From: Rickettsiales bacterium
GTDB lineage: Bacteria; Pseudomonadota; Alphaproteobacteria; Rs-D84
Length of the DNA stretch: 64,000 nucleotides
Assembly: GCA_031260805.1 (NCBI GenBank)
Contig: JAISKV010000001.1
Coordinates: 20,978 to 84,977 of the forward strand
Direction of reading: 5' to 3'
Part shown: in pieces, positions 1 through 64,000 of the stretch
Numbering within the stretch: position 1 is the stretch's first letter
How the letters are laid out: every line of letters begins with the position of its first letter
Notes under the pieces: generated by a model
The model's input: only the letters and a program-made list of their open reading frames with translations
Told to the model about the DNA's origin: nothing
Database searches by the model: none
Position numbers and translations under genes: made by a program

Positions 1-5
1 CCCGC

Positions 6-800
6 CTACGCGGGAATGACGACGGGGGTGCTGGGGCGCTTCTCAAAAATCATTGTGAATCGAGCCAGGAAACTTTTTCCGCACAGATGCGACATGAATG
101 CCTTGGCCCGCCACACGAATTTCATGACCGACATCGCGCGGCCGCGTTCCAGATCGGCCAGGCATTTTGCGGCGACTGCGTCTGGATTCGCGCCGTGCGG
201 AACGCGCGCGCGCGCCCCGCAACTGGCCACCATGGAAAAATTAGTATCAACCGATCCGGGGCACAGCGCGATAGTTTTTATTCCGCGCGATTTTAACTCT
301 GCGCGGATGCCGACTGTGAAATCCAGCATGAATGCCTTGGACGCGGCATACGCCGCAAAGCCGCCCATTGGCGCGAATGCCGCCAGGCTGGCCACATTTA
401 TTATCCGCGACCCGCGGTCCATGTGCGGCAGCGCCGCGCCCAGTATGGCGACCGGCGCGACAACATTTATGTCCAGCATGTCCAGGACCATGCCCGGGTC
501 TTGGTCTGCAAAGTTTCCATAAACGCCAAAACCGGCATTATTGATCAAAGTATCAATGACGATGCGGTGGTTTGTTTTTTGCAATTTTGCGATTATTTCA
601 GAAATGACGCGCGCGCCGCCCCGTCCGCCCAAATCGGCGGAAATATTTGTTATTTTAACGGTCGCGGATTTTATTGATGATTTTGCGCGCGATATCAGAA
701 AGATTTCGTCAATCCCGGGCCGGTTGGCCAATGCGTTGGCAAAAGATTTTCCGATACCGGAACTGGCCCCGGTTATAATAATGATTTTGTAGGGTTTCAT
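6..800 (-). CDS. short-chain dehydrogenase/reductase (SDR) family oxidoreductase
   Basis: N-terminal TGASSGIG Rossmann motif, NNAG motif and YAASK (YxxxK) catalytic motif; 264 aa. Confidence 0.85.
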   Translation of the reverse strand: MKPYKIIIITGASSGIGKSFANALANRPGIDEIFLISRAKSSIKSATVKITNISADLGGRGGARVISEIIAKLQKTNHRIVIDTLINNAGFGVYGNFADQDPGMVLDMLDINVVAPVAILGAALPHMDRGSRIINVASLAAFAPMGGFAAYAASKAFMLDFTVGIRAELKSRGIKTIALCPGSVDTNFSMVASCGARARVPHGANPDAVAAKCLADLERGRAMSVMKFVWRAKAFMSHLCGKSFLARFTMIFEKRPSTPVVIPA

Positions 801-872
801 GATATAAAGATATCAAATTTACTTTATCAGGGCAAGTATGGAATTTTATTGCATGGTCCGCGGGGCGAAGAG

Positions 873-948
873 TGGTGGCCAGGGACGGAATCGAACCGCC
901 GACACAGGGATTTTCAGTCCCTTGCTCTACCAACTGAGCTACCTGGCC
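873..948 (-). tRNA. tRNA-Phe (anticodon GAA)
   Basis: Reverse complement reads GGCCAGGTAGCTCAGTTGGTAGAGCAAGGGACTGAAAATCCCTGTGTCGGCGGTTCGATTCCGTCCCTGGCCACCA. It has a cloverleaf, a CTGAAAA anticodon loop, a GTTCGATTC T-arm and an encoded CCA. Confidence 0.9.
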
Positions 949-1026
949 GAAAGTTTACTTATTATACATATGCCGGACATAAAATCAAGAAAAAACAATT
1001 CTTTTATGTTATAATCAGCAATATAA

Positions 1027-1959
1027 ATGATGAGATGGAATTTTATCACTTTTTCACTATTTGTTTTTTTTGCGATGTCGGCGGTGCCGGCATTTGCCGT
1101 TGATTTTCCGACGGCGGTTTCTTTTCCCGGCGGGGCGGGTACCGCCGCGGATGACAGCAAATTAAGCGCGGCTGAATTCCCCAAGACCGAGATTTCCTTT
1201 GCAGACCGTGTCGCGCTTATGAAATCCGGGTTCGAGCCGTTCGAGACCCAGTATGATGCGGCCGGCCGGTGTATTTCCGGGTGCGCGTACGCTGGCATGA
1301 ATATGGAAGACGAATCGCGATTTTATCAGCGGCGGACCGAAATCGCCGTTGCCCGCGCCAAGATGATGGAGGCGATGAATCCAAGCAAGCCAAAGACTTT
1401 GCCCCTGCTGACCCAGATAGAGCAGGATGAATTAGATGATTCTGACGAATGGGATGATTCTGGATTTGATGACAATTTGACAGATGAAAAATACTCGGCC
1501 GCGGGCGGGCAATGCATGTACGAAACCAAGCCTGGTATAGCAAATTCAGAAATCCCGAACGGCTATCCGATAACTGGCGGCAAGATAACTTCGCACTATG
1601 GCCGGCGGACGCCGCCGGCGACAGGGAATGGCCGCGTGGGCAGCGCGTATCATTACGGGCTGGACATCGGCGTTCCGGTCGGGACTGGCGTGTTTTCAAC
1701 GATAGACGGCCGCGTGGCGGTGGCGGGCCGCAGCGGAGATTGCGGAAATTATGTCAAGATAACCGCTCGCAGCGGATTCTCGGTCGGATATTGTCATCTG
1801 TCTGATATACTGGTGCGCGTCGGGGATACCGTATCCGCCGGATGCATGGTTGCAAAATCCGGCAATACCGGAAATTCCAGCGGGCCGCACCTGCATTATA
1901 TGGTTTTTGATAAAAGCGGTTTCCGCGTCAACCCAATGCCTTTTATGAATAATGGATAA
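1027..1959 (+). CDS. M23 family (LytM-type) metallopeptidase, secreted
   Basis: Signal peptide MMRWNFITFSLFVFFAMSAVPAFA. M23 motifs HYGLDIG...HLH at the C-terminus. Acidic low-complexity linker. Confidence 0.8.
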   Translation: MMRWNFITFSLFVFFAMSAVPAFAVDFPTAVSFPGGAGTAADDSKLSAAEFPKTEISFADRVALMKSGFEPFETQYDAAGRCISGCAYAGMNMEDESRFYQRRTEIAVARAKMMEAMNPSKPKTLPLLTQIEQDELDDSDEWDDSGFDDNLTDEKYSAAGGQCMYETKPGIANSEIPNGYPITGGKITSHYGRRTPPATGNGRVGSAYHYGLDIGVPVGTGVFSTIDGRVAVAGRSGDCGNYVKITARSGFSVGYCHLSDILVRVGDTVSAGCMVAKSGNTGNSSGPHLHYMVFDKSGFRVNPMPFMNNG

Positions 1960-2977
1960 TAAACAAGAAATCTTTGGCAAACTTGTCCTGCTGCGCGCCC
2001 GCGGCATTGGTCCGGTAAAGTACAATAACTTGATTTCGCAATTCGGGTCGGTTGCCGCCGCGGTGGACGCTCTGAATCCTGCGACAGAACATACGGATTC
2101 CGTGCGGCGCGAAATGGACGCTGCGGCGCGGCTGGGCATTGTTTATATTTCGGATTGCGATCCGCGGTATCCGCAAAATCTGCGCGAAATAAAAAATCAT
2201 CCGCCGGTCATGACAGTGCGCGGAAATATCGCGGCGCTGTCGCGGCCGATGATCGCGATGGTTGGAACGCGGCACGCATCCGGCGCCGGGATAAAATTCT
2301 TTGCGAATGTCGCGCATGATTTGGCGGCTGGCGGCGCCGTAATCGTATCCGGGATGGCGATGGGGTCCGATACGGCCGCGCACAATGGCGCGCTGGCATC
2401 AGGATCGGACGCGGCGACGATTGCGGTCTTGGCCGGCGGCGCGGATTATATCTGGCCACTTGAAAACGAGCGGCTGTATCATTATATATGCGAGAGAGGG
2501 GCGATTGTCAGCGAAAGGCCTGTCGGATTTACGCCAACCGCAACAAACTTTATCCAGCGCAATCGCTGGATTGCGGGATTGTCAGACAAATTGATACTTG
2601 GCGAAGCGGATGATGGCAGCGGATCAGCCGCCACTGCCGGGTTTGCGCATGGGTACGGACGACCTGTTTTTGCGGTTCCCGGACATCCGGCGGATGATCG
2701 CGCGGCGGTTCCGAATCGGATGATTGCAAACGGCACGGCGGTTTTATTTTCAGGGGCGGATGATTTGTTGCCGAAACGACAAAAAACTGTCAAGAAAAAT
2801 ATTGACGAAAATAATTCTGGTGGTCCAGTGCTGGATGCGTTGTCGGGCATTCCAATATCTGAATCTGTATTGTCAGAAATGCTGGACCGCAATGTGTCGG
2901 ATATCAAGGCAGACTTGATTTTGATGGAGTTAAGCGGCCATGCGCAAAAATGCGACGGCGGCTGGGTCAGGGCATAA
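1952..2977 (+). CDS. dprA: DNA processing protein DprA (Smf)
   Basis: DprA Rossmann-like core including GMAMGSDTAAHNGAL motif; 341 aa; overlaps upstream gene stop. Confidence 0.8.
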   Translation: MDNKQEIFGKLVLLRARGIGPVKYNNLISQFGSVAAAVDALNPATEHTDSVRREMDAAARLGIVYISDCDPRYPQNLREIKNHPPVMTVRGNIAALSRPMIAMVGTRHASGAGIKFFANVAHDLAAGGAVIVSGMAMGSDTAAHNGALASGSDAATIAVLAGGADYIWPLENERLYHYICERGAIVSERPVGFTPTATNFIQRNRWIAGLSDKLILGEADDGSGSAATAGFAHGYGRPVFAVPGHPADDRAAVPNRMIANGTAVLFSGADDLLPKRQKTVKKNIDENNSGGPVLDALSGIPISESVLSEMLDRNVSDIKADLILMELSGHAQKCDGGWVRA

Positions 2978-3317
2978 AGAACAGAATCGCGATATTTCAT
3001 AATTATATTGCAAAGCGGCGCGCAAGCGCTGTTTTTTTATCGCGCAATACTGTGTGCTGACTGTGTAAATACATGGTATATACAATGTATTTACAAGGTG
3101 TTGGCGTGGTGTTGCAGGACGAATCGGGGTCAAAAAAAATATAAATAAAATGATTGTTAAAAAATTTGGCAAAGACTTTTTTTTATTTAATCTGACCAGC
3201 AGAGAACGGGAAGAAAAATTAAGAAATAAGAATTAAGAATTTGGCTATGGCGGACAAATTATGACCGGGATGAAAAATAATTCTTAATTCTTATTTCTTA
3301 ATTTTTAATTCAGCAAG

Positions 3318-4595
3318 ATGGGGGCGAATATGGCGGGAACAGCAGCGATTGCGCGGGGCACGGATAATATCATACTGGCTTTGCGCGAAAAATTGGGGGA
3401 CGCCACTTTTGATTCATGGCTCCAAACCGCCGCTATTGAAACCGCCGAAGATACGCTTGCCATAAATACCATATCCCGCTTTAACGCTGATTTTATATGC
3501 CGCAATTATTTGACGGCCATTGAATCGGTCGCCGGCGAATTCGGATATGGCGTGAAAATAATATGCGCGCCCACCGCCGCGCCGGTCAATGACAATGTGA
3601 TTCAGTCAAAAATCGCAATGCCGGCCGCGCGGGAAAATACCGGCGTCCGTTTCGGCGATTTCCTGTGCGCGCCGGAAAATCAGTTCGCGCTGTCGGCGGC
3701 GCAAAAGATAGCGTCCGGCGCCGCGTCATTTTCGCCTTTGTTTATCTATGGGCCGGCCGGTTGCGGAAAATCAATGATTGCGGCCGCGATTGAAAACGAA
3801 TTTGACGGCCGCGCGCTGCACATGACCGGCGCCCAGTTTGTTTCTGAATTCGTGCGCAGCATCGCGGCGCGGAATAATTTTGCATTCAAGGACTTTTGCC
3901 GCAATTGCGATTTATTCATTTTAGATGATATTTCCGCGCTGGTCGGCAAAAAGCAAACGATTGATGAATTCACAACTCTGCTGATGGACCTGGTCCGGGC
4001 CGGCAAGAATGTCGTCATAACCGCGGAAAATGCGCCGGGCCAGATCAGCGGATTTGACCGGCGGCTGCAATCATTGCTGGCATCGGGATTGGTTGCGGAC
4101 TTGACCGCGCCAACCGTGGACATCCGCCGCAGAATGCTGGTTGCCGGCAATGTTCCCGGTGAAATCGCGGCGCAAATTGCGGGCCGCATCGCGGCGAACG
4201 GGCATATTGTCGGCGGGATTGTGAAAAAGATAACGACTTGGCGCGATTTAATGGGAACGCCGATTACTGCGGCTGTCGCGGAATCATTAATCAGCGATTG
4301 CGCGCGGAAAAATCGCACGCCGCTGGCGATTGCGCGCGCGATGTCGGAAAAGACGGGAATTTCGTTTGATGACATATGCTCTGGCACGCGCGTGGCGTCG
4401 GTTGTGCGGGCGCGGGCGATGATGATGTTCGCATTAAAACAGACCGGGCGGCAAACGCTGTCTGAAATCGGCCGGATATTTGGGGACCGCACGCACGCGA
4501 CAGTGCTGCATGCGATCGCGATGGTGGAAAAAATGAAATCCGGGGATTTGATAATGTCTGCGGAATTGAACGAAATGTGCGAGATGTGCAGATAA
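3318..4595 (+). CDS. dnaA: chromosomal replication initiator DnaA
   Basis: AAA+ Walker A GPAGCGKS, Walker B LFILDD, and a C-terminal domain IV helix-turn-helix (IGRIFGDRTHATVLHA). Start uncertain: 3318 or the ATG at about 3330. Confidence 0.85.
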   Translation: MGANMAGTAAIARGTDNIILALREKLGDATFDSWLQTAAIETAEDTLAINTISRFNADFICRNYLTAIESVAGEFGYGVKIICAPTAAPVNDNVIQSKIAMPAARENTGVRFGDFLCAPENQFALSAAQKIASGAASFSPLFIYGPAGCGKSMIAAAIENEFDGRALHMTGAQFVSEFVRSIAARNNFAFKDFCRNCDLFILDDISALVGKKQTIDEFTTLLMDLVRAGKNVVITAENAPGQISGFDRRLQSLLASGLVADLTAPTVDIRRRMLVAGNVPGEIAAQIAGRIAANGHIVGGIVKKITTWRDLMGTPITAAVAESLISDCARKNRTPLAIARAMSEKTGISFDDICSGTRVASVVRARAMMMFALKQTGRQTLSEIGRIFGDRTHATVLHAIAMVEKMKSGDLIMSAELNEMCEMCR

Positions 4596-4622
4596 AAAAC
4601 GGCCGGCCGGCCGTTTTTTTTT
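4594..4622 (+). terminator. rho-independent terminator after dnaA
   Basis: A-run, GGCCGGCCGGCC palindromic stem, T-run immediately after stop. Confidence 0.7.
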
Positions 4623-4676
4623 AACGAGAAACGAACAACTAGCAGCGAGCAGCGATTGCCCCCCGTCGTCATTCCG

Positions 4677-4704
4677 AAAAAAAATCGCCCGCGGGCGATT
4701 TTTT
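4677..4704. terminator. bidirectional rho-independent terminator overlapping pgsA stop
   Basis: AAAAAAAATCGCCCGCGGGCGATTTTTT hairpin flanked by A and T runs. Confidence 0.65.
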
Positions 4705-5287
4705 ATTTCAATTTCTTGGTTTTGGCTGTGAATTCGCGGGTGTAATTAAACGCGCTCCACAAACTGGTGATGACCGCCAGCCACAGCACCCCGATTGCCA
4801 GGAACAGCAGCCATTTTGTCATAAAGATATTGTATATCCCCGCATTGATGCACGCGATCCACAGGAACATCAGGCCCAGCGAGAATGTCTGGCAGAACAA
4901 TTTGACCTTGCAGATTGAAAAGTATCCGTGTGATTTGTCATGCAGTTCAATCTTGTTAGCATTTCCGAATTCACGCAGTCCGGAAACATAGAATTCGCGG
5001 CATATCAGCAGCACTGCCGGAACAATGACCAGCCAGATTTGCAGAAACAGCGTCATCAGCAGCAATCCGTTCGCGACCAGCATTTTGTCCGCGATGGAAT
5101 CCATGATTTTGCCGAATTTGGTTTCCAGTTTGTACTTGCGCGACAGCCATCCGTCAACAAAGTCGGATATTCCGCCCAGCGCAAACAGCACCAGCGCGAC
5201 CCAATACCATTGCCACAGCATGGCGGGGACAACCGCAAACGCCGCAAACAAGCGGAAGATTGTCAGTATGTTTGGTAATTTTTTCAT
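4703..5287 (-). CDS. pgsA: CDP-diacylglycerol--glycerol-3-phosphate 3-phosphatidyltransferase
   Basis: CDP-alcohol phosphatidyltransferase motif region DxxDGxxSR...G...D; 194 aa polytopic membrane protein. Confidence 0.8.
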   Translation of the reverse strand: MKKLPNILTIFRLFAAFAVVPAMLWQWYWVALVLFALGGISDFVDGWLSRKYKLETKFGKIMDSIADKMLVANGLLLMTLFLQIWLVIVPAVLLICREFYVSGLREFGNANKIELHDKSHGYFSICKVKLFCQTFSLGLMFLWIACINAGIYNIFMTKWLLFLAIGVLWLAVITSLWSAFNYTREFTAKTKKLK

Positions 5288-5322
5288 AAGTTCTCCTTTT
5301 GCTTATGCCCCGATTATATCAA

Positions 5323-6717
5323 TTAAGGATGAAAATGTCCATATACTTTTTCGGCGATGGTTTTTGATACCCCCGGCACGCGCGCGATTGCCGCCGCGTC
5401 CGCGTTGGCCAGTCCGCGGATGCCGCCAAAATATTGCAATAATTCGCGCTTGCGCGCGGGGCCGATTCCTTCTATTTCCGCCAATGCCCCGCCCAGCATC
5501 TTTTTATCCCTGGTTTTCCGGTGAAATCCGATTGCGAATCTGTGGGCTTCGTCGCGCACGGCCCGCAGCATTAAAAACAGCCGCGAATCCCGTGGCATGG
5601 AATCGTCGGTCTTGCCATTCGGCAGGATAAAGTGTTCGTCGCCGTTTCGCACGACGCCTTTGACCACGCCGATCGCGGTTCCGAATTTTTTTGCGATATT
5701 CCATTGCGCCGGGCCGCCGTCCGCTATCAGCAGGTCCGATTGGCCGACATTAGTGCGGCTGATAAACTCGCCCATCATGCCGATGTCGTTCCCGGCAAGT
5801 TTTTTATCTTTCAGATGAAAATGCCGGTATTCGGACTTTACAAAGCCGGTCCGGTCAAAGCAAACGGCCGCCCCGACCGGGTTTTTCCCGAACAGGTGCG
5901 AATTGTCAAAGACAAACGCGCGGTCAAATTTTCGTCCCAGCCAATTTTCCAGGTCATTCCACGCGCCGTCCCAATCAATATTTTTAACCCTGGGTCTTCG
6001 TTTCCCGGCGACCGCGGTTTCGGTTATCGCGGCGATTTGATCGCGCAGGGCGGCGGCGTTCTCAAAATCATTCCGCTGCGCGGCGTCCGTCATTTTCTGC
6101 TTTAATTCCCGGATGACCAGTTCGGCGTTTCCGGACAAGATTTTCCGCGCCAGTTCAACCCGATTGGCATAGTCCGGATTGGGCACCACGCACGGCCCGC
6201 TGCACCGGCCGATTTGATAGAGCATGCATGGCCGCATCCGATTGCGCATGAATGAATCGGCGCAAGTGCGCAGCCTGCACGATTTCTGCAAATACCGTAT
6301 GGTCGCGTCCAGCGCGCCGACGGACGGAAATGGCCCGAACACATCTTTTTTGGCGGACAGTTTGCCGCGGTATTTTTCCATACGCGGAAATTCATGCCTC
6401 GACAGCACCAGGTAAGGGTACATTTTCCCGTCGGTCAGCATGATGTTGTACCGTGGTTTTTCAGTCTTGATTAATTTTTGTTCCAGGACCAGCGCGTCGC
6501 TCTCGGTCGGGACGGTTTCCCATTGGACCGCCGCGACCAGGGATCGCATTATCTGCTTGTGCGGTTCCAGTTTGGATATATCGGAATACTGTTTCAGCCG
6601 GGCGCGCAGATTCTTGGCCTTGCCCACATACAGAAGGACGCCGTCGGCATCCAGCATTTTGTATATGCCGGGGCCCGTCGGCGCGTTAAGAATCTTTTCC
6701 ATGAATTGATTTTCCAT
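5323..6717 (-). CDS. uvrC: excinuclease ABC subunit C (compact form)
   Basis: N-terminal GIY-YIG (GIYKMLDADGVLLYVGKAKNLRARL), UVR motif, C-terminal helix-hairpin-helix. Start trimmed to the internal ATG (MENQFMEKI). About 465 aa, shorter than typical UvrC. Confidence 0.75.
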   Translation of the reverse strand: MENQFMEKILNAPTGPGIYKMLDADGVLLYVGKAKNLRARLKQYSDISKLEPHKQIMRSLVAAVQWETVPTESDALVLEQKLIKTEKPRYNIMLTDGKMYPYLVLSRHEFPRMEKYRGKLSAKKDVFGPFPSVGALDATIRYLQKSCRLRTCADSFMRNRMRPCMLYQIGRCSGPCVVPNPDYANRVELARKILSGNAELVIRELKQKMTDAAQRNDFENAAALRDQIAAITETAVAGKRRPRVKNIDWDGAWNDLENWLGRKFDRAFVFDNSHLFGKNPVGAAVCFDRTGFVKSEYRHFHLKDKKLAGNDIGMMGEFISRTNVGQSDLLIADGGPAQWNIAKKFGTAIGVVKGVVRNGDEHFILPNGKTDDSMPRDSRLFLMLRAVRDEAHRFAIGFHRKTRDKKMLGGALAEIEGIGPARKRELLQYFGGIRGLANADAAAIARVPGVSKTIAEKVYGHFHP

Positions 6718-6778
6718 ACGGATTATGGTAATATAAAAAAGATAAAAATTAAAAGACAAAAGATAAAAAGGATTAAAA

Positions 6779-7288
6779 ATGAAGAAATCGTATTTCGTAT
6801 CTCGCATCACGGGCGCGACCGCTGAAAGCGGGCGGAGCATGATTGAAATGCTGGGCGTGCTGATGATCATGGGAATCATAACCGTCGGCGCGATAACAAT
6901 GATATCCGCCGCGATGCGCGGGCAAAAGCGATCCGGGGTTCAGGATGAAATCGCGCAGATTACAACCGGCGTGCGCCAATTGCTGGGCGAATACGACGAC
7001 TTTTCGCTGATTGACAACAATACTATATTCGGGGCGATCGGGGTGTCGAACAAGAACCCGTACGGCGGCCTGTACGAAGTATCCGTGGATTACAATAATC
7101 CCCAGCAGTTCATCGTTTCAATCCATGGCCTGAACAAATCGGATTGCGAGTTTTTCAAGACCAAGGCCTGGACGGATTCGGTCGGATATCAGTCGTCCGA
7201 CGGTAAATTCGGCGGAGCCGAGGCGGATCCCAGCGATTGCAACGCGTCAAGCGCGGGGAACACGGTGCACATAACTTTTGGAGAATAA
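6779..7288 (+). CDS. type IV pilin-like protein (prepilin-type N-terminal domain)
   Basis: Possible prepilin cleavage motif G|RSMIEML with Glu at +5. Hydrophobic N-terminal helix. Two C-terminal Cys (D-region-like disulfide). 19-aa leader. Confidence 0.6.
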   Translation: MKKSYFVSRITGATAESGRSMIEMLGVLMIMGIITVGAITMISAAMRGQKRSGVQDEIAQITTGVRQLLGEYDDFSLIDNNTIFGAIGVSNKNPYGGLYEVSVDYNNPQQFIVSIHGLNKSDCEFFKTKAWTDSVGYQSSDGKFGGAEADPSDCNASSAGNTVHITFGE

Positions 7289-8180
7289 TATGCCTGTGGC
7301 CCAGGTGCGAATTCCCCCGACCGAAGACGGTATCAAGATTCAGAAGTGGTTTGCGCGGCATTACGGATTGCCTTTCAGCGCGCTGGCGCGCCTTACGCGC
7401 GGCGGGAACATCCGCGTCAACGGCGCCAAGACAAACGACCGCGCGACGCTGTATGCCGGCGACATTGTGCGGATTCCGCCATTGCAGGATCGCAGCGGCG
7501 CGCCGGCGGAAACAGGCGGCGGGAAATTTTCGCTGGAAGATTTGGAACAATTGCGCCGCTGCATCATTTACAGCGATGAAGACCTGGTCGCGTTTAACAA
7601 GCCGGGCGGCTTGGCGGTGCAGGGCGGCACGGGGATAAAGAAGTCTGTGGACAAGATGGCGGCGGCGATGTTCCCGTATGACACGATGCTGCTGGTTCAT
7701 CGTTTGGATCTGGACACCAGCGGGGTTCTGGTTGTGGCCAAGAATCAAAATGCCGCGCAGAAATTATCCGCCCAGTTCCAGGACAAGACCGCGGTCAAGG
7801 AATACTTGGCAGAATTGAGCGGGGAATTATCCGGGACCGGCGGAACGATAGACAATTACTTGGCCGGCAAGCGGGTCTGCGCGGACAAGGAAGCATGCGA
7901 CGCGGGGGACAAGCCGCTGCGGGCGATTACCAAGTATCGCGTGATATCGGTTGGCGGCGGCGCGACGATGGTAAAGTTTCTGCCGAAAACCGGACGGAAT
8001 CATCAGTTGCGGCTGCACAGCGCGTTTTCGCTGGGCGCGCCGATTGTAGGGGATTCCTTGTATGGCGGCGGGGGCGGGCAATTACATTTGTTTGCGGCGT
8101 CGTTGTCATTCACGCATCCGCGCACGGGCAAGATTATGACGATAACTGCGCCGGCGCCGGAATGGGCGGCAAAAATTTGA
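7278..8180 (+). CDS. RluA-family 23S rRNA pseudouridine synthase (RluC/RluD-like)
   Basis: S4-like N-terminus; catalytic HRLDLDTSGVLVVAKN motif; 300 aa. Confidence 0.8.
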   Translation: MENNMPVAQVRIPPTEDGIKIQKWFARHYGLPFSALARLTRGGNIRVNGAKTNDRATLYAGDIVRIPPLQDRSGAPAETGGGKFSLEDLEQLRRCIIYSDEDLVAFNKPGGLAVQGGTGIKKSVDKMAAAMFPYDTMLLVHRLDLDTSGVLVVAKNQNAAQKLSAQFQDKTAVKEYLAELSGELSGTGGTIDNYLAGKRVCADKEACDAGDKPLRAITKYRVISVGGGATMVKFLPKTGRNHQLRLHSAFSLGAPIVGDSLYGGGGGQLHLFAASLSFTHPRTGKIMTITAPAPEWAAKI

Positions 8181-8201
8181 GTTATGAGTTGGAGTTAATA
8201 G

Positions 8202-10262
8202 TTGGAGTTAAGGACAAAGAAAATTTTAATTTATTCCTTTCGTTTCGCGATGATTTTAGTCGTGGGGCTGGGAATCGCGGCATACACCGCATTATCCAAG
8301 ATTGATTTGGAAAAACTGCGCGGCCAGGTTGTTTCCATGCTGTCCAGCGCGACCGGGCTGCCTGTGGAAATAGATGGCGAAATCAAGTGGCGTTTTTCAT
8401 TAAAGCCGCAGATTGCGTTGGAAAAAGTATCAATCAAAAATGCTGCTTGGGCCAAGCATGCCGATGGCGTCCAGATCGGGCGCATGACGGCGACGCTGAA
8501 CCTGTTGTCTGTCATCCGCGGCGCGCCAGCGATTGACAAGTTGCACATCCAGGATTTGCGCGTTTATTTAGAGCAGAATGGTCAAGGCGAATATTCCTTG
8601 CAGCCGGCGGCTGGTGGCAAGCATGATTCGCAATATCCGTTCAATACTGATTTGGGGTTTTATTCGCTGGAATTGTCAAATCCGAAAGTCGCATTGATAA
8701 CGCCGTCAAAGATGGATATTATTGAACTGTCCGGCGCCAAGTTGAAATATCAACACAGCCGGGACAATGTTTCATATTCCGGGTATGTCGCCCGCAGGGA
8801 TATGGTGGTTCCGTTCGTTGTGTCGCTGATGCCTTATAACAGCGATCGCCGGGTTTATCCGGTCAAGGTCGCGATTGCCACCGGCGGCGATCCGCTGATT
8901 GCAAACATCGCGCTGGAAGGAACCAGCCTTATTCCCATAGACTTTACGGCATCCGGCACTATTTCCGACATGAACGGGATTGCGCGGGTGTTTGATTTTG
9001 AGTTGCCTGACATCCAGGATATCAGGTTGAATGTATCCGGCGGATTTGGAAAAACGAATATAAAATTTCATAAATCAACAATTTCATCCGGCAGGAATGA
9101 TCTGACATTTTCCGGAAATTATGACTGGAAGTCCAATAAGATTTCCGCGAATATAAAGTCTTCGCGGCTCAGTCTGCTGGAACTGGTCCCAGGCCTGTAC
9201 AAGCCAGATCCATGGGTCCGGCCAAAGCGGGAACTGAATGTATTCCACGATACGCCGCTGGGCAAATACTTTCCGCGCAAAATGACCGCCGATATAACCG
9301 CGTCCCTGGGCAATCTGATAGTTTACCGCGATCTGGCGGTGAAAAACGCCAATATTGGGATAAAGTTGCAGGACGACCATCTGGCCGTTGATGCCAGCGC
9401 GGTTTTTGCCGGCGGCACCGTGCGCGCCGCCGCCGAAATTCTGAACAACGACGGCGTCCTGTCGGTTAAGGCCGCGTCCCACGGCGACCGTATTTCTGTC
9501 GGGGACCTGATGGCCGCCGTGCGCGAGCCGCGGACGATCTCCGATCTGCCCATGACTTACGACTTTTATCTGCAAGGATACGGGCGCGACCTGACCGGGC
9601 TGATGTCAACGGTCAGCGGCCCGATTTATATTTACTCGGCGGACAAGGGCTATGCCCACGAAGACATGATAGAATATTTCTATGGCCAGGATCTGATAAC
9701 CAAACTCCGGCAGGGCGTTCAGAATTTGTTCGTGTCAAAAAACAAAAACGATCAGATAAAAATCTCATGCGCGGTGGTTAACCTTAAAATCCGCGACGGC
9801 AAGATAGAGTCCGACAACGGCATCGCGATGGAATCAAACGCGATAAATGTCCTGGCGCGCGGGATGGTTGATTTGGGCCAGGAAAAAATCAATTCATCAA
9901 TCGTTATCACGCCTTCGCGCGGGATAAAATTATCGCTGGAAGGCAATGTTATAAATTTTGTAGAGTTTGCGGACAACTTGGCCGAGCCGACGATTAAAGT
10001 AAATGGCAGCGCGCTGGCATCGCGGGCGATAACCGCGGTGGGACTGGGGATTCTGCTGACGCCCTTCACAGGCGGACTGGGGCTGCTGGCGGGCGCGGGA
10101 CTGGGATATGTTTACAGCGAAATGCTTGACAACTGGCTGGCTGACGAGCATCCTTGCAAGACAGCGACGCGTTCCGGCGCGCCGGCGGCCAAGGGCGATC
10201 CGGACTGGCTGAACATGCCGGTATCCGAATTGGTCGGGACGATGATTAAAAATGATAAGTAA
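8202..10262 (+). CDS. AsmA-family outer-membrane biogenesis protein
   Basis: N-terminal membrane anchor followed by a large beta-rich periplasmic region typical of the AsmA/TamB-like family. Called on size and composition only. Confidence 0.5.
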   Translation: MELRTKKILIYSFRFAMILVVGLGIAAYTALSKIDLEKLRGQVVSMLSSATGLPVEIDGEIKWRFSLKPQIALEKVSIKNAAWAKHADGVQIGRMTATLNLLSVIRGAPAIDKLHIQDLRVYLEQNGQGEYSLQPAAGGKHDSQYPFNTDLGFYSLELSNPKVALITPSKMDIIELSGAKLKYQHSRDNVSYSGYVARRDMVVPFVVSLMPYNSDRRVYPVKVAIATGGDPLIANIALEGTSLIPIDFTASGTISDMNGIARVFDFELPDIQDIRLNVSGGFGKTNIKFHKSTISSGRNDLTFSGNYDWKSNKISANIKSSRLSLLELVPGLYKPDPWVRPKRELNVFHDTPLGKYFPRKMTADITASLGNLIVYRDLAVKNANIGIKLQDDHLAVDASAVFAGGTVRAAAEILNNDGVLSVKAASHGDRISVGDLMAAVREPRTISDLPMTYDFYLQGYGRDLTGLMSTVSGPIYIYSADKGYAHEDMIEYFYGQDLITKLRQGVQNLFVSKNKNDQIKISCAVVNLKIRDGKIESDNGIAMESNAINVLARGMVDLGQEKINSSIVITPSRGIKLSLEGNVINFVEFADNLAEPTIKVNGSALASRAITAVGLGILLTPFTGGLGLLAGAGLGYVYSEMLDNWLADEHPCKTATRSGAPAAKGDPDWLNMPVSELVGTMIKNDK

Positions 10263-10265
10263 AAA

Positions 10266-11087
10266 GTGAAAGGTAATAACATGGAAAAAATTATGAATAT
10301 GGTTTCTCATCCTGGATTTTATGTCGCAGTTGCAGAATTTGCAATTATCGGGATTTGCTTGTGGCTGTTTTACAAGCGCTTTATTCGGCACACCGCTTCG
10401 GAAAAACTGGTGCGGGGATTGCTGGGGCTGGCGGTATTGTGGGTGGCTAGTTTCGCACTCATGTATGTGGGTCTGGGGATATTGGGGGTATTTGCCCAGT
10501 ATGTCGCGATATTCTTGTCGGTCGGACTGGTGGTTATATTCCAGCCTGAATTGCGCAAATTTTTGGGCATGATGGGCCAGGTGAAGTTCTTGGCCGGCTT
10601 GTTTTCCAAAAAAGTGCTGGACAGCGCGGATAAAAAATCAAAACTGGAATCGGCCGCCGCCGAGATAATCAAGGCCGCGGAATACATGTCGGCCAAGCAT
10701 ATTGGCGCGCTGATTGTGTTCCAAGACGGCATGGACGGCGGCGTTAAGAACTATGGCACGATTGTGAACGCGGATATAACCAGCGAATTGCTGCTGACTA
10801 TATTTTTTCCAAAAACATCGTTGCATGACGGTGCGGTCGTTATCAGCAATATGCGGATTTATTCGGCTGGCGCGATATTGCCGCTGACAGAAAACCGGGA
10901 TCTGCACTGGCAATACGGCACGCGGCACCGGGCGGCGATCGGGCTGAGCGAAGTGTCCGACGCGACGGTCCTGGCGGTGAGTGAAGAAACCGGAAATATC
11001 AGCATCTCGCGCGGGGGGAAAATTTCCCATATTGAATCGGCCGCCAAATTAAAATCCAAAATAATCGCGGCCATGTCTAAGGTTTAA
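10266..11087 (+). CDS. cdaA: diadenylate cyclase (c-di-AMP synthase), CdaA/DacA type
   Basis: Three N-terminal TM helices. DAC domain motifs HDGAVVI (DGA) and GTRHRAAIGLSE (RHR). Confidence 0.8.
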   Translation: MKGNNMEKIMNMVSHPGFYVAVAEFAIIGICLWLFYKRFIRHTASEKLVRGLLGLAVLWVASFALMYVGLGILGVFAQYVAIFLSVGLVVIFQPELRKFLGMMGQVKFLAGLFSKKVLDSADKKSKLESAAAEIIKAAEYMSAKHIGALIVFQDGMDGGVKNYGTIVNADITSELLLTIFFPKTSLHDGAVVISNMRIYSAGAILPLTENRDLHWQYGTRHRAAIGLSEVSDATVLAVSEETGNISISRGGKISHIESAAKLKSKIIAAMSKV

Positions 11088-11285
11088 GGTTTGAGGTTTA
11101 AGGTTTAAGGTTTAAGGTTTGAGATTAGATGTTAATGATACCAAATATGATGTTTTGCCCATAGTTCTGCATATTTTAATGTATAGCATACTAGTATGCT
11201 ATACATTAATTTGACAATAAATTACATTAGCCACATAGACCTCAAACCTCAAACCTCAAACCTTAAACCTTAAACCTTAAACCTT
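11088..11285. repeat. long imperfect palindrome built from tandem GGTTTAAGG/GGTTTGAGG words
   Basis: 5' arm (GGTTTAAGG)n and 3' arm (CCTTAAACC/CCTCAAACC)n flank an AT-rich loop of about 110 nt. The first word overlaps the last codons and stop of cdaA. Confidence 0.85.
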
Positions 11286-11312
11286 GGATTGATGGCCCTG
11301 CCCATAAAGCCC

Positions 11313-11341
11313 TTGCACCGAATCGGCGATTTAGATAAAAT
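11313..11341 (+). promoter_or_regulatory. sigma70-like promoter upstream of dnaN
   Basis: TTGCAC -35, 17-nt spacer, TAAAAT -10. Confidence 0.45.
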
Positions 11342-11409
11342 CCAGATGATCAGAGAGAGTGTAGGCACAAACTTAAACACACCTAAAAAACAAGCAAGGG
11401 GTTTTCATT

Positions 11410-12531
11410 ATGGAATTTTCGGTATTTCGTCAGGTATTGATTCGCACATTGTCGCACATGCAGTCTATTGTAGAAAAGCGGGCAACCCTGCCGATTCTCA
11501 GCAATGTAAAGTTAGAGGTCAAGGATGATCTGGTTCTGTCCGCGACAAATGTGGATTTGGAACTGGTTGAGCGGGTCAAGGCCGATATCACGCTGGGCGG
11601 GAAAATCACGGTCCCGGTTCAGAACTTGTTTGACATCGTCCGCAAACTGCCGGATGACGCCGAAATTCGGTTCAAGCAGGTTGACGCCGGCCAGGTGGAA
11701 GTGCGCAGCGGCCGCAGCGTTTTCAAGTTGCCCGCACTGCCGGCGGAAAACTTTCCGATGATGGCGGCGACCAATCTGACGACCAAGTTCAAGATGACGA
11801 CCGACGATCTGGCGCATCTGCTGAATCAAACAAAATTTGCAATCCCCAGCGACGATGTCCGGTACAACCTGGGCGGAATTTACTTTCATCTGACCGAAGA
11901 AGGCAGCAAGAGCATGCTGACCGCGGTCGCCACGGACGGCCAGCGGATGGCGCTGTGCGCGATGCCGAATCCCGATGGCAGCACGGGCATGCCCGCCGTA
12001 ATTCTGCCGCGGCGCGTGATTGGCGAATTGTCAAAGTTGCTAGAAGACGCGACTGTGGACGATGTGCAGCTGGAACTGTCCGATTCCAAGGCGAAATTTA
12101 CGCTGGGCGGCGCGGTCTTGACATCAAAACTGGTTGACGCGCAGTATCCGAACTATCGCATAGTCATCCCGAAATCAAACGAGCGCATCGCCGAAATGGA
12201 TCGCAAATTCTTGTCCGGCGCGGTGGATCTGGTGTCTGTGGTCTGCACGGATAAAACCAAATCGGTAAACCTGCAATTCTCGCTGAACAAACTGGTTATC
12301 AGCGCCAGCAGCACCGAAGGCGGCAGCGCGGTCCAGGAAATGGATATTGAATATAACAGCGATGAAACATTCAATATCATATTCAATGTGAAATATCTGC
12401 TGGATATTGTCGGACAGACCCAAGGCGACAAAATCCGCTTTGCGATGCAGGATCCGTTGAGCCCGGTTTTAATAAAATCCACGGATAAGAAAACGGATAC
12501 AATGTTTATCCTTATCCCGATGCGCGGGTAA
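11410..12531 (+). CDS. dnaN: DNA polymerase III beta sliding clamp
   Basis: 373 aa, three-domain beta-clamp pattern, typical N-terminal region MEFSVFRQVLIRTLSHMQSIVEKRATLPILSNVKLE. Confidence 0.9.
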   Translation: MEFSVFRQVLIRTLSHMQSIVEKRATLPILSNVKLEVKDDLVLSATNVDLELVERVKADITLGGKITVPVQNLFDIVRKLPDDAEIRFKQVDAGQVEVRSGRSVFKLPALPAENFPMMAATNLTTKFKMTTDDLAHLLNQTKFAIPSDDVRYNLGGIYFHLTEEGSKSMLTAVATDGQRMALCAMPNPDGSTGMPAVILPRRVIGELSKLLEDATVDDVQLELSDSKAKFTLGGAVLTSKLVDAQYPNYRIVIPKSNERIAEMDRKFLSGAVDLVSVVCTDKTKSVNLQFSLNKLVISASSTEGGSAVQEMDIEYNSDETFNIIFNVKYLLDIVGQTQGDKIRFAMQDPLSPVLIKSTDKKTDTMFILIPMRG

Positions 12532-12558
12532 AAATCGGGCCCCGCCCGATTTTTTATT
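12531..12558 (+). terminator. rho-independent terminator after dnaN
   Basis: AAAAATCGGGCCCCGCCCGATTTTTTATT. Confidence 0.7.
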
Positions 12559-12606
12559 CCAGCATCTTTGGTATTGTTTCTCCCAAAAATTCGCAGGGCG
12601 TGATAA

Positions 12607-13263
12607 ATGAAAATAATATTTAACTTTATTCTTTTTACTTGGTTTATTTTATGGATGCCGCTGCTGGCGGTCGGGCTGGTCAGCCGCCGCTGGACGCGCG
12701 TTTTTATTATTGCCGATGCGCATGGCGTTCTGGCGATTTGCCGCATTGTTGCGGGCATCAGATATAAAATTCATGGACGCGCCATGGACAAGTGCATCAT
12801 CGCCGCCAAGCACATGAGCATTCTGGAAGTCGCCATGCTGGTCACCAGCGTTCCTGATAATTTCTTTATAATCAAAAGAGAATTGCTGTGGCTGCCGGTT
12901 TACGGCTGGTGCTTTGCGCGAATTGGCTTTGTCGGAATCAACCGCGTGTCCGGCGCGACGAATATGAACAAGTTGGCGGCGGCGGTCGCGTCGCGCATAG
13001 CGTCGGGGCGTCGGCTGGTTATTTTTCCCGAAGGCACGCGCAAGTTGCCCGGGGCAGGGGTTTCGTTAAAGCGCGGCCTGTTGTTCTTGGCGGACAAGTT
13101 GAATCTGCCAATACAAACGGTCGGCACTGACAGCGGCGTGTATTGGCCGCGCCAGGGCAAAATGCGCAGCGGGACTGCGAATTTGTATTATTCTGACAAG
13201 ACTCTGCCTGCTAATTCCGAGTTGTCTGCAATCGCATCTGCGATTGCCGCGCAAAGCGCATGA
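12607..13263 (+). CDS. plsC: 1-acyl-sn-glycerol-3-phosphate acyltransferase
   Basis: FPEGTR motif and upstream HxxxxE/D acyltransferase motif; N-terminal TM. Confidence 0.65.
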   Translation: MKIIFNFILFTWFILWMPLLAVGLVSRRWTRVFIIADAHGVLAICRIVAGIRYKIHGRAMDKCIIAAKHMSILEVAMLVTSVPDNFFIIKRELLWLPVYGWCFARIGFVGINRVSGATNMNKLAAAVASRIASGRRLVIFPEGTRKLPGAGVSLKRGLLFLADKLNLPIQTVGTDSGVYWPRQGKMRSGTANLYYSDKTLPANSELSAIASAIAAQSA

Positions 13264-13366
13264 AAAAGTGAAAAGTGGAAAGTGAAAAGTGGAAATGTGG
13301 CTAGTAGCGCGAAGCGCAACTGCAAAATTAAACTTTTTTCATTTTATTATCCCCCGTACCGAACTG

Positions 13367-13527
13367 CCGTCCATCGTCATCCCGCGCCCGGGCCCCGGAA
13401 AAATCGTAGATTTTTCCGGGTGGATATTGACGCAGGATCCAAGTAAAATAAAGCCCAATTTTGCCGTAGGCAAAATTGACAGCAATTACCTGGATTGCGG
13501 GTCGTAGCCCGCAATGACGATGGGAGG
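13367..13527. repeat. MITE-like element with CATCGTCAT(C/T)CCGCG ... CGCAATGACGATGG inverted-repeat termini
   Basis: Arms CCATCGTCATCCCGCGCCCGGGCCC and GGGTCGTAGCCCGCAATGACGATGGGAGG. Internal hairpins. Flanked by GTGAAAAGTG tandem words. Confidence 0.6.
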
Positions 13528-13592
13528 ATAGTTCGGTTAGAGGATGACGACTGTCAGAAAAGTGAAAAAAATATAACAGAGCGTTTTATTAT

Positions 13593-14015
13593 TTAATTGC
13601 ACCAGCCGGCGCGACGGCCGCCGCTGTATTTCCGGGCCAGTTTTCTATCTATCATCACTTGTCCGACATCGGTGTTGTCCGCGGTTCTGACGCGCGCGTC
13701 GATGCGGCCCAGGTATTTGTCGTCCTTGATTTCGGACAGCATCACGGCGCCGCCCACTGGAATTAATTTTTCCAATTCATATTTTGCTTTCTGCGCCATT
13801 TTTATTTCCGCGTCGCACATTCCGTGAATTTCCGGCGCGTCAATATTTATAATCCGCACTCGCACTGAAATTTCCGCGCCGTTTTCCAATTTCACCCCGG
13901 CCGAGAAAGTATCCCCGTCAATGATATAGCCGACGGTTGCCTGCAATGGCGGCATGGCCGCCATTGCAGGCGCAATGAACAATGAACAGCAAATAATGAA
14001 TAATAATTTCTTCAT
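13593..14015 (-). CDS. thermonuclease (staphylococcal-nuclease-like) family protein, secreted
   Basis: Signal peptide MKKLLFIICCSLFIAPAMA. SNase fold motifs DGDTF and the catalytic region. Start trimmed to the ATG overlapping the tolB stop. Confidence 0.7.
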   Translation of the reverse strand: MKKLLFIICCSLFIAPAMAAMPPLQATVGYIIDGDTFSAGVKLENGAEISVRVRIINIDAPEIHGMCDAEIKMAQKAKYELEKLIPVGGAVMLSEIKDDKYLGRIDARVRTADNTDVGQVMIDRKLARKYSGGRRAGWCN

Positions 14016-15337
14016 GGCAGTCTGGGGGACCAAGTGGGCAGCGTGCCGCTGACCCCGTTCGGCAGTTTGATTTCGTAATCGTTCATGCCGTTGATATCCA
14101 CGCTGCGGATATGACTGGACCAATCTTTGGCCGTATCCTTTTCAGTTTCGTAATAAACGACGCGGCGCGATCCGGGCGCCCAACTGGGATTTTCCATAAA
14201 CCAGCCGGATGCCAATATTTTCTCGTTCTTGCCGCGCGGATTCATGATTCCAATATAAAAGGTATCGCTGCTGATTTTCGTGAACGCGATAAAGTTCCCA
14301 TCGGGCGACCAGGCCGGCGTCGCGTATCTGCCGTTTCCAAAAGACAATCTTTTTATTTCGCCGGTCGCTATGTTCAGGGTATGGATTTGCTGGCTGCCGG
14401 ACCGGTTGGAATTAAACGCTATGGTTTTGCCATCCGGCGAGTACGAAGGGCTGGTGTCAATAACATCGCCGCTGGTCAATTGCGTCAAATTCTTGGTTTC
14501 CGTATTGAATTCGTACAGGTTGGTCGCGCCGTTTTGCGACAAAGACAGCGCGATTTTCACGCCGTCCGGCGAATAAGCCGGCGCAAATGTCATGCCGTTG
14601 AATTTGCCGAGTTTATGCTGGGTCCCGCTGTCCAGATCTAATGCCCACACCATCGGGTCGTCGTCGCGGTAAGACAGGAACACCACCGTCTGCATGTTTG
14701 GCGAGAATTTTGGCGACATGACCATGTCCGCGCCGTTTGATATGTATTTCAGATTGAATCCGTCGCTGTCCATGATGGCCAGTTTTTTTGTGCGGTTCGT
14801 CATCTCGCCCGTTTCGGTTATGAATATTATCTGGGTGTCAAAGTATCCGATTTCCCCGGTCAGCCGCTCGTACACGGCATCCGCCAGAATATGGGCTAAG
14901 CGTCGTGCGGACTTTTTTGATGAAACCAGATTCTGCGCTTCTATCTGTTCTTTGCCCGGAATGTCCCAGACAAAGAATTCCAGTTTGTATTTGCCATCCG
15001 CAACGGCGGTCATCTTGGTCTGGACCAAGACCTGGGCTTTGATTGCCGTCCAATCGGCAAATGACGGCAGTTTGTCCATTTTTACTTTTTCCGGAAACGC
15101 GTCCTTGTTTATCATCCGGAACAATCCTGTTGATTGCAGATCGTTCACGATGACTTCGCGCAGGGCGGTCGCTTCTTTGCGCAGGCTGGACTGGTCCAAC
15201 TCAAATTCCTGGACCGCGACAGGTATCGGTTCGGTGTTTCCGGCGATGATATCCAGTTTCAATTCCGCGGATGCGGGATTGAAAAGCAAGAATTGAAAAG
15301 CGAAAAGCGAAAACAGGGTTAGTAATATTTTTTTCAT
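14012..15337 (-). CDS. tolB: Tol-Pal system periplasmic protein TolB
   Basis: Signal peptide, TolB N-terminal domain and C-terminal beta-propeller repeats. Start trimmed to MKKILLTLF. Confidence 0.85.
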   Translation of the reverse strand: MKKILLTLFSLFAFQFLLFNPASAELKLDIIAGNTEPIPVAVQEFELDQSSLRKEATALREVIVNDLQSTGLFRMINKDAFPEKVKMDKLPSFADWTAIKAQVLVQTKMTAVADGKYKLEFFVWDIPGKEQIEAQNLVSSKKSARRLAHILADAVYERLTGEIGYFDTQIIFITETGEMTNRTKKLAIMDSDGFNLKYISNGADMVMSPKFSPNMQTVVFLSYRDDDPMVWALDLDSGTQHKLGKFNGMTFAPAYSPDGVKIALSLSQNGATNLYEFNTETKNLTQLTSGDVIDTSPSYSPDGKTIAFNSNRSGSQQIHTLNIATGEIKRLSFGNGRYATPAWSPDGNFIAFTKISSDTFYIGIMNPRGKNEKILASGWFMENPSWAPGSRRVVYYETEKDTAKDWSSHIRSVDINGMNDYEIKLPNGVSGTLPTWSPRLP

Positions 15338-15447
15338 AAAAGTTCCTTCCGTTTGTGATTTTATACTCACAAGTTGTATTTTGCAATAAAAAACACTTTT
15401 ATTAAATATGCGATTTTGCTATAATGTGGGAAAGGTAAGGAAATAAT

Positions 15448-16173
15448 ATGAAAAAATACTTGTTTTTCGCTGTCTTGGCGTCTTTTATTGGATTGGAATC
15501 TTCCATGGCGGCAACGCCCGGAATGAATGTGCGGCCCGTGCAGCGGCAAAGCGCGGTCCAGTCAAATCGCCCGATGTATGTCGGCGCGCGCGTGGTTCAG
15601 AATTTTACAAATACGACGAATACTTATGAATTGAACGGAAATTCCAGTTATGATTTTGCGACGGATGAATTGTCGTTCAAGCCTATGACCGGCGGAAACA
15701 TGTTTCTGGGTGGCTGGATTGACGAAGACTGGCGGCTGGAAGGCGAACTGGGATACGCGGGCAAGTTGACGGACAAGGATGATTTTGCCGAATTTTCAGT
15801 ATCTGCGACATATTTGCAGGCGAACATAATTTACGATTTGACAACCGGCCAGTATGATGGATTTTACATCGGCGCGGGCGTGGGCCTGGCCCAGGTCCGG
15901 ACGGAAATGGACAGCGATTATTTTTTCAGCGCGGGCAAGACGAATGACAGATACTCGTTTGCCGGCGGAATTATGCTGGGATATACTCTGCCGTTATCGG
16001 AATTGTTCACATTGGATATCGGGTATAAGTTTCAGACATTTTCAGGCGGCGAAATCAATCGCACATTCAGCCATGCGGTTCCGGGGATGGCGGCGGTGAA
16101 CGACAAATTCACCAGCAAGACTGGATGGATGTTCAATCATGGACTGGGATTGGGGTTGCGGTATAATTTCTAG
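15448..16173 (+). CDS. outer-membrane beta-barrel protein (OmpA-like/opacity-family porin fold)
   Basis: Signal peptide. Alternating amphipathic beta-strands. C-terminal aromatic residue (…GLGLRYNF). Confidence 0.55.
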   Translation: MKKYLFFAVLASFIGLESSMAATPGMNVRPVQRQSAVQSNRPMYVGARVVQNFTNTTNTYELNGNSSYDFATDELSFKPMTGGNMFLGGWIDEDWRLEGELGYAGKLTDKDDFAEFSVSATYLQANIIYDLTTGQYDGFYIGAGVGLAQVRTEMDSDYFFSAGKTNDRYSFAGGIMLGYTLPLSELFTLDIGYKFQTFSGGEINRTFSHAVPGMAAVNDKFTSKTGWMFNHGLGLGLRYNF

Positions 16174-16223
16174 GTAATAATTTGGGGCGGTAAGAATAAA
16201 CTTGCGAGCGGAGAGAGATTGTA

Positions 16224-19200
16224 ATGACAAAATCAAAAGCATTGTTTTCAATAATTGGAATGTTGTTGGCGCTGCCCGCATTCGCGGCCCCGTCGGTGCG
16301 CATGCTGCCGCGGACTGGAACTCCGCTGCCTGACGCGGTCAAAGATTCCGGCGACAGCAGCGATGCAACCGTGCAGATTCAAGACGAAACGGATTCGGCA
16401 TCGCGCCCCAGCGGCGGCTATGTTCTGGGCGGCGGCAGTTCTGTGGCCGCGGGCCGGGCATCTTCAACGCGCGCATCATCGTCGCGTGCCGCAACTTCGG
16501 GCCAGGCGCGTTTGTCCGTGGGCAAGTTCTTGAACAACGCCGTGGCGAAAAAGACGCCTGGCGCGGTTATAACAACACCGGGCGCCAGCACTGAAAATAT
16601 GCGCGATTACGCGACGAATGAAGACTTGGCGGATGTCGGCCAGTTGATCCAGGATGTTGATGATGATCTGCATGACAATTATTATGACAAGTCAAATGTT
16701 GACTCGCAAATGGATGGCAAGGCGGACAAGTTGTTAAGCGGCGCGGCCGGAAACTTGCTGGAACTTTCCGCGGATGGAAATTACCGCGATTCCGGCCAGA
16801 CGATATCCAGCATTGCAGCGAATACGGCGACCAAGGCGAATTTGCTGGTGTCCGGATTTACGGCGGGCAATATCGCGACGATTGCGGCGGATGGAAATTA
16901 TCAGGACAGCGGGATTGATCCGGCGACACTGGCAACCAAGACCTATGTTGATTCTGCAATTGGCGACGCGGGCAGCAATTTGTCAGACGCGGTTTCCAAT
17001 ATTACGACCAGCATCGCGACCAAGGCCGATTTGGTTATTGGCGCGGCCGAAGATAATTTTGCATCATTGACGGCGACCGGGAATTTGGCTGACAGCGGAT
17101 TTTCTGCGGACAGTTTTGCGGGCCGCACTGCGACAATTGACGCGTTGGCAGTCAAGGCCGACAAGGTTGCGGGCGCCACCGGTGGAAATTTTGCCGGTCT
17201 GGATGCAAACGGAAATCTGACTGATTCAGGTAAAAAAGCGGCTGATTTTGTCGCCAAGAACAAAACTGTTACGACTGGTAATTTCGCGGCGGTGAACGCG
17301 GCCAGCGGGGAATTTACAGACAGTGGGTTCAAGGCTGGCGATTTCGCGACAGCGGCGCAAGGGTTGCTGGCGGTCAATGCGATTCCGCGCGTTACAAATC
17401 CGACAGCCGGGCATATTGTGAAATTGGATGCCAGCGGCAATCTGGTTGACGGCGGTACTTTGGGTTCAATGGCCGGCAAGAGCGGTGTTACTTCCGAAGA
17501 CATCAATGACGGCACGATCATGAATGTGGACATTTCGCCGATTGCGCAGATTGCGCGCGAAAAATTGTCCGACGGGGTCCAGGATTCATTGGCTTTGGCG
17601 GATAATTCGGTCCAGAAATCCACAAACGGCGTTGTGCCTGTGGAAAACAATCTGGCAATGTACGATGCCAGCGGCAATTTGACCGATTCCGGTGAAAGCG
17701 TTGCGACGCTGAAAGATTACACGGATGTTGCGGTTTATAACGAAGAACAGGCGCGGATTGCGGATGTTGATGCCGAAGAAGCGGCGCGGATTCTGGCAAT
17801 ATCAAATGAAGCGGCGGCACGGACCGCGGCGGATACGGCGCTATCAAATGCATTGGCCCAGGAAATTTCAGACAGAATCGCGGATGTGAATGCCGAAGAA
17901 GCGGCGCGGATTCTGGCCGTGTCAAATGAAGCGGCAACGCGAAGCGCGGCGGATACGGCCCTATCAAATGCATTGACCCAAGAAATTTCAGACAGAACGG
18001 CGGCGATTGCGGCCGAAGCGGCGGCGCGTACCGCTGCGGACACAACACTGTCAAACGCGCTGGCCCAGGAAATTTCCGACAGAACGCTTGCGATTTCTAA
18101 TGAAGTATCGGCGCGAAGTGCGGCGGATACCGCGCTCTCGAACGCGCTGACCGCGGCGATTGCCCAGGAAGTGGTTGACAGAAACACTGCAATTCTGAAC
18201 GATGCAGTTCAGACGGTGGTGCTGGCATCTGGCACGGCCGAAGGCACATTGAAAATAACAGTTGATGGCGCGACCACGGATAATGTCTCGGTCAAGGATT
18301 GGGCGAAAGTCGCGCATAAAATGGAAACTTATCCGGCCGGCCATGCGGATGCGATCGTTATCCGCGACACAAACGGGGATGTTATTGCATCCGGCACCAA
18401 TCTGGCGGATATCGCGGACGCCATTGCAAATGCTGTCCAGAATGTCGCTTTTGCAACCGGGTCAACCGGCGGTTCGTTGAAAATCACAGTGAACGGCGTT
18501 GACAAGGAAGCGACTGTCAAGGATTGGGATACCAAGGCTGATAAAGTTATTTCGGCGACAAATAATAACTTTGCAGGATTGAATGCGGCCGGAAATCTGA
18601 CAGATTCTGGCAAGAATGCGACCAGTTTTATTGCGAATGCGGCCAGCGCGGTCTTGAACAGCCATATTGCGGACGATGCGGTCCAGACCGGCAAGATAAA
18701 AGACTTGAATATAACAACGAACAAATTGGCCGACAGCGCGGTTACCAGCATAAAAATCGCCGATGGAACAATTGCGACGGTTGATATTTCCGATGGCGCT
18801 ATTACATTACCGAAGATAAACGCGACCGCGTACGATACTGCGGTTACATCCGCGTCTGCAAAACTGATTACCAGTGGCGGCGTGTACACTGCAATTCAGG
18901 ACAGCGCGGTTCAGACGGCGGTTTTGGCATCCGGAACAAATTCCGGCACGATGAAACTAACCGTGGATGGCGTCGCGACGGACAATGTCGCTGTTACCGG
19001 ATGGGGGACCAAGGCGGACAAGGCCGTGCCGACAACCGCGAACAATATCGCGATATTGGATTCAATCGGGAATTACAAGGACAGCGGGACTTCGCTGGCG
19101 GATATCGCTGCGTCTATCGCGACTGCGATTAACAGCACGCTGGACAGCGGAAATGTTTCAATAACAACAGGAACCAGCAACGGATATGTCAAACTGACAG

Positions 19201-20195
19201 TCAACGGAACTCCGCAAGAGGCCGAGGTCAAGGGGATAAACACAGCGGCATACCAGCCGTCCAGCGCGTTTATCGCGAATGCAGCGAATGCGGTCTTGAA
19301 CAGCCATATCAATGCAGCCGCGGTTGATTCTGCCAAGTTGGCGACCGATTCGGTTATAACGGCCAAGATTATGAACGCAGCGGTGACGGTGGATAAAATG
19401 GCGGCCAGTTCCGTCGGATCCGCGCAGATTATTGACGGTTCAATTGCTACTGCGGATCTGGGCGCGGGCGTTGTTACTAATGCGAAACTGGCGGCGAATT
19501 CGGTTGCTTCGTCCAATATCATTGATGGATCGGTTGACGAAGTTGACTTGGCTGCGAACAGCGTGACCAGCGCGAAGATAGCGAACGGCAACATAACATT
19601 TGCAAAAATGGCGACCGGCGCGGTTGATGCGACGCTGACCGCGGCATCTGACAAGTTGCCGACATCAGCGGCGGTTTCCAATGCATTGACTGCGGCGGTT
19701 TCCGCGGCGGTCAGCTCGACGACATACTCTGCCGGAAATGGAATTGACATAACATCCAATGTTATCAAGGCGATTGCGGACGCGACGGGCGGACTGTCTG
19801 TGGCGGCTGCCGGGATGAAAATCGCGGACAGCGGCGTTACGACGGCGCGGATAAATAATGCTGCGGTGACGGCTGACAAACTGGCGGCGGATTCAGTCAT
19901 AACGAACAAATTGGCCGACAGCGCGGTTACCAGCATAAAAATCGCCGATGGAACAATTGCGACGGTTGATATTTCCGATGGCGCTATTACCAGTGCAAAA
20001 ATACTGGATGGAACGATTGCGGCGGCTGATTTGGGTCCGAACAGCGTTATAACCGCAAAAATCGCCGACAGCAATGTTACCAAGGTTAAATTGGAAACTT
20101 CGGTCCAAACGACATTGGATTGGGTTGGAACAATACCTGTGGGCGCGCCGGGCGGAACCCCGTCGGCGGGACGCGCATTCATCTGGATAGAATAA
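16224..20195 (+). CDS. giant secreted fibre/adhesin-like protein with phage-tail-fibre-like repeats
   Basis: 1323 aa with a signal peptide. Ala/Ser-rich region. About 35-aa repeats ending in (D/T)DSG. Four coiled-coil units AAARTAADTALSNALAQEISDR. Many 11-residue xxAVTxxKIADG repeats. Confidence 0.6.
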   Translation: MTKSKALFSIIGMLLALPAFAAPSVRMLPRTGTPLPDAVKDSGDSSDATVQIQDETDSASRPSGGYVLGGGSSVAAGRASSTRASSSRAATSGQARLSVGKFLNNAVAKKTPGAVITTPGASTENMRDYATNEDLADVGQLIQDVDDDLHDNYYDKSNVDSQMDGKADKLLSGAAGNLLELSADGNYRDSGQTISSIAANTATKANLLVSGFTAGNIATIAADGNYQDSGIDPATLATKTYVDSAIGDAGSNLSDAVSNITTSIATKADLVIGAAEDNFASLTATGNLADSGFSADSFAGRTATIDALAVKADKVAGATGGNFAGLDANGNLTDSGKKAADFVAKNKTVTTGNFAAVNAASGEFTDSGFKAGDFATAAQGLLAVNAIPRVTNPTAGHIVKLDASGNLVDGGTLGSMAGKSGVTSEDINDGTIMNVDISPIAQIAREKLSDGVQDSLALADNSVQKSTNGVVPVENNLAMYDASGNLTDSGESVATLKDYTDVAVYNEEQARIADVDAEEAARILAISNEAAARTAADTALSNALAQEISDRIADVNAEEAARILAVSNEAATRSAADTALSNALTQEISDRTAAIAAEAAARTAADTTLSNALAQEISDRTLAISNEVSARSAADTALSNALTAAIAQEVVDRNTAILNDAVQTVVLASGTAEGTLKITVDGATTDNVSVKDWAKVAHKMETYPAGHADAIVIRDTNGDVIASGTNLADIADAIANAVQNVAFATGSTGGSLKITVNGVDKEATVKDWDTKADKVISATNNNFAGLNAAGNLTDSGKNATSFIANAASAVLNSHIADDAVQTGKIKDLNITTNKLADSAVTSIKIADGTIATVDISDGAITLPKINATAYDTAVTSASAKLITSGGVYTAIQDSAVQTAVLASGTNSGTMKLTVDGVATDNVAVTGWGTKADKAVPTTANNIAILDSIGNYKDSGTSLADIAASIATAINSTLDSGNVSITTGTSNGYVKLTVNGTPQEAEVKGINTAAYQPSSAFIANAANAVLNSHINAAAVDSAKLATDSVITAKIMNAAVTVDKMAASSVGSAQIIDGSIATADLGAGVVTNAKLAANSVASSNIIDGSVDEVDLAANSVTSAKIANGNITFAKMATGAVDATLTAASDKLPTSAAVSNALTAAVSAAVSSTTYSAGNGIDITSNVIKAIADATGGLSVAAAGMKIADSGVTTARINNAAVTADKLAADSVITNKLADSAVTSIKIADGTIATVDISDGAITSAKILDGTIAAADLGPNSVITAKIADSNVTKVKLETSVQTTLDWVGTIPVGAPGGTPSAGRAFIWIE

Positions 20196-20220
20196 AAAAT
20201 GCGCCGCAGGCGCATTTTTT
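20196..20220 (+). terminator. rho-independent terminator after giant fibre gene
   Basis: AAAAAATGCGCCGCAGGCGCATTTTTT. Confidence 0.75.
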
Positions 20221-20256
20221 AGTTTTCAGAGTTCAGAGTGCAGAGTTCAGTTTTTG

Positions 20257-20322
20257 CCACTACCCCGTCGCGCTGCGCGCGCCACCCCTTCGCTGGCGAA
20301 TGGGCGGCGGCGGGGTAGTGGT
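20257..20322. repeat. GC-rich palindromic element CCACTACCCCGTCGCGCTGCGCGCGCCACCCCTTCGCTGG ... CGGGGTAGTGG
   Basis: Same motif recurs at 60117-60313; flanked by CAGAGTTCAG and AACTAATAACTAATA tandem words. Confidence 0.75.
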
Positions 20323-20357
20323 ATAACAACTAATAACTAATAACTAATAATTCATAA

Positions 20358-20687
20358 CTATTTCAGCAGTTCTTCAATACGGGCCGCGCGTTCCAGCGTG
20401 TCGTCGTACACAAACCGCAGGTCCGGAGTATACCGCTGATTCATTCGCGCCGCCAATTCATACCGCACTGCGCCTGTGATTCCATCAAGTCTTTTCTGCA
20501 TCGCTTCGCTGTTGCCCGCGGGCGCGTAGTAAAATAGTTTCACGAATTGCAGGCCGCCCGATGATTTCGCGTCCACGATGGTTATCACGATGTCGCCGTA
20601 TAAATCGCGCAGAATTTCCGCAACCAGAGTTCTGATTTTGGATTCTACTTTTTGCGGCCGTGAAGAATTTATATTTGCGTGCTTCAT
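20358..20687 (-). CDS. rbfA: ribosome-binding factor A
   Basis: RbfA KH-like fold; conserved YTPDLRFVYD C-terminal region; start trimmed to MKHANI. Confidence 0.8.
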   Translation of the reverse strand: MKHANINSSRPQKVESKIRTLVAEILRDLYGDIVITIVDAKSSGGLQFVKLFYYAPAGNSEAMQKRLDGITGAVRYELAARMNQRYTPDLRFVYDDTLERAARIEELLK

Positions 20688-20710
20688 GAAATATATTCTA
20701 TACTGCCGCT

Positions 20711-21277
20711 GTGAAATTGCAAGAACGAATTTTAGAGCATGCCGCGCACCCAATGATGTTCTGGGCTGTCATGATTCTGACAATTTGCGAGTCCATATTT
20801 CTATTCATCCCGCCAGAGGTTTTTATGACCCCGCCGATTGTCGCGGACAAAAAGCGCGCGGTTCCGATTGTTGTCGCGGCATCGGTCGGCAGTTTGATTG
20901 GGGGCGCGATTGCTTATGCGGTCGGGCTGTGGCTGTATGACACGATCGGAATCTGGATTATTAATTTCGTATCGTCGCCCGAATCGTTCGAGATGGCAAA
21001 AACGATGTTTGACAAATACGGATTGCTGGTCATATTTATGGCGGCATTTACGCCTGTGCCGTACAAGTTTCTGGCGATTGCAGCCGGATTTCTGGGGTAC
21101 AACCCATGGCTGTTCATCGGCGTGTCGGCGATTTTCCGCACAGGCCGATTTGCGTTGGTCGGATTTTTATTATGGAAGTTTCAGCGCGCGGCGAACGAAA
21201 TTGTGAAAAAATATTTCTGGCCGCTGACGGCTTTGGCGGTAATTGCCGCTGGACTGGGCGTGCTTTTAATTTTATGA
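20711..21277 (+). CDS. DedA/YqaA-family inner membrane protein
   Basis: 188 aa polytopic membrane protein with the glycine-rich DedA-like core (GSLIGGAIAYAVG). Confidence 0.5.
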   Translation: MKLQERILEHAAHPMMFWAVMILTICESIFLFIPPEVFMTPPIVADKKRAVPIVVAASVGSLIGGAIAYAVGLWLYDTIGIWIINFVSSPESFEMAKTMFDKYGLLVIFMAAFTPVPYKFLAIAAGFLGYNPWLFIGVSAIFRTGRFALVGFLLWKFQRAANEIVKKYFWPLTALAVIAAGLGVLLIL

Positions 21278-21284
21278 TGTCGTT

Positions 21285-22100
21285 ATGGAAGAAATGAATG
21301 AAGTTTTTAACGAAATTCAGGTTGAAAAGAAAACGATAATTTCTTTCGCTGATGTCGCCGCGCGATACGACAACGGGCGCGAAGTTTTGGCTGATGTGTC
21401 GTTTAATATTTCCGCGGGGGCTTTCTATTTTCTGTCCGGGGCGTCCGGCGCGGGAAAGACCACGCTGCTGCGCTTGATTTACCAACTGCACCGGCAATCG
21501 CGCGGCCAGATAAAGTTATTCGGGCGCAGCGTTTCGGAATTATCGCGCGATGAAATCATTAAAATGCGCCGCAAGATGGCAATTGTTTTCCAAGAATATT
21601 CCCTGATATCGCATCTGTCCGTGTTTGACAATATCGCGATGCCGCTGCGTGTGCGCGGCGTCGCGGAAAAGATAGTGCGCAAGAAAACGGCCCAGGTCTT
21701 AAAGTGGATCGGGCTGTCCGCGTATGCGAATATTCTGCCGCTGAATTTGTCCGGCGGCCAGCAGCAGCGCGTCAGCGTCGCCCGCGCGATTATAACCAGT
21801 CCTGAAATATTGCTGGCGGACGAACCGACTGGAAACCTGGACGACGATTCGGCGCGAAAACTGATGGAACTGTTTATCCAGATGAATGCAAAGTTCGGCA
21901 CGACGATAATCCTGGCGACGCACAGCACGGGATTGATGAATACTTATAAATTTCCGAAAATACTGGTCGCGGACCATCGCGTGCGTTTCGCAGGCGATGC
22001 CGCGGCATCCGATGACATAAAATTCTCCGGCGGGGGCAAGGTGTTTTTATCCAAACTGGGGCAGCAATTTTCAGCATTGGCGGGCGGCGATGAAAAATAA
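21285..22100 (+). CDS. ftsE: cell division ATP-binding protein FtsE
   Basis: ABC ATPase Walker [10 protein letters not shown], signature LSGGQQQRV, Walker [13 protein letters not shown]; followed by ftsX. Confidence 0.85.
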
Positions 22101-22932
22101 ACGGCCGGTTGTTTTTTCATTTATAAGGGAGCAGTCGTCTTTCATGACGGTTATTGTGTCGCTGCTGACATTTATCGCGATGCTGTGCCTGGGCATTGCA
22201 ATCGCAATAGGATCGGGCGTCGGAAAATGGAACCGGCAGTGGGATTTGTACGCCACGGTCCAGGTTTATCCCGGCGGCGACGCGCCGGCGGTTGAAAAAA
22301 TAATCGCGGACGCCAGGACGGAATCTTTCCGCGCGCTGGACGCGGCGGAAATTTCGCGGCTGATTAAACCTTGGCTGGACAACGCGACTGTGCTGGGCGA
22401 TTATCTGCCGAAAATGTGGGAAGTAAAATTCAAGAATCCGGGCGCGCTGTCGGATGCAAAGAAAGAAATCGCGGCATTGGACAAAGTTCAGTTTATCAGG
22501 CATTCGGACGGCATGAAAAATTCTGTAAATGCGGCAATCAGAATCGCGGCGTTGGCGGGTTTAATCATGGCGCTGATGATTGGCGCGCTGGCGTTGTGCG
22601 TGTCTTTTGTCGTGCGCAACACTACAATGATACATGCGCGCGAATTGGAAATACTTAATCAAATCGGGGCGTCGGACAGATTTGTCGTCCGCCAGCTGCA
22701 ATTGGCGATAATCAAAATTACAGCCCTTGCGACCGCAATCGGACTGGTTGCGGGAATCGCCGGGATGCTGGCGATTTCGGCGATTGCGTCCGGCGCGCGG
22801 TTTGGCGTCATGTCCGGATTCGGATTATCAGCGGCGGGCGTCGCGTCGTTAATCGCGCTGGGGATTTTCATAATTGTGTTCTCGGTCTGGGCGGCGGGGC
22901 GCACGACAAAGAAAATCTTGGTGGGCGCATGA
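22090..22932 (+). CDS. ftsX: cell division permease-like protein FtsX
   Basis: Four TM helices with a large first periplasmic loop; overlaps ftsE stop. Confidence 0.75.
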   Translation: MKNKRPVVFSFIREQSSFMTVIVSLLTFIAMLCLGIAIAIGSGVGKWNRQWDLYATVQVYPGGDAPAVEKIIADARTESFRALDAAEISRLIKPWLDNATVLGDYLPKMWEVKFKNPGALSDAKKEIAALDKVQFIRHSDGMKNSVNAAIRIAALAGLIMALMIGALALCVSFVVRNTTMIHARELEILNQIGASDRFVVRQLQLAIIKITALATAIGLVAGIAGMLAISAIASGARFGVMSGFGLSAAGVASLIALGIFIIVFSVWAAGRTTKKILVGA

Positions 22933-23456
22933 TTTTCCGCATTTTCTCATTGCCGCTGCTGGCGTGCGCCGCGTTCGTCATCGGCGGATTTGTGTTCAAG
23001 TCCACCGCTCCATCGCGCTGCGCGACAATCATGAATAATGATGTGGCGTTTGTCTTGACCGGAGACAGGACGCGCATACCGGCCGCGATAAAAATCATGA
23101 AGCGGCATGCCGACATGCAGTTGTATATCATCGGCGCCGGGACGCCGAATATTTCCGATTTGACGACCGAGGATATGCGCAGGAACATAACGGTTGAATC
23201 CGAATCTAAAACGACCGCGCAGAATGCGGCGGCGATTCGGGATATCGCATTGGGCCAGGGTCTGAACCGCTTGGTATTGATTACATCAGCGGATCATATA
23301 AACCGCGCGGCATTGCTGGTCCGGCGCGAGTTGCCCGGAACGGATGTCGCGCTTTGCCCCGTGCTGCTGCGCGGCGGAACGGAAACGCGGGTCAAGCGCT
23401 GGACTATTGAGTATATGAAGTACATCGGCACCATGCTGGGGCTGGATAAAAGATAG
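22929..23456 (+). CDS. DUF218/YdcF(SanA/ElyC)-like protein
   Basis: N-terminal TM then DUF218-like core (FVLTGDRTRIPAAIKIM...LVLITSADHINRA). Confidence 0.45.
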   Translation: MIFRIFSLPLLACAAFVIGGFVFKSTAPSRCATIMNNDVAFVLTGDRTRIPAAIKIMKRHADMQLYIIGAGTPNISDLTTEDMRRNITVESESKTTAQNAAAIRDIALGQGLNRLVLITSADHINRAALLVRRELPGTDVALCPVLLRGGTETRVKRWTIEYMKYIGTMLGLDKR

Positions 23457-23519
23457 TGTTCAGATTTCGGAAATTGAGTGCTTGATATTTGTGTAATACT
23501 GGTTTATCATTGCCGCATA

Positions 23520-25343
23520 ATGATGGAACGCATAAGAAATTTTTCAATAATCGCGCACATTGACCATGGCAAGTCCACCTTGTCCGACCGCTTGATTGAA
23601 TATTGCGGCGGCCTGGAATCGCGCGAGATGAAGGCCCAAGTCCTGGACAGCATGGATATAGAGCGGGAGCGCGGGATTACTATCAAGGCCCAGACGGTGC
23701 GGCTGACATACAAGGCGCGCGATGGGCAGACTTACCAACTGAATTTAATGGACACGCCGGGACATGTGGACTTTGCATATGAAGTGTCGCGCAGTCTGGC
23801 CGCGTGCGAAGGCGCGGTGCTGCTGGTGGATGCGACCCAGGGGGTCCAGGCCCAGACGCTGGCCAACGCATATTTGGCGATTGACAATGACTTGGAAATT
23901 CTGCCGGTGCTGAACAAGATTGATTTGCCTTCGTCCGATGTTGAAATGACGAAGCGGCAGATTGCGGATGTCGTCGGGCTGCCGGCGGACGATGCGCAAA
24001 GCGTGTCCGGCAAGACCGGGGCGGGCATTCCTGAATTGTTGGAAACAATCGTCGGCCGGCTGCCGTCGCCGAATGGAAATCCGAATGCGGCCGCGCGCGC
24101 ATTGCTGGTGGATTCGTGGTACGATTCGTATTTGGGCGTCGTGTGCCTGGTGCGCGTGGTTGACGGGAAGTTAACGCGCGGGCAAAAGATTAAATTCATT
24201 GCGACCGGCGCGGAATACGAAATTGATAAAATCGGATACTTTACGCCGAAAATGGTGAATACGGAAAGTCTGGAATGCGGCGAAATCGGCTTTGTCATAA
24301 CCGGCATGAAAACGATTCGCGATTGCAAAGTCGGCGACACGATAACCGGCAGCGATCAGCGGGCGGCGGACAGCGAGCCTTTGCCAGGATTCAAGCCGTC
24401 TGTGCCTGTGGTGTTTTCTTCATTCTTTCCGGTGGAAGCGGACGATTACCCGACGCTGCGCGACAGTGCGGAAAAGTTGGCGCTGAACGATTCGTCTTTT
24501 GTGTTCCAGGTGGAAAAGTCGTCCGCATTGGGGTTTGGGCTGCGCTGCGGATTTCTGGGCCTGCTGCATATGGAGATTATAAGCGAGCGATTGAGCCGCG
24601 AATTTAACTTGAATCTGATAAACACGATTCCAAGCGTGCTGTACAAGATTCATCGCAGATCTGGCGGGGGCGCAAAAGCTGCCGACATGGAAGACGGGAT
24701 CATAAATCTTGAAAATCCTGCGGATATGCCGCCGCCTGAACAGATTGATTTTATTGAAGAGCCTTGGGTGCGCGCGACCATCATGCTGCCAGACCAGTAT
24801 CTGGGCGGAATCATGTCGCTGTGCGTGGAACGGCGCGGAATTCAGGAAAACATGTCTTATGTTGGCAATCGGGTGGTTCTGGTTTACCGGCTGCCGCTGG
24901 CCGAGATTGTTTTTGATTTTTACGACCGGGTCAAATCATTGACATCCGGCTATGCCAGTTTCGAGTATCATCTGGACGGATACGAATCGTCCGATCTGGT
25001 CAAGGTATCTGTGCTGGTAAACGAAGAAGTGGTAGAGCCTTTGTCGTTCCTGTGCCATCGGTCGTTCGCGGAAAAGCGCGGCCGCCAGATTGTGGAAAAG
25101 TTGAAAGACCTTATCCCGCGGCATCAGTTCAAGATTCCAATCCAGGCGGCCATCGGCGGCAAAATCATCGCGCGCGAAACAATTGCGGCGTACCGCAAGG
25201 ATGTTACGGCAAAATGCTATGGCGGGGACATTTCTCGCAAGCGGAAATTATTGGAAAAGCAAAAGGAAGGTAAAAAACGGATGCGGTCGTTCGGGAATGT
25301 TGAAATCCCGCAAACGGCATTTATCAACGCATTGAAGGTTTGA
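23520..25343 (+). CDS. lepA: elongation factor 4 (LepA)
   Basis: GTPase G1 [21 protein letters not shown]; LepA-specific C-terminal domain; start trimmed to MMERIRNF. Confidence 0.9.
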
Positions 25344-25414
25344 GGTTTAAGATTTAAGGTTTGAGGTTTCGGCCTAATTACCTTAAACCTTAAATCTCAA
25401 ACCTCAAACCTTAA
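25337..25414. repeat. palindromic hairpin of GGTTTGAGG/GGTTTAAGA words (same word family as 11088-11285)
   Basis: GGTTTGAGGTTTAAGATTTAAGGTTTGAGGTTT-loop-reverse complement; first word provides the final codons KV-stop of lepA. Confidence 0.8.
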
Positions 25415-25417
25415 AAT

Positions 25418-26410
25418 ATGAGTCATCAGTTCTTCTTTTCACCGTACATATTGGATAATCTGGTGGCGCCGGCGGCCGGATTCAGCGTGTTCCAGGATAT
25501 TGCCCAGCCGAAACTGAAAATTTACATAACCGCGCGCGGCGTGCGGACTTTCTTTACGCGCAAGCGCGTGCACGGCCGGGACCAGCGGATAATTCTGGGC
25601 AATTATCCGGAAACAGACATTGAAACGGCGCGGGGAATTCTGGGCGATGCGATTGCGGCGCGGTGCGCGCCGATTCAGAAGAAAAATGCCGCGATTAGTG
25701 TCGGCGCGCTGATTAAAATCTGGATTCGCGATAAAATTAAGTCCAAGTCCAAAACTCTGCGCGCGACAACACGGCACTTTGGCAAAATATGGACCAAGCG
25801 GCTGAGCGCAATAACCGCGGACGAACTGGGCGAGATTATCCGCAGCATCGCTGAATCCGCCGGGCCGGCAATCGCGTGCCGGATGCGCTGCGCCGCGGTC
25901 AGTTTTTTCAAGCATGCGGTGCAACTGGGATACCTGGAAAAAAATCCGGCCGCGGGGATTCCCAGGATTGCGGCCCAGCCGCGGCATAAAAACAGGCTCA
26001 GTTGGACGGCATTGTCAAAACTGGTCCGCGCGATACGGTCTGAACAGGACGAAAATACGCGGCGCGCGTTTTTAATGCTGGTTTACGGATTTGCAAATCG
26101 GTCGCGGATTTTTTCAATGCGTTGGTCGGACATAGATTTTAACCAGTACGCATGGCATGACGGGCTGCTGTCCGATCCGGCCATAGATTTAATCCAGGAA
26201 ATGTCCCAGGATTTCGTATGGCTGTTTCCGGGGCGCGGCCGCCGGCATCTGACGGATCCGCGCGGGGCGTGGCGGCGGATTGTGAAAAATGCGGGCTTGC
26301 GCGAAATCCAAATGAATGATGTTTACAAGTTTCTGAAATCAAAACTTCCGAAAACCGGCGATATTTATGAATTGCGCGCCGCGAAAAACGATATCTTGAC
26401 AAAAATTTGA
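25418..26410 (+). CDS. phage-type tyrosine integrase-like protein, probably truncated/degenerate
   Basis: N-terminal P4-type arm-binding domain (KLKIYITARGVRTFFTRKRV). SAM-like core-binding domain. Only the start of the catalytic domain (FLMLVYGFANRSRIFSMRWSDID). No clear HxxR...Y tail. 330 aa. Confidence 0.5.
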   Translation: MSHQFFFSPYILDNLVAPAAGFSVFQDIAQPKLKIYITARGVRTFFTRKRVHGRDQRIILGNYPETDIETARGILGDAIAARCAPIQKKNAAISVGALIKIWIRDKIKSKSKTLRATTRHFGKIWTKRLSAITADELGEIIRSIAESAGPAIACRMRCAAVSFFKHAVQLGYLEKNPAAGIPRIAAQPRHKNRLSWTALSKLVRAIRSEQDENTRRAFLMLVYGFANRSRIFSMRWSDIDFNQYAWHDGLLSDPAIDLIQEMSQDFVWLFPGRGRRHLTDPRGAWRRIVKNAGLREIQMNDVYKFLKSKLPKTGDIYELRAAKNDILTKI

Positions 26411-26434
26411 TTCGTGTCCGGTTGCGTTATTTAT

Positions 26435-26463
26435 TTGACACTATCTCGCCAAAATGATAAATT
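26435..26463 (+). promoter_or_regulatory. sigma70-like promoter upstream of acpP
   Basis: TTGACA -35, 17-nt spacer, TAAATT -10. Confidence 0.45.
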
Positions 26464-26523
26464 CAGTCTTAGTCGCTTTGGGAAATATCCCCGACACAGA
26501 TTAAATCAAACAAAGGAATAGAA

Positions 26524-26775
26524 ATGTCAAACACTTTTGATAAAGTCAAAGAAGTAGTAAAAGAAAAACTGAATATAACTGACGAGTCCAAGATTGTCCC
26601 GGGCGCGTCTTTTACAAACGATCTGGGCGCGGATTCACTGGATCTGGTGGAATTCATCATGGCTGTTGAAAAGGAATTCGGCATTTCAATTCCGGATGAA
26701 GATGTTCAGCAGTTGTCCACCGTTGGCGCGGCGGTTGAATATATTGACAAGCATTCGGTCAAGAAAGCGGCCTAA
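26524..26775 (+). CDS. acpP: acyl carrier protein
   Basis: DSLD phosphopantetheine attachment motif (LGADSLDLVEF), 83 aa. Confidence 0.95.
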   Translation: MSNTFDKVKEVVKEKLNITDESKIVPGASFTNDLGADSLDLVEFIMAVEKEFGISIPDEDVQQLSTVGAAVEYIDKHSVKKAA

Positions 26776-26888
26776 ACTTCCGGTTTTTTGCTTGATCCGG
26801 CGCAAAATGCTTTGCGCCGGATTTTTGTGGAAATTTTACATCCGATTGATTATAATCGGAACAAGTATTTCTTTAAGGAGATTAAAAA

Positions 26889-28139
26889 ATGAAACGGGTT
26901 GTAATAACCGGGATGGGATTGGTGTCGCCGGTCGGAACCGGGGTTGAATACGCATGGCAGAATATTATTGCCGGGCGGTCCGGAATTCGTCCGATTGACA
27001 AGTTTGACGCGTCAAATCTGCCAAGTCAGATTGCCGGCGTGCCGATTCTGGGCACGGGCGCGGGCGAATGCGATTTGGATGGGGTCGCGGATAAAAAAGA
27101 ACAGGCGCGCAATGACTTGGTTACGCTGTACGCGCTGGCTGCGGCGGACCAGGCGATAAAGGATTCCGGTTTTGCCGGCATTGAAAACAAAGACAGAATC
27201 GGCGTCAGCGTCGGGTCCGGGATTGGCGGAATGCAGACGATTTACGACAACTGCACCGGGTTGGATCACGAAGGGCCGCGCGGGGTGTCGCCTTTCTTTA
27301 TCCCCAAGGGGATTTCCAACATGCCGGCCGGGCAGATTTCAATCAAGCACGGATTGCGCGGCCCGAATATTACGATTGTTACGGCCTGTGCGACAGGTAC
27401 GCATTCAATCGGCGAAGGCGCGCGGCTGATTCAGCACGGCGACGCCGACATCATGGTTTGCGGCGGGTCCGAAGCGGCTGTCTGCGGAATCGGCATGGCC
27501 GGATTCTGTTCAATGAAGGCGCTGTCCAGCCACTTTAATGATAATCCGGCGGCGGCTTCGCGTCCATGGGATCGGGGCAGGGACGGGTTTGTAATCGGCG
27601 AAGGCGCTGCTGTATTGGTCTTGGAAGAGTATGAGCATGCTGTTTCACGCGGCGCGAAAATCTATGCGGAAGTTATCGGATATGGCATGTCGGGCGACGC
27701 GCATCACATAACCGCGCCGGCCCCCGGCGGGGAAGGCGGGCTGCGCGCGATGCAGAATGCGCTGCGCGATGCCGGAATTGAACCGTCCGCGGTTGACTAT
27801 GTCAATGCGCACGGGACATCAACGGGACTGGGGGACGCCGGGGAATACAACGCGGTCAAGACTTTGTTCGGCGGCGCGGGCATTGCGATGTCGTCAACCA
27901 AGTCAATGACCGGGCACATGCTGGGCGCGGCTGGCGCGGCCGAAGCGGTGTTCTGCGTGCTGGCCATGCGCGACGGGATTGTGCCGCCAACGATAAACTT
28001 GGAAAATCCGGACGAGTTTGTTGACGGCAGCATTGAATTGCCAACCGTCGCGACCAAGAAAGAAGTTAATGTTTGCGTCAATAACTCGTTCGGGTTCGGC
28101 GGAACGAATGCTTCGTTGGTGCTGCGGGCGGTGAAGTAA
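26889..28139 (+). CDS. fabF: 3-oxoacyl-ACP synthase II
   Basis: Active-site Cys in ACATGTHSIG; His motifs HGTSTGLGD and GHMLGAAG; 416 aa. Confidence 0.9.
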   Translation: MKRVVITGMGLVSPVGTGVEYAWQNIIAGRSGIRPIDKFDASNLPSQIAGVPILGTGAGECDLDGVADKKEQARNDLVTLYALAAADQAIKDSGFAGIENKDRIGVSVGSGIGGMQTIYDNCTGLDHEGPRGVSPFFIPKGISNMPAGQISIKHGLRGPNITIVTACATGTHSIGEGARLIQHGDADIMVCGGSEAAVCGIGMAGFCSMKALSSHFNDNPAAASRPWDRGRDGFVIGEGAAVLVLEEYEHAVSRGAKIYAEVIGYGMSGDAHHITAPAPGGEGGLRAMQNALRDAGIEPSAVDYVNAHGTSTGLGDAGEYNAVKTLFGGAGIAMSSTKSMTGHMLGAAGAAEAVFCVLAMRDGIVPPTINLENPDEFVDGSIELPTVATKKEVNVCVNNSFGFGGTNASLVLRAVK

Positions 28140-28141
28140 AG

Positions 28142-29170
28142 ATGAAAAAAGTAAAAAAACAACATGGGTCATCCCGGCGAAAGCCGGGATTTAAGTCTAT
28201 TAAGAAAAATAGATTCCGGGTCAAGCCCGGAATGACACTGTTTTTAATTATTTTCACTTTTTTCACTATTTTCACTCTTTTCACTATTTTCATTTCTTCC
28301 CCGATTAAACAAAAGACCGAATTCACGATTTCGCGCGGGGCGGGGGTTGCGTCCGTGGCCGTCGGGTTGCAGGCGAACGATTTGGTTTATTCCAAGACGC
28401 TGTTCCGCGCGTCCGTCGCGCTGTTCGGCGGCCGGGTCCAGGCCGGTGTTTATGATTTGCCGCGCGGGGCGTCTGTCTGGAAACTGGCGCGCAAATTCGC
28501 GCGCGGCGACATCGCGGCCACGACTATAACCGTGCCCGAAGGCCTGACCGTCCGTCAGATTGAAAATCTGCTTAATGTCAGCGGCGCCGCCTGCAAGTTA
28601 AAGTTCGGCGAAGGAGATTTGTTTCCGAACACTTATACGATTGCGCGCGGCGCGTCAAATTGCATGATAATTTCGCTGATGATGGATAAAATGACGGCGG
28701 TCAAGCGCGGCTGGGAAAATTCAGGCCGGCATCTGCCCGCGCCGCTGAAAGACTGGAACGAAATCATAACGCTGGCGTCCATCGTTCAGAAGGAAACGCC
28801 GCGCGTGGCCGAAATGCCGATTGTCGCATCCGTGTACATGAACCGTTTAAGAAAACGAATGCGGTTGCAGGCGGACCCGACAGTTGTTTATGCGATAACC
28901 AACCGGTTGGGCGATATGCAGGGCAAACCGTTGTTAAGATCTGATTTGATAGAAAAAAGCCCGTATAATACTTATATGAATTACGGGCTGCCGGTCGGCC
29001 CTATTGCGAATGTCGGCGCGGATGCGATTGCGGCGGTGCTGAATCCGGCGGATACGAATTATTTGTACTTTGTCGCGGACGGCACCGGCGGGCATAAGTT
29101 TTCAGATACTTATCAGCAGCATCAGGCGAATCATCAGGCTTGGCGGGAGATAAAGAAAGGTAAAAGGTGA
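28142..29170 (+). CDS. mltG: endolytic murein transglycosylase MltG (YceG family)
   Basis: YceG-like domain. The N-terminal hydrophobic segment IIFTFFTIFTLFTIFISS is encoded by TTTTCACT-type tandem words. Confidence 0.7.
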   Translation: MKKVKKQHGSSRRKPGFKSIKKNRFRVKPGMTLFLIIFTFFTIFTLFTIFISSPIKQKTEFTISRGAGVASVAVGLQANDLVYSKTLFRASVALFGGRVQAGVYDLPRGASVWKLARKFARGDIAATTITVPEGLTVRQIENLLNVSGAACKLKFGEGDLFPNTYTIARGASNCMIISLMMDKMTAVKRGWENSGRHLPAPLKDWNEIITLASIVQKETPRVAEMPIVASVYMNRLRKRMRLQADPTVVYAITNRLGDMQGKPLLRSDLIEKSPYNTYMNYGLPVGPIANVGADAIAAVLNPADTNYLYFVADGTGGHKFSDTYQQHQANHQAWREIKKGKR

Positions 29171-29262
29171 AGGTGCAGGCATTTTGATTTAGATTGACAA
29201 GGCTTTTTTCATGGAGTAAAATCATCTCACCATGAATTACATGGAACCCAAGGAGAAATCTT

Positions 29263-30108
29263 ATGAAGAAAATAATCTTAACATCATTGTTCGCGGCCGT
29301 TGCTGTTTCCGCAGCAAATGCAGGCGTTATTGACAACAACCCGTTGTATCGTCCGAATGGCGGACACTTTTACAGCGTGACCGACCTGGCGACCGACACG
29401 GCGTGGGAAGGCTGGGGTCTGGGCGAAGAATTCGGATACGGCATCAATGACAAATTGTCTGTCATTGCGACAACAAAACTGTCCGCGTATTTTCCGGAAT
29501 CCGATCTGTATGGCAACAACAATTATGCGTGGGATAATTTCGGTCTGAAATTAAACTATCGTGTGCTGGATGACAAAAACATCAAGGCCGATGTTTACGG
29601 CGGCGTTGCGCAGAACTATGCGACAACCGGCGGTGAAACCAAAAACGGCAAATTCCACTATAAAAACTTTGACGATCTGGAAACGACTTCTTATGATTGG
29701 ACGGTCGGCGCGCGCGCTGGTTATACAACCAAAGAATTCACGATCGCGGGCTTGGTTGAGTACACATACAGCAAAGACGATATTGGCACGGATGTTGACA
29801 GCGGCAAATGGACATTTGGCTTGAACGGCCAGTATGTCATTGACACCAACTGGAACATCACTGGCGGCGCGTCATATGCGCTGACGATGCTGGGTGATGA
29901 CAATCCGGCGAAGATCTGGGCGAACGCTCATGTAGTGAATGCGTATGTCGGCGCGAACTATAACATTGACGATTACAAATTCGTCGGCGTTTATGTTGCG
30001 CAGAATTGGGGCAAGGCATCAACGGGCAACAGTTCCACGACAATCAGCAGTGATTGGGAAATTGCTGATGAAACGATCATCGGTGCGAAGTTCGGAATTG
30101 ACTTCTAA
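29263..30108 (+). CDS. outer-membrane beta-barrel protein (porin-like)
   Basis: Signal peptide MKKIILTSLFAAVAVSAANA; alternating beta strands; C-terminal GAKFGIDF. Confidence 0.5.
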   Translation: MKKIILTSLFAAVAVSAANAGVIDNNPLYRPNGGHFYSVTDLATDTAWEGWGLGEEFGYGINDKLSVIATTKLSAYFPESDLYGNNNYAWDNFGLKLNYRVLDDKNIKADVYGGVAQNYATTGGETKNGKFHYKNFDDLETTSYDWTVGARAGYTTKEFTIAGLVEYTYSKDDIGTDVDSGKWTFGLNGQYVIDTNWNITGGASYALTMLGDDNPAKIWANAHVVNAYVGANYNIDDYKFVGVYVAQNWGKASTGNSSTTISSDWEIADETIIGAKFGIDF

Positions 30109-30138
30109 AAAAAAAACGGGCCCCGGCCCGTTTTTTTT
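30107..30138 (+). terminator. rho-independent terminator
   Basis: AAAAAAAAACGGGCCCCGGCCCGTTTTTTTT. Confidence 0.75.
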
Positions 30139-30216
30139 GTGAAGGTGTAGGTGGAGGTGAAGGTGAATGTGCGGGAATGACGATATCTCAACCTACACCT
30201 ACACTTTCACATACAC
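30139..30216. repeat. palindromic hairpin of GGTGAAGGTGTAGGTGGAGGTG words
   Basis: Arms GTGAAGGTGTAGGTGGAGGTGAAGGTGAATGTG and CAACCTACACCTACACTTTCACATACACC. Loop contains GCGGGAATGACGA (dRS3-like word). Confidence 0.8.
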
Positions 30217-30246
30217 CAAAAAAATGCGGCTTTGCCGCATTTTTTC

Positions 30247-30275
30247 TTGACAGTTGCGCGCTGGACGGTTATACT
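30247..30275 (+). promoter_or_regulatory. near-consensus sigma70 promoter of the str (rpsL) operon
   Basis: TTGACA -35, 17-nt spacer, TATACT -10. About 150 nt upstream of rpsL. Follows two terminators. Confidence 0.6.
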
Positions 30276-30424
30276 ATGTCCGCTTGTCAGATTGCATGAC
30301 AAGGACAAATTTTTAAGATTTCCGCAGAAATTCACGGATTTATAATCATCGGGGCGACCGATTGAAATAAGTCTGATGGGGAATTCTTACGCAAAAAAAG
30401 AACAGAGAAACAAAGGGTTATTTA

Positions 30425-30799
30425 ATGCCAACAGTAAATCAACTGATTCGGAAACCGCGCAAGAAGATTGCGAATCGGTCCAAGGCGCCCGACATGAAGA
30501 TGAACCCGCAGAAACGCGGTGTTTGTACCCGTGTTTATACAACCACTCCGAAAAAGCCAAACTCGGCTCAGCGCAAGGTTGCGCGCGTGAAATTGGCGAA
30601 CGGGAACGAAGTTACCGCATACATTCCGGGCGAAGGCCACAATCTGCAAGAACACAGTGTTGTCATGATTCGCGGCGGCAGGGTCAAGGATTTGCCTGGC
30701 GTAAAATATCACATCATCCGCGGCGTTCTGGATACCCAGGGGGTCAAGGATAGAAAGCAATCCCGGTCTCTGTACGGCGCAAAAGCGAAAAAGGCGTAA
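30425..30799 (+). CDS. rpsL: 30S ribosomal protein S12
   Basis: [21 protein letters not shown] and [17 protein letters not shown] conserved blocks. Confidence 0.97.
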
Positions 30800-30802
30800 G
30801 TT

Positions 30803-30979
30803 ATGGCGTTTGATGTAGAAGCGGTATACAAGGAATATCAGGCGGCAGTTCGTTCAGGTAATGTTAACAAAATGAATGAAGTGCTGGAAAGTTTGAGCGA
30901 GGCTAAGTTCGGATTGTTAAGAAACTATATCAAGACAGTGAACGCAAAAGCCGCTATTGAGAATATTAAAAATAAATAA
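30803..30979 (+). CDS. small hypothetical protein (58 aa) inserted between rpsL and rpsG
   Basis: Begins 4 nt after rpsL stop. [61 protein letters not shown]. Not in ORF track (<60 aa). Confidence 0.4.
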
Positions 30980-31035
30980 ATCAGTGCGGAAACGCATTGA
31001 GTAATCGGGAAGCCGGTGAAGCAAAGGAAAAAACA

Positions 31036-31509
31036 ATGTCAAGACGAAACAGGGCAGTTAAACGGGAAATACTCAACGATTCCAAATACAACAATGCGGT
31101 TGTCGCGAAATGCATTAATATTATTATGCAGGATGGAAAAAAGGAAGTTGCGGAATCCATTGTTTACGGCGCGATGGAGAAATTGAAAAAAATCGCCAAG
31201 GATAACAATGAGCTGGCAATGTTCCTGACTGCGATTGACAATCTGAAACCAAGCGTGGAAGTAAAATCGCGGCGCGTTGGCGGAGCGACATACCAGGTCC
31301 CGGTGGAAGTTCGCCGTGATCGCCAGCAAACGCTGGCATTGCGCTGGCTGGTGGGCTTTGCCCGCAAGCGCAGCGAACGCAGCATGGAAGACCGTTTGTT
31401 TACGGAATTGCGCGATGCATTCGGCGGAACAGGCAGCGCGTTCAAGAAAAAGATTGACACACACAAAATGGCGGACGCGAACAAGGCGTTTGCGCATTTC
31501 CGCTGGTAA
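31036..31509 (+). CDS. rpsG: 30S ribosomal protein S7
   Basis: S7 conserved blocks ([33 protein letters not shown]); start trimmed to MSRRN. Confidence 0.95.
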
Positions 31510-31685
31510 TTTCCGCGCTGCGCGCGAAAATTAATGAATAATGAACAATGAATAGTTGTTCAGCAAGCAAAAGGTGAAGAAAGAATAAAAAATAATAAAT
31601 AATATTGCTGCGAGCAAAGCGAGCACAAACATTATTCATTATTCACTATTCATTATTCACTATTTGCGAACAAAGAGAGCAAATT
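31510..31685. repeat. ~175-nt intergenic repeat family B, copy 1 (rpsG-fusA spacer)
   Basis: Terminator-like GC hairpin, then arm AATGAATAATGAACAATGAATA. Then a core of about 75 nt, followed by arm CATTATTCATTATTCACTATTCATTATTCACTATTT. Near-identical copy at 42994-43177. Confidence 0.85.
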
Positions 31686-33767
31686 ATGTCTGTTGGAAAA
31701 ACCGCACCTTTGCATATGTATAGAAATATCGGCATTATGGCCCATATTGATGCTGGCAAGACGACGACCAGCGAACGCATTTTGTATTACACAGGCGTGA
31801 ATTACAAAATCGGCGAAGTGCATGACGGCGCGGCGACAATGGACTGGATGGTTCAGGAACAGGAGCGCGGGATCACGATTACATCTGCGGCGACGACTTG
31901 TTTTTGGCGCGATCATCGCATCAACTTGATTGATACGCCGGGCCATGTGGACTTTACTATGGAAGTGGAACGCTCCCTGCGCGTTCTGGACGGCGCGGTT
32001 GCGGTGTTCGAGTCTGTTTCCGGCGTGCAGCCGCAGTCTGAGACCGTTTGGCGTCAAGCGGATCGTTATAATGTTCCGCGCATCTGCTTTATTAACAAAA
32101 TGGACCGCACCGGCGCGAACTTCTTCCGCTGCGTGGACATGATACGCGAAAGACTGGGCGCGAATCCGCTGGTCTTGAATTTCCCGATTGGCGAAGAAGA
32201 AGCGTTCCGCGGCGTGGTTGATGTTGTGGAAATGAAGGGGATTGTTTGGGAAGACGAAACCGGATCCACCCCGATTGAAATTGATATTCCGGCGGAACTG
32301 CGGGCCAAGGCCGACGAATTGCACGATCGCTTGATTGAAGAAGCAGTAACCCAGGACGAAGCGGTTATGGAATCTTATATGGACGGATGCGTTCCGGACA
32401 TCGACACGATTAAAAAATTATTGCGCAAGGGAACGATTTCCCAGGCGTTCACGCCGATTGTATGCGGCACGGCGTTCAAGAACAAGGGCGTCCAGGCATT
32501 ATTGGATGCGGTTGTTGATTACTTGCCGTCGCCATTGGATATCGCGGCGATCAAGGGAACAAAGAAAGACGGCGAAACCGAAGAATTCCGCAAACCGTCA
32601 GCGGAAGAGCCTTTTGCGGCCCTGGCGTTCAAGGTTGCGAATGACCCGTTTGTCGGAAACTTGATGTTTATCCGCATTTATTCCGGGAAATTGTCCAGCG
32701 GCTCTTACATTTACAATTCAACGCGCGACAAGCGCGAGCGCGTCGGCCGCATGCTGCTGATGCATGCTAACAACCGCGAAGAAATCAAGGAAGCGTCCGC
32801 CGGCGATATCATAACGCTGGTCGGGATGAAGGAAACGATTACTGGCGACACGCTGTGCGACGAGTCCAAGCCGATCATCCTGGAATCAATCCATGTTCCG
32901 GATCCGGTTATGTCAATTTCCGTTGAACCGAAAACCAAAAACGATATTGAAAAACTGTCATTGGGATTGCAGGCGCTGGCCCGCGAAGATCCTTCGTTCC
33001 GCGTGTCGGTTGACCAGGAAAGCGGCCAGACGATTTTGTCCGGCGTCGGCGAATTGCACTTGGAAATTCTGGTGGACAGATTGCTGCGCGAGTTCAAGGT
33101 TGATGTTAATGTCGGCGAACCGCTGATTGCATACCGCGAATCATTCCGCAAAGCAATAGAAGAAGAGTACACGCATAAAAAGCAGTCCGGCGGTTCCGGC
33201 CAGTACGCCCAGGTGAAAATTAAATTTGAGCCGTTGGAACCGGGCAGCGGATATGAATTTGACAATCAGATTGTCGGCGGCGCGATACCGCGCGAATACA
33301 TCCCCGGTGTTGAAAAGGGATTGAAAATCGCCCAGCAAACCGGCGTTCTGATTGGATACCCGACCGTGGATTTCAAGGCGACTCTGATTGATGGAAAGTA
33401 CCATGAAGTTGACTCTAATGTGTTATGCTTTGAAATTGCGGCGCGCTCTTGCTTTCGCGAAGCGATAAAAAAGGCGCAGCCGAAACTGATGGAACCGATC
33501 ATGAAGGTGAGTGTTACTACGCCCGAAGAATATGTCGGCGACATCATTGGGGATCTGAACAGCCGTCGCGGTCAGATTAACGGGATTGAAACGCAGTTTG
33601 GAAACCAGGTGGTTTCAGCGTTCGTTCCGCTGGCGCAACTGTTCGGGTATATCAAGACCTTGCGCTCGCTGTCGCAGGGGCGCGCGAACCCGTACATGGA
33701 ATTGTCGCACTATGCGGATGTTCCACAGGGCGTGGCGGATGAAGTTATTAAAAAGATGATGAAGTAA
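31686..33767 (+). CDS. fusA: elongation factor G
   Basis: [23 protein letters not shown] GTPase motifs; full five-domain length; start trimmed to MSVGKTAP. Confidence 0.95.
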
Positions 33768-33852
33768 AACAATTAAAAATTAATAATTAAGAATTATAAA
33801 TTGGAACACAGTTATTAATTCTTAATTCATTTACTACGAAGGAGTAAATAAA

Positions 33853-35040
33853 ATGGCAAAAGAAAAATATGTACGCAGCAAACCGCATGTCAATATTGGT
33901 ACAATCGGCCATGTTGACCATGGAAAAACAACACTGACCGCCGCCATTGTGCATTACTATGGCATTGGCGCTGATGCCAAGAAAGGCGTCAATGACATTG
34001 ACAATGCGCCGGAAGAAAAAGCGCGCGGCATTACAATCAACACAGCGCATGTGGAATATGAAACAGAAAACCGCCACTACGCGCATGTAGACTGCCCGGG
34101 ACACGCGGACTATGTCAAGAATATGATTACCGGTGCGGCCCAGATGGACGGCGCGATCATCGTGGTTGCGGCGACAGACGGCCCGATGCCGCAGACGCGC
34201 GAACACATATTGCTGGCACGCCAGGTCGGTATTCCGAAAATCGTTGTTTACCTGAACAAGTGCGACTTGCTGAATGATCCGGAACTGTTGGAATTGGTTG
34301 AAATGGAAGTTCGCGAATTGCTGTCCGCCAATAACTTTGACGGCGAAAACACCCCGATTATCCGCGGTTCAGCCGTTTCAGCGCTGGAAGGCAAAGCAGA
34401 TGGTTTGGGCAAGGAATCAATTGACAACCTGCTGGCCGCGTGCGATTCGTTTATCCCGCTGCCGGAACGCCCGACGGACAAGTCTTTCCTGATGCCGATT
34501 GAAGATGTGTTTTCAATAACCGGCCGCGGAACCGTTTGTACCGGCCGTATTGAACAGGGTATCATCAAAGTTGGTGATGAAGCGGAAATCGTTGGTCTGC
34601 GCCCGACACAGAAAACGACAATAACCGGCGTTGAAATGTTCCGCAAATTGCTGGACGAAGGCCAGGCCGGGGACAATGTCGGACTGCTGCTGCGCGGAAC
34701 CAAGAAAGAAGATGTGGAGCGCGGACAAATCGTGTGCAAGCCGGGATCAATCACCCCGCACACCGAGTTCGAGGCGGAAATCTATGTCTTGAACAAAGAA
34801 GAAGGCGGCCGCCACACTGCATTTTTCAGCAACTATCGTCCGCAGTTCTATTTCAGCACGACAGATGTTACGGGAACAGTGGTTCTGCCGGCTGACAAAG
34901 AAATGGTTCTGCCGGGGGACAATGTCCGCATCACTGTCAACTTGATCGCGCCGATCGCGATGAGCGAAGGCCGCCGGTTTGCTATCCGCGAAGGCGGACG
35001 CACAGTTGGCGCGGGCGTCGTGTCAAAAATTATCAAATAA
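33853..35040 (+). CDS. tuf: elongation factor Tu
   Basis: [22 protein letters not shown] motifs; 395 aa. Confidence 0.97.
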
Positions 35041-35068
35041 TTTGGCGCAGCCAAATTATTTGATAGAT

Positions 35069-35130
35069 ATGAAACATGAGACACGAGACATGAATAATCA
35101 TGTTTCATATCTCATGTCTCGTATCTCAAA
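35069..35130. repeat. palindromic hairpin of ATGAAACATGAGACACGAGACATGA words
   Basis: Arm ATGAAACATGAGACACGAGACATGA / loop / TCATGTTTCATATCTCATGTCTCGTATCTCA. Preceded by a small terminator-like hairpin TTTGGCGCAGCCAAATT after tuf. Confidence 0.8.
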
Positions 35131-35160
35131 GAATTGAAAACTGGTCAAGGGAATTAAAAA

Positions 35161-35469
35161 ATGGAATCTAATAAAATTCGTATTAAATTGACAGCATTTG
35201 ATCATCGCGTTCTGGTTGACGCCGTGAACGAGATTGTCAAAGCGGCCAAGCGCACTGGGGCGGATGTCGCCGGGCCGATTCCTTTGCCGACATATATAAA
35301 CAAGTTTACAGTCAACCGTTCGCCTCATGTGAACAAAAAATCGCGTGAGCAGTTCGAGATTCGCAACCACAAGCGGATTATTGATATTGTTAACCCAACC
35401 CCTCAGACAGTTGATGCCTTGATGAAGTTGGATTTGGCGTCTGGCGTTGATGTGAAGATTAAATTATAA
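35161..35469 (+). CDS. rpsJ: 30S ribosomal protein S10
   Basis: [14 protein letters not shown]... conserved S10 sequence, 102 aa. Confidence 0.95.
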
Positions 35470-35470
35470 A

Positions 35471-35551
35471 GGTGTAAGTGTATGTGCGGGTGTAAGTTGA
35501 TTTTGCTTACAATTTCACCTGCACATACACCTGCACCTGCACAAAAAGGTA
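35471..35551. repeat. palindromic hairpin of GGTGTAAGTGTATGTGCGGGTGTAAG words
   Basis: Arms GGTGTAAGTGTATGTGCGGGTGTAAGTTG and CAATTTCACCTGCACATACACCTGCACCTGCAC between rpsJ and rplC. Confidence 0.8.
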
Positions 35552-35558
35552 TCAGAAA

Positions 35559-36314
35559 ATGAAACGAAGCGGTTTGATTACAAAAAAAGTCGGCATGACA
35601 CGAATGTACGACGAAGCGGGACGGGCTCATTCCATCACGGTTTTGTCCGTTGGCGACTGTACGGTTGTCGGCAATCGCACCATGGATAAAAACGGCTATG
35701 TCGCCGTGGTTCTGGGCTATATGGGCGCAAAAGAAAAGCATGTCGCGAAACCGCAACTGGTCGCAGCGCAGAAAGCGGGCGTTCGCGCATACCGCAAATT
35801 GTCTGAATTCCGCGTTTCCGAAGATTGTTTAATCCCTGTCGGCACCGAACTGTCGGCGGGGCATTTTGTTGCCGGTCAATTCCTGGATGTCCAGGCGACC
35901 AGCAAGGGCAAAGGATTCGCCGGCGGCATGAAACGCTGGAACAACAGCGGATTGGAAGCATCCCATGGCGTTCTGAAAGCGCATCGCTCGCTGGGGTCAA
36001 CCGGAAACCGCGAATGGCCCGCGCGCGTGTTCAAGGGTCATCACATGGCGGGACAGATGGGAAATGAAACCGTATCCGTGCAAAATCTGAAACTGTTCGG
36101 CATTGACGAAAACGATAATTTGTTGTTTGTGGAAGGGGCTGTGCCCGGCGCGAACGGCAGTTTTGTCATGGTGTCCGACGCGGTGAAAAAAATTCCGTCA
36201 GTTGAACTGCCGGTGCCGACCCGTTTGGCATCCGCGCCAGTTGCGGTAGAAACGGTTGTGGAACCAGCAGAAGAAGTCAAAGAAGAAGTCGCCAGCGAAG
36301 GTCAGGGTGAATAA
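35559..36314 (+). CDS. rplC: 50S ribosomal protein L3
   Basis: KKVGMTRM N-terminus, L3 core; acidic C-terminal extension. Confidence 0.9.
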   Translation: MKRSGLITKKVGMTRMYDEAGRAHSITVLSVGDCTVVGNRTMDKNGYVAVVLGYMGAKEKHVAKPQLVAAQKAGVRAYRKLSEFRVSEDCLIPVGTELSAGHFVAGQFLDVQATSKGKGFAGGMKRWNNSGLEASHGVLKAHRSLGSTGNREWPARVFKGHHMAGQMGNETVSVQNLKLFGIDENDNLLFVEGAVPGANGSFVMVSDAVKKIPSVELPVPTRLASAPVAVETVVEPAEEVKEEVASEGQGE

Positions 36315-36316
36315 TT

Positions 36317-36937
36317 ATGAAAGCGAATATTATAAATTTTGATGGCAAAAATACCGGTTCTGTTGAACTGGATGACGCGATTTTCGGCATAACGCCGCGC
36401 AGCGACATTCTGCACCGCGTGGTCGTTTGGCAGCAGGCGGCAATGCGCAGCGGAAATCACAAGGTCAAGACTGTTTCCGATATAACAGGTTCTTCGCGCA
36501 AATTGTTCAAGCAGAAAAAGACCGGAAATGCGCGCCAAGGCGAACGGTTCAATGTTCACATGCGCGGCGGCGCGGTCGTTCACGGACCGGTTGTGCGCGA
36601 TCATTCGTTTGATCTGCCGAAAAAAATCCGCGCGCTGGGATTAAAAATGGCTTTATCTGCCAAGTTGGCTGGCGGGGAACTGGTAATTTTGGATTCTGAA
36701 AAAATGTCTGCGGCGAAAACCGGCGACATGGCAAAGAAATTGAAAAAACTGTCATTGGCTTCGGCGTTGTTTGTCGGCGCGGATGCGATTGATGCGAATT
36801 TTCAGAAATCAATTGCGAATATCGCAAATATTGACGCGCTGCCGGCAATCGGGTTGAATGTGCGCGATATTCTGCGTCATAAAAAATTGGTCCTGACGGC
36901 GGATGCGGTTGCGGCGGTGGAAAAAAGGTTGGCGTAA
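36317..36937 (+). CDS. rplD: 50S ribosomal protein L4
   Basis: L4 family conserved blocks (KQKKTGNARQG, GGAVVHGP). Confidence 0.9.
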   Translation: MKANIINFDGKNTGSVELDDAIFGITPRSDILHRVVVWQQAAMRSGNHKVKTVSDITGSSRKLFKQKKTGNARQGERFNVHMRGGAVVHGPVVRDHSFDLPKKIRALGLKMALSAKLAGGELVILDSEKMSAAKTGDMAKKLKKLSLASALFVGADAIDANFQKSIANIANIDALPAIGLNVRDILRHKKLVLTADAVAAVEKRLA

Positions 36938-36938
36938 A

Positions 36939-37274
36939 ATGGCTGAAAATAAAGAAAAAATTGTAAAAACGGAAAAGAAAGTGGTTGCGACCGCCGGGAC
37001 TTATGATGTTCTGCGCCGCCCGATTATTTCGGAAAAGTCTGCGAGACTAGCCGAGGCGAACGGCCTGGCGTTCGAGGTTGCAATGAAATCTACCAAGAAA
37101 GATGTTGCAAAAGCGGTCCAGGCAATATATAATATCACGCCCGCCAAGGTTAATATTATCGTGGCCAAGGGCAAGGCGAACAAAGGCGCGCGGTTCAAGG
37201 GCGTCAATGGCGTTCAGAAAGATGTCAAGAAAGCATACATCACTCTGAAACCAGGGGACAAGATTGAAGCGTAA
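36939..37274 (+). CDS. rplW: 50S ribosomal protein L23
   Basis: L23 fold sequence (YDVLRRPIISEKS...KAYITL); start trimmed to MAENKE. Confidence 0.9.
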   Translation: MAENKEKIVKTEKKVVATAGTYDVLRRPIISEKSARLAEANGLAFEVAMKSTKKDVAKAVQAIYNITPAKVNIIVAKGKANKGARFKGVNGVQKDVKKAYITLKPGDKIEA

Positions 37275-37279
37275 TATAG

Positions 37280-37368
37280 ATAAAAGATAAAAATGAAAAG
37301 ATAAAAATTATTGCAGAAATTATTATCTTTTATCTTTTAATTTTTATCTTAAACGAACGAAGTGAGTT
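37280..37368. repeat. ~88-nt intergenic repeat family A, copy 1 (rplW-rplB spacer)
   Basis: GATAAAAGATAAAAATGAAAAGATAAAAATTATTGCAGAAATTATTATCTTTTATCTTTTAATTTTTATCTTAAACGAACGAAGTGAGTT. Palindromic AT-rich arms plus an AAACGAACGAAGTGAGT module ending 5-8 nt before the start codon. Confidence 0.9.
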
Positions 37369-37373
37369 AAATT

Positions 37374-38207
37374 ATGGCATTGAAACAGTACAAACCAAAT
37401 ACACCTGGAACGCGCGGATTAATCCTGGTTGATCACAGCGAACTGCATCGCGGCGCGCCTGAAAAATCTTTGACGCGCGGATTGAAATCCAACGGCGGCC
37501 GCAACAATTTCGGCCATATGGTTGTCCCGCATCAGGGCGGCGGCCACAAGCGGTCTTATCGTCTGATTGACTTCAAGCGGAAATTGCGCGATGTTGCAGG
37601 CACAGTGGTTCGTTTGGAATACGATCCGAACCGCACCGCGTTTATCGCGCTGATTGAATACGCCGGCGGCGCGAAGTCCTATATCATCGCGCCGAAAAAT
37701 CTGGCTGTTGGCGATTCAGTTATTGCGGCGGACCGCGCGGATATCAAGCCGGGCAACGCGATGCCGTTGAAAAACATGCCGATCGGAACAATCATTCACA
37801 ATGTTGAGATGAAGCCGGGGGCGGGCGGACAACTGGCGCGCAGCGCTGGCTGCTATGCCCAATTGATGGGCAAGGACGGCGTTTACGCGCAGATTAAAAT
37901 GAACAGCGGCGAACTGCGCAAGATTCATTCCGAATGCATGGCCACGGTCGGCAGCGTTTCCAATCCTGACCAGCGCAATGTGAATCTGGGCAAGGCAGGG
38001 CGCGCGCGCTGGCTGGGTATCCGCCCGTCAACACGCGGTATGGCGATGAATCCGGTTGATCACCCGAACGGCGGCGGAAACGGCCGGTCCAAGGGACATT
38101 CGCCTGTGTCGCGCACCGGCATCCCGGCCAAGGGATTCCGCACGCGGAAAAATAAACAGACTGCGAAAATGATAATTCGTTCGCGTCATTTGAACAAGAA
38201 GAAATAA
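37374..38207 (+). CDS. rplB: 50S ribosomal protein L2
   Basis: L2 conserved blocks ([21 protein letters not shown]). Confidence 0.97.
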
Positions 38208-38217
38208 AGGTAAAAAT

Positions 38218-38511
38218 ATGTCTCGCAGTGTTTGGAAAGGACCATTCGTTCATCCTTCGGTGTTAAAAAAGACCGCCAAGGCGAACGAAATCAACGATCG
38301 CAAGCCGATCAAGACTTGGGCGCGCGGTTCAACAATTGTTCCGCCGATGGTCGGATTGACTTTTGATGTCCACAACGGGCACAAATTTATCCCTGTCCTG
38401 GTTTCCGAAGATATGATCGGACACAAGTTGGGCGAATTCTCGCCGACGCGGACCTTTAAGGGCCATGCTGCGAACAAGAAAGCGGCGGCCGCGACCAAGG
38501 GAAAGAAATAA
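38218..38511 (+). CDS. rpsS: 30S ribosomal protein S19
   Basis: [12 protein letters not shown]-terminus, S19 core. Confidence 0.97.
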
Positions 38512-38535
38512 AATTTGCGCCGCAAATTTTATCAA

Positions 38536-38624
38536 GATAAAAGATAAAAATGAAAAGATAAAAATTATTGCAGAAATTATTATCTTTTATCTTTTAATTT
38601 TTATATTAAACGAACGAAGTGAGT
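38536..38624. repeat. intergenic repeat family A, copy 2 (rpsS-rplV spacer)
   Basis: Near-identical to copy 1; preceded by terminator-like hairpin AAATTTGCGCCGCAAATTTT (38511-38530). Confidence 0.9.
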
Positions 38625-38630
38625 TTAGTT

Positions 38631-39068
38631 ATGGCAGAAAAATATAATATTAAAGAAAATCAGGCGCGCGCATTTGACAAAATGATTCGTGTTTCGCACC
38701 AGAAATTGGGCCTGGTCATTGACACAATCCGCGGATTGCCGGTGGCCAAGGCGGTTGATGTGCTGAAATTTTCCAAAAAGCGCGTTGCCGGTCATGTTCT
38801 GAAAGTTCTGATGTCGGCGATCGCCAATGCGGAACACAATAAAAAACTGCCAGCGGATTCTTTGTTCGTGCGCGAAATCTGGTGCGGCAAGTCAATAACG
38901 ATGAAACGAGTGTATTTTGGCGGAATGACCCAGAACGGGGCGGGCGGCGTTCGTCATATCTTGAAGCCTTTTTCCAATCTGACGATTATCGTGGAAAGCG
39001 GCGCGGCACCGGAAAAAAAGAAAGAAGTTAAAAAAACGGAAGTTAAAAAAGAGACAAAGAAAAAATAA
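38631..39068 (+). CDS. rplV: 50S ribosomal protein L22
   Basis: L22 core (ARAFDKMIRVSHQKL...) plus Lys-rich C-terminal tail; start trimmed to MAEKYN. Confidence 0.9.
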   Translation: MAEKYNIKENQARAFDKMIRVSHQKLGLVIDTIRGLPVAKAVDVLKFSKKRVAGHVLKVLMSAIANAEHNKKLPADSLFVREIWCGKSITMKRVYFGGMTQNGAGGVRHILKPFSNLTIIVESGAAPEKKKEVKKTEVKKETKKK

Positions 39069-39069
39069 T

Positions 39070-39120
39070 TTTCAGAGTTCAGAATTCAGTATTTTGACTG
39101 AACTCTGAAAACTGAAAACT
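39070..39120. repeat. palindromic hairpin of CAGAGTTCAGAATTCAG words
   Basis: TTTTCAGAGTTCAGAATTCAGTATTTTGACTGAACTCTGAAAACTGAAAAC. Same word family at about 20228-20252, 52795-52820 and 60482-60522. Confidence 0.8.
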
Positions 39121-39146
39121 ATTTGCGACGATAGGAGCAAACAAGT

Positions 39147-39848
39147 ATGGGACAGAAAGTATCACCAATATCGCTGCGGGTTGGAATCAATAAAACACCT
39201 GATTCCCGCTGGATTGCGACCAAGCGCGATTATGCGGCAAACTTGGCCGAAGATGTCAAGATTCGCAATTTCATTGAAAAGAAATTGGAAAAAGCGGGCT
39301 TGGCCAAAGTTGTTATTGAACGGTTCGGCAAGAAAGTCGTCGTGACAGTCCATACTTCGCGCCCCGGTATGATTATCGGCAAAAACGGCGGAGATATAGA
39401 GGCTTTGCGCGCAGCGATTAAAAAGTTGAGCAAGAATGACCAGGTTGTCGTGAATATTTTCGAGGTTCGCCGTCCTGATCTGAACGCCAAACTGGTTGCG
39501 AAAAATATCGCAACGCAGATAGAAGGCCGCATTGCGTTCAAGCGCGCGATGAAGAAGGCAATCCAAGGCTCGGTCAAGGCGGGCGCGCAGGGAATCAAGG
39601 TCATGTGCGCGGGCCGTCTGAACGGCGCGGAAATCGCCCGTACCGAACACATGCGCGAAGGTCAGATTCCATTGCACACATTGCGCGCGGATATTGATTA
39701 TGCTTCGTTGCAGGCAAAAACGACCTATGGGGTTATCGGGGTCAAGGTCTGGATTTACAACGGCGATGTCGTAAATCGTGAAAAATTGGCCGCTGAAATG
39801 GCGCGCCCGACGGAATACGCCGCATCAAGCGAAAAAGATAAAAGATAA
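39147..39848 (+). CDS. rpsC: 30S ribosomal protein S3
   Basis: KH domain and S3 C-terminal domain; last codons (EKDKR-stop) fall inside repeat A copy 3. Confidence 0.95.
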
Positions 39849-39935
39849 AAATGAAAAGATAAAAATTTCTGCTGGTAAAGGAAAATAATTATTATCTTTT
39901 ATCTTTTAATTTTTATCTGAAATTAGCGAAGAGAG
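39833..39935. repeat. intergenic repeat family A, copy 3 (variant; rpsC-rplP spacer)
   Basis: GATAAAAGATAAAAATGAAAAGATAAAAAT...ATTATTATCTTTTATCTTTTAATTTTTATCT. Diverged centre and 3' module. The 5' arm overlaps the rpsC stop. Confidence 0.85.
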
Positions 39936-39943
39936 CAAATATT

Positions 39944-40357
39944 ATGTTAATGCCGACGAAAACAAAGTTTAAGAAACAGCACAAAGGCCGCATTCATGGC
40001 GATGCCAAGGGCGGATTTGAATTGGCGTTCGGATCTTTTGGGCTGAAAGCGATGTCTCCGGAACGGGTTACGGCGCGTCAGATTGAATCCGCGCGCCGCG
40101 CAATAACCCGCCACATGAAGCGGTTGGGCAAATTGTGGATACGCGTGTTCCCGGATGTGCCCGTCACGAAAAAGCCTGAACAGGTCCGCATGGGCAAGGG
40201 CAAGGGTGCGGTTGAATACTGGGTATGCCGTGTGAAACCGGGCCGCATTATGTTCGAGTTGGATGGCGTGAAACCGGAAATCGCGACCGAGGCATTGACG
40301 CTGGCCGCGGCGAAATTGCCGCTGCGCACAAAGATTGTTGAAAGAAAGGCGAATTAA
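39944..40357 (+). CDS. rplP: 50S ribosomal protein L16
   Basis: [17 protein letters not shown]-terminus; L16 core. Confidence 0.97.
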
Positions 40358-40358
40358 A

Positions 40359-40577
40359 ATGGCAGCGAAAAAAGAAATAAAAAAAGCGGTGAAAGCCGAT
40401 AAAGAAGTTTTAAGCAGCGAAGCGTTGAAAAGCCGCTTGGTGGACTTGAAAAAAGAAGCGATGGAAAATCGGTTCAAGTTGGCGGCCGGACAATTGCCGA
40501 AAACTCATGTGGTGCGCAAAAATCGCCGTGAGATTGCCAGGGTTCTGACCGCATTGAATAATAAAAAGGACGCATAA
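40359..40577 (+). CDS. rpmC: 50S ribosomal protein L29
   Basis: Small helical protein after rplP, 72 aa; start trimmed to MAAKKEIKK. Confidence 0.85.
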
Positions 40578-40578
40578 C

Positions 40579-40845
40579 ATGCCAAGACGAGTATTACAAG
40601 GAACAGTGGTCAGCGATGCCAACGACAAAACAGTTGTCGTCAATGTTGAACGCCGGTTCCGTCATCCCTTGTACGGGAAATTTGTAAAACAGAACAAAAA
40701 GTACAAGGTGCACGACGAAAACAACGAATATAAAAAAGGCCAGGTGGTTGCCATTGAAGAGCACCGTCCGATTTCCAAAACGAAAAAGTGGATGGTTCGC
40801 GGACTGGTCGGCGTCGCCAAAGACGCAAGCGTGGATGTGGAATAA
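40579..40845 (+). CDS. rpsQ: 30S ribosomal protein S17
   Basis: [29 protein letters not shown]-fold S17 sequence. Confidence 0.95.
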
Positions 40846-40975
40846 AAATTAAGAATTAATAATCAAGAATTAAGAATTCTTGAAGATTGATTCTGATTAT
40901 ATAGATAAACGGGGAAAGAGTTCAGGTTTTGATAGAGAATATAATTCTTGATTCTTAATTCTTAATTCTTAATTA
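40846..40975. repeat. long palindrome of AATTAAGAATTAATAATCAAGAATTAAGAATT words
   Basis: Arms AAATTAAGAATTAATAATCAAGAATTAAGAATTCTTG and AATTCTTGATTCTTAATTCTTAATTCTTAATT with about 60-nt loop. Same word family at 3217-3311, 33790-33835, 43580-43615 and 60310-60420. Confidence 0.8.
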
Positions 40976-40979
40976 TGAA

Positions 40980-41354
40980 ATGATACAGAATGAAACAATT
41001 ATGAAAGTGGCGGACAACAGCGGGGCCAAGCGCGCGCAGTGCATCAAGGTGCTGGGCGGGTCTCATCGCCGCTATGCTACGCTGGGCGACAAGATTGTCG
41101 TCGCGATAAAAGACGCTATTCCCAATGGCAAGGTTCAGAAGGGAACCGTTCAGCGCGCGATTATCGTTCGCACAAAGTTCGCGACGAAACGCAGCGACGG
41201 CAGCGTGATCCGCTTTGACGACAACGCGGTCGTGCTGATTAACAAGAATAATTTTGAACCGATCGGGACCCGCATTTTCGGACCTGTCGCGCGCGAAGTT
41301 CGCCGCAAGTACGATGTTCAGAAAATTGTGTCCCTGGCACCGGAAGTTATATAA
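40980..41354 (+). CDS. rplN: 50S ribosomal protein L14
   Basis: [17 protein letters not shown]...[11 protein letters not shown] conserved L14. Confidence 0.97.
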
Positions 41355-41391
41355 AAGTGAAAAGTAAAAAGTGAAATTAAGGCGGGTTGAT

Positions 41392-41697
41392 ATGAAGATA
41401 AAGAAAAATGATGAAGTCGTTGTGATTTCGGGAAAATACAAAGGGGCCAAGGGCAAAGTTCTGGAAGCGCGCCCGACGGAATCCCGCGTGGTTGTCGCCG
41501 GCGTGAATCCGCGCAAGTTTCATATCAAGCCGACCCAGGACAAGCCGGGCAGCATTGAAACGCGCGAAACGCCGATACATGTGTCAAATGTCGCGCTGAT
41601 TGATCCAAAGTCAAAAAAAGCGACCAAGGTCGGATATAAAATTGCAGACGGAAAGAAAGTCCGCGTCGCAAAGAAATCCGGCACGGAAATGAATTAA
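41392..41697 (+). CDS. rplX: 50S ribosomal protein L24
   Basis: KOW motif [22 protein letters not shown]; start trimmed. Confidence 0.95.
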
Positions 41698-41711
41698 TAA
41701 AAGCAAGAGGC

Positions 41712-41987
41712 GTGGCGTCTGATTTTTCGGCGGGCAACGCCGGGGGTCAGAAAGTGGTTAAGAAAATTACAGTTCCTGCGATGATATATTATCTGGTTGT
41801 GCAGGGCGAATATATTGTCGGTCAAGAAGATTCGTATCAGATATCTGGACATGACATAGTGGCGAACGGAAAATATGTTATATACAATTCCGAAACAAGG
41901 AAAGTCAGGGTCAGGGCGGTAAAAGAAAAAGATTTATTGCAGAAAACGGTTTTAAGACTGGTTTTGGAAAACGAAAAGAAAAAATAA
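41712..41987 (+). CDS. hypothetical protein (91 aa) inserted between rplX and rplE
   Basis: GTG start 15 nt after rplX stop with AGCAAGAGG upstream. Beta-rich sequence VPAMIYYLVVQGEYIVGQ...GKYVIYNSETRKVRVRAV with Lys-rich tail. Not a known ribosomal protein. Confidence 0.4.
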   Translation: MASDFSAGNAGGQKVVKKITVPAMIYYLVVQGEYIVGQEDSYQISGHDIVANGKYVIYNSETRKVRVRAVKEKDLLQKTVLRLVLENEKKK

Positions 41988-42026
41988 ACCTTGCCTGCTG
42001 ATACAGGCGAAATAAAGGAAAACAAA

Positions 42027-42572
42027 ATGCAGAGCAGATTGCGAGATTTTTACGAAAAGACCATAGTTCCCGAATTAAAAAAGGAATTCAGTCTGACAAA
42101 CAGCCTGGCGGTTCCGCGCATTACGAAAATCGTGCTGAACATGGGCGTGGGTGAAGCGGCGGCGGACAAAAAGAAACTGGACAACGCGGCGGCGGATCTG
42201 ACACTGATTGCGGCGCAGAAGCCTGTTATCACCAAGGCGAAAAAGTCAATCGCGACATACCGCCTGCGCGAAGGCCAGGCCATCGGGACCAAGGTCACCC
42301 TGCGCGGAAAGCGCATGTATGATTTCTTGGACAAACTGATTACAATCGCATTGCCGCGGATAAAAGACTTTCAGGGATTGTCCAAGTCCAAATTTGACGG
42401 GCGCGGAAACTATGCCTTTGGAATCAAGGAACATTTGATATTCCCGGAAATTTCCGTTGAAAAAATAGAATCTATCCGCGGAATGGATATCGTTATCGCG
42501 ACCACCGCCGAAACAGATGACCAAGGGCGCGCATTGCTGACCAGAATCGGCCTGCCGCTGGTGTTGAAATAA
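42027..42572 (+). CDS. rplE: 50S ribosomal protein L5
   Basis: L5 conserved core ([13 protein letters not shown]...); start trimmed to [10 protein letters not shown]. Confidence 0.95.
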
Positions 42573-42596
42573 AATTTGCGGCGCAAATTTTATCAA

Positions 42597-42686
42597 GATA
42601 AAAGATAAAAATGAAAAGATAAAAATTATTGCAGAAATTATTATCTTTTATCTCTTAATTTTTATCTTAAACGAACGAAGTGAGTG
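42597..42686. repeat. intergenic repeat family A, copy 4 (rplE-rpsN spacer)
   Basis: Near-identical to copies 1-2; preceded by terminator-like AAAATTTGCGGCGCAAATTTT; 3' module ends 4 nt before rpsN ATG. Confidence 0.9.
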
Positions 42687-42690
42687 AAAA

Positions 42691-42993
42691 ATGGCAAAGA
42701 AAGCATTAAGATTAAAACAGGACAAGCGGATCAAGATGGTTGCGCGCTTTACTAAAAAGCACGACGCTATCAAAGATAAAATGTCCATAACCGCGACGCC
42801 CGAAGAACGGATGGACGCAATGAAAAAATTGGCGAAACTGCCGCGCAACGCGAACAAGACGCGCCTGCACAACCGCTGCGCCATCACTGGCCGGTCGCGC
42901 GGATTCTTCCGCCTGTTCGGACTGTGCCGCCAACAGGTTCGCACGCTGGCGTCCGAAGGAAAACTGCCGGGCGTCCGCAAATCGTCATGGTAA
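42691..42993 (+). CDS. rpsN: 30S ribosomal protein S14 (long, non-zinc type)
   Basis: 101 aa, RCAITGRSRGFFRLFGLCRQ C-terminal S14 block, no CxxC pair. Confidence 0.95.
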   Translation: MAKKALRLKQDKRIKMVARFTKKHDAIKDKMSITATPEERMDAMKKLAKLPRNANKTRLHNRCAITGRSRGFFRLFGLCRQQVRTLASEGKLPGVRKSSW

Positions 42994-43177
42994 TTTTTGC
43001 GCCGCGCGCAAAAATTAATGAATAATTAAAAATGAACAATGAATAATTGTTCAGCAAGCAAAAGGTGAAGAAAGAATAAAAAATAATAAATAATATTGCT
43101 GCGAGCAAAGCGAGCCAAACATTATTCATTATTCACTATTCATTATTCACTATTTGCGACTGCAAGGAGCAAATGAA
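42994..43177. repeat. intergenic repeat family B, copy 2 (rpsN-rpsH spacer)
   Basis: Near-identical to 31510-31685, including internal GTTCAGCAAGCAAAAGGTGAAGAAAGAATAAAAAATAATAAATAATATTGCTGCGAGCAAAGCGAGC core. Confidence 0.85.
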
Positions 43178-43579
43178 ATGAGTTTATCATATCCGATCGG
43201 GGACTTGTTGGCAAGAATTCGCAACGGGCAGCGCGCGTATAAGCCTTCTGTCCGCGCGCCGTACAGCAAACTGGCTGCCAATGTGCTGGATGTCATGAAG
43301 GCCGAAGGCTTTATCACGGACTTTCGCAAAGAAGATCTGGGCGACAACAAGTTTGATGTCATCGTTGACTTGAAATATGTCGCGGGCGGCGAAGGCGCGA
43401 TTCAGGAATTGTCGCTGGTATCCAAACCGGGCCGCCGCGTTTATTCCAATGTCGCCAAGATGCCGCGCGTCATGAACGGGCTGGGCGTGCTGATTGTTTC
43501 AACGCCGGGCGGAATTATGACTGATCACCAGGCGCGCATGCAGAACATCGGCGGCGAAGTGATTTGCAAAATAGTTTGA
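43178..43579 (+). CDS. rpsH: 30S ribosomal protein S8
   Basis: DLLARIRNGQRA N-terminal block, S8 core; start trimmed to MSLSYP. Confidence 0.95.
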   Translation: MSLSYPIGDLLARIRNGQRAYKPSVRAPYSKLAANVLDVMKAEGFITDFRKEDLGDNKFDVIVDLKYVAGGEGAIQELSLVSKPGRRVYSNVAKMPRVMNGLGVLIVSTPGGIMTDHQARMQNIGGEVICKIV

Positions 43580-43640
43580 TAAAATTAAGAATTAAGAAAT
43601 AAGAATTAATAATTCTTTTACGAACGAAGTGAGTGAAATT

Positions 43641-44201
43641 ATGAGCAGAGCGGGAAAATATCCAGTAGAAATCAAAAACGGCGTCAATGTCGCCATTGTC
43701 GGGTCCGACATTGTTGTCCGGGGGCCGCGCGGCGAATTGAAACTGCGCAATGACACGAAAAATGCCGGCTTGGTTGATGTCAAGATTGAAGGCGCGGCGG
43801 TTGTCGTCATTCCGAAAGACGCGGAAGACAAAGCATCGCGCGCGATGTGGGGAACAATGGCTCGCAACATCAAACAGATGGTTGTCGGCGTCACAGACGG
43901 CTGGTCCAAAGATATTTGCATGAAGGGCGTCGGGTACAAGGCGAATGTGCGCGGTTCCGACCTGGTGCTGACAGCAGGATACTCGCATGATGTCGTCATG
44001 CCGATTCCGGCCGGATTGTCTGTTGAAATCGGCGCGACTGAAAACGGCATTGTGAACTTTGCAGTTCGTGGGACTGACAAAAACGCGGTCGGACAGTTCA
44101 GCGACAAAATCTGCAAGGTGCGTCCGGTTGAACCTTACAAGGCCAAGGGCATTTATTACAAGGGTCAAAAGATTATCCGCAAAGAAGGAAAAAAGAAATA
44201 A
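43641..44201 (+). CDS. rplF: 50S ribosomal protein L6
   Basis: MSRAGKYPVEI...two-domain L6; start trimmed. Confidence 0.95.
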   Translation: MSRAGKYPVEIKNGVNVAIVGSDIVVRGPRGELKLRNDTKNAGLVDVKIEGAAVVVIPKDAEDKASRAMWGTMARNIKQMVVGVTDGWSKDICMKGVGYKANVRGSDLVLTAGYSHDVVMPIPAGLSVEIGATENGIVNFAVRGTDKNAVGQFSDKICKVRPVEPYKAKGIYYKGQKIIRKEGKKK

Positions 44202-44398
44202 TGTTTGATGTTCGGACTTTATGCATGGCATTGGGTTATGGAACCGGTATTGCGGGCGCGGCTGTCATATTTGTGTCGGCTTTTGCATCCAAGGCAAAAA
44301 GCGATGCCATGAACGCGGAACAGTTTAACGAATTGATGGAAATAAACAAGCGGGCGTTGGAATGTTTTGACAATGCCAAGAGAATAGAAGTAAAATAA
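44201..44398 (+). CDS. small hypothetical membrane-associated protein (65 aa) inserted between rplF and rplR
   Basis: ATG overlaps rplF stop (TAATG coupling arrangement); one hydrophobic helix then charged helical tail. Confidence 0.4.
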   Translation: MFDVRTLCMALGYGTGIAGAAVIFVSAFASKAKSDAMNAEQFNELMEINKRALECFDNAKRIEVK

Positions 44399-44458
44399 AC
44401 GGCGAAATTAAATAAAAAACCTGCCGTCCGCTGATACGGACAAACAAAGGATTGAAAA

Positions 44459-44812
44459 ATGTTGAAAAAGTTAGATACAAACGAACGCCGCGTGATGTCT
44501 GTCCGCAGCGCGCTGAAAAAGAAAAATCCCGGAAAAATCCGCCTTTCGGTTTTCCGCAGCGTCCGCCATATTGAAATCCAGGCGATTGATGATGTCAACG
44601 GCCGCACGCTGGCCTTTGCATCCAGCAAGGAAAAAGATTTCAAGGGCAACGGCTGGAATGTCGCCGGGGCGACCGCGGTTGGCAAAATATTTGCCGAACG
44701 CGCCAAGCAGGCAAAACTGGACGCGGTTTATTTTGACCGCGGCGGATACCGCTATCACGGCCGGGTCCGGGCGTTGGCGGACGCGATGCGCGCCGGTGGG
44801 GTCAAGATTTAA
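44459..44812 (+). CDS. rplR: 50S ribosomal protein L18
   Basis: RLSVFRS...HIEIQAIDD...YFDRGGYRYHGRV conserved L18. Confidence 0.95.
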   Translation: MLKKLDTNERRVMSVRSALKKKNPGKIRLSVFRSVRHIEIQAIDDVNGRTLAFASSKEKDFKGNGWNVAGATAVGKIFAERAKQAKLDAVYFDRGGYRYHGRVRALADAMRAGGVKI

Positions 44813-44835
44813 TTTCCGCGCCGCGGAAATTAAAT

Positions 44836-44908
44836 CAGTTATTAGTTATTAATTATTATACTTTTGCGCGCAATGATGTAATAATTAATAACTGATAATT
44901 TATAACTA
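44836..44908. repeat. palindromic hairpin of CAGTTATTAGTTATTAATTATTA words
   Basis: Arms CAGTTATTAGTTATTAATTATTATAC and GTAATAATTAATAACTGATAATTTATAACTA. Preceded by small hairpin AATTTCCGCGCCGCGGAAATT after rplR. Confidence 0.8.
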
Positions 44909-44930
44909 AAAAATACGGAGTATTTTTATA

Positions 44931-45488
44931 ATGGCAAGATATGAAGATAAAAAAAACCAGCAGCCGATTGACAACTTGACGGACAAGTTGGTGTCAATCA
45001 ACCGCGTGTCCAAGGCGGTCAAGGGCGGGGACAGCATGTCGTTTTCCGCGCTGGTTGTCGTCGGGGACAAGGCTGGAAAAATCGGATTCGGCAAGGGCAA
45101 GGCGCGCGAAGTGCAAAGCGCGGTGCAAAAGGCGACCAAGGCGGCCAAGGCAAAAATGATCCGCGTTCCGCTGAAAGAAGGCCGCACGCTGCATCATGAC
45201 ATTGAATCCAAGTACGGCGCGGGCAAACTGGTGATTCGCAGCGCGGCTCCGGGTACCGGCGTTATCGCGGGCGGCGCGCTGCGCGCGGTCTTTGAGTGCC
45301 TGGGCATCCAGGATGTCGTCGCAAAATCCCAGGGCAGCAACAATCCTAATAACATGGTTCGCGCGGCATTTACGGCTTTTGCAAAAATCAATTCGCCAAA
45401 GAGCGTCGCGGCGCGCCGCGGCAAGCAGGTTGCTGAAATCATCGCGGCCCGCGATGGCAAAAAAGTAGCAGAGAGCGAGGCTGAATAA
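44931..45488 (+). CDS. rpsE: 30S ribosomal protein S5
   Basis: S5 dsRBD and C-terminal domain blocks ([20 protein letters not shown]). Confidence 0.95.
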
Positions 45489-45490
45489 AA

Positions 45491-45664
45491 ATGGCAAAAA
45501 TAACAGTAAAACAAATTAAAAGTTCAATCGGTCGTCCGGAAACTCAGCGTAAGACGCTGATATCCCTGGGGTTGGGCCGTATTGGCAAAACCAAAGAACT
45601 GGAAGACAGCCCGATTATTCACGGGCAGATCGCCAAGGTTGCGCATTTGATAGAAGTAAAGTAA
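45491..45664 (+). CDS. rpmD: 50S ribosomal protein L30
   Basis: 57-aa [60 protein letters not shown] between rpsE and rplO. Not in ORF track (<60 aa). Confidence 0.85.
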
Positions 45665-45675
45665 ATTTAAGGAAC

Positions 45676-46140
45676 TTGACAATGAAACTGAATGAAATAA
45701 AAGATAATTTGGGCGCGACGCACAGCATCAAGCGCGTTGGACGCGGATTGGGCAGCGGAACCGGAAAAACGGCCGGCCGCGGAAACAAGGGGCAAAAGGC
45801 GCGCGCCGGGTCGCGCAAGCAGGCGACTTTCCAAGGTGGCCAGATGCCGATTTTGCGTCGTTTTCCAAAGTTCGGATTCAACAATCCTTTTGCGAAAAAT
45901 TACGCGACGATAAATCTGGGTGATATTCAGAAATTTATTGAATCCGGGAAAATTGACGCAAAACAGGAAATTTCACTGGAATCGCTGATGGCTGCGAAAA
46001 TTCTGAACCGCGCGCAGTCGGGCTTGAAAATTCTGGCCAAGGGCGAATTGAAGTCCGCGGTGCAGATTGTCGCTGCAAAATGGTCTGCGGCGGCCCAGGC
46101 GGCGGTTGAAAAATCAAATGGAAAAATCACAAAAGCATAA
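45676..46140 (+). CDS. rplO: 50S ribosomal protein L15
   Basis: Gly/Arg-rich N-terminus [23 protein letters not shown]15 core. Confidence 0.95.
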
Positions 46141-46161
46141 ACGAAAAAAAAGGAGAGTGGG

Positions 46162-46380
46162 ATGACAAAGCAACAAAACAACTTGTTGATAAAAATTCTG
46201 GTGTCGCTGGCGATATTTCTGATTTGCTTTTTCAGCATTGATGTTATCGTTCGTCTGTTCAGTTATTTCTTGGTCAAGGTATTGTTTGCCGCATTGATAA
46301 CTTACGCGATTGTGCAGATTGCGGACAAATTGGGACTGCCGGGATTTGCCGCGGCGCCGAAAACAGGAAAAAAGAAGTGA
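46162..46380 (+). CDS. small hypothetical membrane protein (72 aa) inserted between rplO and secY
   Basis: Two predicted TM helices, Lys-rich C-terminus; occupies a position that is normally empty. Confidence 0.4.
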   Translation: MTKQQNNLLIKILVSLAIFLICFFSIDVIVRLFSYFLVKVLFAALITYAIVQIADKLGLPGFAAAPKTGKKK

Positions 46381-46444
46381 TAGAATGAATGTAAGACTTT
46401 ATGGTGTTTGCATGCAAACACCATAAAGTCTTGCATTTCATATT

Positions 46445-47773
46445 TTGCAAAAAATGAAACGAATAACTGCATTTTTCACGCATTTAACCGATTTGCAAAA
46501 GCGGATTTTGTTCACGCTGGGCGCGCTGATTATTTATCGCATCGGATCGTTTATTCCATTGCCGGGCGTCAATGCATCGGCTGTTCTGCACTTGTTCCAA
46601 GGGGAAGGCAGCGGAATGATGGGAATGTTTGACATGTTCAGCGGCGGATCATTGTCGCGCATGTCCGTTCTGGCGCTGAATATTTTCCCGTATATTTCGG
46701 CATCAATCGTGATTCAGTTGTTGTCCGCGACATCCAAGCAATTGGGCGAACTGCGCAAAGAAGGCGAATCAGGCCGCATTAAAATCAACCAGTACACGCG
46801 GTATCTGGCGGTGCTGCTGGCGGTTATCCAGGGCTGGGCGATTGCGCGCGGATTGGAAGCGATGGCGCCTGTGAATGGCGTGCCGGCTGTAATGAATCCG
46901 GGCCTGATGTTCGAGTTGTCTTCGGTGGTGGCATTGGTCGGCGGCACTGTTTTTGTCATGTGGCTGGCGGAACAGATAACCGCGCGCGGCATAGGCCAGG
47001 GCGCGTCGCTGTTAATTTTCGCCGGAATTGTTGCCGATATTCCGTCAGGGATTGGAAAATTGTTAAGTTTGGGCGGCGTCGGTCAAATCAGTCCTGCAAT
47101 GATCGCATTGGTCGTTGCGTTTGTCGCCGGGATAATCGCGCTGATTGCTTTTATGGAGCAGGCGCAGCGCAGAATTCAGATTTTGTATCCGCGTCAGGTT
47201 ATGGCGAACGGGGTTCAGAACAATCAGTCTTCATATCTGCCGATCAAGGTTAACATGTCCGGGGTTATGGGGCCTGTGTTCGCTTCCAGCATCATGATGC
47301 TGCCGGCGTTCATAGGGCGCTTTGCGCAGAGCGACGCGATGTGGTTCCAGCAGGTTATGGGATTTTTCACATACGGCACTTGGACATACATGGCGCTGTA
47401 CGCGCTGCTGATCGCGTTCTTTGCATACTTTCAGACGGCGATAGTGTTCAATTCCGAAGACACTTCGACCAACTTGAAAAACATGGGCGGGTATGTGCCT
47501 GGGGTTCGTCCAGGGGAACAGACGATGAAGTTCCTGGACGACATTGTTTCGCGCACAACGGCGATCGGGGTTTTGTATCTGATTGCGGTATGCGTGATAC
47601 CGATTATACTGAATACTCATCTGGGTATGCCGGTGGTTATCGGCGGCACCAGCGTGCTGATCGTTGCCGGGGTCGCGCTGGATACTTACAACCAAGTGCA
47701 GAGTTATTTGGTGGCGAACAAATACAATGCTGTGACCGGCGGCGGCAAGAAATCAACGGGCCGGTTCAGATAG
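46445..47773 (+). CDS. secY: preprotein translocase subunit SecY
   Basis: Ten-TM SecY pattern with conserved GIRPGEQT-like and C-terminal blocks; 442 aa. Confidence 0.95.
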
Positions 47774-47775
47774 AA

Positions 47776-47803
47776 TTGACTTTGTTGAAAAATTAGATAA
47801 AAT
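47776..47803 (+). promoter_or_regulatory. sigma70-like promoter upstream of rpsM (alpha operon)
   Basis: TTGACT -35, 16-nt spacer, TAAAAT -10 in the secY-rpsM spacer. Confidence 0.45.
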
Positions 47804-47831
47804 AGAAAAACAAAAATTAAGGAAAACAGAT

Positions 47832-48209
47832 ATGGCACGAATTGCAGGTGTGAATATTCCATCGGAAAAACGCGTTGAAATAGGACTGCGTTATATATAC
47901 GGCATTGGGCCGGCGCATTCCAAACAGATTGTCAGCGCGCTGAAAATCAAAGACGAAATGCGGGTCAAGGATTTGTCCGATGACGATATCGTCAAGATTT
48001 CCAATTATATAGAGGCGAACTTTCAGGTTGAAGGCGATGTCCGCCGCGATGTTCAGATGAACATCAAGCGGTTGCAGGATCTGAAAGCGTACCGCGGCAT
48101 TCGTCATCGCAACCGGCTGCCGGTGCGCGGCCAGCGGACCAAGACCAACGCGCGCACGCGCAAGGGCAAGCGCGTGGCGGTGGCCGGATCGGCGACCAAG
48201 GGAAAGTAA
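47832..48209 (+). CDS. rpsM: 30S ribosomal protein S13
   Basis: [11 protein letters not shown]-terminus; S13 core. Confidence 0.97.
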
Positions 48210-48257
48210 TTTTGGATTCACAAATCATGAATCGCAAATCATAAATAGGAAAAATAA

Positions 48258-48644
48258 ATGGCTATTGCAAAAAATACAAAAAAGAAAGTTGTTAAAAAAG
48301 TATCTCATGGGATTGCGCACATTCTGGCGACGATGAACAATACCAGAATCACGATAACCGATCAAAGTGGCGCGGTCCTGGCATGGGCCACATCCGGCGC
48401 GAACAACTTCAAGGGCGCGAAAAAATCAACGCCGTACGCCGCGACGATCGTCGCGGAGAGCGTTGCGAAAAAAGTCGCGGAAATGGGTATGAAGACAATT
48501 GATGTCCTGATGCGCGGAATCGGCGGCGGACGCGAATCCGCTGTCCGGGGCCTGGGCAATGCGGGGCTGATTGTTCAGTCAATAACGGACACGACGCGCG
48601 TTCCGCACAACGGATGCCGCCCAAAGAAAGTGCGCCGCGTATAA
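48258..48644 (+). CDS. rpsK: 30S ribosomal protein S11
   Basis: S11 conserved blocks (HILATMNNTRITITD, PHNGCRP). Confidence 0.95.
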   Translation: MAIAKNTKKKVVKKVSHGIAHILATMNNTRITITDQSGAVLAWATSGANNFKGAKKSTPYAATIVAESVAKKVAEMGMKTIDVLMRGIGGGRESAVRGLGNAGLIVQSITDTTRVPHNGCRPKKVRRV

Positions 48645-48754
48645 ATTCCCCTTCGCCGGGACCCACCCGCGAAAGGGGTGGCAGCGGCGTAGCCGCTGAC
48701 AGGGTGGTGGTTAATTTTGATGAAAATAATAAACTAAATCAAAAGGTTAAGCGA

Positions 48755-49786
48755 ATGATAGAAAAAAATTGGATGACATTGATCAAACCGAAAAAACTGA
48801 CTGTCAGGGCGGACGACGGCAATCCTAATATCGCGGTTTTGACGGCCGAGCCGCTGGAACGCGGATTCGGCATCACGCTTGGCACTGCATTGCGCCGCAT
48901 TCTGCTGTCTTCATTGCAGGGCTGCGCGCCGACGCATATCAAGATAGACGGCGTCCAGCATGAGTTTCAATCAGCGCCCGGAATCCGCGAAGATATTGTT
49001 GATATTATTCTGAATCTGAAAGGCGTGTACTTTCGCGCAAATACCGAAGGCACGCACAAGGCGCATCTGAAAGTCAAAGGCCCGGCGGTTGTCACATCCG
49101 GCATGATTGAAACCAGTTCGGCCGTTGATGTGTTGAACAAGGATGTTGAAATCTGTAATCTGGGGGACGGGGCGTCATTGGATATGGAAATCACGCTGGG
49201 AACAGGCCGCGGATATGTATCCGCTGATATTAATCGCGGTGAAAATACTCCATTGGGCACAATTCCGGTTGACTCAATTTATTCGCCGATATTGAATGCC
49301 GCATCTGTTGTAACGCCGGCGCGCGTCGGCCAGTCAACAGACTATGACAAACTGGAATTGACCGTTAAAACAAACGGCGCAATTTCACCAGAAGACGCGA
49401 TTGCGCTGGCCGCCAGAATTCTGACGGATCAATTGAATCTGTTTATTAATTTCGAGGATCCGACGCTCTCGGTGCTGCCGGAAGATGAAGAAAAAGAAAA
49501 AGAAGTCTTGCCGTTTGATCCGAAATTGTTAAAGCATGTTGATGAATTGGAATTGTCGGTCCGCGCGAATAATTGCTTGAAGAATGACCATATTAACTGG
49601 CTGGGCGAATTGGTCCAGAAAACGGAATCCGATATGCTGAAAACGCCTAACTTTGGACGGAAATCTCTAAACGAGATAAAGGCGCAGCTGGAAGCGATGG
49701 GATTCGGGCTGGGGATGGAAGTTCCAGGCTGGCCGCCAGAAAACATCTCGCAATTGGCAAAAAAGTACGAAAATCCGTATAAATAA
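48755..49786 (+). CDS. rpoA: DNA-directed RNA polymerase alpha subunit
   Basis: N-terminal dimerisation domain and C-terminal domain (ELSVRANNCLKN); start trimmed to MIEKNW. Confidence 0.95.
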   Translation: MIEKNWMTLIKPKKLTVRADDGNPNIAVLTAEPLERGFGITLGTALRRILLSSLQGCAPTHIKIDGVQHEFQSAPGIREDIVDIILNLKGVYFRANTEGTHKAHLKVKGPAVVTSGMIETSSAVDVLNKDVEICNLGDGASLDMEITLGTGRGYVSADINRGENTPLGTIPVDSIYSPILNAASVVTPARVGQSTDYDKLELTVKTNGAISPEDAIALAARILTDQLNLFINFEDPTLSVLPEDEEKEKEVLPFDPKLLKHVDELELSVRANNCLKNDHINWLGELVQKTESDMLKTPNFGRKSLNEIKAQLEAMGFGLGMEVPGWPPENISQLAKKYENPYK

Positions 49787-49877
49787 TTTATGATTAATAA
49801 TTTATGATTTCTGATTTAATTCAGGTCGTAAATAATGTTTAATCCCCGCGGGGGCTGAAACCAAAAAGGAAAATGCA

Positions 49878-50447
49878 ATGAGACATATGAAAGCAGGAAG
49901 AACGCTGAATCGTGATACGAACGCGCGCAAGGCGCTGTTTCGCGGGCTCTGCGTCAGTCTGATAGAGCACGAGCAGATAAAAACCACTCTGCCCAAGGCC
50001 AAGGATTTGCGCGGCATCGTTGAAAAATTAATCACGCGCGCAAAAGTTGACAATGTCGCGAACCGCCGTCTGGTTGCGTCCGAATTGGGCGATGCGCGCG
50101 AAGCGGTCAAGAAACTGTTTACTGTCTTGGGACCGCGGTATCTGGAACGCAAGGGCGGATACACCCGCGTGTTAAAGGCTGGTTTTCGCTATGGCGATGC
50201 CGCGCCGATGGCAATAATTGAATTGGTTGATCGCGACGAAGCCGCCAAGGGCAAAAAGCAGAAAGAGCAGGTTGCGGCCGTCAAGGGCCCGGCTGACGCC
50301 CCGGTTGCGGTCGCTGACAAGAAAGTTGTAAAGAAAGCGCCTGTGGTCAAAGCAGAAAAATTGGAAAAAGAAACAAAAGTCGCAACGCCGCGTGTAAAGT
50401 CAGAGAAATCCGCTCCGGCTGTCCGCCGCCGCGCCACCGGCAAGTAA
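49878..50447 (+). CDS. rplQ: 50S ribosomal protein L17 with Lys/Ala-rich C-terminal extension
   Basis: [13 protein letters not shown]...L17 core (~120 aa) followed by ~70-aa KAPV-rich tail. Confidence 0.9.
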
Positions 50448-50471
50448 AAATCCAAAAGGAAGGAAAATAAA

Positions 50472-51113
50472 ATGAAGCAAACACCAGCAAACTATAAAAA
50501 AATTGGAATCATCGCGGCGGCCGTCGTCGTCGTGGCGGGATTGGGTGCATGGGGCATTTCCGCGCTGCGCGGACCCGCGTCAGTGGATCGCGCGATTTCG
50601 GATGTGTCTTCCGACGCTGTTACCGGCGCGGATCTGCGCATCGCGGTTGTCCGCATGGATATGATTCAGACAGATGCCAAGGTTCTGAAATCGCTGGCCG
50701 CGCAGAAAGAATCCATGGAAAAGAAATTGAAATCCGAATTGGAAGCCGAACAGAAAGCACTGGAAAAAGAAAAGAAAGAAATTGAAAAATCCCAAGATGT
50801 GTTGAGCCAGGAAGCCCTGCAACGGCGCGTGGTTGATTTCCAAAACCGTGTTGCGAAATTGCAGCGTGATGTGACGACCAAGGCCCAGGCCGCGGATGCC
50901 GCGTACCAGGCTGCTTTGGCGAAAATCCAAAAAGATGATCTGGATCCTATTATCGCGGGCATCATCGCGAAAAAGAATTTGTCAGTGGTCTTGGACGGCC
51001 GCATGGCGCGCGTGAATGAAAATATCGCGAACTTTGACATTACCAAGGATGTTATTCGCGCACTGGATATCCGGCGCAGCGATGCAAAGTTGGAAAAACC
51101 CAAAGGGTTCTAA
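50472..51113 (+). CDS. skp: periplasmic chaperone Skp (OmpH family)
   Basis: Signal anchor then long coiled-coil OmpH-like region (KEKKEIEKSQDVLSQEALQRR...). Confidence 0.7.
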   Translation: MKQTPANYKKIGIIAAAVVVVAGLGAWGISALRGPASVDRAISDVSSDAVTGADLRIAVVRMDMIQTDAKVLKSLAAQKESMEKKLKSELEAEQKALEKEKKEIEKSQDVLSQEALQRRVVDFQNRVAKLQRDVTTKAQAADAAYQAALAKIQKDDLDPIIAGIIAKKNLSVVLDGRMARVNENIANFDITKDVIRALDIRRSDAKLEKPKGF

Positions 51114-51143
51114 AAAAAATGCGCCGTAGGCGCATTTTTTTTA
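51113..51143 (+). terminator. rho-independent terminator after skp
   Basis: AAAAAAAATGCGCCGTAGGCGCATTTTTTTT. Confidence 0.75.
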
Positions 51144-51171
51144 GGTTTTAGGTTTAAGGTGAGAAGTATAA

Positions 51172-59181: not shown

Positions 59182-60081
59182 TTAAACCTCGTCAACATGA
59201 AACACCACCCGGATTCCGGATTTTTCCCATTCGGCGATTTTCGCGTCCAGGTCCATGATATTTTTTTCTTTCAGATACAAGACCGGATTGGCCAGGCCGC
59301 TTAATTTTTTTATCGGCGATTCAATCTGCTTGCCGGTCGCAAACCAAAATTCCGGATCCGCAATAAAGAAGTCAGGATCGTCGTGGGTGTATACATTGGA
59401 ATCTCCAATCTTTGACAGACCGGCCGGCGCAGGGGCGGGGGCGGTCGTAGTAAAGTTCAGGTCCCGGAACACTGGCGCTGCGGCCGTTGCCGCGACATCA
59501 AAACTGTCCGGCAATGGCAGCGGACATGTGTTTTCATCGGCCGCCACATTTGGCGCATCGGCCGGCGCGGCGACATGCGCGATCACATCGCATCCGCCGG
59601 TTGGCGTGCAGACGACCCGCTGCGCAATCGGCAGTTCGGTGAAAGTCTTTTTGATATTTGCGAATGCGCCGCTCAATTCTGCGGGAATTTCTTCGGGAAC
59701 TATGATTTTGGGTTCTTCTTTTTTTTCAACGGACTCTGTCTGCTTCTCTGCGTCTGGCTCTTTCTTTTTGGGCAATTTGCATGAAATAGGAATAATCGGC
59801 TTGGCAGTTTTGTAGATTATGACGCATGCCGCCAGATAAATTGGTATGACCGCCGCCATGGTTATGACCAGAATAAACCCGGAATATCCATGCAGGCGGG
59901 TGTGCGAAAAAGTATTCCATGCAACGGCTTGCAATATGTCAAAGTCAAACAAGAACCGGAAAACCAAGTAAACGGCAATAAAATACCATGCAGTCCACAG
60001 GGCTATGTTTTTGAGTTTTATAAAAAAATCCTTGACCTTTGCCATTTGCGTCATTCTGACACAAATTATTGTTTTTGTCAA
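59182..60081 (-). CDS. hypothetical membrane protein with Pro/Ala-rich linker
   Basis: Two N-terminal TM helices, charged linker, PAPAPA low complexity, conserved-looking C-terminal domain (DPDFFIADPEFWFATG); no known motifs. Confidence 0.45.
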   Translation of the reverse strand: MTKTIICVRMTQMAKVKDFFIKLKNIALWTAWYFIAVYLVFRFLFDFDILQAVAWNTFSHTRLHGYSGFILVITMAAVIPIYLAACVIIYKTAKPIIPISCKLPKKKEPDAEKQTESVEKKEEPKIIVPEEIPAELSGAFANIKKTFTELPIAQRVVCTPTGGCDVIAHVAAPADAPNVAADENTCPLPLPDSFDVAATAAAPVFRDLNFTTTAPAPAPAGLSKIGDSNVYTHDDPDFFIADPEFWFATGKQIESPIKKLSGLANPVLYLKEKNIMDLDAKIAEWEKSGIRVVFHVDEV

Positions 60082-60116
60082 ATAGTAGTTAGTTGGAATT
60101 CAGGGTGCAGTTTATT

Positions 60117-60313
60117 ACCACTACCCCGTCGCGCTGCGCGCGCCACCCCTTCCCGGGCCCCGCGAAAAACAAAGTTTTTCGTGGGTGGATCCCAGCGAAG
60201 GGGATTTTGATGGCCTGCATCACATAATAAAATGATATTTATTGAAACGAAGTCGGGATAATCCCCTTCGCTGGCGAAGGGGTGGCGCGCGCAGCGCGAC
60301 GGGGTAGTGGTAG
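60117..60313. repeat. long palindromic element with CCACTACCCCGTCGCGCTGCGCGCGCCACCCCTTC arms (same family as 20257-20322)
   Basis: Left arm 60117-60165, right arm about 60262-60313, about 100-nt loop. Followed by an AATTAAGAA-word palindrome (about 60310-60420). Confidence 0.75.
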
Positions 60314-60425
60314 AATTATGAATTAAGAAAGAAGAATTAAGAATTATAAAATTATGTCTGACACTCTGTTTATTATAGCAGACAACGATAATTCTTATTT
60401 CTTAATTGTTAATTCTTAATTAAAT

Positions 60426-60487
60426 CCTGTAAACCACCCCGGCCTGCGGCCACCCCTCCAAAGGAGGGGAACTGGCCCCGCAACTAA
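60426..60487. repeat. copy of CCTGTAAACCACCCC...GGGGAACTGGCC arm (family of 51172-51497)
   Basis: CCTGTAAACCACCCCGGCCTGCGGCCACCCCTCCAAAGGAGGGGAACTGGCC, followed by CAGAGTTCAG-type words. Confidence 0.7.
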
Positions 60488-60590
60488 ACTCTGAACTCTG
60501 AACCCCGAACTCTGAAAACTAGTAATTTTTCCCTTTTATTAAATTGCCAAAGTATGTTAAAATGCAAGAGATTAATTCAAGAGAGAATCT

Positions 60591-63299
60591 TTGAGAAAAA
60601 TGCGCATTTTTTGTATGGCTGCGCTGGCCGCATGTTTTGCGTTGCCCGCAGTTTCCGCATCGCGGCCGGGCGTTGCGCCTGATGCTGCGGCCCAGGGGTC
60701 GGCGGCAGTGGCGCGTCGCGGCGGCACAATGCCTATGGCGGTTTCCGATGGCGGCGCGAATGCCGCGCGGGCAGGGGCATTGCGCGCGACGCCGAATGCG
60801 CCTGCCGCGCCGACTGTCGTGGCGCGCGCCGGGGCGACACAAAAGGTTGTCGGCACCGGCGTCAAGGTTAATGCCGCGGTTCAGAACAGTGTTGTCGGTG
60901 GCGAATGCCGAGAAAAATATTTCGGCTGCATGGACAGTTTCTGCATGATTGAAAACGACAACGGCGGCCGGTGCATTTGTTCTTCACGCAAGTCTGAATT
61001 GGACAAGGTTCTGGCTGAAATTGAAAAACTGGACGACCAGACTTTCAAGCTGGCGACCAAGGGCGTTGAAAAGATTGAAATGGGCGCGAATGCCGACTAT
61101 ATCTTCAAGACGGCCGAGGCGGCCGAAAAGGACGCGCTGGGCGAATCCGAACTGGAAAAAAACAAGAACAAAATTCGTCCGACTAAAAAGTTGGACATGA
61201 GCATGTGGACCGCTTACGAGGTGGAAGAACTTGAAATCCCGTCTGATGGAATTTCAGACAAATCCGGAAACGCGCGCTTGGTCGCGGCGCATGATTTATG
61301 CCAGCGATCCATCGGCAACGACTGCTCGGTCCAGGATTTCAACATGGTTCAGACGATGTATCAGACGAATGTGCAATCCGACTGCCGCGCGTATGAAAAT
61401 TATCTGAAACAAAAGAAAAACGAATCGTCGCAAAAACTGTCAACGGCGCAGAGCGCGGTGCGCGAGGCTGCACTGGCATCTTTTGAGAATGCGAACAAGT
61501 ACAATTTGGGCGAATGCAGCATTGAAATGAAAAAGTGCATGGCGAAAACCGCCGGGTGCAAGGATGACTTTACCGGGTGCGTGGGGCTGGCCGCGGCGGA
61601 AAACATCAAGCGCGGCAAGGCCAAGACTTATGACATCAAGGGCACAACGACCAAGGTTACGATAAACGCCAGCACTTACGACACCATGCTGGCGAAAAAG
61701 CCGCTGTGCTTTGACACCGTGGTATCGCAGTGCATCGCGGTGCGCGATCAGGTGTGGGATGTGTTTTTGCGCGACATCGCGCCGACATTGAAAAGCGCGG
61801 AATTGGTGGCGGAATCAGACTTGCGCATGAACTGCATCAGCAATATTTCCAACTGTTTCCAAAAGGCGTGCAAAGACAACATGGATCCTGCGAATCCCGA
61901 AGGATCGTACGACATGTGCCTTTCGCGGCCGCAGACATTGGAAAGCGTCTGCAAAATCCAGATTGATCCGTGCAAACAGGCCGAGCCGCAGATTCTGAAC
62001 TTTGTCAAGGCGCGCGTCGCGGCGATGCGCGTGGACGCCTGCACGACCCAGGTTAAAAACTGCTATACCGCAGATACCGTTTGCGGCAAGAATTTCGAGA
62101 ACTGCATCGGGCTGGATCGCGATGCGATAATTGACATGTGCCCGGCGGAAAAACTGACCGCGTGCGTGCATACCAACGGCAATCCGGTGAAAGCGGGGGA
62201 TAAGATTTCCACTATCACGGGCCTGACTGATATGATTCAGGGGATCTACTTGTCAATTGACAATGCCGCGCTGGCGCAGTGCCAAAAAATCGCCAATGAC
62301 AAAATGATTGAGATTTGCGGCGACACCGCGTCGTGCGGGGCGTTCTCGGATGATTCAACGATGGGTACGGATTCGCTGTACGCCGCAAAGAACAGTTCCG
62401 GAAACTATGTAATCAGCGGGCTGATGAATTTCGGCAGCATCACGACTGCTAAGGACAATCAGACGAATGATGACGGACGCGTCCAGTTCGCGTCGGAAAA
62501 ATTAAGTTATACAACTTGCGCGACCGATACGGCGGCCAAGAATCGCATAGAGGCATCGTTTAATACAATCAAGAATAAAACAGACAATCTGATTTCAATG
62601 CTGTCGTCGGATACCCAGCTGGGATACTGCTTGAACGGACGCAGCATGCGGCAGATTTCCGGCGCGGATTCAATGACGGCGACCGCGCGGTTCCCGAACC
62701 TGATTGATACCTATATGAAGGTTATTTTGGATGCCGGATTGACCAAGGCATCTGAAAATTATGATAAAAAGTTGAAAGAATTGGCGACCAAGGCGACGGA
62801 AAATCAAAGCGACGACATGAACGCGGCGATGTGCGCGGCGATGGCCAGCGATCGCGACAACTTGATTAATGTGTTTTCCGGAACCGGTGGAAATGACAAA
62901 TCAGATTCCAATTCCGGATTTTGCGGCACGGCGTCAATAACAATCAGCGGCGCTAGATTGACAGATTTGGCCAAGGCGGTATCCGGGGCGGACAAGGAAA
63001 TCTTGTTGCTGGGCACAAAAGGCGAGATGATCGCCAAGCAGCAGTACACCAGCATTTATTCGCGCGAATCAAACACATGCAAAATCAAAACTACGACCAT
63101 AGCGTGCAAAAGCACCGAAGCGCAGTATGATACCAGCAGCAGTTGCGGCAGCGGCGGAATAACGCTTATTGGCAGCGCATGCGGCGGCGGCCTGTTGAAA
63201 ATCGGGGGCAGCAAGAAAACGAGCACGCGGACATTCGCCGGCGTGATCTGCAAAGAGTTTGAGGCGCCGATAGAATCAGAGCAGACAATAGCGATGTGA
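60591..63299 (+). CDS. large secreted cysteine-rich protein (902 aa), unknown function
   Basis: Signal peptide. Ala-rich low-complexity segment. Then about 60 Cys in recurring CxnC spacings (e.g. CREKYFGCMDSFCMIENDNGGRCIC). No catalytic motifs recognised. Confidence 0.6.
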   Translation: MRKMRIFCMAALAACFALPAVSASRPGVAPDAAAQGSAAVARRGGTMPMAVSDGGANAARAGALRATPNAPAAPTVVARAGATQKVVGTGVKVNAAVQNSVVGGECREKYFGCMDSFCMIENDNGGRCICSSRKSELDKVLAEIEKLDDQTFKLATKGVEKIEMGANADYIFKTAEAAEKDALGESELEKNKNKIRPTKKLDMSMWTAYEVEELEIPSDGISDKSGNARLVAAHDLCQRSIGNDCSVQDFNMVQTMYQTNVQSDCRAYENYLKQKKNESSQKLSTAQSAVREAALASFENANKYNLGECSIEMKKCMAKTAGCKDDFTGCVGLAAAENIKRGKAKTYDIKGTTTKVTINASTYDTMLAKKPLCFDTVVSQCIAVRDQVWDVFLRDIAPTLKSAELVAESDLRMNCISNISNCFQKACKDNMDPANPEGSYDMCLSRPQTLESVCKIQIDPCKQAEPQILNFVKARVAAMRVDACTTQVKNCYTADTVCGKNFENCIGLDRDAIIDMCPAEKLTACVHTNGNPVKAGDKISTITGLTDMIQGIYLSIDNAALAQCQKIANDKMIEICGDTASCGAFSDDSTMGTDSLYAAKNSSGNYVISGLMNFGSITTAKDNQTNDDGRVQFASEKLSYTTCATDTAAKNRIEASFNTIKNKTDNLISMLSSDTQLGYCLNGRSMRQISGADSMTATARFPNLIDTYMKVILDAGLTKASENYDKKLKELATKATENQSDDMNAAMCAAMASDRDNLINVFSGTGGNDKSDSNSGFCGTASITISGARLTDLAKAVSGADKEILLLGTKGEMIAKQQYTSIYSRESNTCKIKTTTIACKSTEAQYDTSSSCGSGGITLIGSACGGGLLKIGGSKKTSTRTFAGVICKEFEAPIESEQTIAM

Positions 63300-63341
63300 T
63301 GAATAGCGAGCAGAGAAAGACAAATAGAGAATGATATTTTT

Positions 63342-63665
63342 ATGAAAAAATATATAGAAAATATTACGATAGGCGAGTTTTTGATAACAGAGTTTTTAGA
63401 ACCGCTGGGACTTTCGCAGAATGCCCTGGCCAGGGCTATTAATGTTCCGCAAAACCGCATAAACGAGATTGCGAATGGCAAGCGCGGTATTACGGCTGAT
63501 ACAGATTTGCGTTTGTGCAGATATTTTAATATGAGCGATGGATTCTTTTTAAGGGTTCAGACAAAAATAGATCAAGATATCGCAAGGCAAAAACTGGAAA
63601 ACGAGTTGAATCAAATAATTCCGTATGCAAATGACAATGGGCATCGGGATTTGATAGCGATGTAG
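63342..63665 (+). CDS. higA: HigA-family antitoxin-like XRE helix-turn-helix protein
   Basis: EFLEPLGLSQNALARAINVPQNRINEIANGKRGITADTDLRLCRYF matches the HigA/VapI HTH core. Confidence 0.75.
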   Translation: MKKYIENITIGEFLITEFLEPLGLSQNALARAINVPQNRINEIANGKRGITADTDLRLCRYFNMSDGFFLRVQTKIDQDIARQKLENELNQIIPYANDNGHRDLIAM

Positions 63666-63681
63666 AATAACTGAAAATATA

Positions 63682-64000
63682 AATGAAAAAATTTTATTAT
63701 TTATTCTTTATTCTTTTTTCTTTCGCGATGCCGGCGGCGTTGCATGCCGCATGCTCGTCCCTGAATCTGCAAACCTGCCTGGACAGCGCGTGCAACCTGA
63801 ACAGCATGGATCATGGCGAGCGGTGCAATCTGTGCGGCGGCGGATCGGGAAATTCTTCGCGCGAATCAACCGGATTGCAATCGCTGTCGCTGGGCGCGTC
63901 AAAATACGCGCTGACCGACAAAGAATTGAAAAATGCGCCGACCGGCAACGCGGGCCAGCGGTACATCTGGGCGACGGATCAATGCTTGAAAAAAGTTGTA
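63682..64000 (+). CDS. secreted cysteine-rich protein, paralog of 60591-63299 (5' part; runs off window)
   Basis: Signal peptide MKKFYYLFFILFSFAMPAALHA. CSSLNLQTCLDSACNLNSMDHGERCNLC shares the C-x7-C-xDS-xC-x9-RC-xC pattern with the upstream paralog. Confidence 0.5.

Follow-up and report, generated by a model that had tools for sequence, protein, structure and literature searches.

Heptamer-armed hairpin spacers between the ribosomal-protein genes of an uncultured Rs-D84 alphaproteobacterium

In H. influenzae, a heptamer repeat, (ATCTTTC)n, forms a long hairpin in the hmw1A 5'-UTR that is cut by RNase III, leading to higher expression (PMC12721329). The spacers described here share with it a tandem 7-nt repeat 5' of a gene, in a hairpin arm and (in our case presumably) transcribed; the repeat ATCTTTC moreover resembles ATCTTTT, found in the 3' arm here. 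In hmw the repeat makes up one arm only, pairs with a G-rich tract, and belongs to the 5'-UTR of a phase-variable adhesin gene in which the repeat number varies (PMC12721329), whereas here both arms are repeats, several families occur, and the elements lie between cistrons of essential operons. RNase III cleavage of the hmw1A hairpin alters downstream expression; a comparable role of our elements is putative.

The TAACTGA repeats of marine Beggiatoaceae are likewise intergenic tandem 7-mers close 5' of start codons, with sites internal to ribosomal-protein operons (fusA, L3, S4), and a post-transcriptional role was proposed for them, as we do here (PMC4679880). They consist of a single fixed heptamer in direct repeats only (one inverted in 170 sets) and adjoin the start codon (PMC4679880). 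Here, in contrast, many heptamers are used, an inverted copy is always present, and the hairpin is followed by a separate leader. REP and BIME elements are, like ours, extragenic, multi-copy and hairpin-forming, occur between co-transcribed genes and differ in family by lineage; REPs influence mRNA turnover (PMC3479197, PMC12306157). REPs are GC-rich imperfect palindromes of 20-40 nt that carry a GTAG-type head, are present in hundreds of copies and are linked to RAYTs (PMC3479197, PMC12306157), whereas the elements here are AT-rich hairpins of ~70 nt with heptamer-periodic arms and no GTAG head, and whole spacers are copied, ribosome-binding site included. No RAYT transposase was found in the 64-kb stretch of DNA that we analysed ("the window").

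Phage T7 RNase III sites and the Rhodobacter puf hairpins are intercistronic stem-loops that delimit stable, independently translated segments. The plastid intercistronic expression element, as here a stem-loop that separates the cistrons of a polycistronic RNA, also defines such segments (PMC2230500). All of these are single, specific and experimentally mapped, whereas ours are repeated, fast-evolving DNA seen at the level of anatomy. Short palindromic repeats also spread in reduced alphaproteobacterial genomes as MITEs and Rickettsia palindromic elements, which such genomes tolerate at unusual sites. MITEs carry terminal inverted repeats and target-site duplications, and the Rickettsia elements insert in frame into genes. 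The copies here instead fill exact stop-to-start intervals and are locally clustered, and no target-site duplication was seen at them. The observation is real and unusual, yet the spacers vary a known theme, that of intergenic palindromic repeats, and their function is putative.

Four copies of a GATAAAA-armed spacer

The source organism is an uncultured gut alphaproteobacterium. It is placed in Rs-D84, a reduced-genome order (Candidatus Enterousia relatives), and its ribosomal-protein cluster is 21 kb long. An 89-nt consensus matches this cluster at 37279-37367 without mismatch and at 38536-38624 and 42597-42685 with one mismatch each. A profile built from the copies gives exactly four matches in the window (E-values 1e-19 to 1e-23), the fourth being a diverged one at 39834-39935 (start also given as 39835). 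The four lie inside 5.4 kb. A sequence-only reading had recognised the three near-identical copies and the diverged one, to which our search of the window added none; the length of ~88 nt and the start at 37280 that it gave are corrected to 89 nt and 37279. The copies and the related spacer before rplF are as follows.

37279-37367, forward strand: copy A, between rplW and rplB; ATG at 37374
38511-38624, forward strand: copy B, between rpsS and rplV; 89-nt element at 38536-38624, ATG at 38631
39834-39935, forward strand: copy C, between rpsC and rplP, diverged; leader GCGAAGAGAGC
42572-42685, forward strand: copy D, between rplE and rpsN; GC hairpin at 42572-42591, element at 42597-42685, ATG at 42691
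43581-43634, forward strand: spacer between rpsH and rplF; 7-mer tract, then leader module; ATG at 43641

Pfam assigns the downstream genes to uL2, uL22, uL16, uS14 and uL6, in agreement with the placement of the four copies before rplB, rplV, rplP and rpsN in the sequence-only reading. Near-identity among the copies begins at the stop codon and ends shortly before the ATG. Copy A has a long AU-rich hairpin (~37284-37350), the arms of which are the 7-mers GATAAAA and TTTTATC, followed by a leader module at 37351-37367. In copy B, a small GC hairpin (38511-38530) overlaps the final base of the TAA stop (38509-38511). Copy C has the same arms and a longer, different loop, and its 5' arm reaches into rpsC, where it covers the final four codons plus the stop codon (39846-39848). 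The rplF spacer combines an AAGAATT-family 7-mer tract (43581-43614) with the leader module ACGAACGAAGTGAGT (43620-43634). All four copies share the GATAAAA arms and are paralogous members of a single family.

An assembly artefact, with repeats collapsed or joined into chimeras in a metagenome-assembled contig, is extremely improbable. The source is indeed a MAG, and short-read assembly can go wrong at repeats of ~90-120 nt. However, a Logan contig from an independent assembly (SRR14710919) carries rplB to rpsS with both gene-repeat junctions identical to the window, which speaks against the collapsed-repeat misassembly considered earlier. That contig breaks within the repeat at both ends, as a true multi-copy sequence would. 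In addition, single positions and flanking sequence distinguish the copies, neither the gene order nor the C-termini of the proteins are disrupted, and the same architecture is present in a sister MAG from another sample (L082).

A wider class of heptamer-armed spacers

The GATAAAA copies are one family among many heptamer-armed hairpins across the window and not a special element. About half of the window spacers of at least 40 nt hold long AT-rich hairpins with arms of tandem 7-mers, and the inverted repeat exceeds every shuffled control in 20 of the 41 spacers of that length. Tracts of period 7 number 39, against at most 6 for any other period among 4-12, and at least ten unrelated 7-mers are used. 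The earlier description of a repeated cassette occupying the junctions is therefore right but too narrow, since other heptamer families exist and a second whole-spacer duplication links 31510-31685 with 42994-43177 (96% identity over 176 aligned nt).

31510-31685, forward strand: rpsG-fusA whole-spacer cassette; small GC hairpin, AATGAAT-family hairpin, leader TTTGCGA..GAGCAAA
33768-33852, forward strand: fusA-tuf spacer; AATTAAG-type hairpin, then a small stem-loop presenting GAAGGAG
35041-35160, forward strand: tuf-rpsJ spacer; GC mini hairpin, then CATGAGA-type heptamer hairpin (-41 kcal/mol, z -7.4)
35470-35558, forward strand: rpsJ-rplC spacer; GTGTAAG-type hairpin directly 3' of the stop codon (-41 kcal/mol, z -7.1)
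39069-39146, forward strand: rplV-rpsC spacer; CAGAGTT-type hairpin (z -5.4), leader TTTGCGACGATAGGAGCAAA
40846-40979, forward strand: rpsQ-rplN spacer; AAGAATT-family hairpin, arms 32 nt long, its 3' arm ending 5 nt before the rplN ATG
42994-43177, forward strand: rpsN-rpsH whole-spacer cassette; paralogue of 31510-31685
44813-44930, forward strand: rplR-rpsE spacer; GC mini hairpin, then GTTATTA-type hairpin (z -5.5)

The same kind of palindrome is found outside operons, and one inverted 7-mer pair lies within a dacC-like gene. Nested palindromes are present in every intergenic context.

Tandem 7-mers could be site arrays for a trans-acting RNA- or DNA-binding protein (S1-, Csp- or CsrA-like) co-regulating translation of the downstream genes; a trans-acting factor was proposed likewise for the TAACTGA repeats (PMC4679880). 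The 7-mers here lie just 5' of start codons, including those in ribosomal-protein operons, as TAACTGA does (PMC4679880), and one family is common to several genes. We nevertheless consider this explanation improbable. The variety of 7-mers in the window, together with another set in the sister genome, leaves no single recognition sequence; pairing with their own complement hides the repeats in a duplex; and a leader of 22-25 nt separates the tracts from the start codon.

Transcription and translation signals around the spacers

Canonical terminators are located at 30109, 30219 and 51110 only, and no hairpin of that type was found between 30245 and 51110. The cluster is bordered by the following signals.

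30219-30245, forward strand: upstream border; canonical terminator (A-tract, stem, T-tract)
30247-30275, forward strand: upstream border, before rpsL; promoter-like site (TTGACA, 17 nt, TATACT)
51110-51144, forward strand: downstream border; canonical terminator (16-bp stem, 8 T)

The cassettes might be terminator-plus-promoter units that split the S10/spc operons into small independent transcription units, with the GC hairpin terminating, the AT-rich hairpin holding a promoter and the module serving as 5'-UTR of the new transcript. Copies B and D do start with a hairpin followed by UUUU, the spacers are AT-rich, and weak promoter-like matches overlap copy C (39917-39945) and the rplF spacer (43585-43613). 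The small GC hairpin, AAATTTGCG(C/G)CGCAAATTTT at 38511-38530 and 42572-42591, had been called terminator-like; its presence before two copies is borne out, but its stem contains about 2-3 G-C pairs and the run of four U takes part in pairing. It does not look like the real terminators of this genome, which have stems of 11-16 bp with 6-8 U and are confined to the cluster borders; most cluster-internal hairpins have no 3' U-tract. Counts of promoter-like and terminator-like sites in 30-50 kb equal the shuffle expectation (27 versus 23.3 and 34 versus 30.9), and no sigma-70-like promoter was found in copies A, B and D. The organism appears to use the standard promoter consensus, since TTGACA/TATAAT-like sites of good quality occur at 30247, 44367 and 47776, and the element does not have it. 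We thus judge such units very unlikely.

The module AAACGAACGAAGTGAGT occurs in the window three times exactly and once with two mismatches (43618-43634), that is four matches versus 0.17 expected by chance; the last confirms its presence alone before rplF. It ends 5-6 nt before the ATG, close to the start codon as first described but within a narrower range than the 4-8 nt given. The idea that it replaces the Shine-Dalgarno (SD) context does not hold. Pairing of the 3' module with the anti-SD, 7-10 nt 5' of the ATG, has an energy of -5.8 to -7.7 kcal/mol and equals that of the weak AAGGA-type sites of neighbouring genes; the module is a weak Shine-Dalgarno leader (GAAGUGAG) and no substitute for one. 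In silico, the long hairpin leaves the accessibility of the ribosome-binding site unaltered, and SD accessibility is the same with the 16 nt under a terminating ribosome held open. The control of processing, attenuation or ribosomal-protein stoichiometry suggested in the sequence-only reading is a putative one.

Origin, folding and distribution of the cassettes

We give about an even chance to the reading that fits best, in which cassettes are copied between junctions, transcribed within the operon and act as insulated stem-loops with independent translation initiation. They form a lineage-specific class of self-folding intercistronic spacers. A full cassette spans stop codon to start codon and comprises three parts: a small GC hairpin abutting the TAA stop (copies B and D), a long AU-rich hairpin with arms of tandem 7-mers and their reverse complement, and a purine-rich leader of 15-20 nt with the weak SD. 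As to their origin, replication slippage may have produced the 7-mer tracts and inverted copying the second arm; whole spacers would then have spread to nearby junctions by template switching or gene conversion, survival being limited to copies bounded by a stop codon and a ribosome-binding site. From this anatomy we infer that the cassette is transcribed as part of the long ribosomal-protein mRNA with no termination. Its self-folding would keep the downstream ribosome-binding site exposed, so that translation of each downstream gene would start at a weak SD of its own and would not depend on tight coupling. At about 22-29 bp, the stem is long enough for the double-strand RNase III, and after such a cut the small GC hairpin would shield the upstream fragment from 3' exonucleases. 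The hairpins may thus be RNase III or stability sites, by analogy with the heptamer-repeat hairpin of the hmw1A 5'-UTR.

A possible, although somewhat unlikely, alternative is that the palindromes are a DNA-level by-product or selfish DNA with no RNA role, made and homogenised by a lineage-specific mutational process. The process would combine slippage at heptamers with template switching at quasi-palindromes, and may have followed the loss of a repair function from a reduced genome; palindromes would persist only where harmless, and the leader would be an ordinary ribosome-binding site carried along in spacer copying. Genomes in the order are reduced, and heptanucleotide tandem repeats are the commonest long simple-sequence repeats of prokaryotes, arising by polymerase slippage, according to Mrazek 2007 as cited in PMC4679880. 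The folding data count against the best-fitting reading. The long hairpin of the copies is predicted at -17 to -22 kcal/mol (z-scores -1.5 to -3.4 versus shuffles); it is of modest stability and slips between registers (MFE ensemble frequency 0.01-0.13). The element folds just as well on the antisense strand, and 31 hairpins show 17 G:U versus 22 A:C mismatches on the sense strand. With equal antisense folding and no G:U excess, selection on RNA rather than on a DNA palindrome is not demonstrated. The 7-mer families are wholly different between the sister genomes, and this turnover, together with palindromes outside operons and in a coding region, is as expected for neutral or selfish DNA. On the other side, operon-internal hairpins systematically avoid the terminator configuration, and the purine-rich arm precedes its partner at 11 of 15 independent loci, a weak bias (p about 0.06).

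The comparison with relatives bears on both readings. No uL2 in the databases searched exceeds 86% identity. The copy profile gave no match in 88 loci from other genomes; the element is not an ordinary leader shared with relatives. The gaps it fills are normally short, as had been supposed: 11-22 nt for rplE-rpsN and 11-46 nt for rpsS-rplV in 22 Enterousia-like relatives, and about 2-20 nt at both junctions in outgroups (other Alphaproteobacteria). The Enterousia relatives have small, conserved, covarying hairpins at many of the same junctions, with compensatory changes in 7/11 and 9/10 pairs, which argues for selection on junction structure within the order. Heptamer hairpins with different 7-mers occupy the same gene junctions in L082. 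Across the order, these junctions thus keep a hairpin but not its sequence. L082 has whole-spacer paralogues of its own (80% identity), and module-like leaders (CGAAG..G[CT]GAGT) also precede rplW in that genome and rplB in another (L088).

Four copies of a spacer cassette

The S10 and spc operons rank with the most compact and best conserved gene arrays of bacteria; their tight spacing is believed to favor translational coupling and equal output of subunits. In the window, four spacers of these operons harbor copies of one cassette, composed of a long AU-rich hairpin with arms made of 7-mers (the GATAAAA family) and a 3' module, a leader with a Shine-Dalgarno sequence; two of the copies are preceded by a small GC hairpin. 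The sequence-only reading had counted four such elements of about 88 nt and a solitary module before rplF, and our searches agree with it. An 89-nt consensus matches three copies with at most one mismatch, and a profile built from the copies retrieves exactly four in the 64-kb window (E-values of 1e-19 to 1e-23).

Copies of the cassette and of its 3' module, with the proteins of the flanking genes as identified by Pfam
37279-37367: copy A, between rplW (uL23) and rplB (uL2), 0 mismatches
38536-38624: copy B, between rpsS (uS19) and rplV (uL22), 1 mismatch
39835-39935: copy C, between rpsC (uS3) and rplP (uL16), diverged, the fourth profile match
42597-42685: copy D, between rplE (uL5) and rpsN (uS14), 1 mismatch
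43618-43634: 3' module before rplF, between uS8 and uL6, the fourth match of the 17-nt module (four matches at ≤3 mismatches against 0.17 expected)

Each arm of the GATAAAA family consists of three to four imperfect 7-nt units arranged head to tail in intergenic DNA. The small hairpin AAATTTGCG(C/G)CGCAAATTTT, reported to precede two copies, does precede copies B and D. In an alignment with flanks, the identity of B and D begins at the last codon and TAA of the upstream gene (GAAATAA) and extends to GAGT, which leaves 5-6 nt to the ATG. The 5' arm of copy C covers the final four codons of rpsC and its stop codon; despite this overlap, the uS3 C-terminus is of the same length and character as those of relatives. 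All four copies of the family lie within 5.4 kb; the other 7-mer families are scattered across the window.

Repeats of this kind could be produced by mis-assembly of the spacers, a possibility raised in the sequence-only reading. Run SRR14710919, assembled independently in Logan, yields the segment from rplB to rpsS, with both ends inside the repeat and with identical junctions. The repeats are thus not an assembly artefact on this evidence, and we consider that explanation unlikely. Exact look-ups of uS3 and uS14 returned no further independent contigs on record. An exact-pattern scan with the 5' arm gave no match in metagenome_contigs and viral_contigs, and the 3' arm pattern gave none in 88 fetched loci.

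The 3' module had been proposed to replace the normal Shine-Dalgarno context. This does not hold: the module itself has a purine-rich tract that lies in the interval of 5-10 nt ahead of the start codon and is predicted to pair with the 3' end of 16S rRNA. Its duplex with GAUCACCUCCUUUCU, the canonical 16S 3' end, which is assumed here and is not in the window, is predicted at -5.8 to -7.7 kcal/mol. The neighboring ribosomal-protein genes range from about -4 to -9 kcal/mol and the background is -4.6 +/- 2.5 kcal/mol, so that the module equals the weak AAGGA-type sites of other ribosomal-protein genes. According to this pairing model, the 3' module is a ribosome-binding leader. The leader of the rpsS-rplV spacer contains GAAGUGAG, and related leaders are found in other genomes: CGAAGGAAGCGAGT before rplB of the relative L088, GCGAAGTGAGT before rplW of the sister MAG L082 and AAGTGAGGA before rplF in Enterousia. 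A second leader type, TTTGCGAC..GGAGCAAA, precedes rpsC and rpsH in the window and L082 alike. A two-codon mini-ORF (ATG AAA TGA, 40974-40982) overlaps the start codon of rplN at the foot of an AAGAATT hairpin; rplN exhibits no recognizable Shine-Dalgarno sequence (-0.8 kcal/mol).

Heptamer hairpins in the ribosomal-protein cluster and in relatives

In the str-S10-spc-alpha cluster (30.4-51.1 kb), almost all long spacers contain a long AT-rich hairpin, each with a sequence of its own. The four copies are part of something larger. Period-7 tracts number 39 in the window (1163 nt), compared with six of period 6, one of period 9, and none of periods 4, 5, 8 and 10-12. Among spacers of 40 nt or more, 20 of 41 contain an ungapped inverted repeat scoring at least 14, and shuffled spacers never score above 12. 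A second duplication joins rpsG-fusA (31510-31685) and rpsN-rpsH (42994-43177), 11.5 kb apart: these whole stop-to-start spacers are 96% identical over 176 aligned nt, sharing a small GC hairpin, an AATGAAT hairpin with its loop, and a leader with a Shine-Dalgarno sequence. The arms in the cluster are built from tandem 7-mers such as GATAAAA, AAGAATT, CAGAGTT, AAGGTTT, GTGAAAA, AATGAAT, CATGAGA and GTGTAAG; that such 7-mers form an array of protein-binding sites is unlikely.

By its uL2 sequence the window belongs with gut Alphaproteobacteria of the order Rs-D84, in the Candidatus Enterousia group. Genomes of this order are reduced, about 0.7-1 Mb (PMC12306168). The best uL2 match is 86% in genome_contigs and at most 84% in the protein collection, so that no near relative is available for dating the copies. 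Spacer lengths were compared between rpsJ and rpsE.

Non-coding nucleotides from rpsJ to rpsE and junctions of at least 50 nt
This window: 1733 nt; 12 of 18 junctions
19 Rs-D84 relatives (median): 1001 nt; 8 junctions
38 other Alphaproteobacteria (median): 268 nt; 1 junction

Long junctions in two thirds of the positions, together with copied cassettes, show that the constraint for tight spacing can be relaxed. The sister MAG L082 (84% in uL2, from another sample) exhibits heptamer hairpins at the corresponding junctions, the four of copies A-D among them. Its 7-mers differ from those of the window (GTGATTT, GCTAAGG, GTGCAAG, GTATCAC), and it has whole-spacer paralogues of its own with 80% identity. 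Fewer than three period-7 tracts occur in 82 of the 84 loci examined. The Enterousia-like relatives L002-L024 exhibit small GC-containing hairpins instead, kept between species with compensatory changes. In these relatives rplE-rpsN measures 11-22 nt and rpsS-rplV 11-46 nt; copies B and D thus occupy ancestrally short junctions. Heptamer-armed hairpins of the GAAGTTT and TGATTTT types occur occasionally in Enterousia-like genomes (L003:1288-1348; fusA-tuf of L017 and L014), indicating a process that is order-wide at a low level and amplified in the lineage of the window.

Three spacers of L002-L024 were aligned. The rplW-rplB hairpin (alignment A2; e.g. L002:9925-10003) shows compensatory changes in 7 of 11 pairs and the invariant motifs CAGA(G/T)AA and GTTA(G/T)TG. 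The tuf-rpsJ spacer (A3) contains a covarying hairpin after tuf with double changes in 9 of 10 pairs, and the rpsN-rpsH spacer (A4) an invariant TGTGGACAATGCA hairpin upstream of rpsH. None of the three hairpins matches Rfam. These conserved covarying hairpins may be undescribed ribosomal-protein leaders; the one upstream of rplB may be an undescribed uL2-linked leader, and the TGTGGACAATGCA hairpin may be an autoregulatory site for uS8. A diverged form of the conserved rplB hairpin is retained inside the enlarged spacers of L082 and L088 and is absent from the window. Copies A, B and D share the loop GCAGAAA, which is similar to the conserved GCAGAGAA of the relatives, and the 7-mer AATGAAC is similar to their GGACAATGCA; we rejected both as relics of ancestral leaders, the matches being too short to be evidence.

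Affinities, origin and possible function

Several known kinds of repeat resemble the elements in part: REP/BIME repeats, MITE-like palindromes, heptanucleotide repeats and the TAACTGA repeats. REP/BIME elements are imperfect palindromes of 20-40 nt with a GTAG-type 5' head, whereas the present hairpins have arms of about 30 nt in a total of about 70 nt, a G+C content of 8-13% and no GTAG. REP/BIME elements are also high in copy number and dispersed over extragenic DNA; in the 64-kb window the GATAAAA family has four copies in 5.4 kb, and the further 7-mer families are spread out. MITEs are defined by terminal inverted repeats and target-site duplications, a combination not seen here: copies A-D are not flanked by direct repeats, B and D having only GAAATAA in common upstream and their identity ending with GAGT downstream. 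No Y1_Tnp (RAYT) or other transposase domain was detected by Pfam in 50 ORFs of the window. Integron attC sites were rejected on account of the universal str-S10-spc-alpha gene order and because the inverse core of such sites (cores RYYYAAC/GTTRRRY, in imperfect palindromes behind promoterless mobile cassettes) is, as read from the sequence, not in the copies. No IntI-type integrase was found; a weak match to a phage-integrase central domain (25418-26410) falls just under the Pfam cut-off. At gathering thresholds Rfam identifies only a tRNA in the window and no family covering the spacers of four related loci; at E≤1 the window gains only sub-threshold hits to miRNA hairpins of eukaryotes and to two sRNA families, with none over copies A-D.

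The head-to-tail 7-nt units in intergenic DNA do qualify the elements as heptanucleotide tandem repeats of the LSSR/TAACTGA type. Heptanucleotide simple-sequence repeats are reported as the commonest long repeats in prokaryotes (Mrazek 2007, cited in PMC4679880), and the TAACTGA repeats of Beggiatoaceae likewise lie inside ribosomal-protein operons (PMC4679880). TAACTGA is a single unit in direct orientation only, whereas here GATAAAA, AAGAATT, AAGGTTT, CAGAGTT, GTGAAAA, AATGAAT and others each have an inverted partner.

Intrinsic terminators were also excluded. The real terminators of this genome have an A-tract, a stem of 11-16 bp and 6-8 T; they mark the ends of units and frame the cluster (30109, 30219 and 51110). 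Neither hairpin of the cassette combines a G+C-rich stem with a directly following run of at least six U. The long one is AU-rich without a U-tail. The small GC hairpin, earlier described as terminator-like, is not convincing as such, since its stem of 7-10 bp contains 2-3 G-C pairs and also the UUUU run, unlike the terminators of the genome. Within the cluster, the T-tract of most hairpins is on the 5' side or their U-run is paired. Copies A, B and D lack a sigma-70-like promoter (hexamers like TTGACA and TATAAT with a spacing of 16-18 nt), and copy C has one 9/12 match that overlaps the ATG. Clear TTGACA/TATAAT-like sites are present upstream of rpsL, rplR and rpsM; over 30-50 kb, promoter and terminator scans give the counts expected from shuffling, with nothing inside copies A, B and D. 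It is unlikely that the cassettes serve as terminators and promoters, and most likely that they are transcribed within the long ribosomal-protein mRNA. By their sequence, the elements do not have the diagnostic features of REPs, MITEs, intrinsic terminators, attC sites or any Rfam family. The novelty lies in their combination of properties: tandem-7-mer arms on both sides, many unrelated 7-mer families, most S10/spc junctions occupied, and complete stop-to-start cassettes copied with the ribosome-binding site. The elements are real and, for S10/spc operons, unusual. They are known from 64 kb of one MAG and one sister genome, and any function of theirs is putative.

We propose that 7-mer slippage and inverted copying would create the spacer cassettes, which could then be copied between junctions through template switching or gene conversion. 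This model is in keeping with the whole-spacer paralogues, the boundaries at stop codons and ribosome-binding sites, the local clustering of the GATAAAA family, and the lack of a target-site duplication or transposase in the window.

The long hairpin of the copies is predicted at -17 to -22 kcal/mol (z of -1.5 to -3.4) and can slip between registers; several neighboring hairpins are much stronger (z of -5 to -7). The hairpin of the copies folds just as well on the opposite strand. A wobble test revealed no sense-strand excess (17 G:U against 22 A:C mismatches), and the purine-rich arm comes first in 11 of 15 independent loci, a weak bias. As for a translation-coupled switch, holding open the 16 nt under a terminating ribosome left the predicted Shine-Dalgarno accessibility of copies A, B and D unchanged, so that the hairpin behaves as an insulated insert. 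We rejected programmed -1 frameshifting at an A-rich gene end with a downstream hairpin, since the proteins end like those of relatives and, at copy A, a TAG closes the frame that is open through the element. A purely neutral or selfish origin of the palindromes is a strong rival to any functional reading, being favored by the absence of wobble bias, the complete turnover of sequence and the fact that such palindromes are also found in other contexts. Against it, junction hairpins are conserved with covariation across the order, and their being kept at these junctions suggests that structure there matters.

In the reading that we favor, the cassettes would fold out of the way and leave each downstream gene with its own weak Shine-Dalgarno sequence. 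The predicted stems (22-29 bp with 1-3 single mismatches) reach the size of RNase III substrates, about two turns (at least 20 bp) of mostly uninterrupted dsRNA, and are thus of the type cut by this enzyme; rnc is not among the genes of the 64-kb window. In Haemophilus influenzae, (ATCTTTC)n upstream of hmw1A forms a long 5'-UTR hairpin, and its processing by RNase III raises expression (PMC12721329). By analogy, this repeat is a direct experimental precedent for hairpin processing. A bolder proposal, which we regard as improbable, is that Rs-D84 possesses a "punctuated" ribosomal-protein super-operon, in which a selected RNA hairpin at almost all cistron junctions directs cleavage of the polycistronic transcript into separately stabilized and translated units, the marks in the lineage of the window being continuously regenerated by heptamer slippage and palindrome copying coupled to transcription and RNase III cleavage, as shown for hmw. 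Were it true, the super-operon would be a bacterial counterpart of plastid intercistronic processing. The cluster offers a natural system for studying the origin of palindromic repeats from 7-mer slippage, the tolerance of repeats by an essential operon, and hairpins as signals of RNA processing or stability.

Other repeats and small ORFs of the window

Four small ORFs lie within the str/spc operons: 30803-30979 (58 aa), 41712-41987 (91 aa), 44201-44398 (65 aa) and 46162-46380 (72 aa). None has a Pfam match, and only the membrane-like 72-aa ORF before secY (orf72) has a homologue, in the Enterousia-like L013; we therefore rejected them as parts of the elements. In L082, the orphan ORFs at comparable junctions are different ones.

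Long heptamer hairpins also stand upstream of dnaA (3318-4595; hairpin at 3214-3306, 28-nt arms) and dnaN (11410-12531; hairpin at 11079-11285, 45-nt arms). Since dnaA and dnaN are in the window, it is possibly close to the replication origin; the cumulative GC skew climbs over its full length, indicating that it lies on one replichore. A single purine-rich GATAAAA-like tract with no inverted partner (6739-6808) lies upstream of a prepilin-like ORF (6779-7288), whose first codons contain a period-7 tract (TCGTATT TCGTATC TCGCATC). Huge nested palindromes at 51105-51520, 52425-53010 and 60085-60520 (-220 to -245 kcal/mol) have GC-rich cores (e.g. TACCACTACCCCGTCGCGCTGCGCGCGCCACCCCTTC) that are flanked both by 7-mer arms and by canonical terminators; one GC-rich palindrome has arms that are found again at a distance of 40 kb (20252 and 60263). 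The D-Ala-D-Ala carboxypeptidase gene harbors four TTTTCAC units (54932-54968) and four GTGAAAA units (55726-55755), 95% complementary and 757 nt apart, one tract being in the signal-peptide region and the other near the 3' end.

Follow-up and report, generated by a model that had tools for sequence, protein, structure and literature searches.

A conserved block of secreted cysteine-rich proteins in Rs-D84-type gut Alphaproteobacteria and its putative role in the cell envelope

The window analyzed here is a 64,000-nucleotide stretch of contig JAISKV010000001.1 (positions 20,978 to 84,977) from assembly GCA_031260805.1 of a Rickettsiales bacterium assigned to Rs-D84. Its 3' end contains the following features, with coordinates counted from the first nucleotide of the window.

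59182..60081, minus strand: gene M, encoding a ~300-aa membrane protein, divergent from gene A and a conserved partner of the Cys-rich genes.
60082..60590, no strand: spacer, a divergent intergenic region with nested palindromic repeats.
60116-60152 and 60276-60312: GC-rich 37-nt perfect inverted repeat.
60314-60347 and 60388-60421: AT-rich 34-nt inverted repeat.
60484-60511: short CTGAACTCTG units.
60600..63299, plus strand: gene A, encoding an 899-aa secreted Cys-rich protein, with the ATG start of the deposited protein (P0001, 100% identical).
60591-63299, plus strand: gene A read from an alternative TTG start at 60591 (902 aa).
63342..63665, plus strand: higA, encoding a 107-aa XRE helix-turn-helix protein of the HigA family, separated by 42 nt from A and by 17 nt from C.
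63683..64000, plus strand: gene C, first 106 codons from ATG 63683; the gene runs past the end of the window.

The reading frame of A is intact in the ORF list of the window. A preliminary description of this DNA had reported a 902-aa protein with a signal peptide and an Ala-rich N-terminus, which agrees with our data, except that this length is obtained from the TTG codon and the deposited form has 899 residues. By sequence, the N-terminus is a Sec signal peptide with a predicted cut between MRKMRIFCMAALAACFALPAVSA and the following S. Although the signal peptide contains the string LAAC, the possibility that A is a lipoprotein was ruled out, since its homologues have no lipobox. The signal peptide is followed by a leader rich in Ala, Arg, Gly and Pro (residues ~12-97), which is predicted to be disordered (pLDDT <50), a Cys-rich body of long helices (~100-760) and a C-terminal beta domain (~779-898). 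In the AlphaFold model of A (pLDDT 69.3) the helices reach 55 residues. It should be noted that the structure models have pTM values of 0.37-0.40, i.e., moderate confidence. The Cys positions in these models fall mostly within helices.

Since C is truncated in the window, its complete sequence was taken from the overlapping contig L001 (3252-4106), where it encodes a 284-aa protein with 20 Cys (P0121). C is therefore an intact gene and not a frameshifted pseudogene copy, which was one of the outcomes envisaged in the preliminary description; the second gene with a signal peptide reported there at the end of the window is this secreted Cys-rich ORF. Downstream of C, L001 carries an ORF6N gene and then a gene encoding D, a Cys-rich, membrane-anchored protein. 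Clustering of the C homologues at 90% identity gives 646 clusters, and 67 representatives remain at 50%. The C family (~287 aa) was defined by full-length homology and 20 invariant Cys (52 sequences), and P0121 has both features. The protein is secreted, and its model is all-alpha (pLDDT 79.9). In an exhaustive HMMER search, the C profile retrieved the 67 representatives, of ~280-300 aa or fragments, except for two weak eukaryotic Cys-repeat matches (tick and sturgeon), which were treated as pattern convergence.

The A protein contains 40 Cys (38 without the signal peptide; 4.4%), instead of the roughly 60 estimated previously. Thirty-four of them are invariant across 48 homologues, and all 34 are present in the window protein. 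The regular CxnC spacing that had been claimed was found to be non-random: 13 of the 39 gaps between adjacent Cys are of 6 or 7 residues, compared to 2.4 expected, and the highest value obtained in 20,000 permutations was 10. Furthermore, variable Cys are gained and lost in pairs. In A, Cys 830 and 894 vary together (r = 1.0, both present in 34/91) and two Cys are co-inserted near residue 596; similar pairs were observed in C (251 and 258) and D (406 and 418). This pattern could partly stem from the common ancestry of subclades. Together with the signal peptides and the even numbers of invariant Cys, it lends indirect support to the prediction that A and C form disulfides.

Alternatively, the Cys could serve as ligands of metals or cofactors, in which case the proteins would be involved in periplasmic redox reactions or metal storage, and would not be structural proteins stapled by disulfides. 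Two observations may point in this direction: the invariant Cys are densely packed in an anaerobe reported to have no quinone-linked disulfide route of the usual kind, and C has a single conserved CxxC (RC-x2-CG). However, a motif scan of A revealed no CxxCH, CxxC or CxxCxxC-type sequences, and thus neither haem nor ferredoxin-type motifs, His is nearly absent (2 of 902 residues), and no metalloprotein family was matched. In addition, the Cys are spread over hundreds of residues with a heptad-like spacing in helices, and the variable ones change in twos and not in clusters of three or four. We consider this explanation very unlikely.

To define the distribution of these genes, homologues and their genomic neighborhoods were compared. 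Full-length homologues of A form more than 806 clusters with 38-47% identity (best match 47%, E 1.6e-233). Relatives of A occur in 380 species-representative genomes, all of them MAGs of uncultured gut, rumen or termite Alphaproteobacteria of the Candidatus Enterousia / Rs-D84 type, with which the window lineage shares 72-80% identity in RpoA and 77-85% in L17. The layout of the block is rpoA-rplQ-A-M-B-(F-D-C), and the common order with strands is A+ M- B+ F- (E-) D- C-. The rplQ gene is located ≤10 kb from A in 65/82 related loci, usually just upstream of it. Among the 48 loci of at least 20 kb, neighbors of A include M in 43 (counted as a homologue ≤10 kb from A), B in 44, C in 34 and D in 37. 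In the window, rplQ (49878-50447) lies ~10 kb upstream of A and is not directly adjacent, and neither the window nor L001 contains B, F or G. The synteny across the related loci shows that the A-containing block is a core locus of the Rs-D84-type lineage, and not the accessory locus that had been proposed.

M, which corresponds to the divergent membrane-protein gene of the preliminary description, encodes a protein with hydrophobic helices at the N-terminus and a small domain at the C-terminus, joined by a charged linker rich in Pro and Ala. Over its full length, M shares 33-35% identity with the gene beside A in L002 and L003. B is, after A, the second large Cys-rich protein, and its hydrophobic segments are rich in Gly; D has one C-terminal Gly-zipper membrane helix. 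F has a Cys-rich N-terminal part, a beta domain in common with the C-terminus of A, and a C-terminal OmpA domain (3.9e-15). A frequent neighbor of the block is G, an autotransporter-like ankyrin protein. A gene encoding a secreted CPYC thioredoxin-fold protein was considered as a general neighbor of A and rejected, as it was present in L004 and at no other locus.

Pfam/NCBIfam scans of A, C, M, B, D, E, F, G and the small genes gave matches above threshold solely for OmpA (F), ankyrin (G), HTH/HigA and ORF6N. Neither A (at E ≤ 1) nor M matched a Pfam-A or NCBIfam family, and C gave a single sub-threshold match, to DUF6485 (E 0.88). Searching PDB sequences with profiles of A and C, and with D and M, likewise yielded no relative. 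In a comparison of the AlphaFold models with PDB entries, no fold similar to any solved structure was detected. A known domain family with a housekeeping role, mentioned in the preliminary description as another possible source of the Cys pattern, was thus not encountered in the Pfam, NCBIfam or PDB searches. The literature searched on Cys-rich proteins of RF32, Rs-D84 or Enterousia contained no description of them. The "hypothetical proteins" of the block constitute at least four definable families, with no detectable match to a described family or solved fold.

The relationship between the Cys-rich proteins was examined by pairwise and profile comparisons, as A and C had been regarded as members of a tandem paralog family. 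Their N-terminal motifs are similar: C-x6-C-MDSF-C-x9-C-x-C in A and C-x7-C-LDSA-C-x10-C-x2-C in C. The shared first module reported previously is therefore real, but the spacings quoted for it were off by one. Two modules, C-x6/7-C-[ML]DS-x-C and C-x6-C-x6-C-x3-[FWY]-x2-C, are common to A, C and D. A BLASTP alignment of A with C gave an E value of 1e-4 over 139 residues (0.40 for the N-terminal motif alone), and hhalign gave probabilities of 77.7% and 63.7% (E 1.9e-5). Profile comparisons linked C with D (90.6% probability), F with the beta domain of A (95.6%) and, over a short stretch of 38 columns, D with B (79%); they also indicated an internal repeat in A (80%). A and C each have orthologues in a family of their own, and the two families are conserved separately. 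The alignments reflect shared short Cys modules and ancient relatedness, and do not indicate a recent duplication. In most relatives, C is not located beside A and heads a separate C-D(-E)-F operon several kb away. The concept of a tandem paralog family was therefore replaced by that of two families with module-level similarity.

The higA product exceeded the cut-off of the HigA equivalog model TIGR02607 (8.8e-26; 89.6 bits vs. 47.7), contains an HTH_3 domain (PF01381, 2.8e-09) and shares 50-58% identity with HigA antitoxins annotated on plasmids. No HigB/RelE-type toxin or HigB remnant was found nearby on either strand, the other ORFs being antisense and without a Pfam match. The earlier identification of a HigA-like gene with no adjacent HigB is thus correct. 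Neither the 42-nt nor the 17-nt gap around higA contains a terminator-like site. A higA gene near the cluster was detected in 2/83 related loci, those of the window and of one other termite-gut genome, in which the sequence beside the cluster is a higA-like remnant. The ORF6N gene was found in the cluster solely in the window's genome. We regard these two small DNA-binding genes as additions specific to this lineage that would act, at most, as local regulators; HigA of the window is more probably a solitary XRE-type regulator or a remnant.

The spacer upstream of A had been described as 500 bp of pure repeat DNA. Nested inverted repeats do dominate this region, but they are not particular to the A-C locus, since further copies of the hairpin arm and of the short units are found between other genes of the window (e.g., 20227-20340). 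Promoter-like matches in the spacer are weak, and an Rfam scan of positions 59000-64000 identified no family. The repeats are copies of a dispersed, genome-wide intergenic element and do not mark the A-C locus.

These data bear on the original interpretation of the region as an accessory, possibly mobile locus, in which recent tandem paralogues flanked by repeats are controlled by an orphan HigA-like regulator. The interleaving of higA and ORF6N genes, typical of mobile elements, with Cys-rich genes, the repeat-rich spacer and the higA-like remnant in the second termite-gut genome would all fit such a scenario. Nevertheless, it is highly improbable given that (i) the similarity of A and C is at the module level alone, (ii) the block is syntenic beside the ribosomal-protein operon in hundreds of species, (iii) the GC content across the region is unremarkable, (iv) the repeats are dispersed through the whole window, and (v) 81/83 related loci lack higA.

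The most probable explanation, to which we assign a probability of about 0.5, is that the region is part of a gene set that defines the Rs-D84 / Candidatus Enterousia-type lineage of gut Alphaproteobacteria and encodes secreted envelope proteins, mostly alpha-helical and stabilized by disulfides. The exported proteins would fold as helical hairpins stapled by ~17 (A) and ~10 (C) disulfides and join into an abundant structural complex, either periplasmic or on the surface, tied to the membrane via M, B and D and to peptidoglycan via F. Such a complex might stiffen the envelope or build a contact structure needed by metabolically dependent cells. In the window's genome, the C-D operon would have moved directly behind A, giving a co-directional array that then gained the toxin-less higA and the ORF6N gene by insertion. 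The window also encodes TolB, Skp, an OMP beta-barrel, AsmA, MltG and PBP5, which indicates that the diderm envelope in which such a complex would reside is a normal one.

It is also conceivable, although in our view rather unlikely, that A, B, C and D pass the outer membrane as adhesins of the cell surface or as secreted effectors and act singly on a partner or host, in attachment, invasion or nutrient capture. The reduced-genome group to which the host belongs is presumed to depend on a partner (PMC12306168), as had been anticipated by the reference to host-interacting lineages in the preliminary description. Moreover, the sequence of A changes far more rapidly than those of housekeeping proteins (40-47% identity vs. 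~77% for RpoA), two to four A-like copies are present in L013, L043, L044, L047 and L082, as is often the case in antigen and adhesin families, and G often adjoins the block. However, secretion-system genes are not linked to the block. The membrane helix of D and the peptidoglycan-binding OmpA domain of F, a protein with a domain common to A, point to cell-bound, envelope-internal parts, and the near-universal single-copy synteny beside rplQ fits a structural core function better.

The reading of the block as encoding structural envelope proteins can be extended further. The A-M-B-C-D-F block may possibly, though this is doubtful, encode an undescribed disulfide-cross-linked trans-envelope or cell-contact apparatus that defines the Rs-D84 order, underlies its obligate dependence on other cells, has folds without known relatives and is assembled in anaerobes lacking respiratory quinones. 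If so, an unconventional oxidative-folding route would be implied. That Rs-D84 anaerobes are reportedly devoid of respiratory chains, and hence of an obvious oxidant for more than 50 predicted disulfides, speaks against the reading as a disulfide-stabilized complex. The block also raises the testable question of how non-respiring anaerobes would oxidize dozens of periplasmic Cys.

Rs-D84 / Enterousia bacteria have genomes of ~1 Mb and a wide distribution across the guts of humans, livestock, rodents and termites. More than 1% of such a genome is occupied by the block of four to six secreted Cys-rich proteins, which hundreds of species have retained. Its size, conservation and location near the ribosomal-protein operon make it a strong candidate for a structure defining the envelope or the contact with a partner. 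Its products are targets for metaproteomics, for antibodies or FISH-guided cryo-ET, and for heterologous expression, and at least four families of "hypothetical proteins" deserve profile models in annotation.

Several known systems can be compared with this locus. In the case of HigBA type II modules, the window protein passes the HigA equivalog model, but it occurs without HigB and inside an operon-like array of envelope genes. Like the A/C set, the chlamydial Cys-rich outer membrane complex (OmcB and OmcA, with MOMP) comprises Sec-exported envelope proteins that differ greatly in size and contain ~4-7% Cys. It belongs to an obligately dependent Gram-negative lineage with a reduced genome, in which disulfides are thought to stiffen the envelope. 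The resemblance of the A/C set to OmcB/OmcA is functional only, as Pfam/NCBIfam show no sequence relationship; the repeats of which OmcB is built are rich in beta structure, in contrast to the largely helical structure predicted for A and C. Unlike Chlamydia, the bacteria studied here keep peptidoglycan enzymes and Tol-Pal, and nothing in the A/C data favors intermolecular over intramolecular disulfides.

CHCH domains, with their twin Cx9C motifs, are disulfide-stapled helical hairpins. Like them, A and C have regularly spaced Cys on helices, in even numbers, which are predicted to pin neighboring helices. However, the spacing in A and C is x6/x7 and x4 instead of x9 or x3. They are also bacterial, Sec-exported proteins with a length of hundreds of residues, and have no sequence or fold match to CHCH-type twin-CxnC proteins. 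Finally, F, which is not present in the window, combines a Cys-rich N-terminal part with the beta domain common to A, an arrangement not described for OmpA or Pal, and, like these proteins, ends in an OmpA-family domain, which ties the cluster to the cell wall.

The Cys-rich block noticed at the end of the window is real, but it is a conserved, uncharacterised and lineage-specific set of families, and not an accessory tandem duplication. Its genes can be followed on a public contig, L001, that overlaps the window (window coordinate = L001 + 60431):

60591-63299, + strand: ORF of A, the large secreted Cys-rich protein, 902 aa counted from a TTG start; deposited as 899 aa from ATG 60600 (P0001, 'MAG: hypothetical protein LBO08_00495 [Rickettsiales bacterium]', 100% identical)
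63342-63665: higA-like gene, 107 aa, matches HTH_3 and, at 89.6 bits (cut-off 47.7), the HigA equivalog model
63683 (ATG) to beyond the window end, + strand: C, the smaller Cys-rich protein
64534-65106 (window-equivalent; L001 4103-4675): ORF6N-domain (KilA-N/Rha-like) DNA-binding gene, 1.7e-35

The N-terminus of A is a typical Sec signal peptide followed by an Ala/Arg/Gly/Pro-rich stretch, with residues 12-97 disordered (AlphaFold pLDDT <50). The spacing of its 40 cysteines (4.4%) is clearly non-random, with 13 of 39 adjacent gaps being 6 or 7 residues long, compared to 2.4 expected by permutation. The preliminary description had recognized the signal peptide, the Ala-rich N-terminus and the regular spacing, and overcounted the cysteines at roughly 60. 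The A homologues form >806 full-length clusters (38-47% identity), every one labelled hypothetical and none carrying a Pfam domain. In a survey with one genome per species, A relatives were encoded by 380 genomes, all of uncultured Alphaproteobacteria of guts, rumen and termites, many named Candidatus Enterousia. RpoA and L17 of the window are 72-80% and 77-85% identical, respectively, to proteins of A-encoding genomes, which places the window organism in the same lineage and, set against the identity values for A, indicates that A diverges far more quickly than housekeeping proteins do. Enterousia has been placed in GTDB order Rs-D84, whose members have genomes of ~0.75-1.6 Mb, do not respire, lack biosynthetic pathways and presumably live as symbionts or parasites of other cells (PMC12306168). 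Termite guts also harbour Rs-D84 (PMC11257099).

Reference proteins were compared with 83 loci by tblastn, revealing the recurring order rpoA-rplQ-A(+) M(-) B(+) F(-) [E(-)] D(-) C(-) G(+), where the single letters denote recurrent families. Of the 48 loci that span 20 kb or more, 43 have M no farther than 10 kb from A, 44 have B, 37 have D and 34 have C. rplQ occurred in the flank of 65 of the 82 related loci, mostly immediately upstream of A. M (59182-60081) is a membrane protein encoded divergently from A, with 33-35% identity to its counterparts; B (~700 aa, 20-38 Cys) has Gly-rich hydrophobic segments; D (~450-600 aa, at least 15 Cys) has one membrane helix, at its C-terminus; F includes a peptidoglycan-binding OmpA domain; and G (~1220 aa) combines an N-terminal ankyrin repeat with a beta-barrel-like C-terminus. 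The window genome is rearranged: rplQ lies ~10 kb away from the block, with genes for Skp, pyruvate kinase, PBP5, RecR, KsgA and a KefC-like protein in between; M is upstream of A, and the C-D pair is now directly behind A. By its conserved synteny across the loci, and with higA and ORF6N genes so scarce near the cluster, the A locus is core and ancestral to the lineage, its accessory part being these two small DNA-binding genes only. The earlier view of an accessory locus is thus poorly supported.

The window HigA shares 50-58% identity with plasmid proteins annotated as HigA antitoxins and, as previously described, no HigB-like ORF is present beside its gene. Among the 83 loci, higA occurs near the cluster only in the window genome and in L011, another termite-gut genome ('Rickettsiales' MAG), so that its linkage to the cluster is recurrent in the termite sublineage. 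The higA-like frame of L011 (21026-21400; …VPQNRINEIINGKRGITADT…) directly follows a D gene and appears to carry a frameshift and to be joined to the ORF of a secreted protein downstream. The ORF6N gene, a second mobile-element-type gene within the envelope operon, was not found near the cluster in any other related locus of the 83 compared. Its start overlaps the stop of C, and D (a 448-aa Cys-rich protein on L001, with one C-terminal Gly-zipper-like hydrophobic helix) begins 10 nt after it. Since no terminator-like site was found in the A-higA (42 nt) and higA-C (17 nt) gaps, A-higA-C-orf6N-D looks like a single transcription unit.

On L001, C is intact (284 aa, 20 Cys), and so is not a frameshifted pseudogene. 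At 90% identity, its family makes up 646 clusters. When the C profile was run exhaustively with HMMER against 1.84 billion representatives, only 67 were returned at 50% identity, of ~280-300 aa or fragments, save two weak matches to eukaryotic Cys-repeat proteins. These, the only non-alphaproteobacterial matches, come from Amblyomma americanum (P0305, 840 aa) and Acipenser ruthenus (P0307, 803 aa), in which the Cx6Cx6Cx6C module was matched 10 times (1.2e-6) and 4 times (6.2e-4), respectively; they are likely convergent Cys patterns.

The N-terminal Cys motif behind the proposal that A and C are tandem paralogs is conserved in both families (G-C-M-D-x-F-C invariant in A, C-L-D-S-x-C invariant in C), but the two do not stem from a recent tandem duplication. 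BLASTP aligned the central 139 residues at E 1e-4 and the N-terminal motif at E 0.40, and profile-profile comparison gave 64-78% probability. A contains two copies of the module C-x6-C-x6-C-x6-C, an internal repeat with 80% probability, and C contains one. These similarities point to ancient module-sharing families, paralogous only distantly. Further alignments connect C with D (174 columns, 90.6%), D with B (a short 38-column stretch, 79%) and, through a common C-terminal beta domain, A with the heterogeneous F group (95.6%).

The numbers of invariant cysteines are even in both families (34 across 48 A sequences, 20 across 52 C sequences), and variable ones change in twos: A residues 830 and 894, 64 residues apart, occur together in 34 of 91 sequences (r = 1.0), and further pairs are two co-inserted near A residue 596, C 251/258 and D 406/418. 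A contains no CxxCH or CxxC motifs and almost no His, and most cysteines lie in helices in the A and C models. Combined with Sec export, this pattern indirectly favours structural disulfides; metal ligation, the alternative reading of so many cysteines, is poorly supported. The AlphaFold2 models from family alignments are all-alpha for C (pLDDT 79.9, pTM 0.40) and, for A (pLDDT 69.3, pTM 0.37), contain long helices (131-180, 244-298, 379-425, 539-573 and others) and a beta-rich C-terminal domain (779-898). Searches with A and C gave no match in Pfam or NCBIfam, nor in PDB sequences by profile, so a well-known housekeeping domain family was not borne out, and a literature search found no description of such proteins. 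These families, deposited many times as 'hypothetical protein', are without a family model, fold relative or literature. In one distant relative (L004, 8665-9942), a gene for a thioredoxin/glutaredoxin-fold protein (signal peptide, CPYC motif, C-terminal membrane anchor) sits directly upstream of A, together with a CvpA-like gene. The thioredoxin-fold product is a candidate to act as oxidoreductase on the Cys-rich proteins; no such gene was found near A in the other loci.

The spacer upstream of A (60082-60590) consists mostly of nested palindromes, including a perfect 37-nt pair (60116-60152/60276-60312), a 34-nt AT-rich pair and short direct units; it matched no Rfam family. Its GC-rich hairpin arm, 'CAGAGTTCAG' units and similar AT-rich units recur between other genes of the window, most clearly at 20227-20340, behind a large gene. 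The repeats, correctly noted before, are thus a dispersed intergenic element of the genome and no signature of the A locus. The composite element (hairpin arm CCACTACCCCGTCGCGCTGCGCGCGCCACCCCTTC, 'CAGAGTTCAG' units, AT-rich 'TAATAACTAATAA'/'AGAATTAAGAATTA' units) lies between genes of this small genome at 20227-20340, 39073-39107, 52806, 60116-60511 and other sites.

Elsewhere in the window, 16224-20195 (+) encodes a 1323-aa Cys-free secreted protein without a Pfam match. After its signal peptide, 'AAPSVRMLPRTGTP ... SRAATSGQARLSVGK' resembles the 'QRMPTMP(T/I)LP'-type motif of B proteins, the 'SRMPTM' of many D proteins (B and D N-termini from L002-L083) and 'RRGGTMPMAV ... ARAGATQKVVGTG' of the window A; a loose R..[MLIV]P pattern matched 62/62 B-family proteins. 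Large exported proteins may have in common a lineage-specific leader that serves in sorting or anchoring at the N-terminus. A 330-aa ORF (25418-26410, +) weakly matches the central domain of phage integrases (6.1e-06, just under the Pfam cut-off) and may be an integrase remnant amid an otherwise housekeeping stretch.

The envelope is that of a normal diderm, with genes for TolB, Skp, an OMP barrel, AsmA, MltG and PBP5 in the window. The block lies beside a highly expressed operon, and its partners are membrane-anchored (M, D, B) and peptidoglycan-binding (F). We infer, with a probability of roughly one half, that the exported proteins of the block would make up an abundant helical scaffold, stapled by disulfides and located in the periplasm or at the surface, which could reinforce the envelope or build a contact site with a partner cell. 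The main rival, that they act as individually exposed adhesins or effectors, would fit the faster evolution of A and the paralogue expansion in some genomes, but is less likely, since there are anchors to membrane and peptidoglycan and the synteny is single-copy. The window shows a single A copy; 2-4 A-like genes lie close together, often as divergent pairs, in L013, L043, L044, L047, L048, L051, L071, L076 and L082, which indicates that the family has expanded in some Enterousia-type species.

The block offers a good handle on the little-known biology of Rs-D84 and poses an oxidative-folding puzzle. The closest functional analogue of the proposed scaffold is the chlamydial cysteine-rich outer membrane complex, to which it bears a likeness in kind, without homology or membership.
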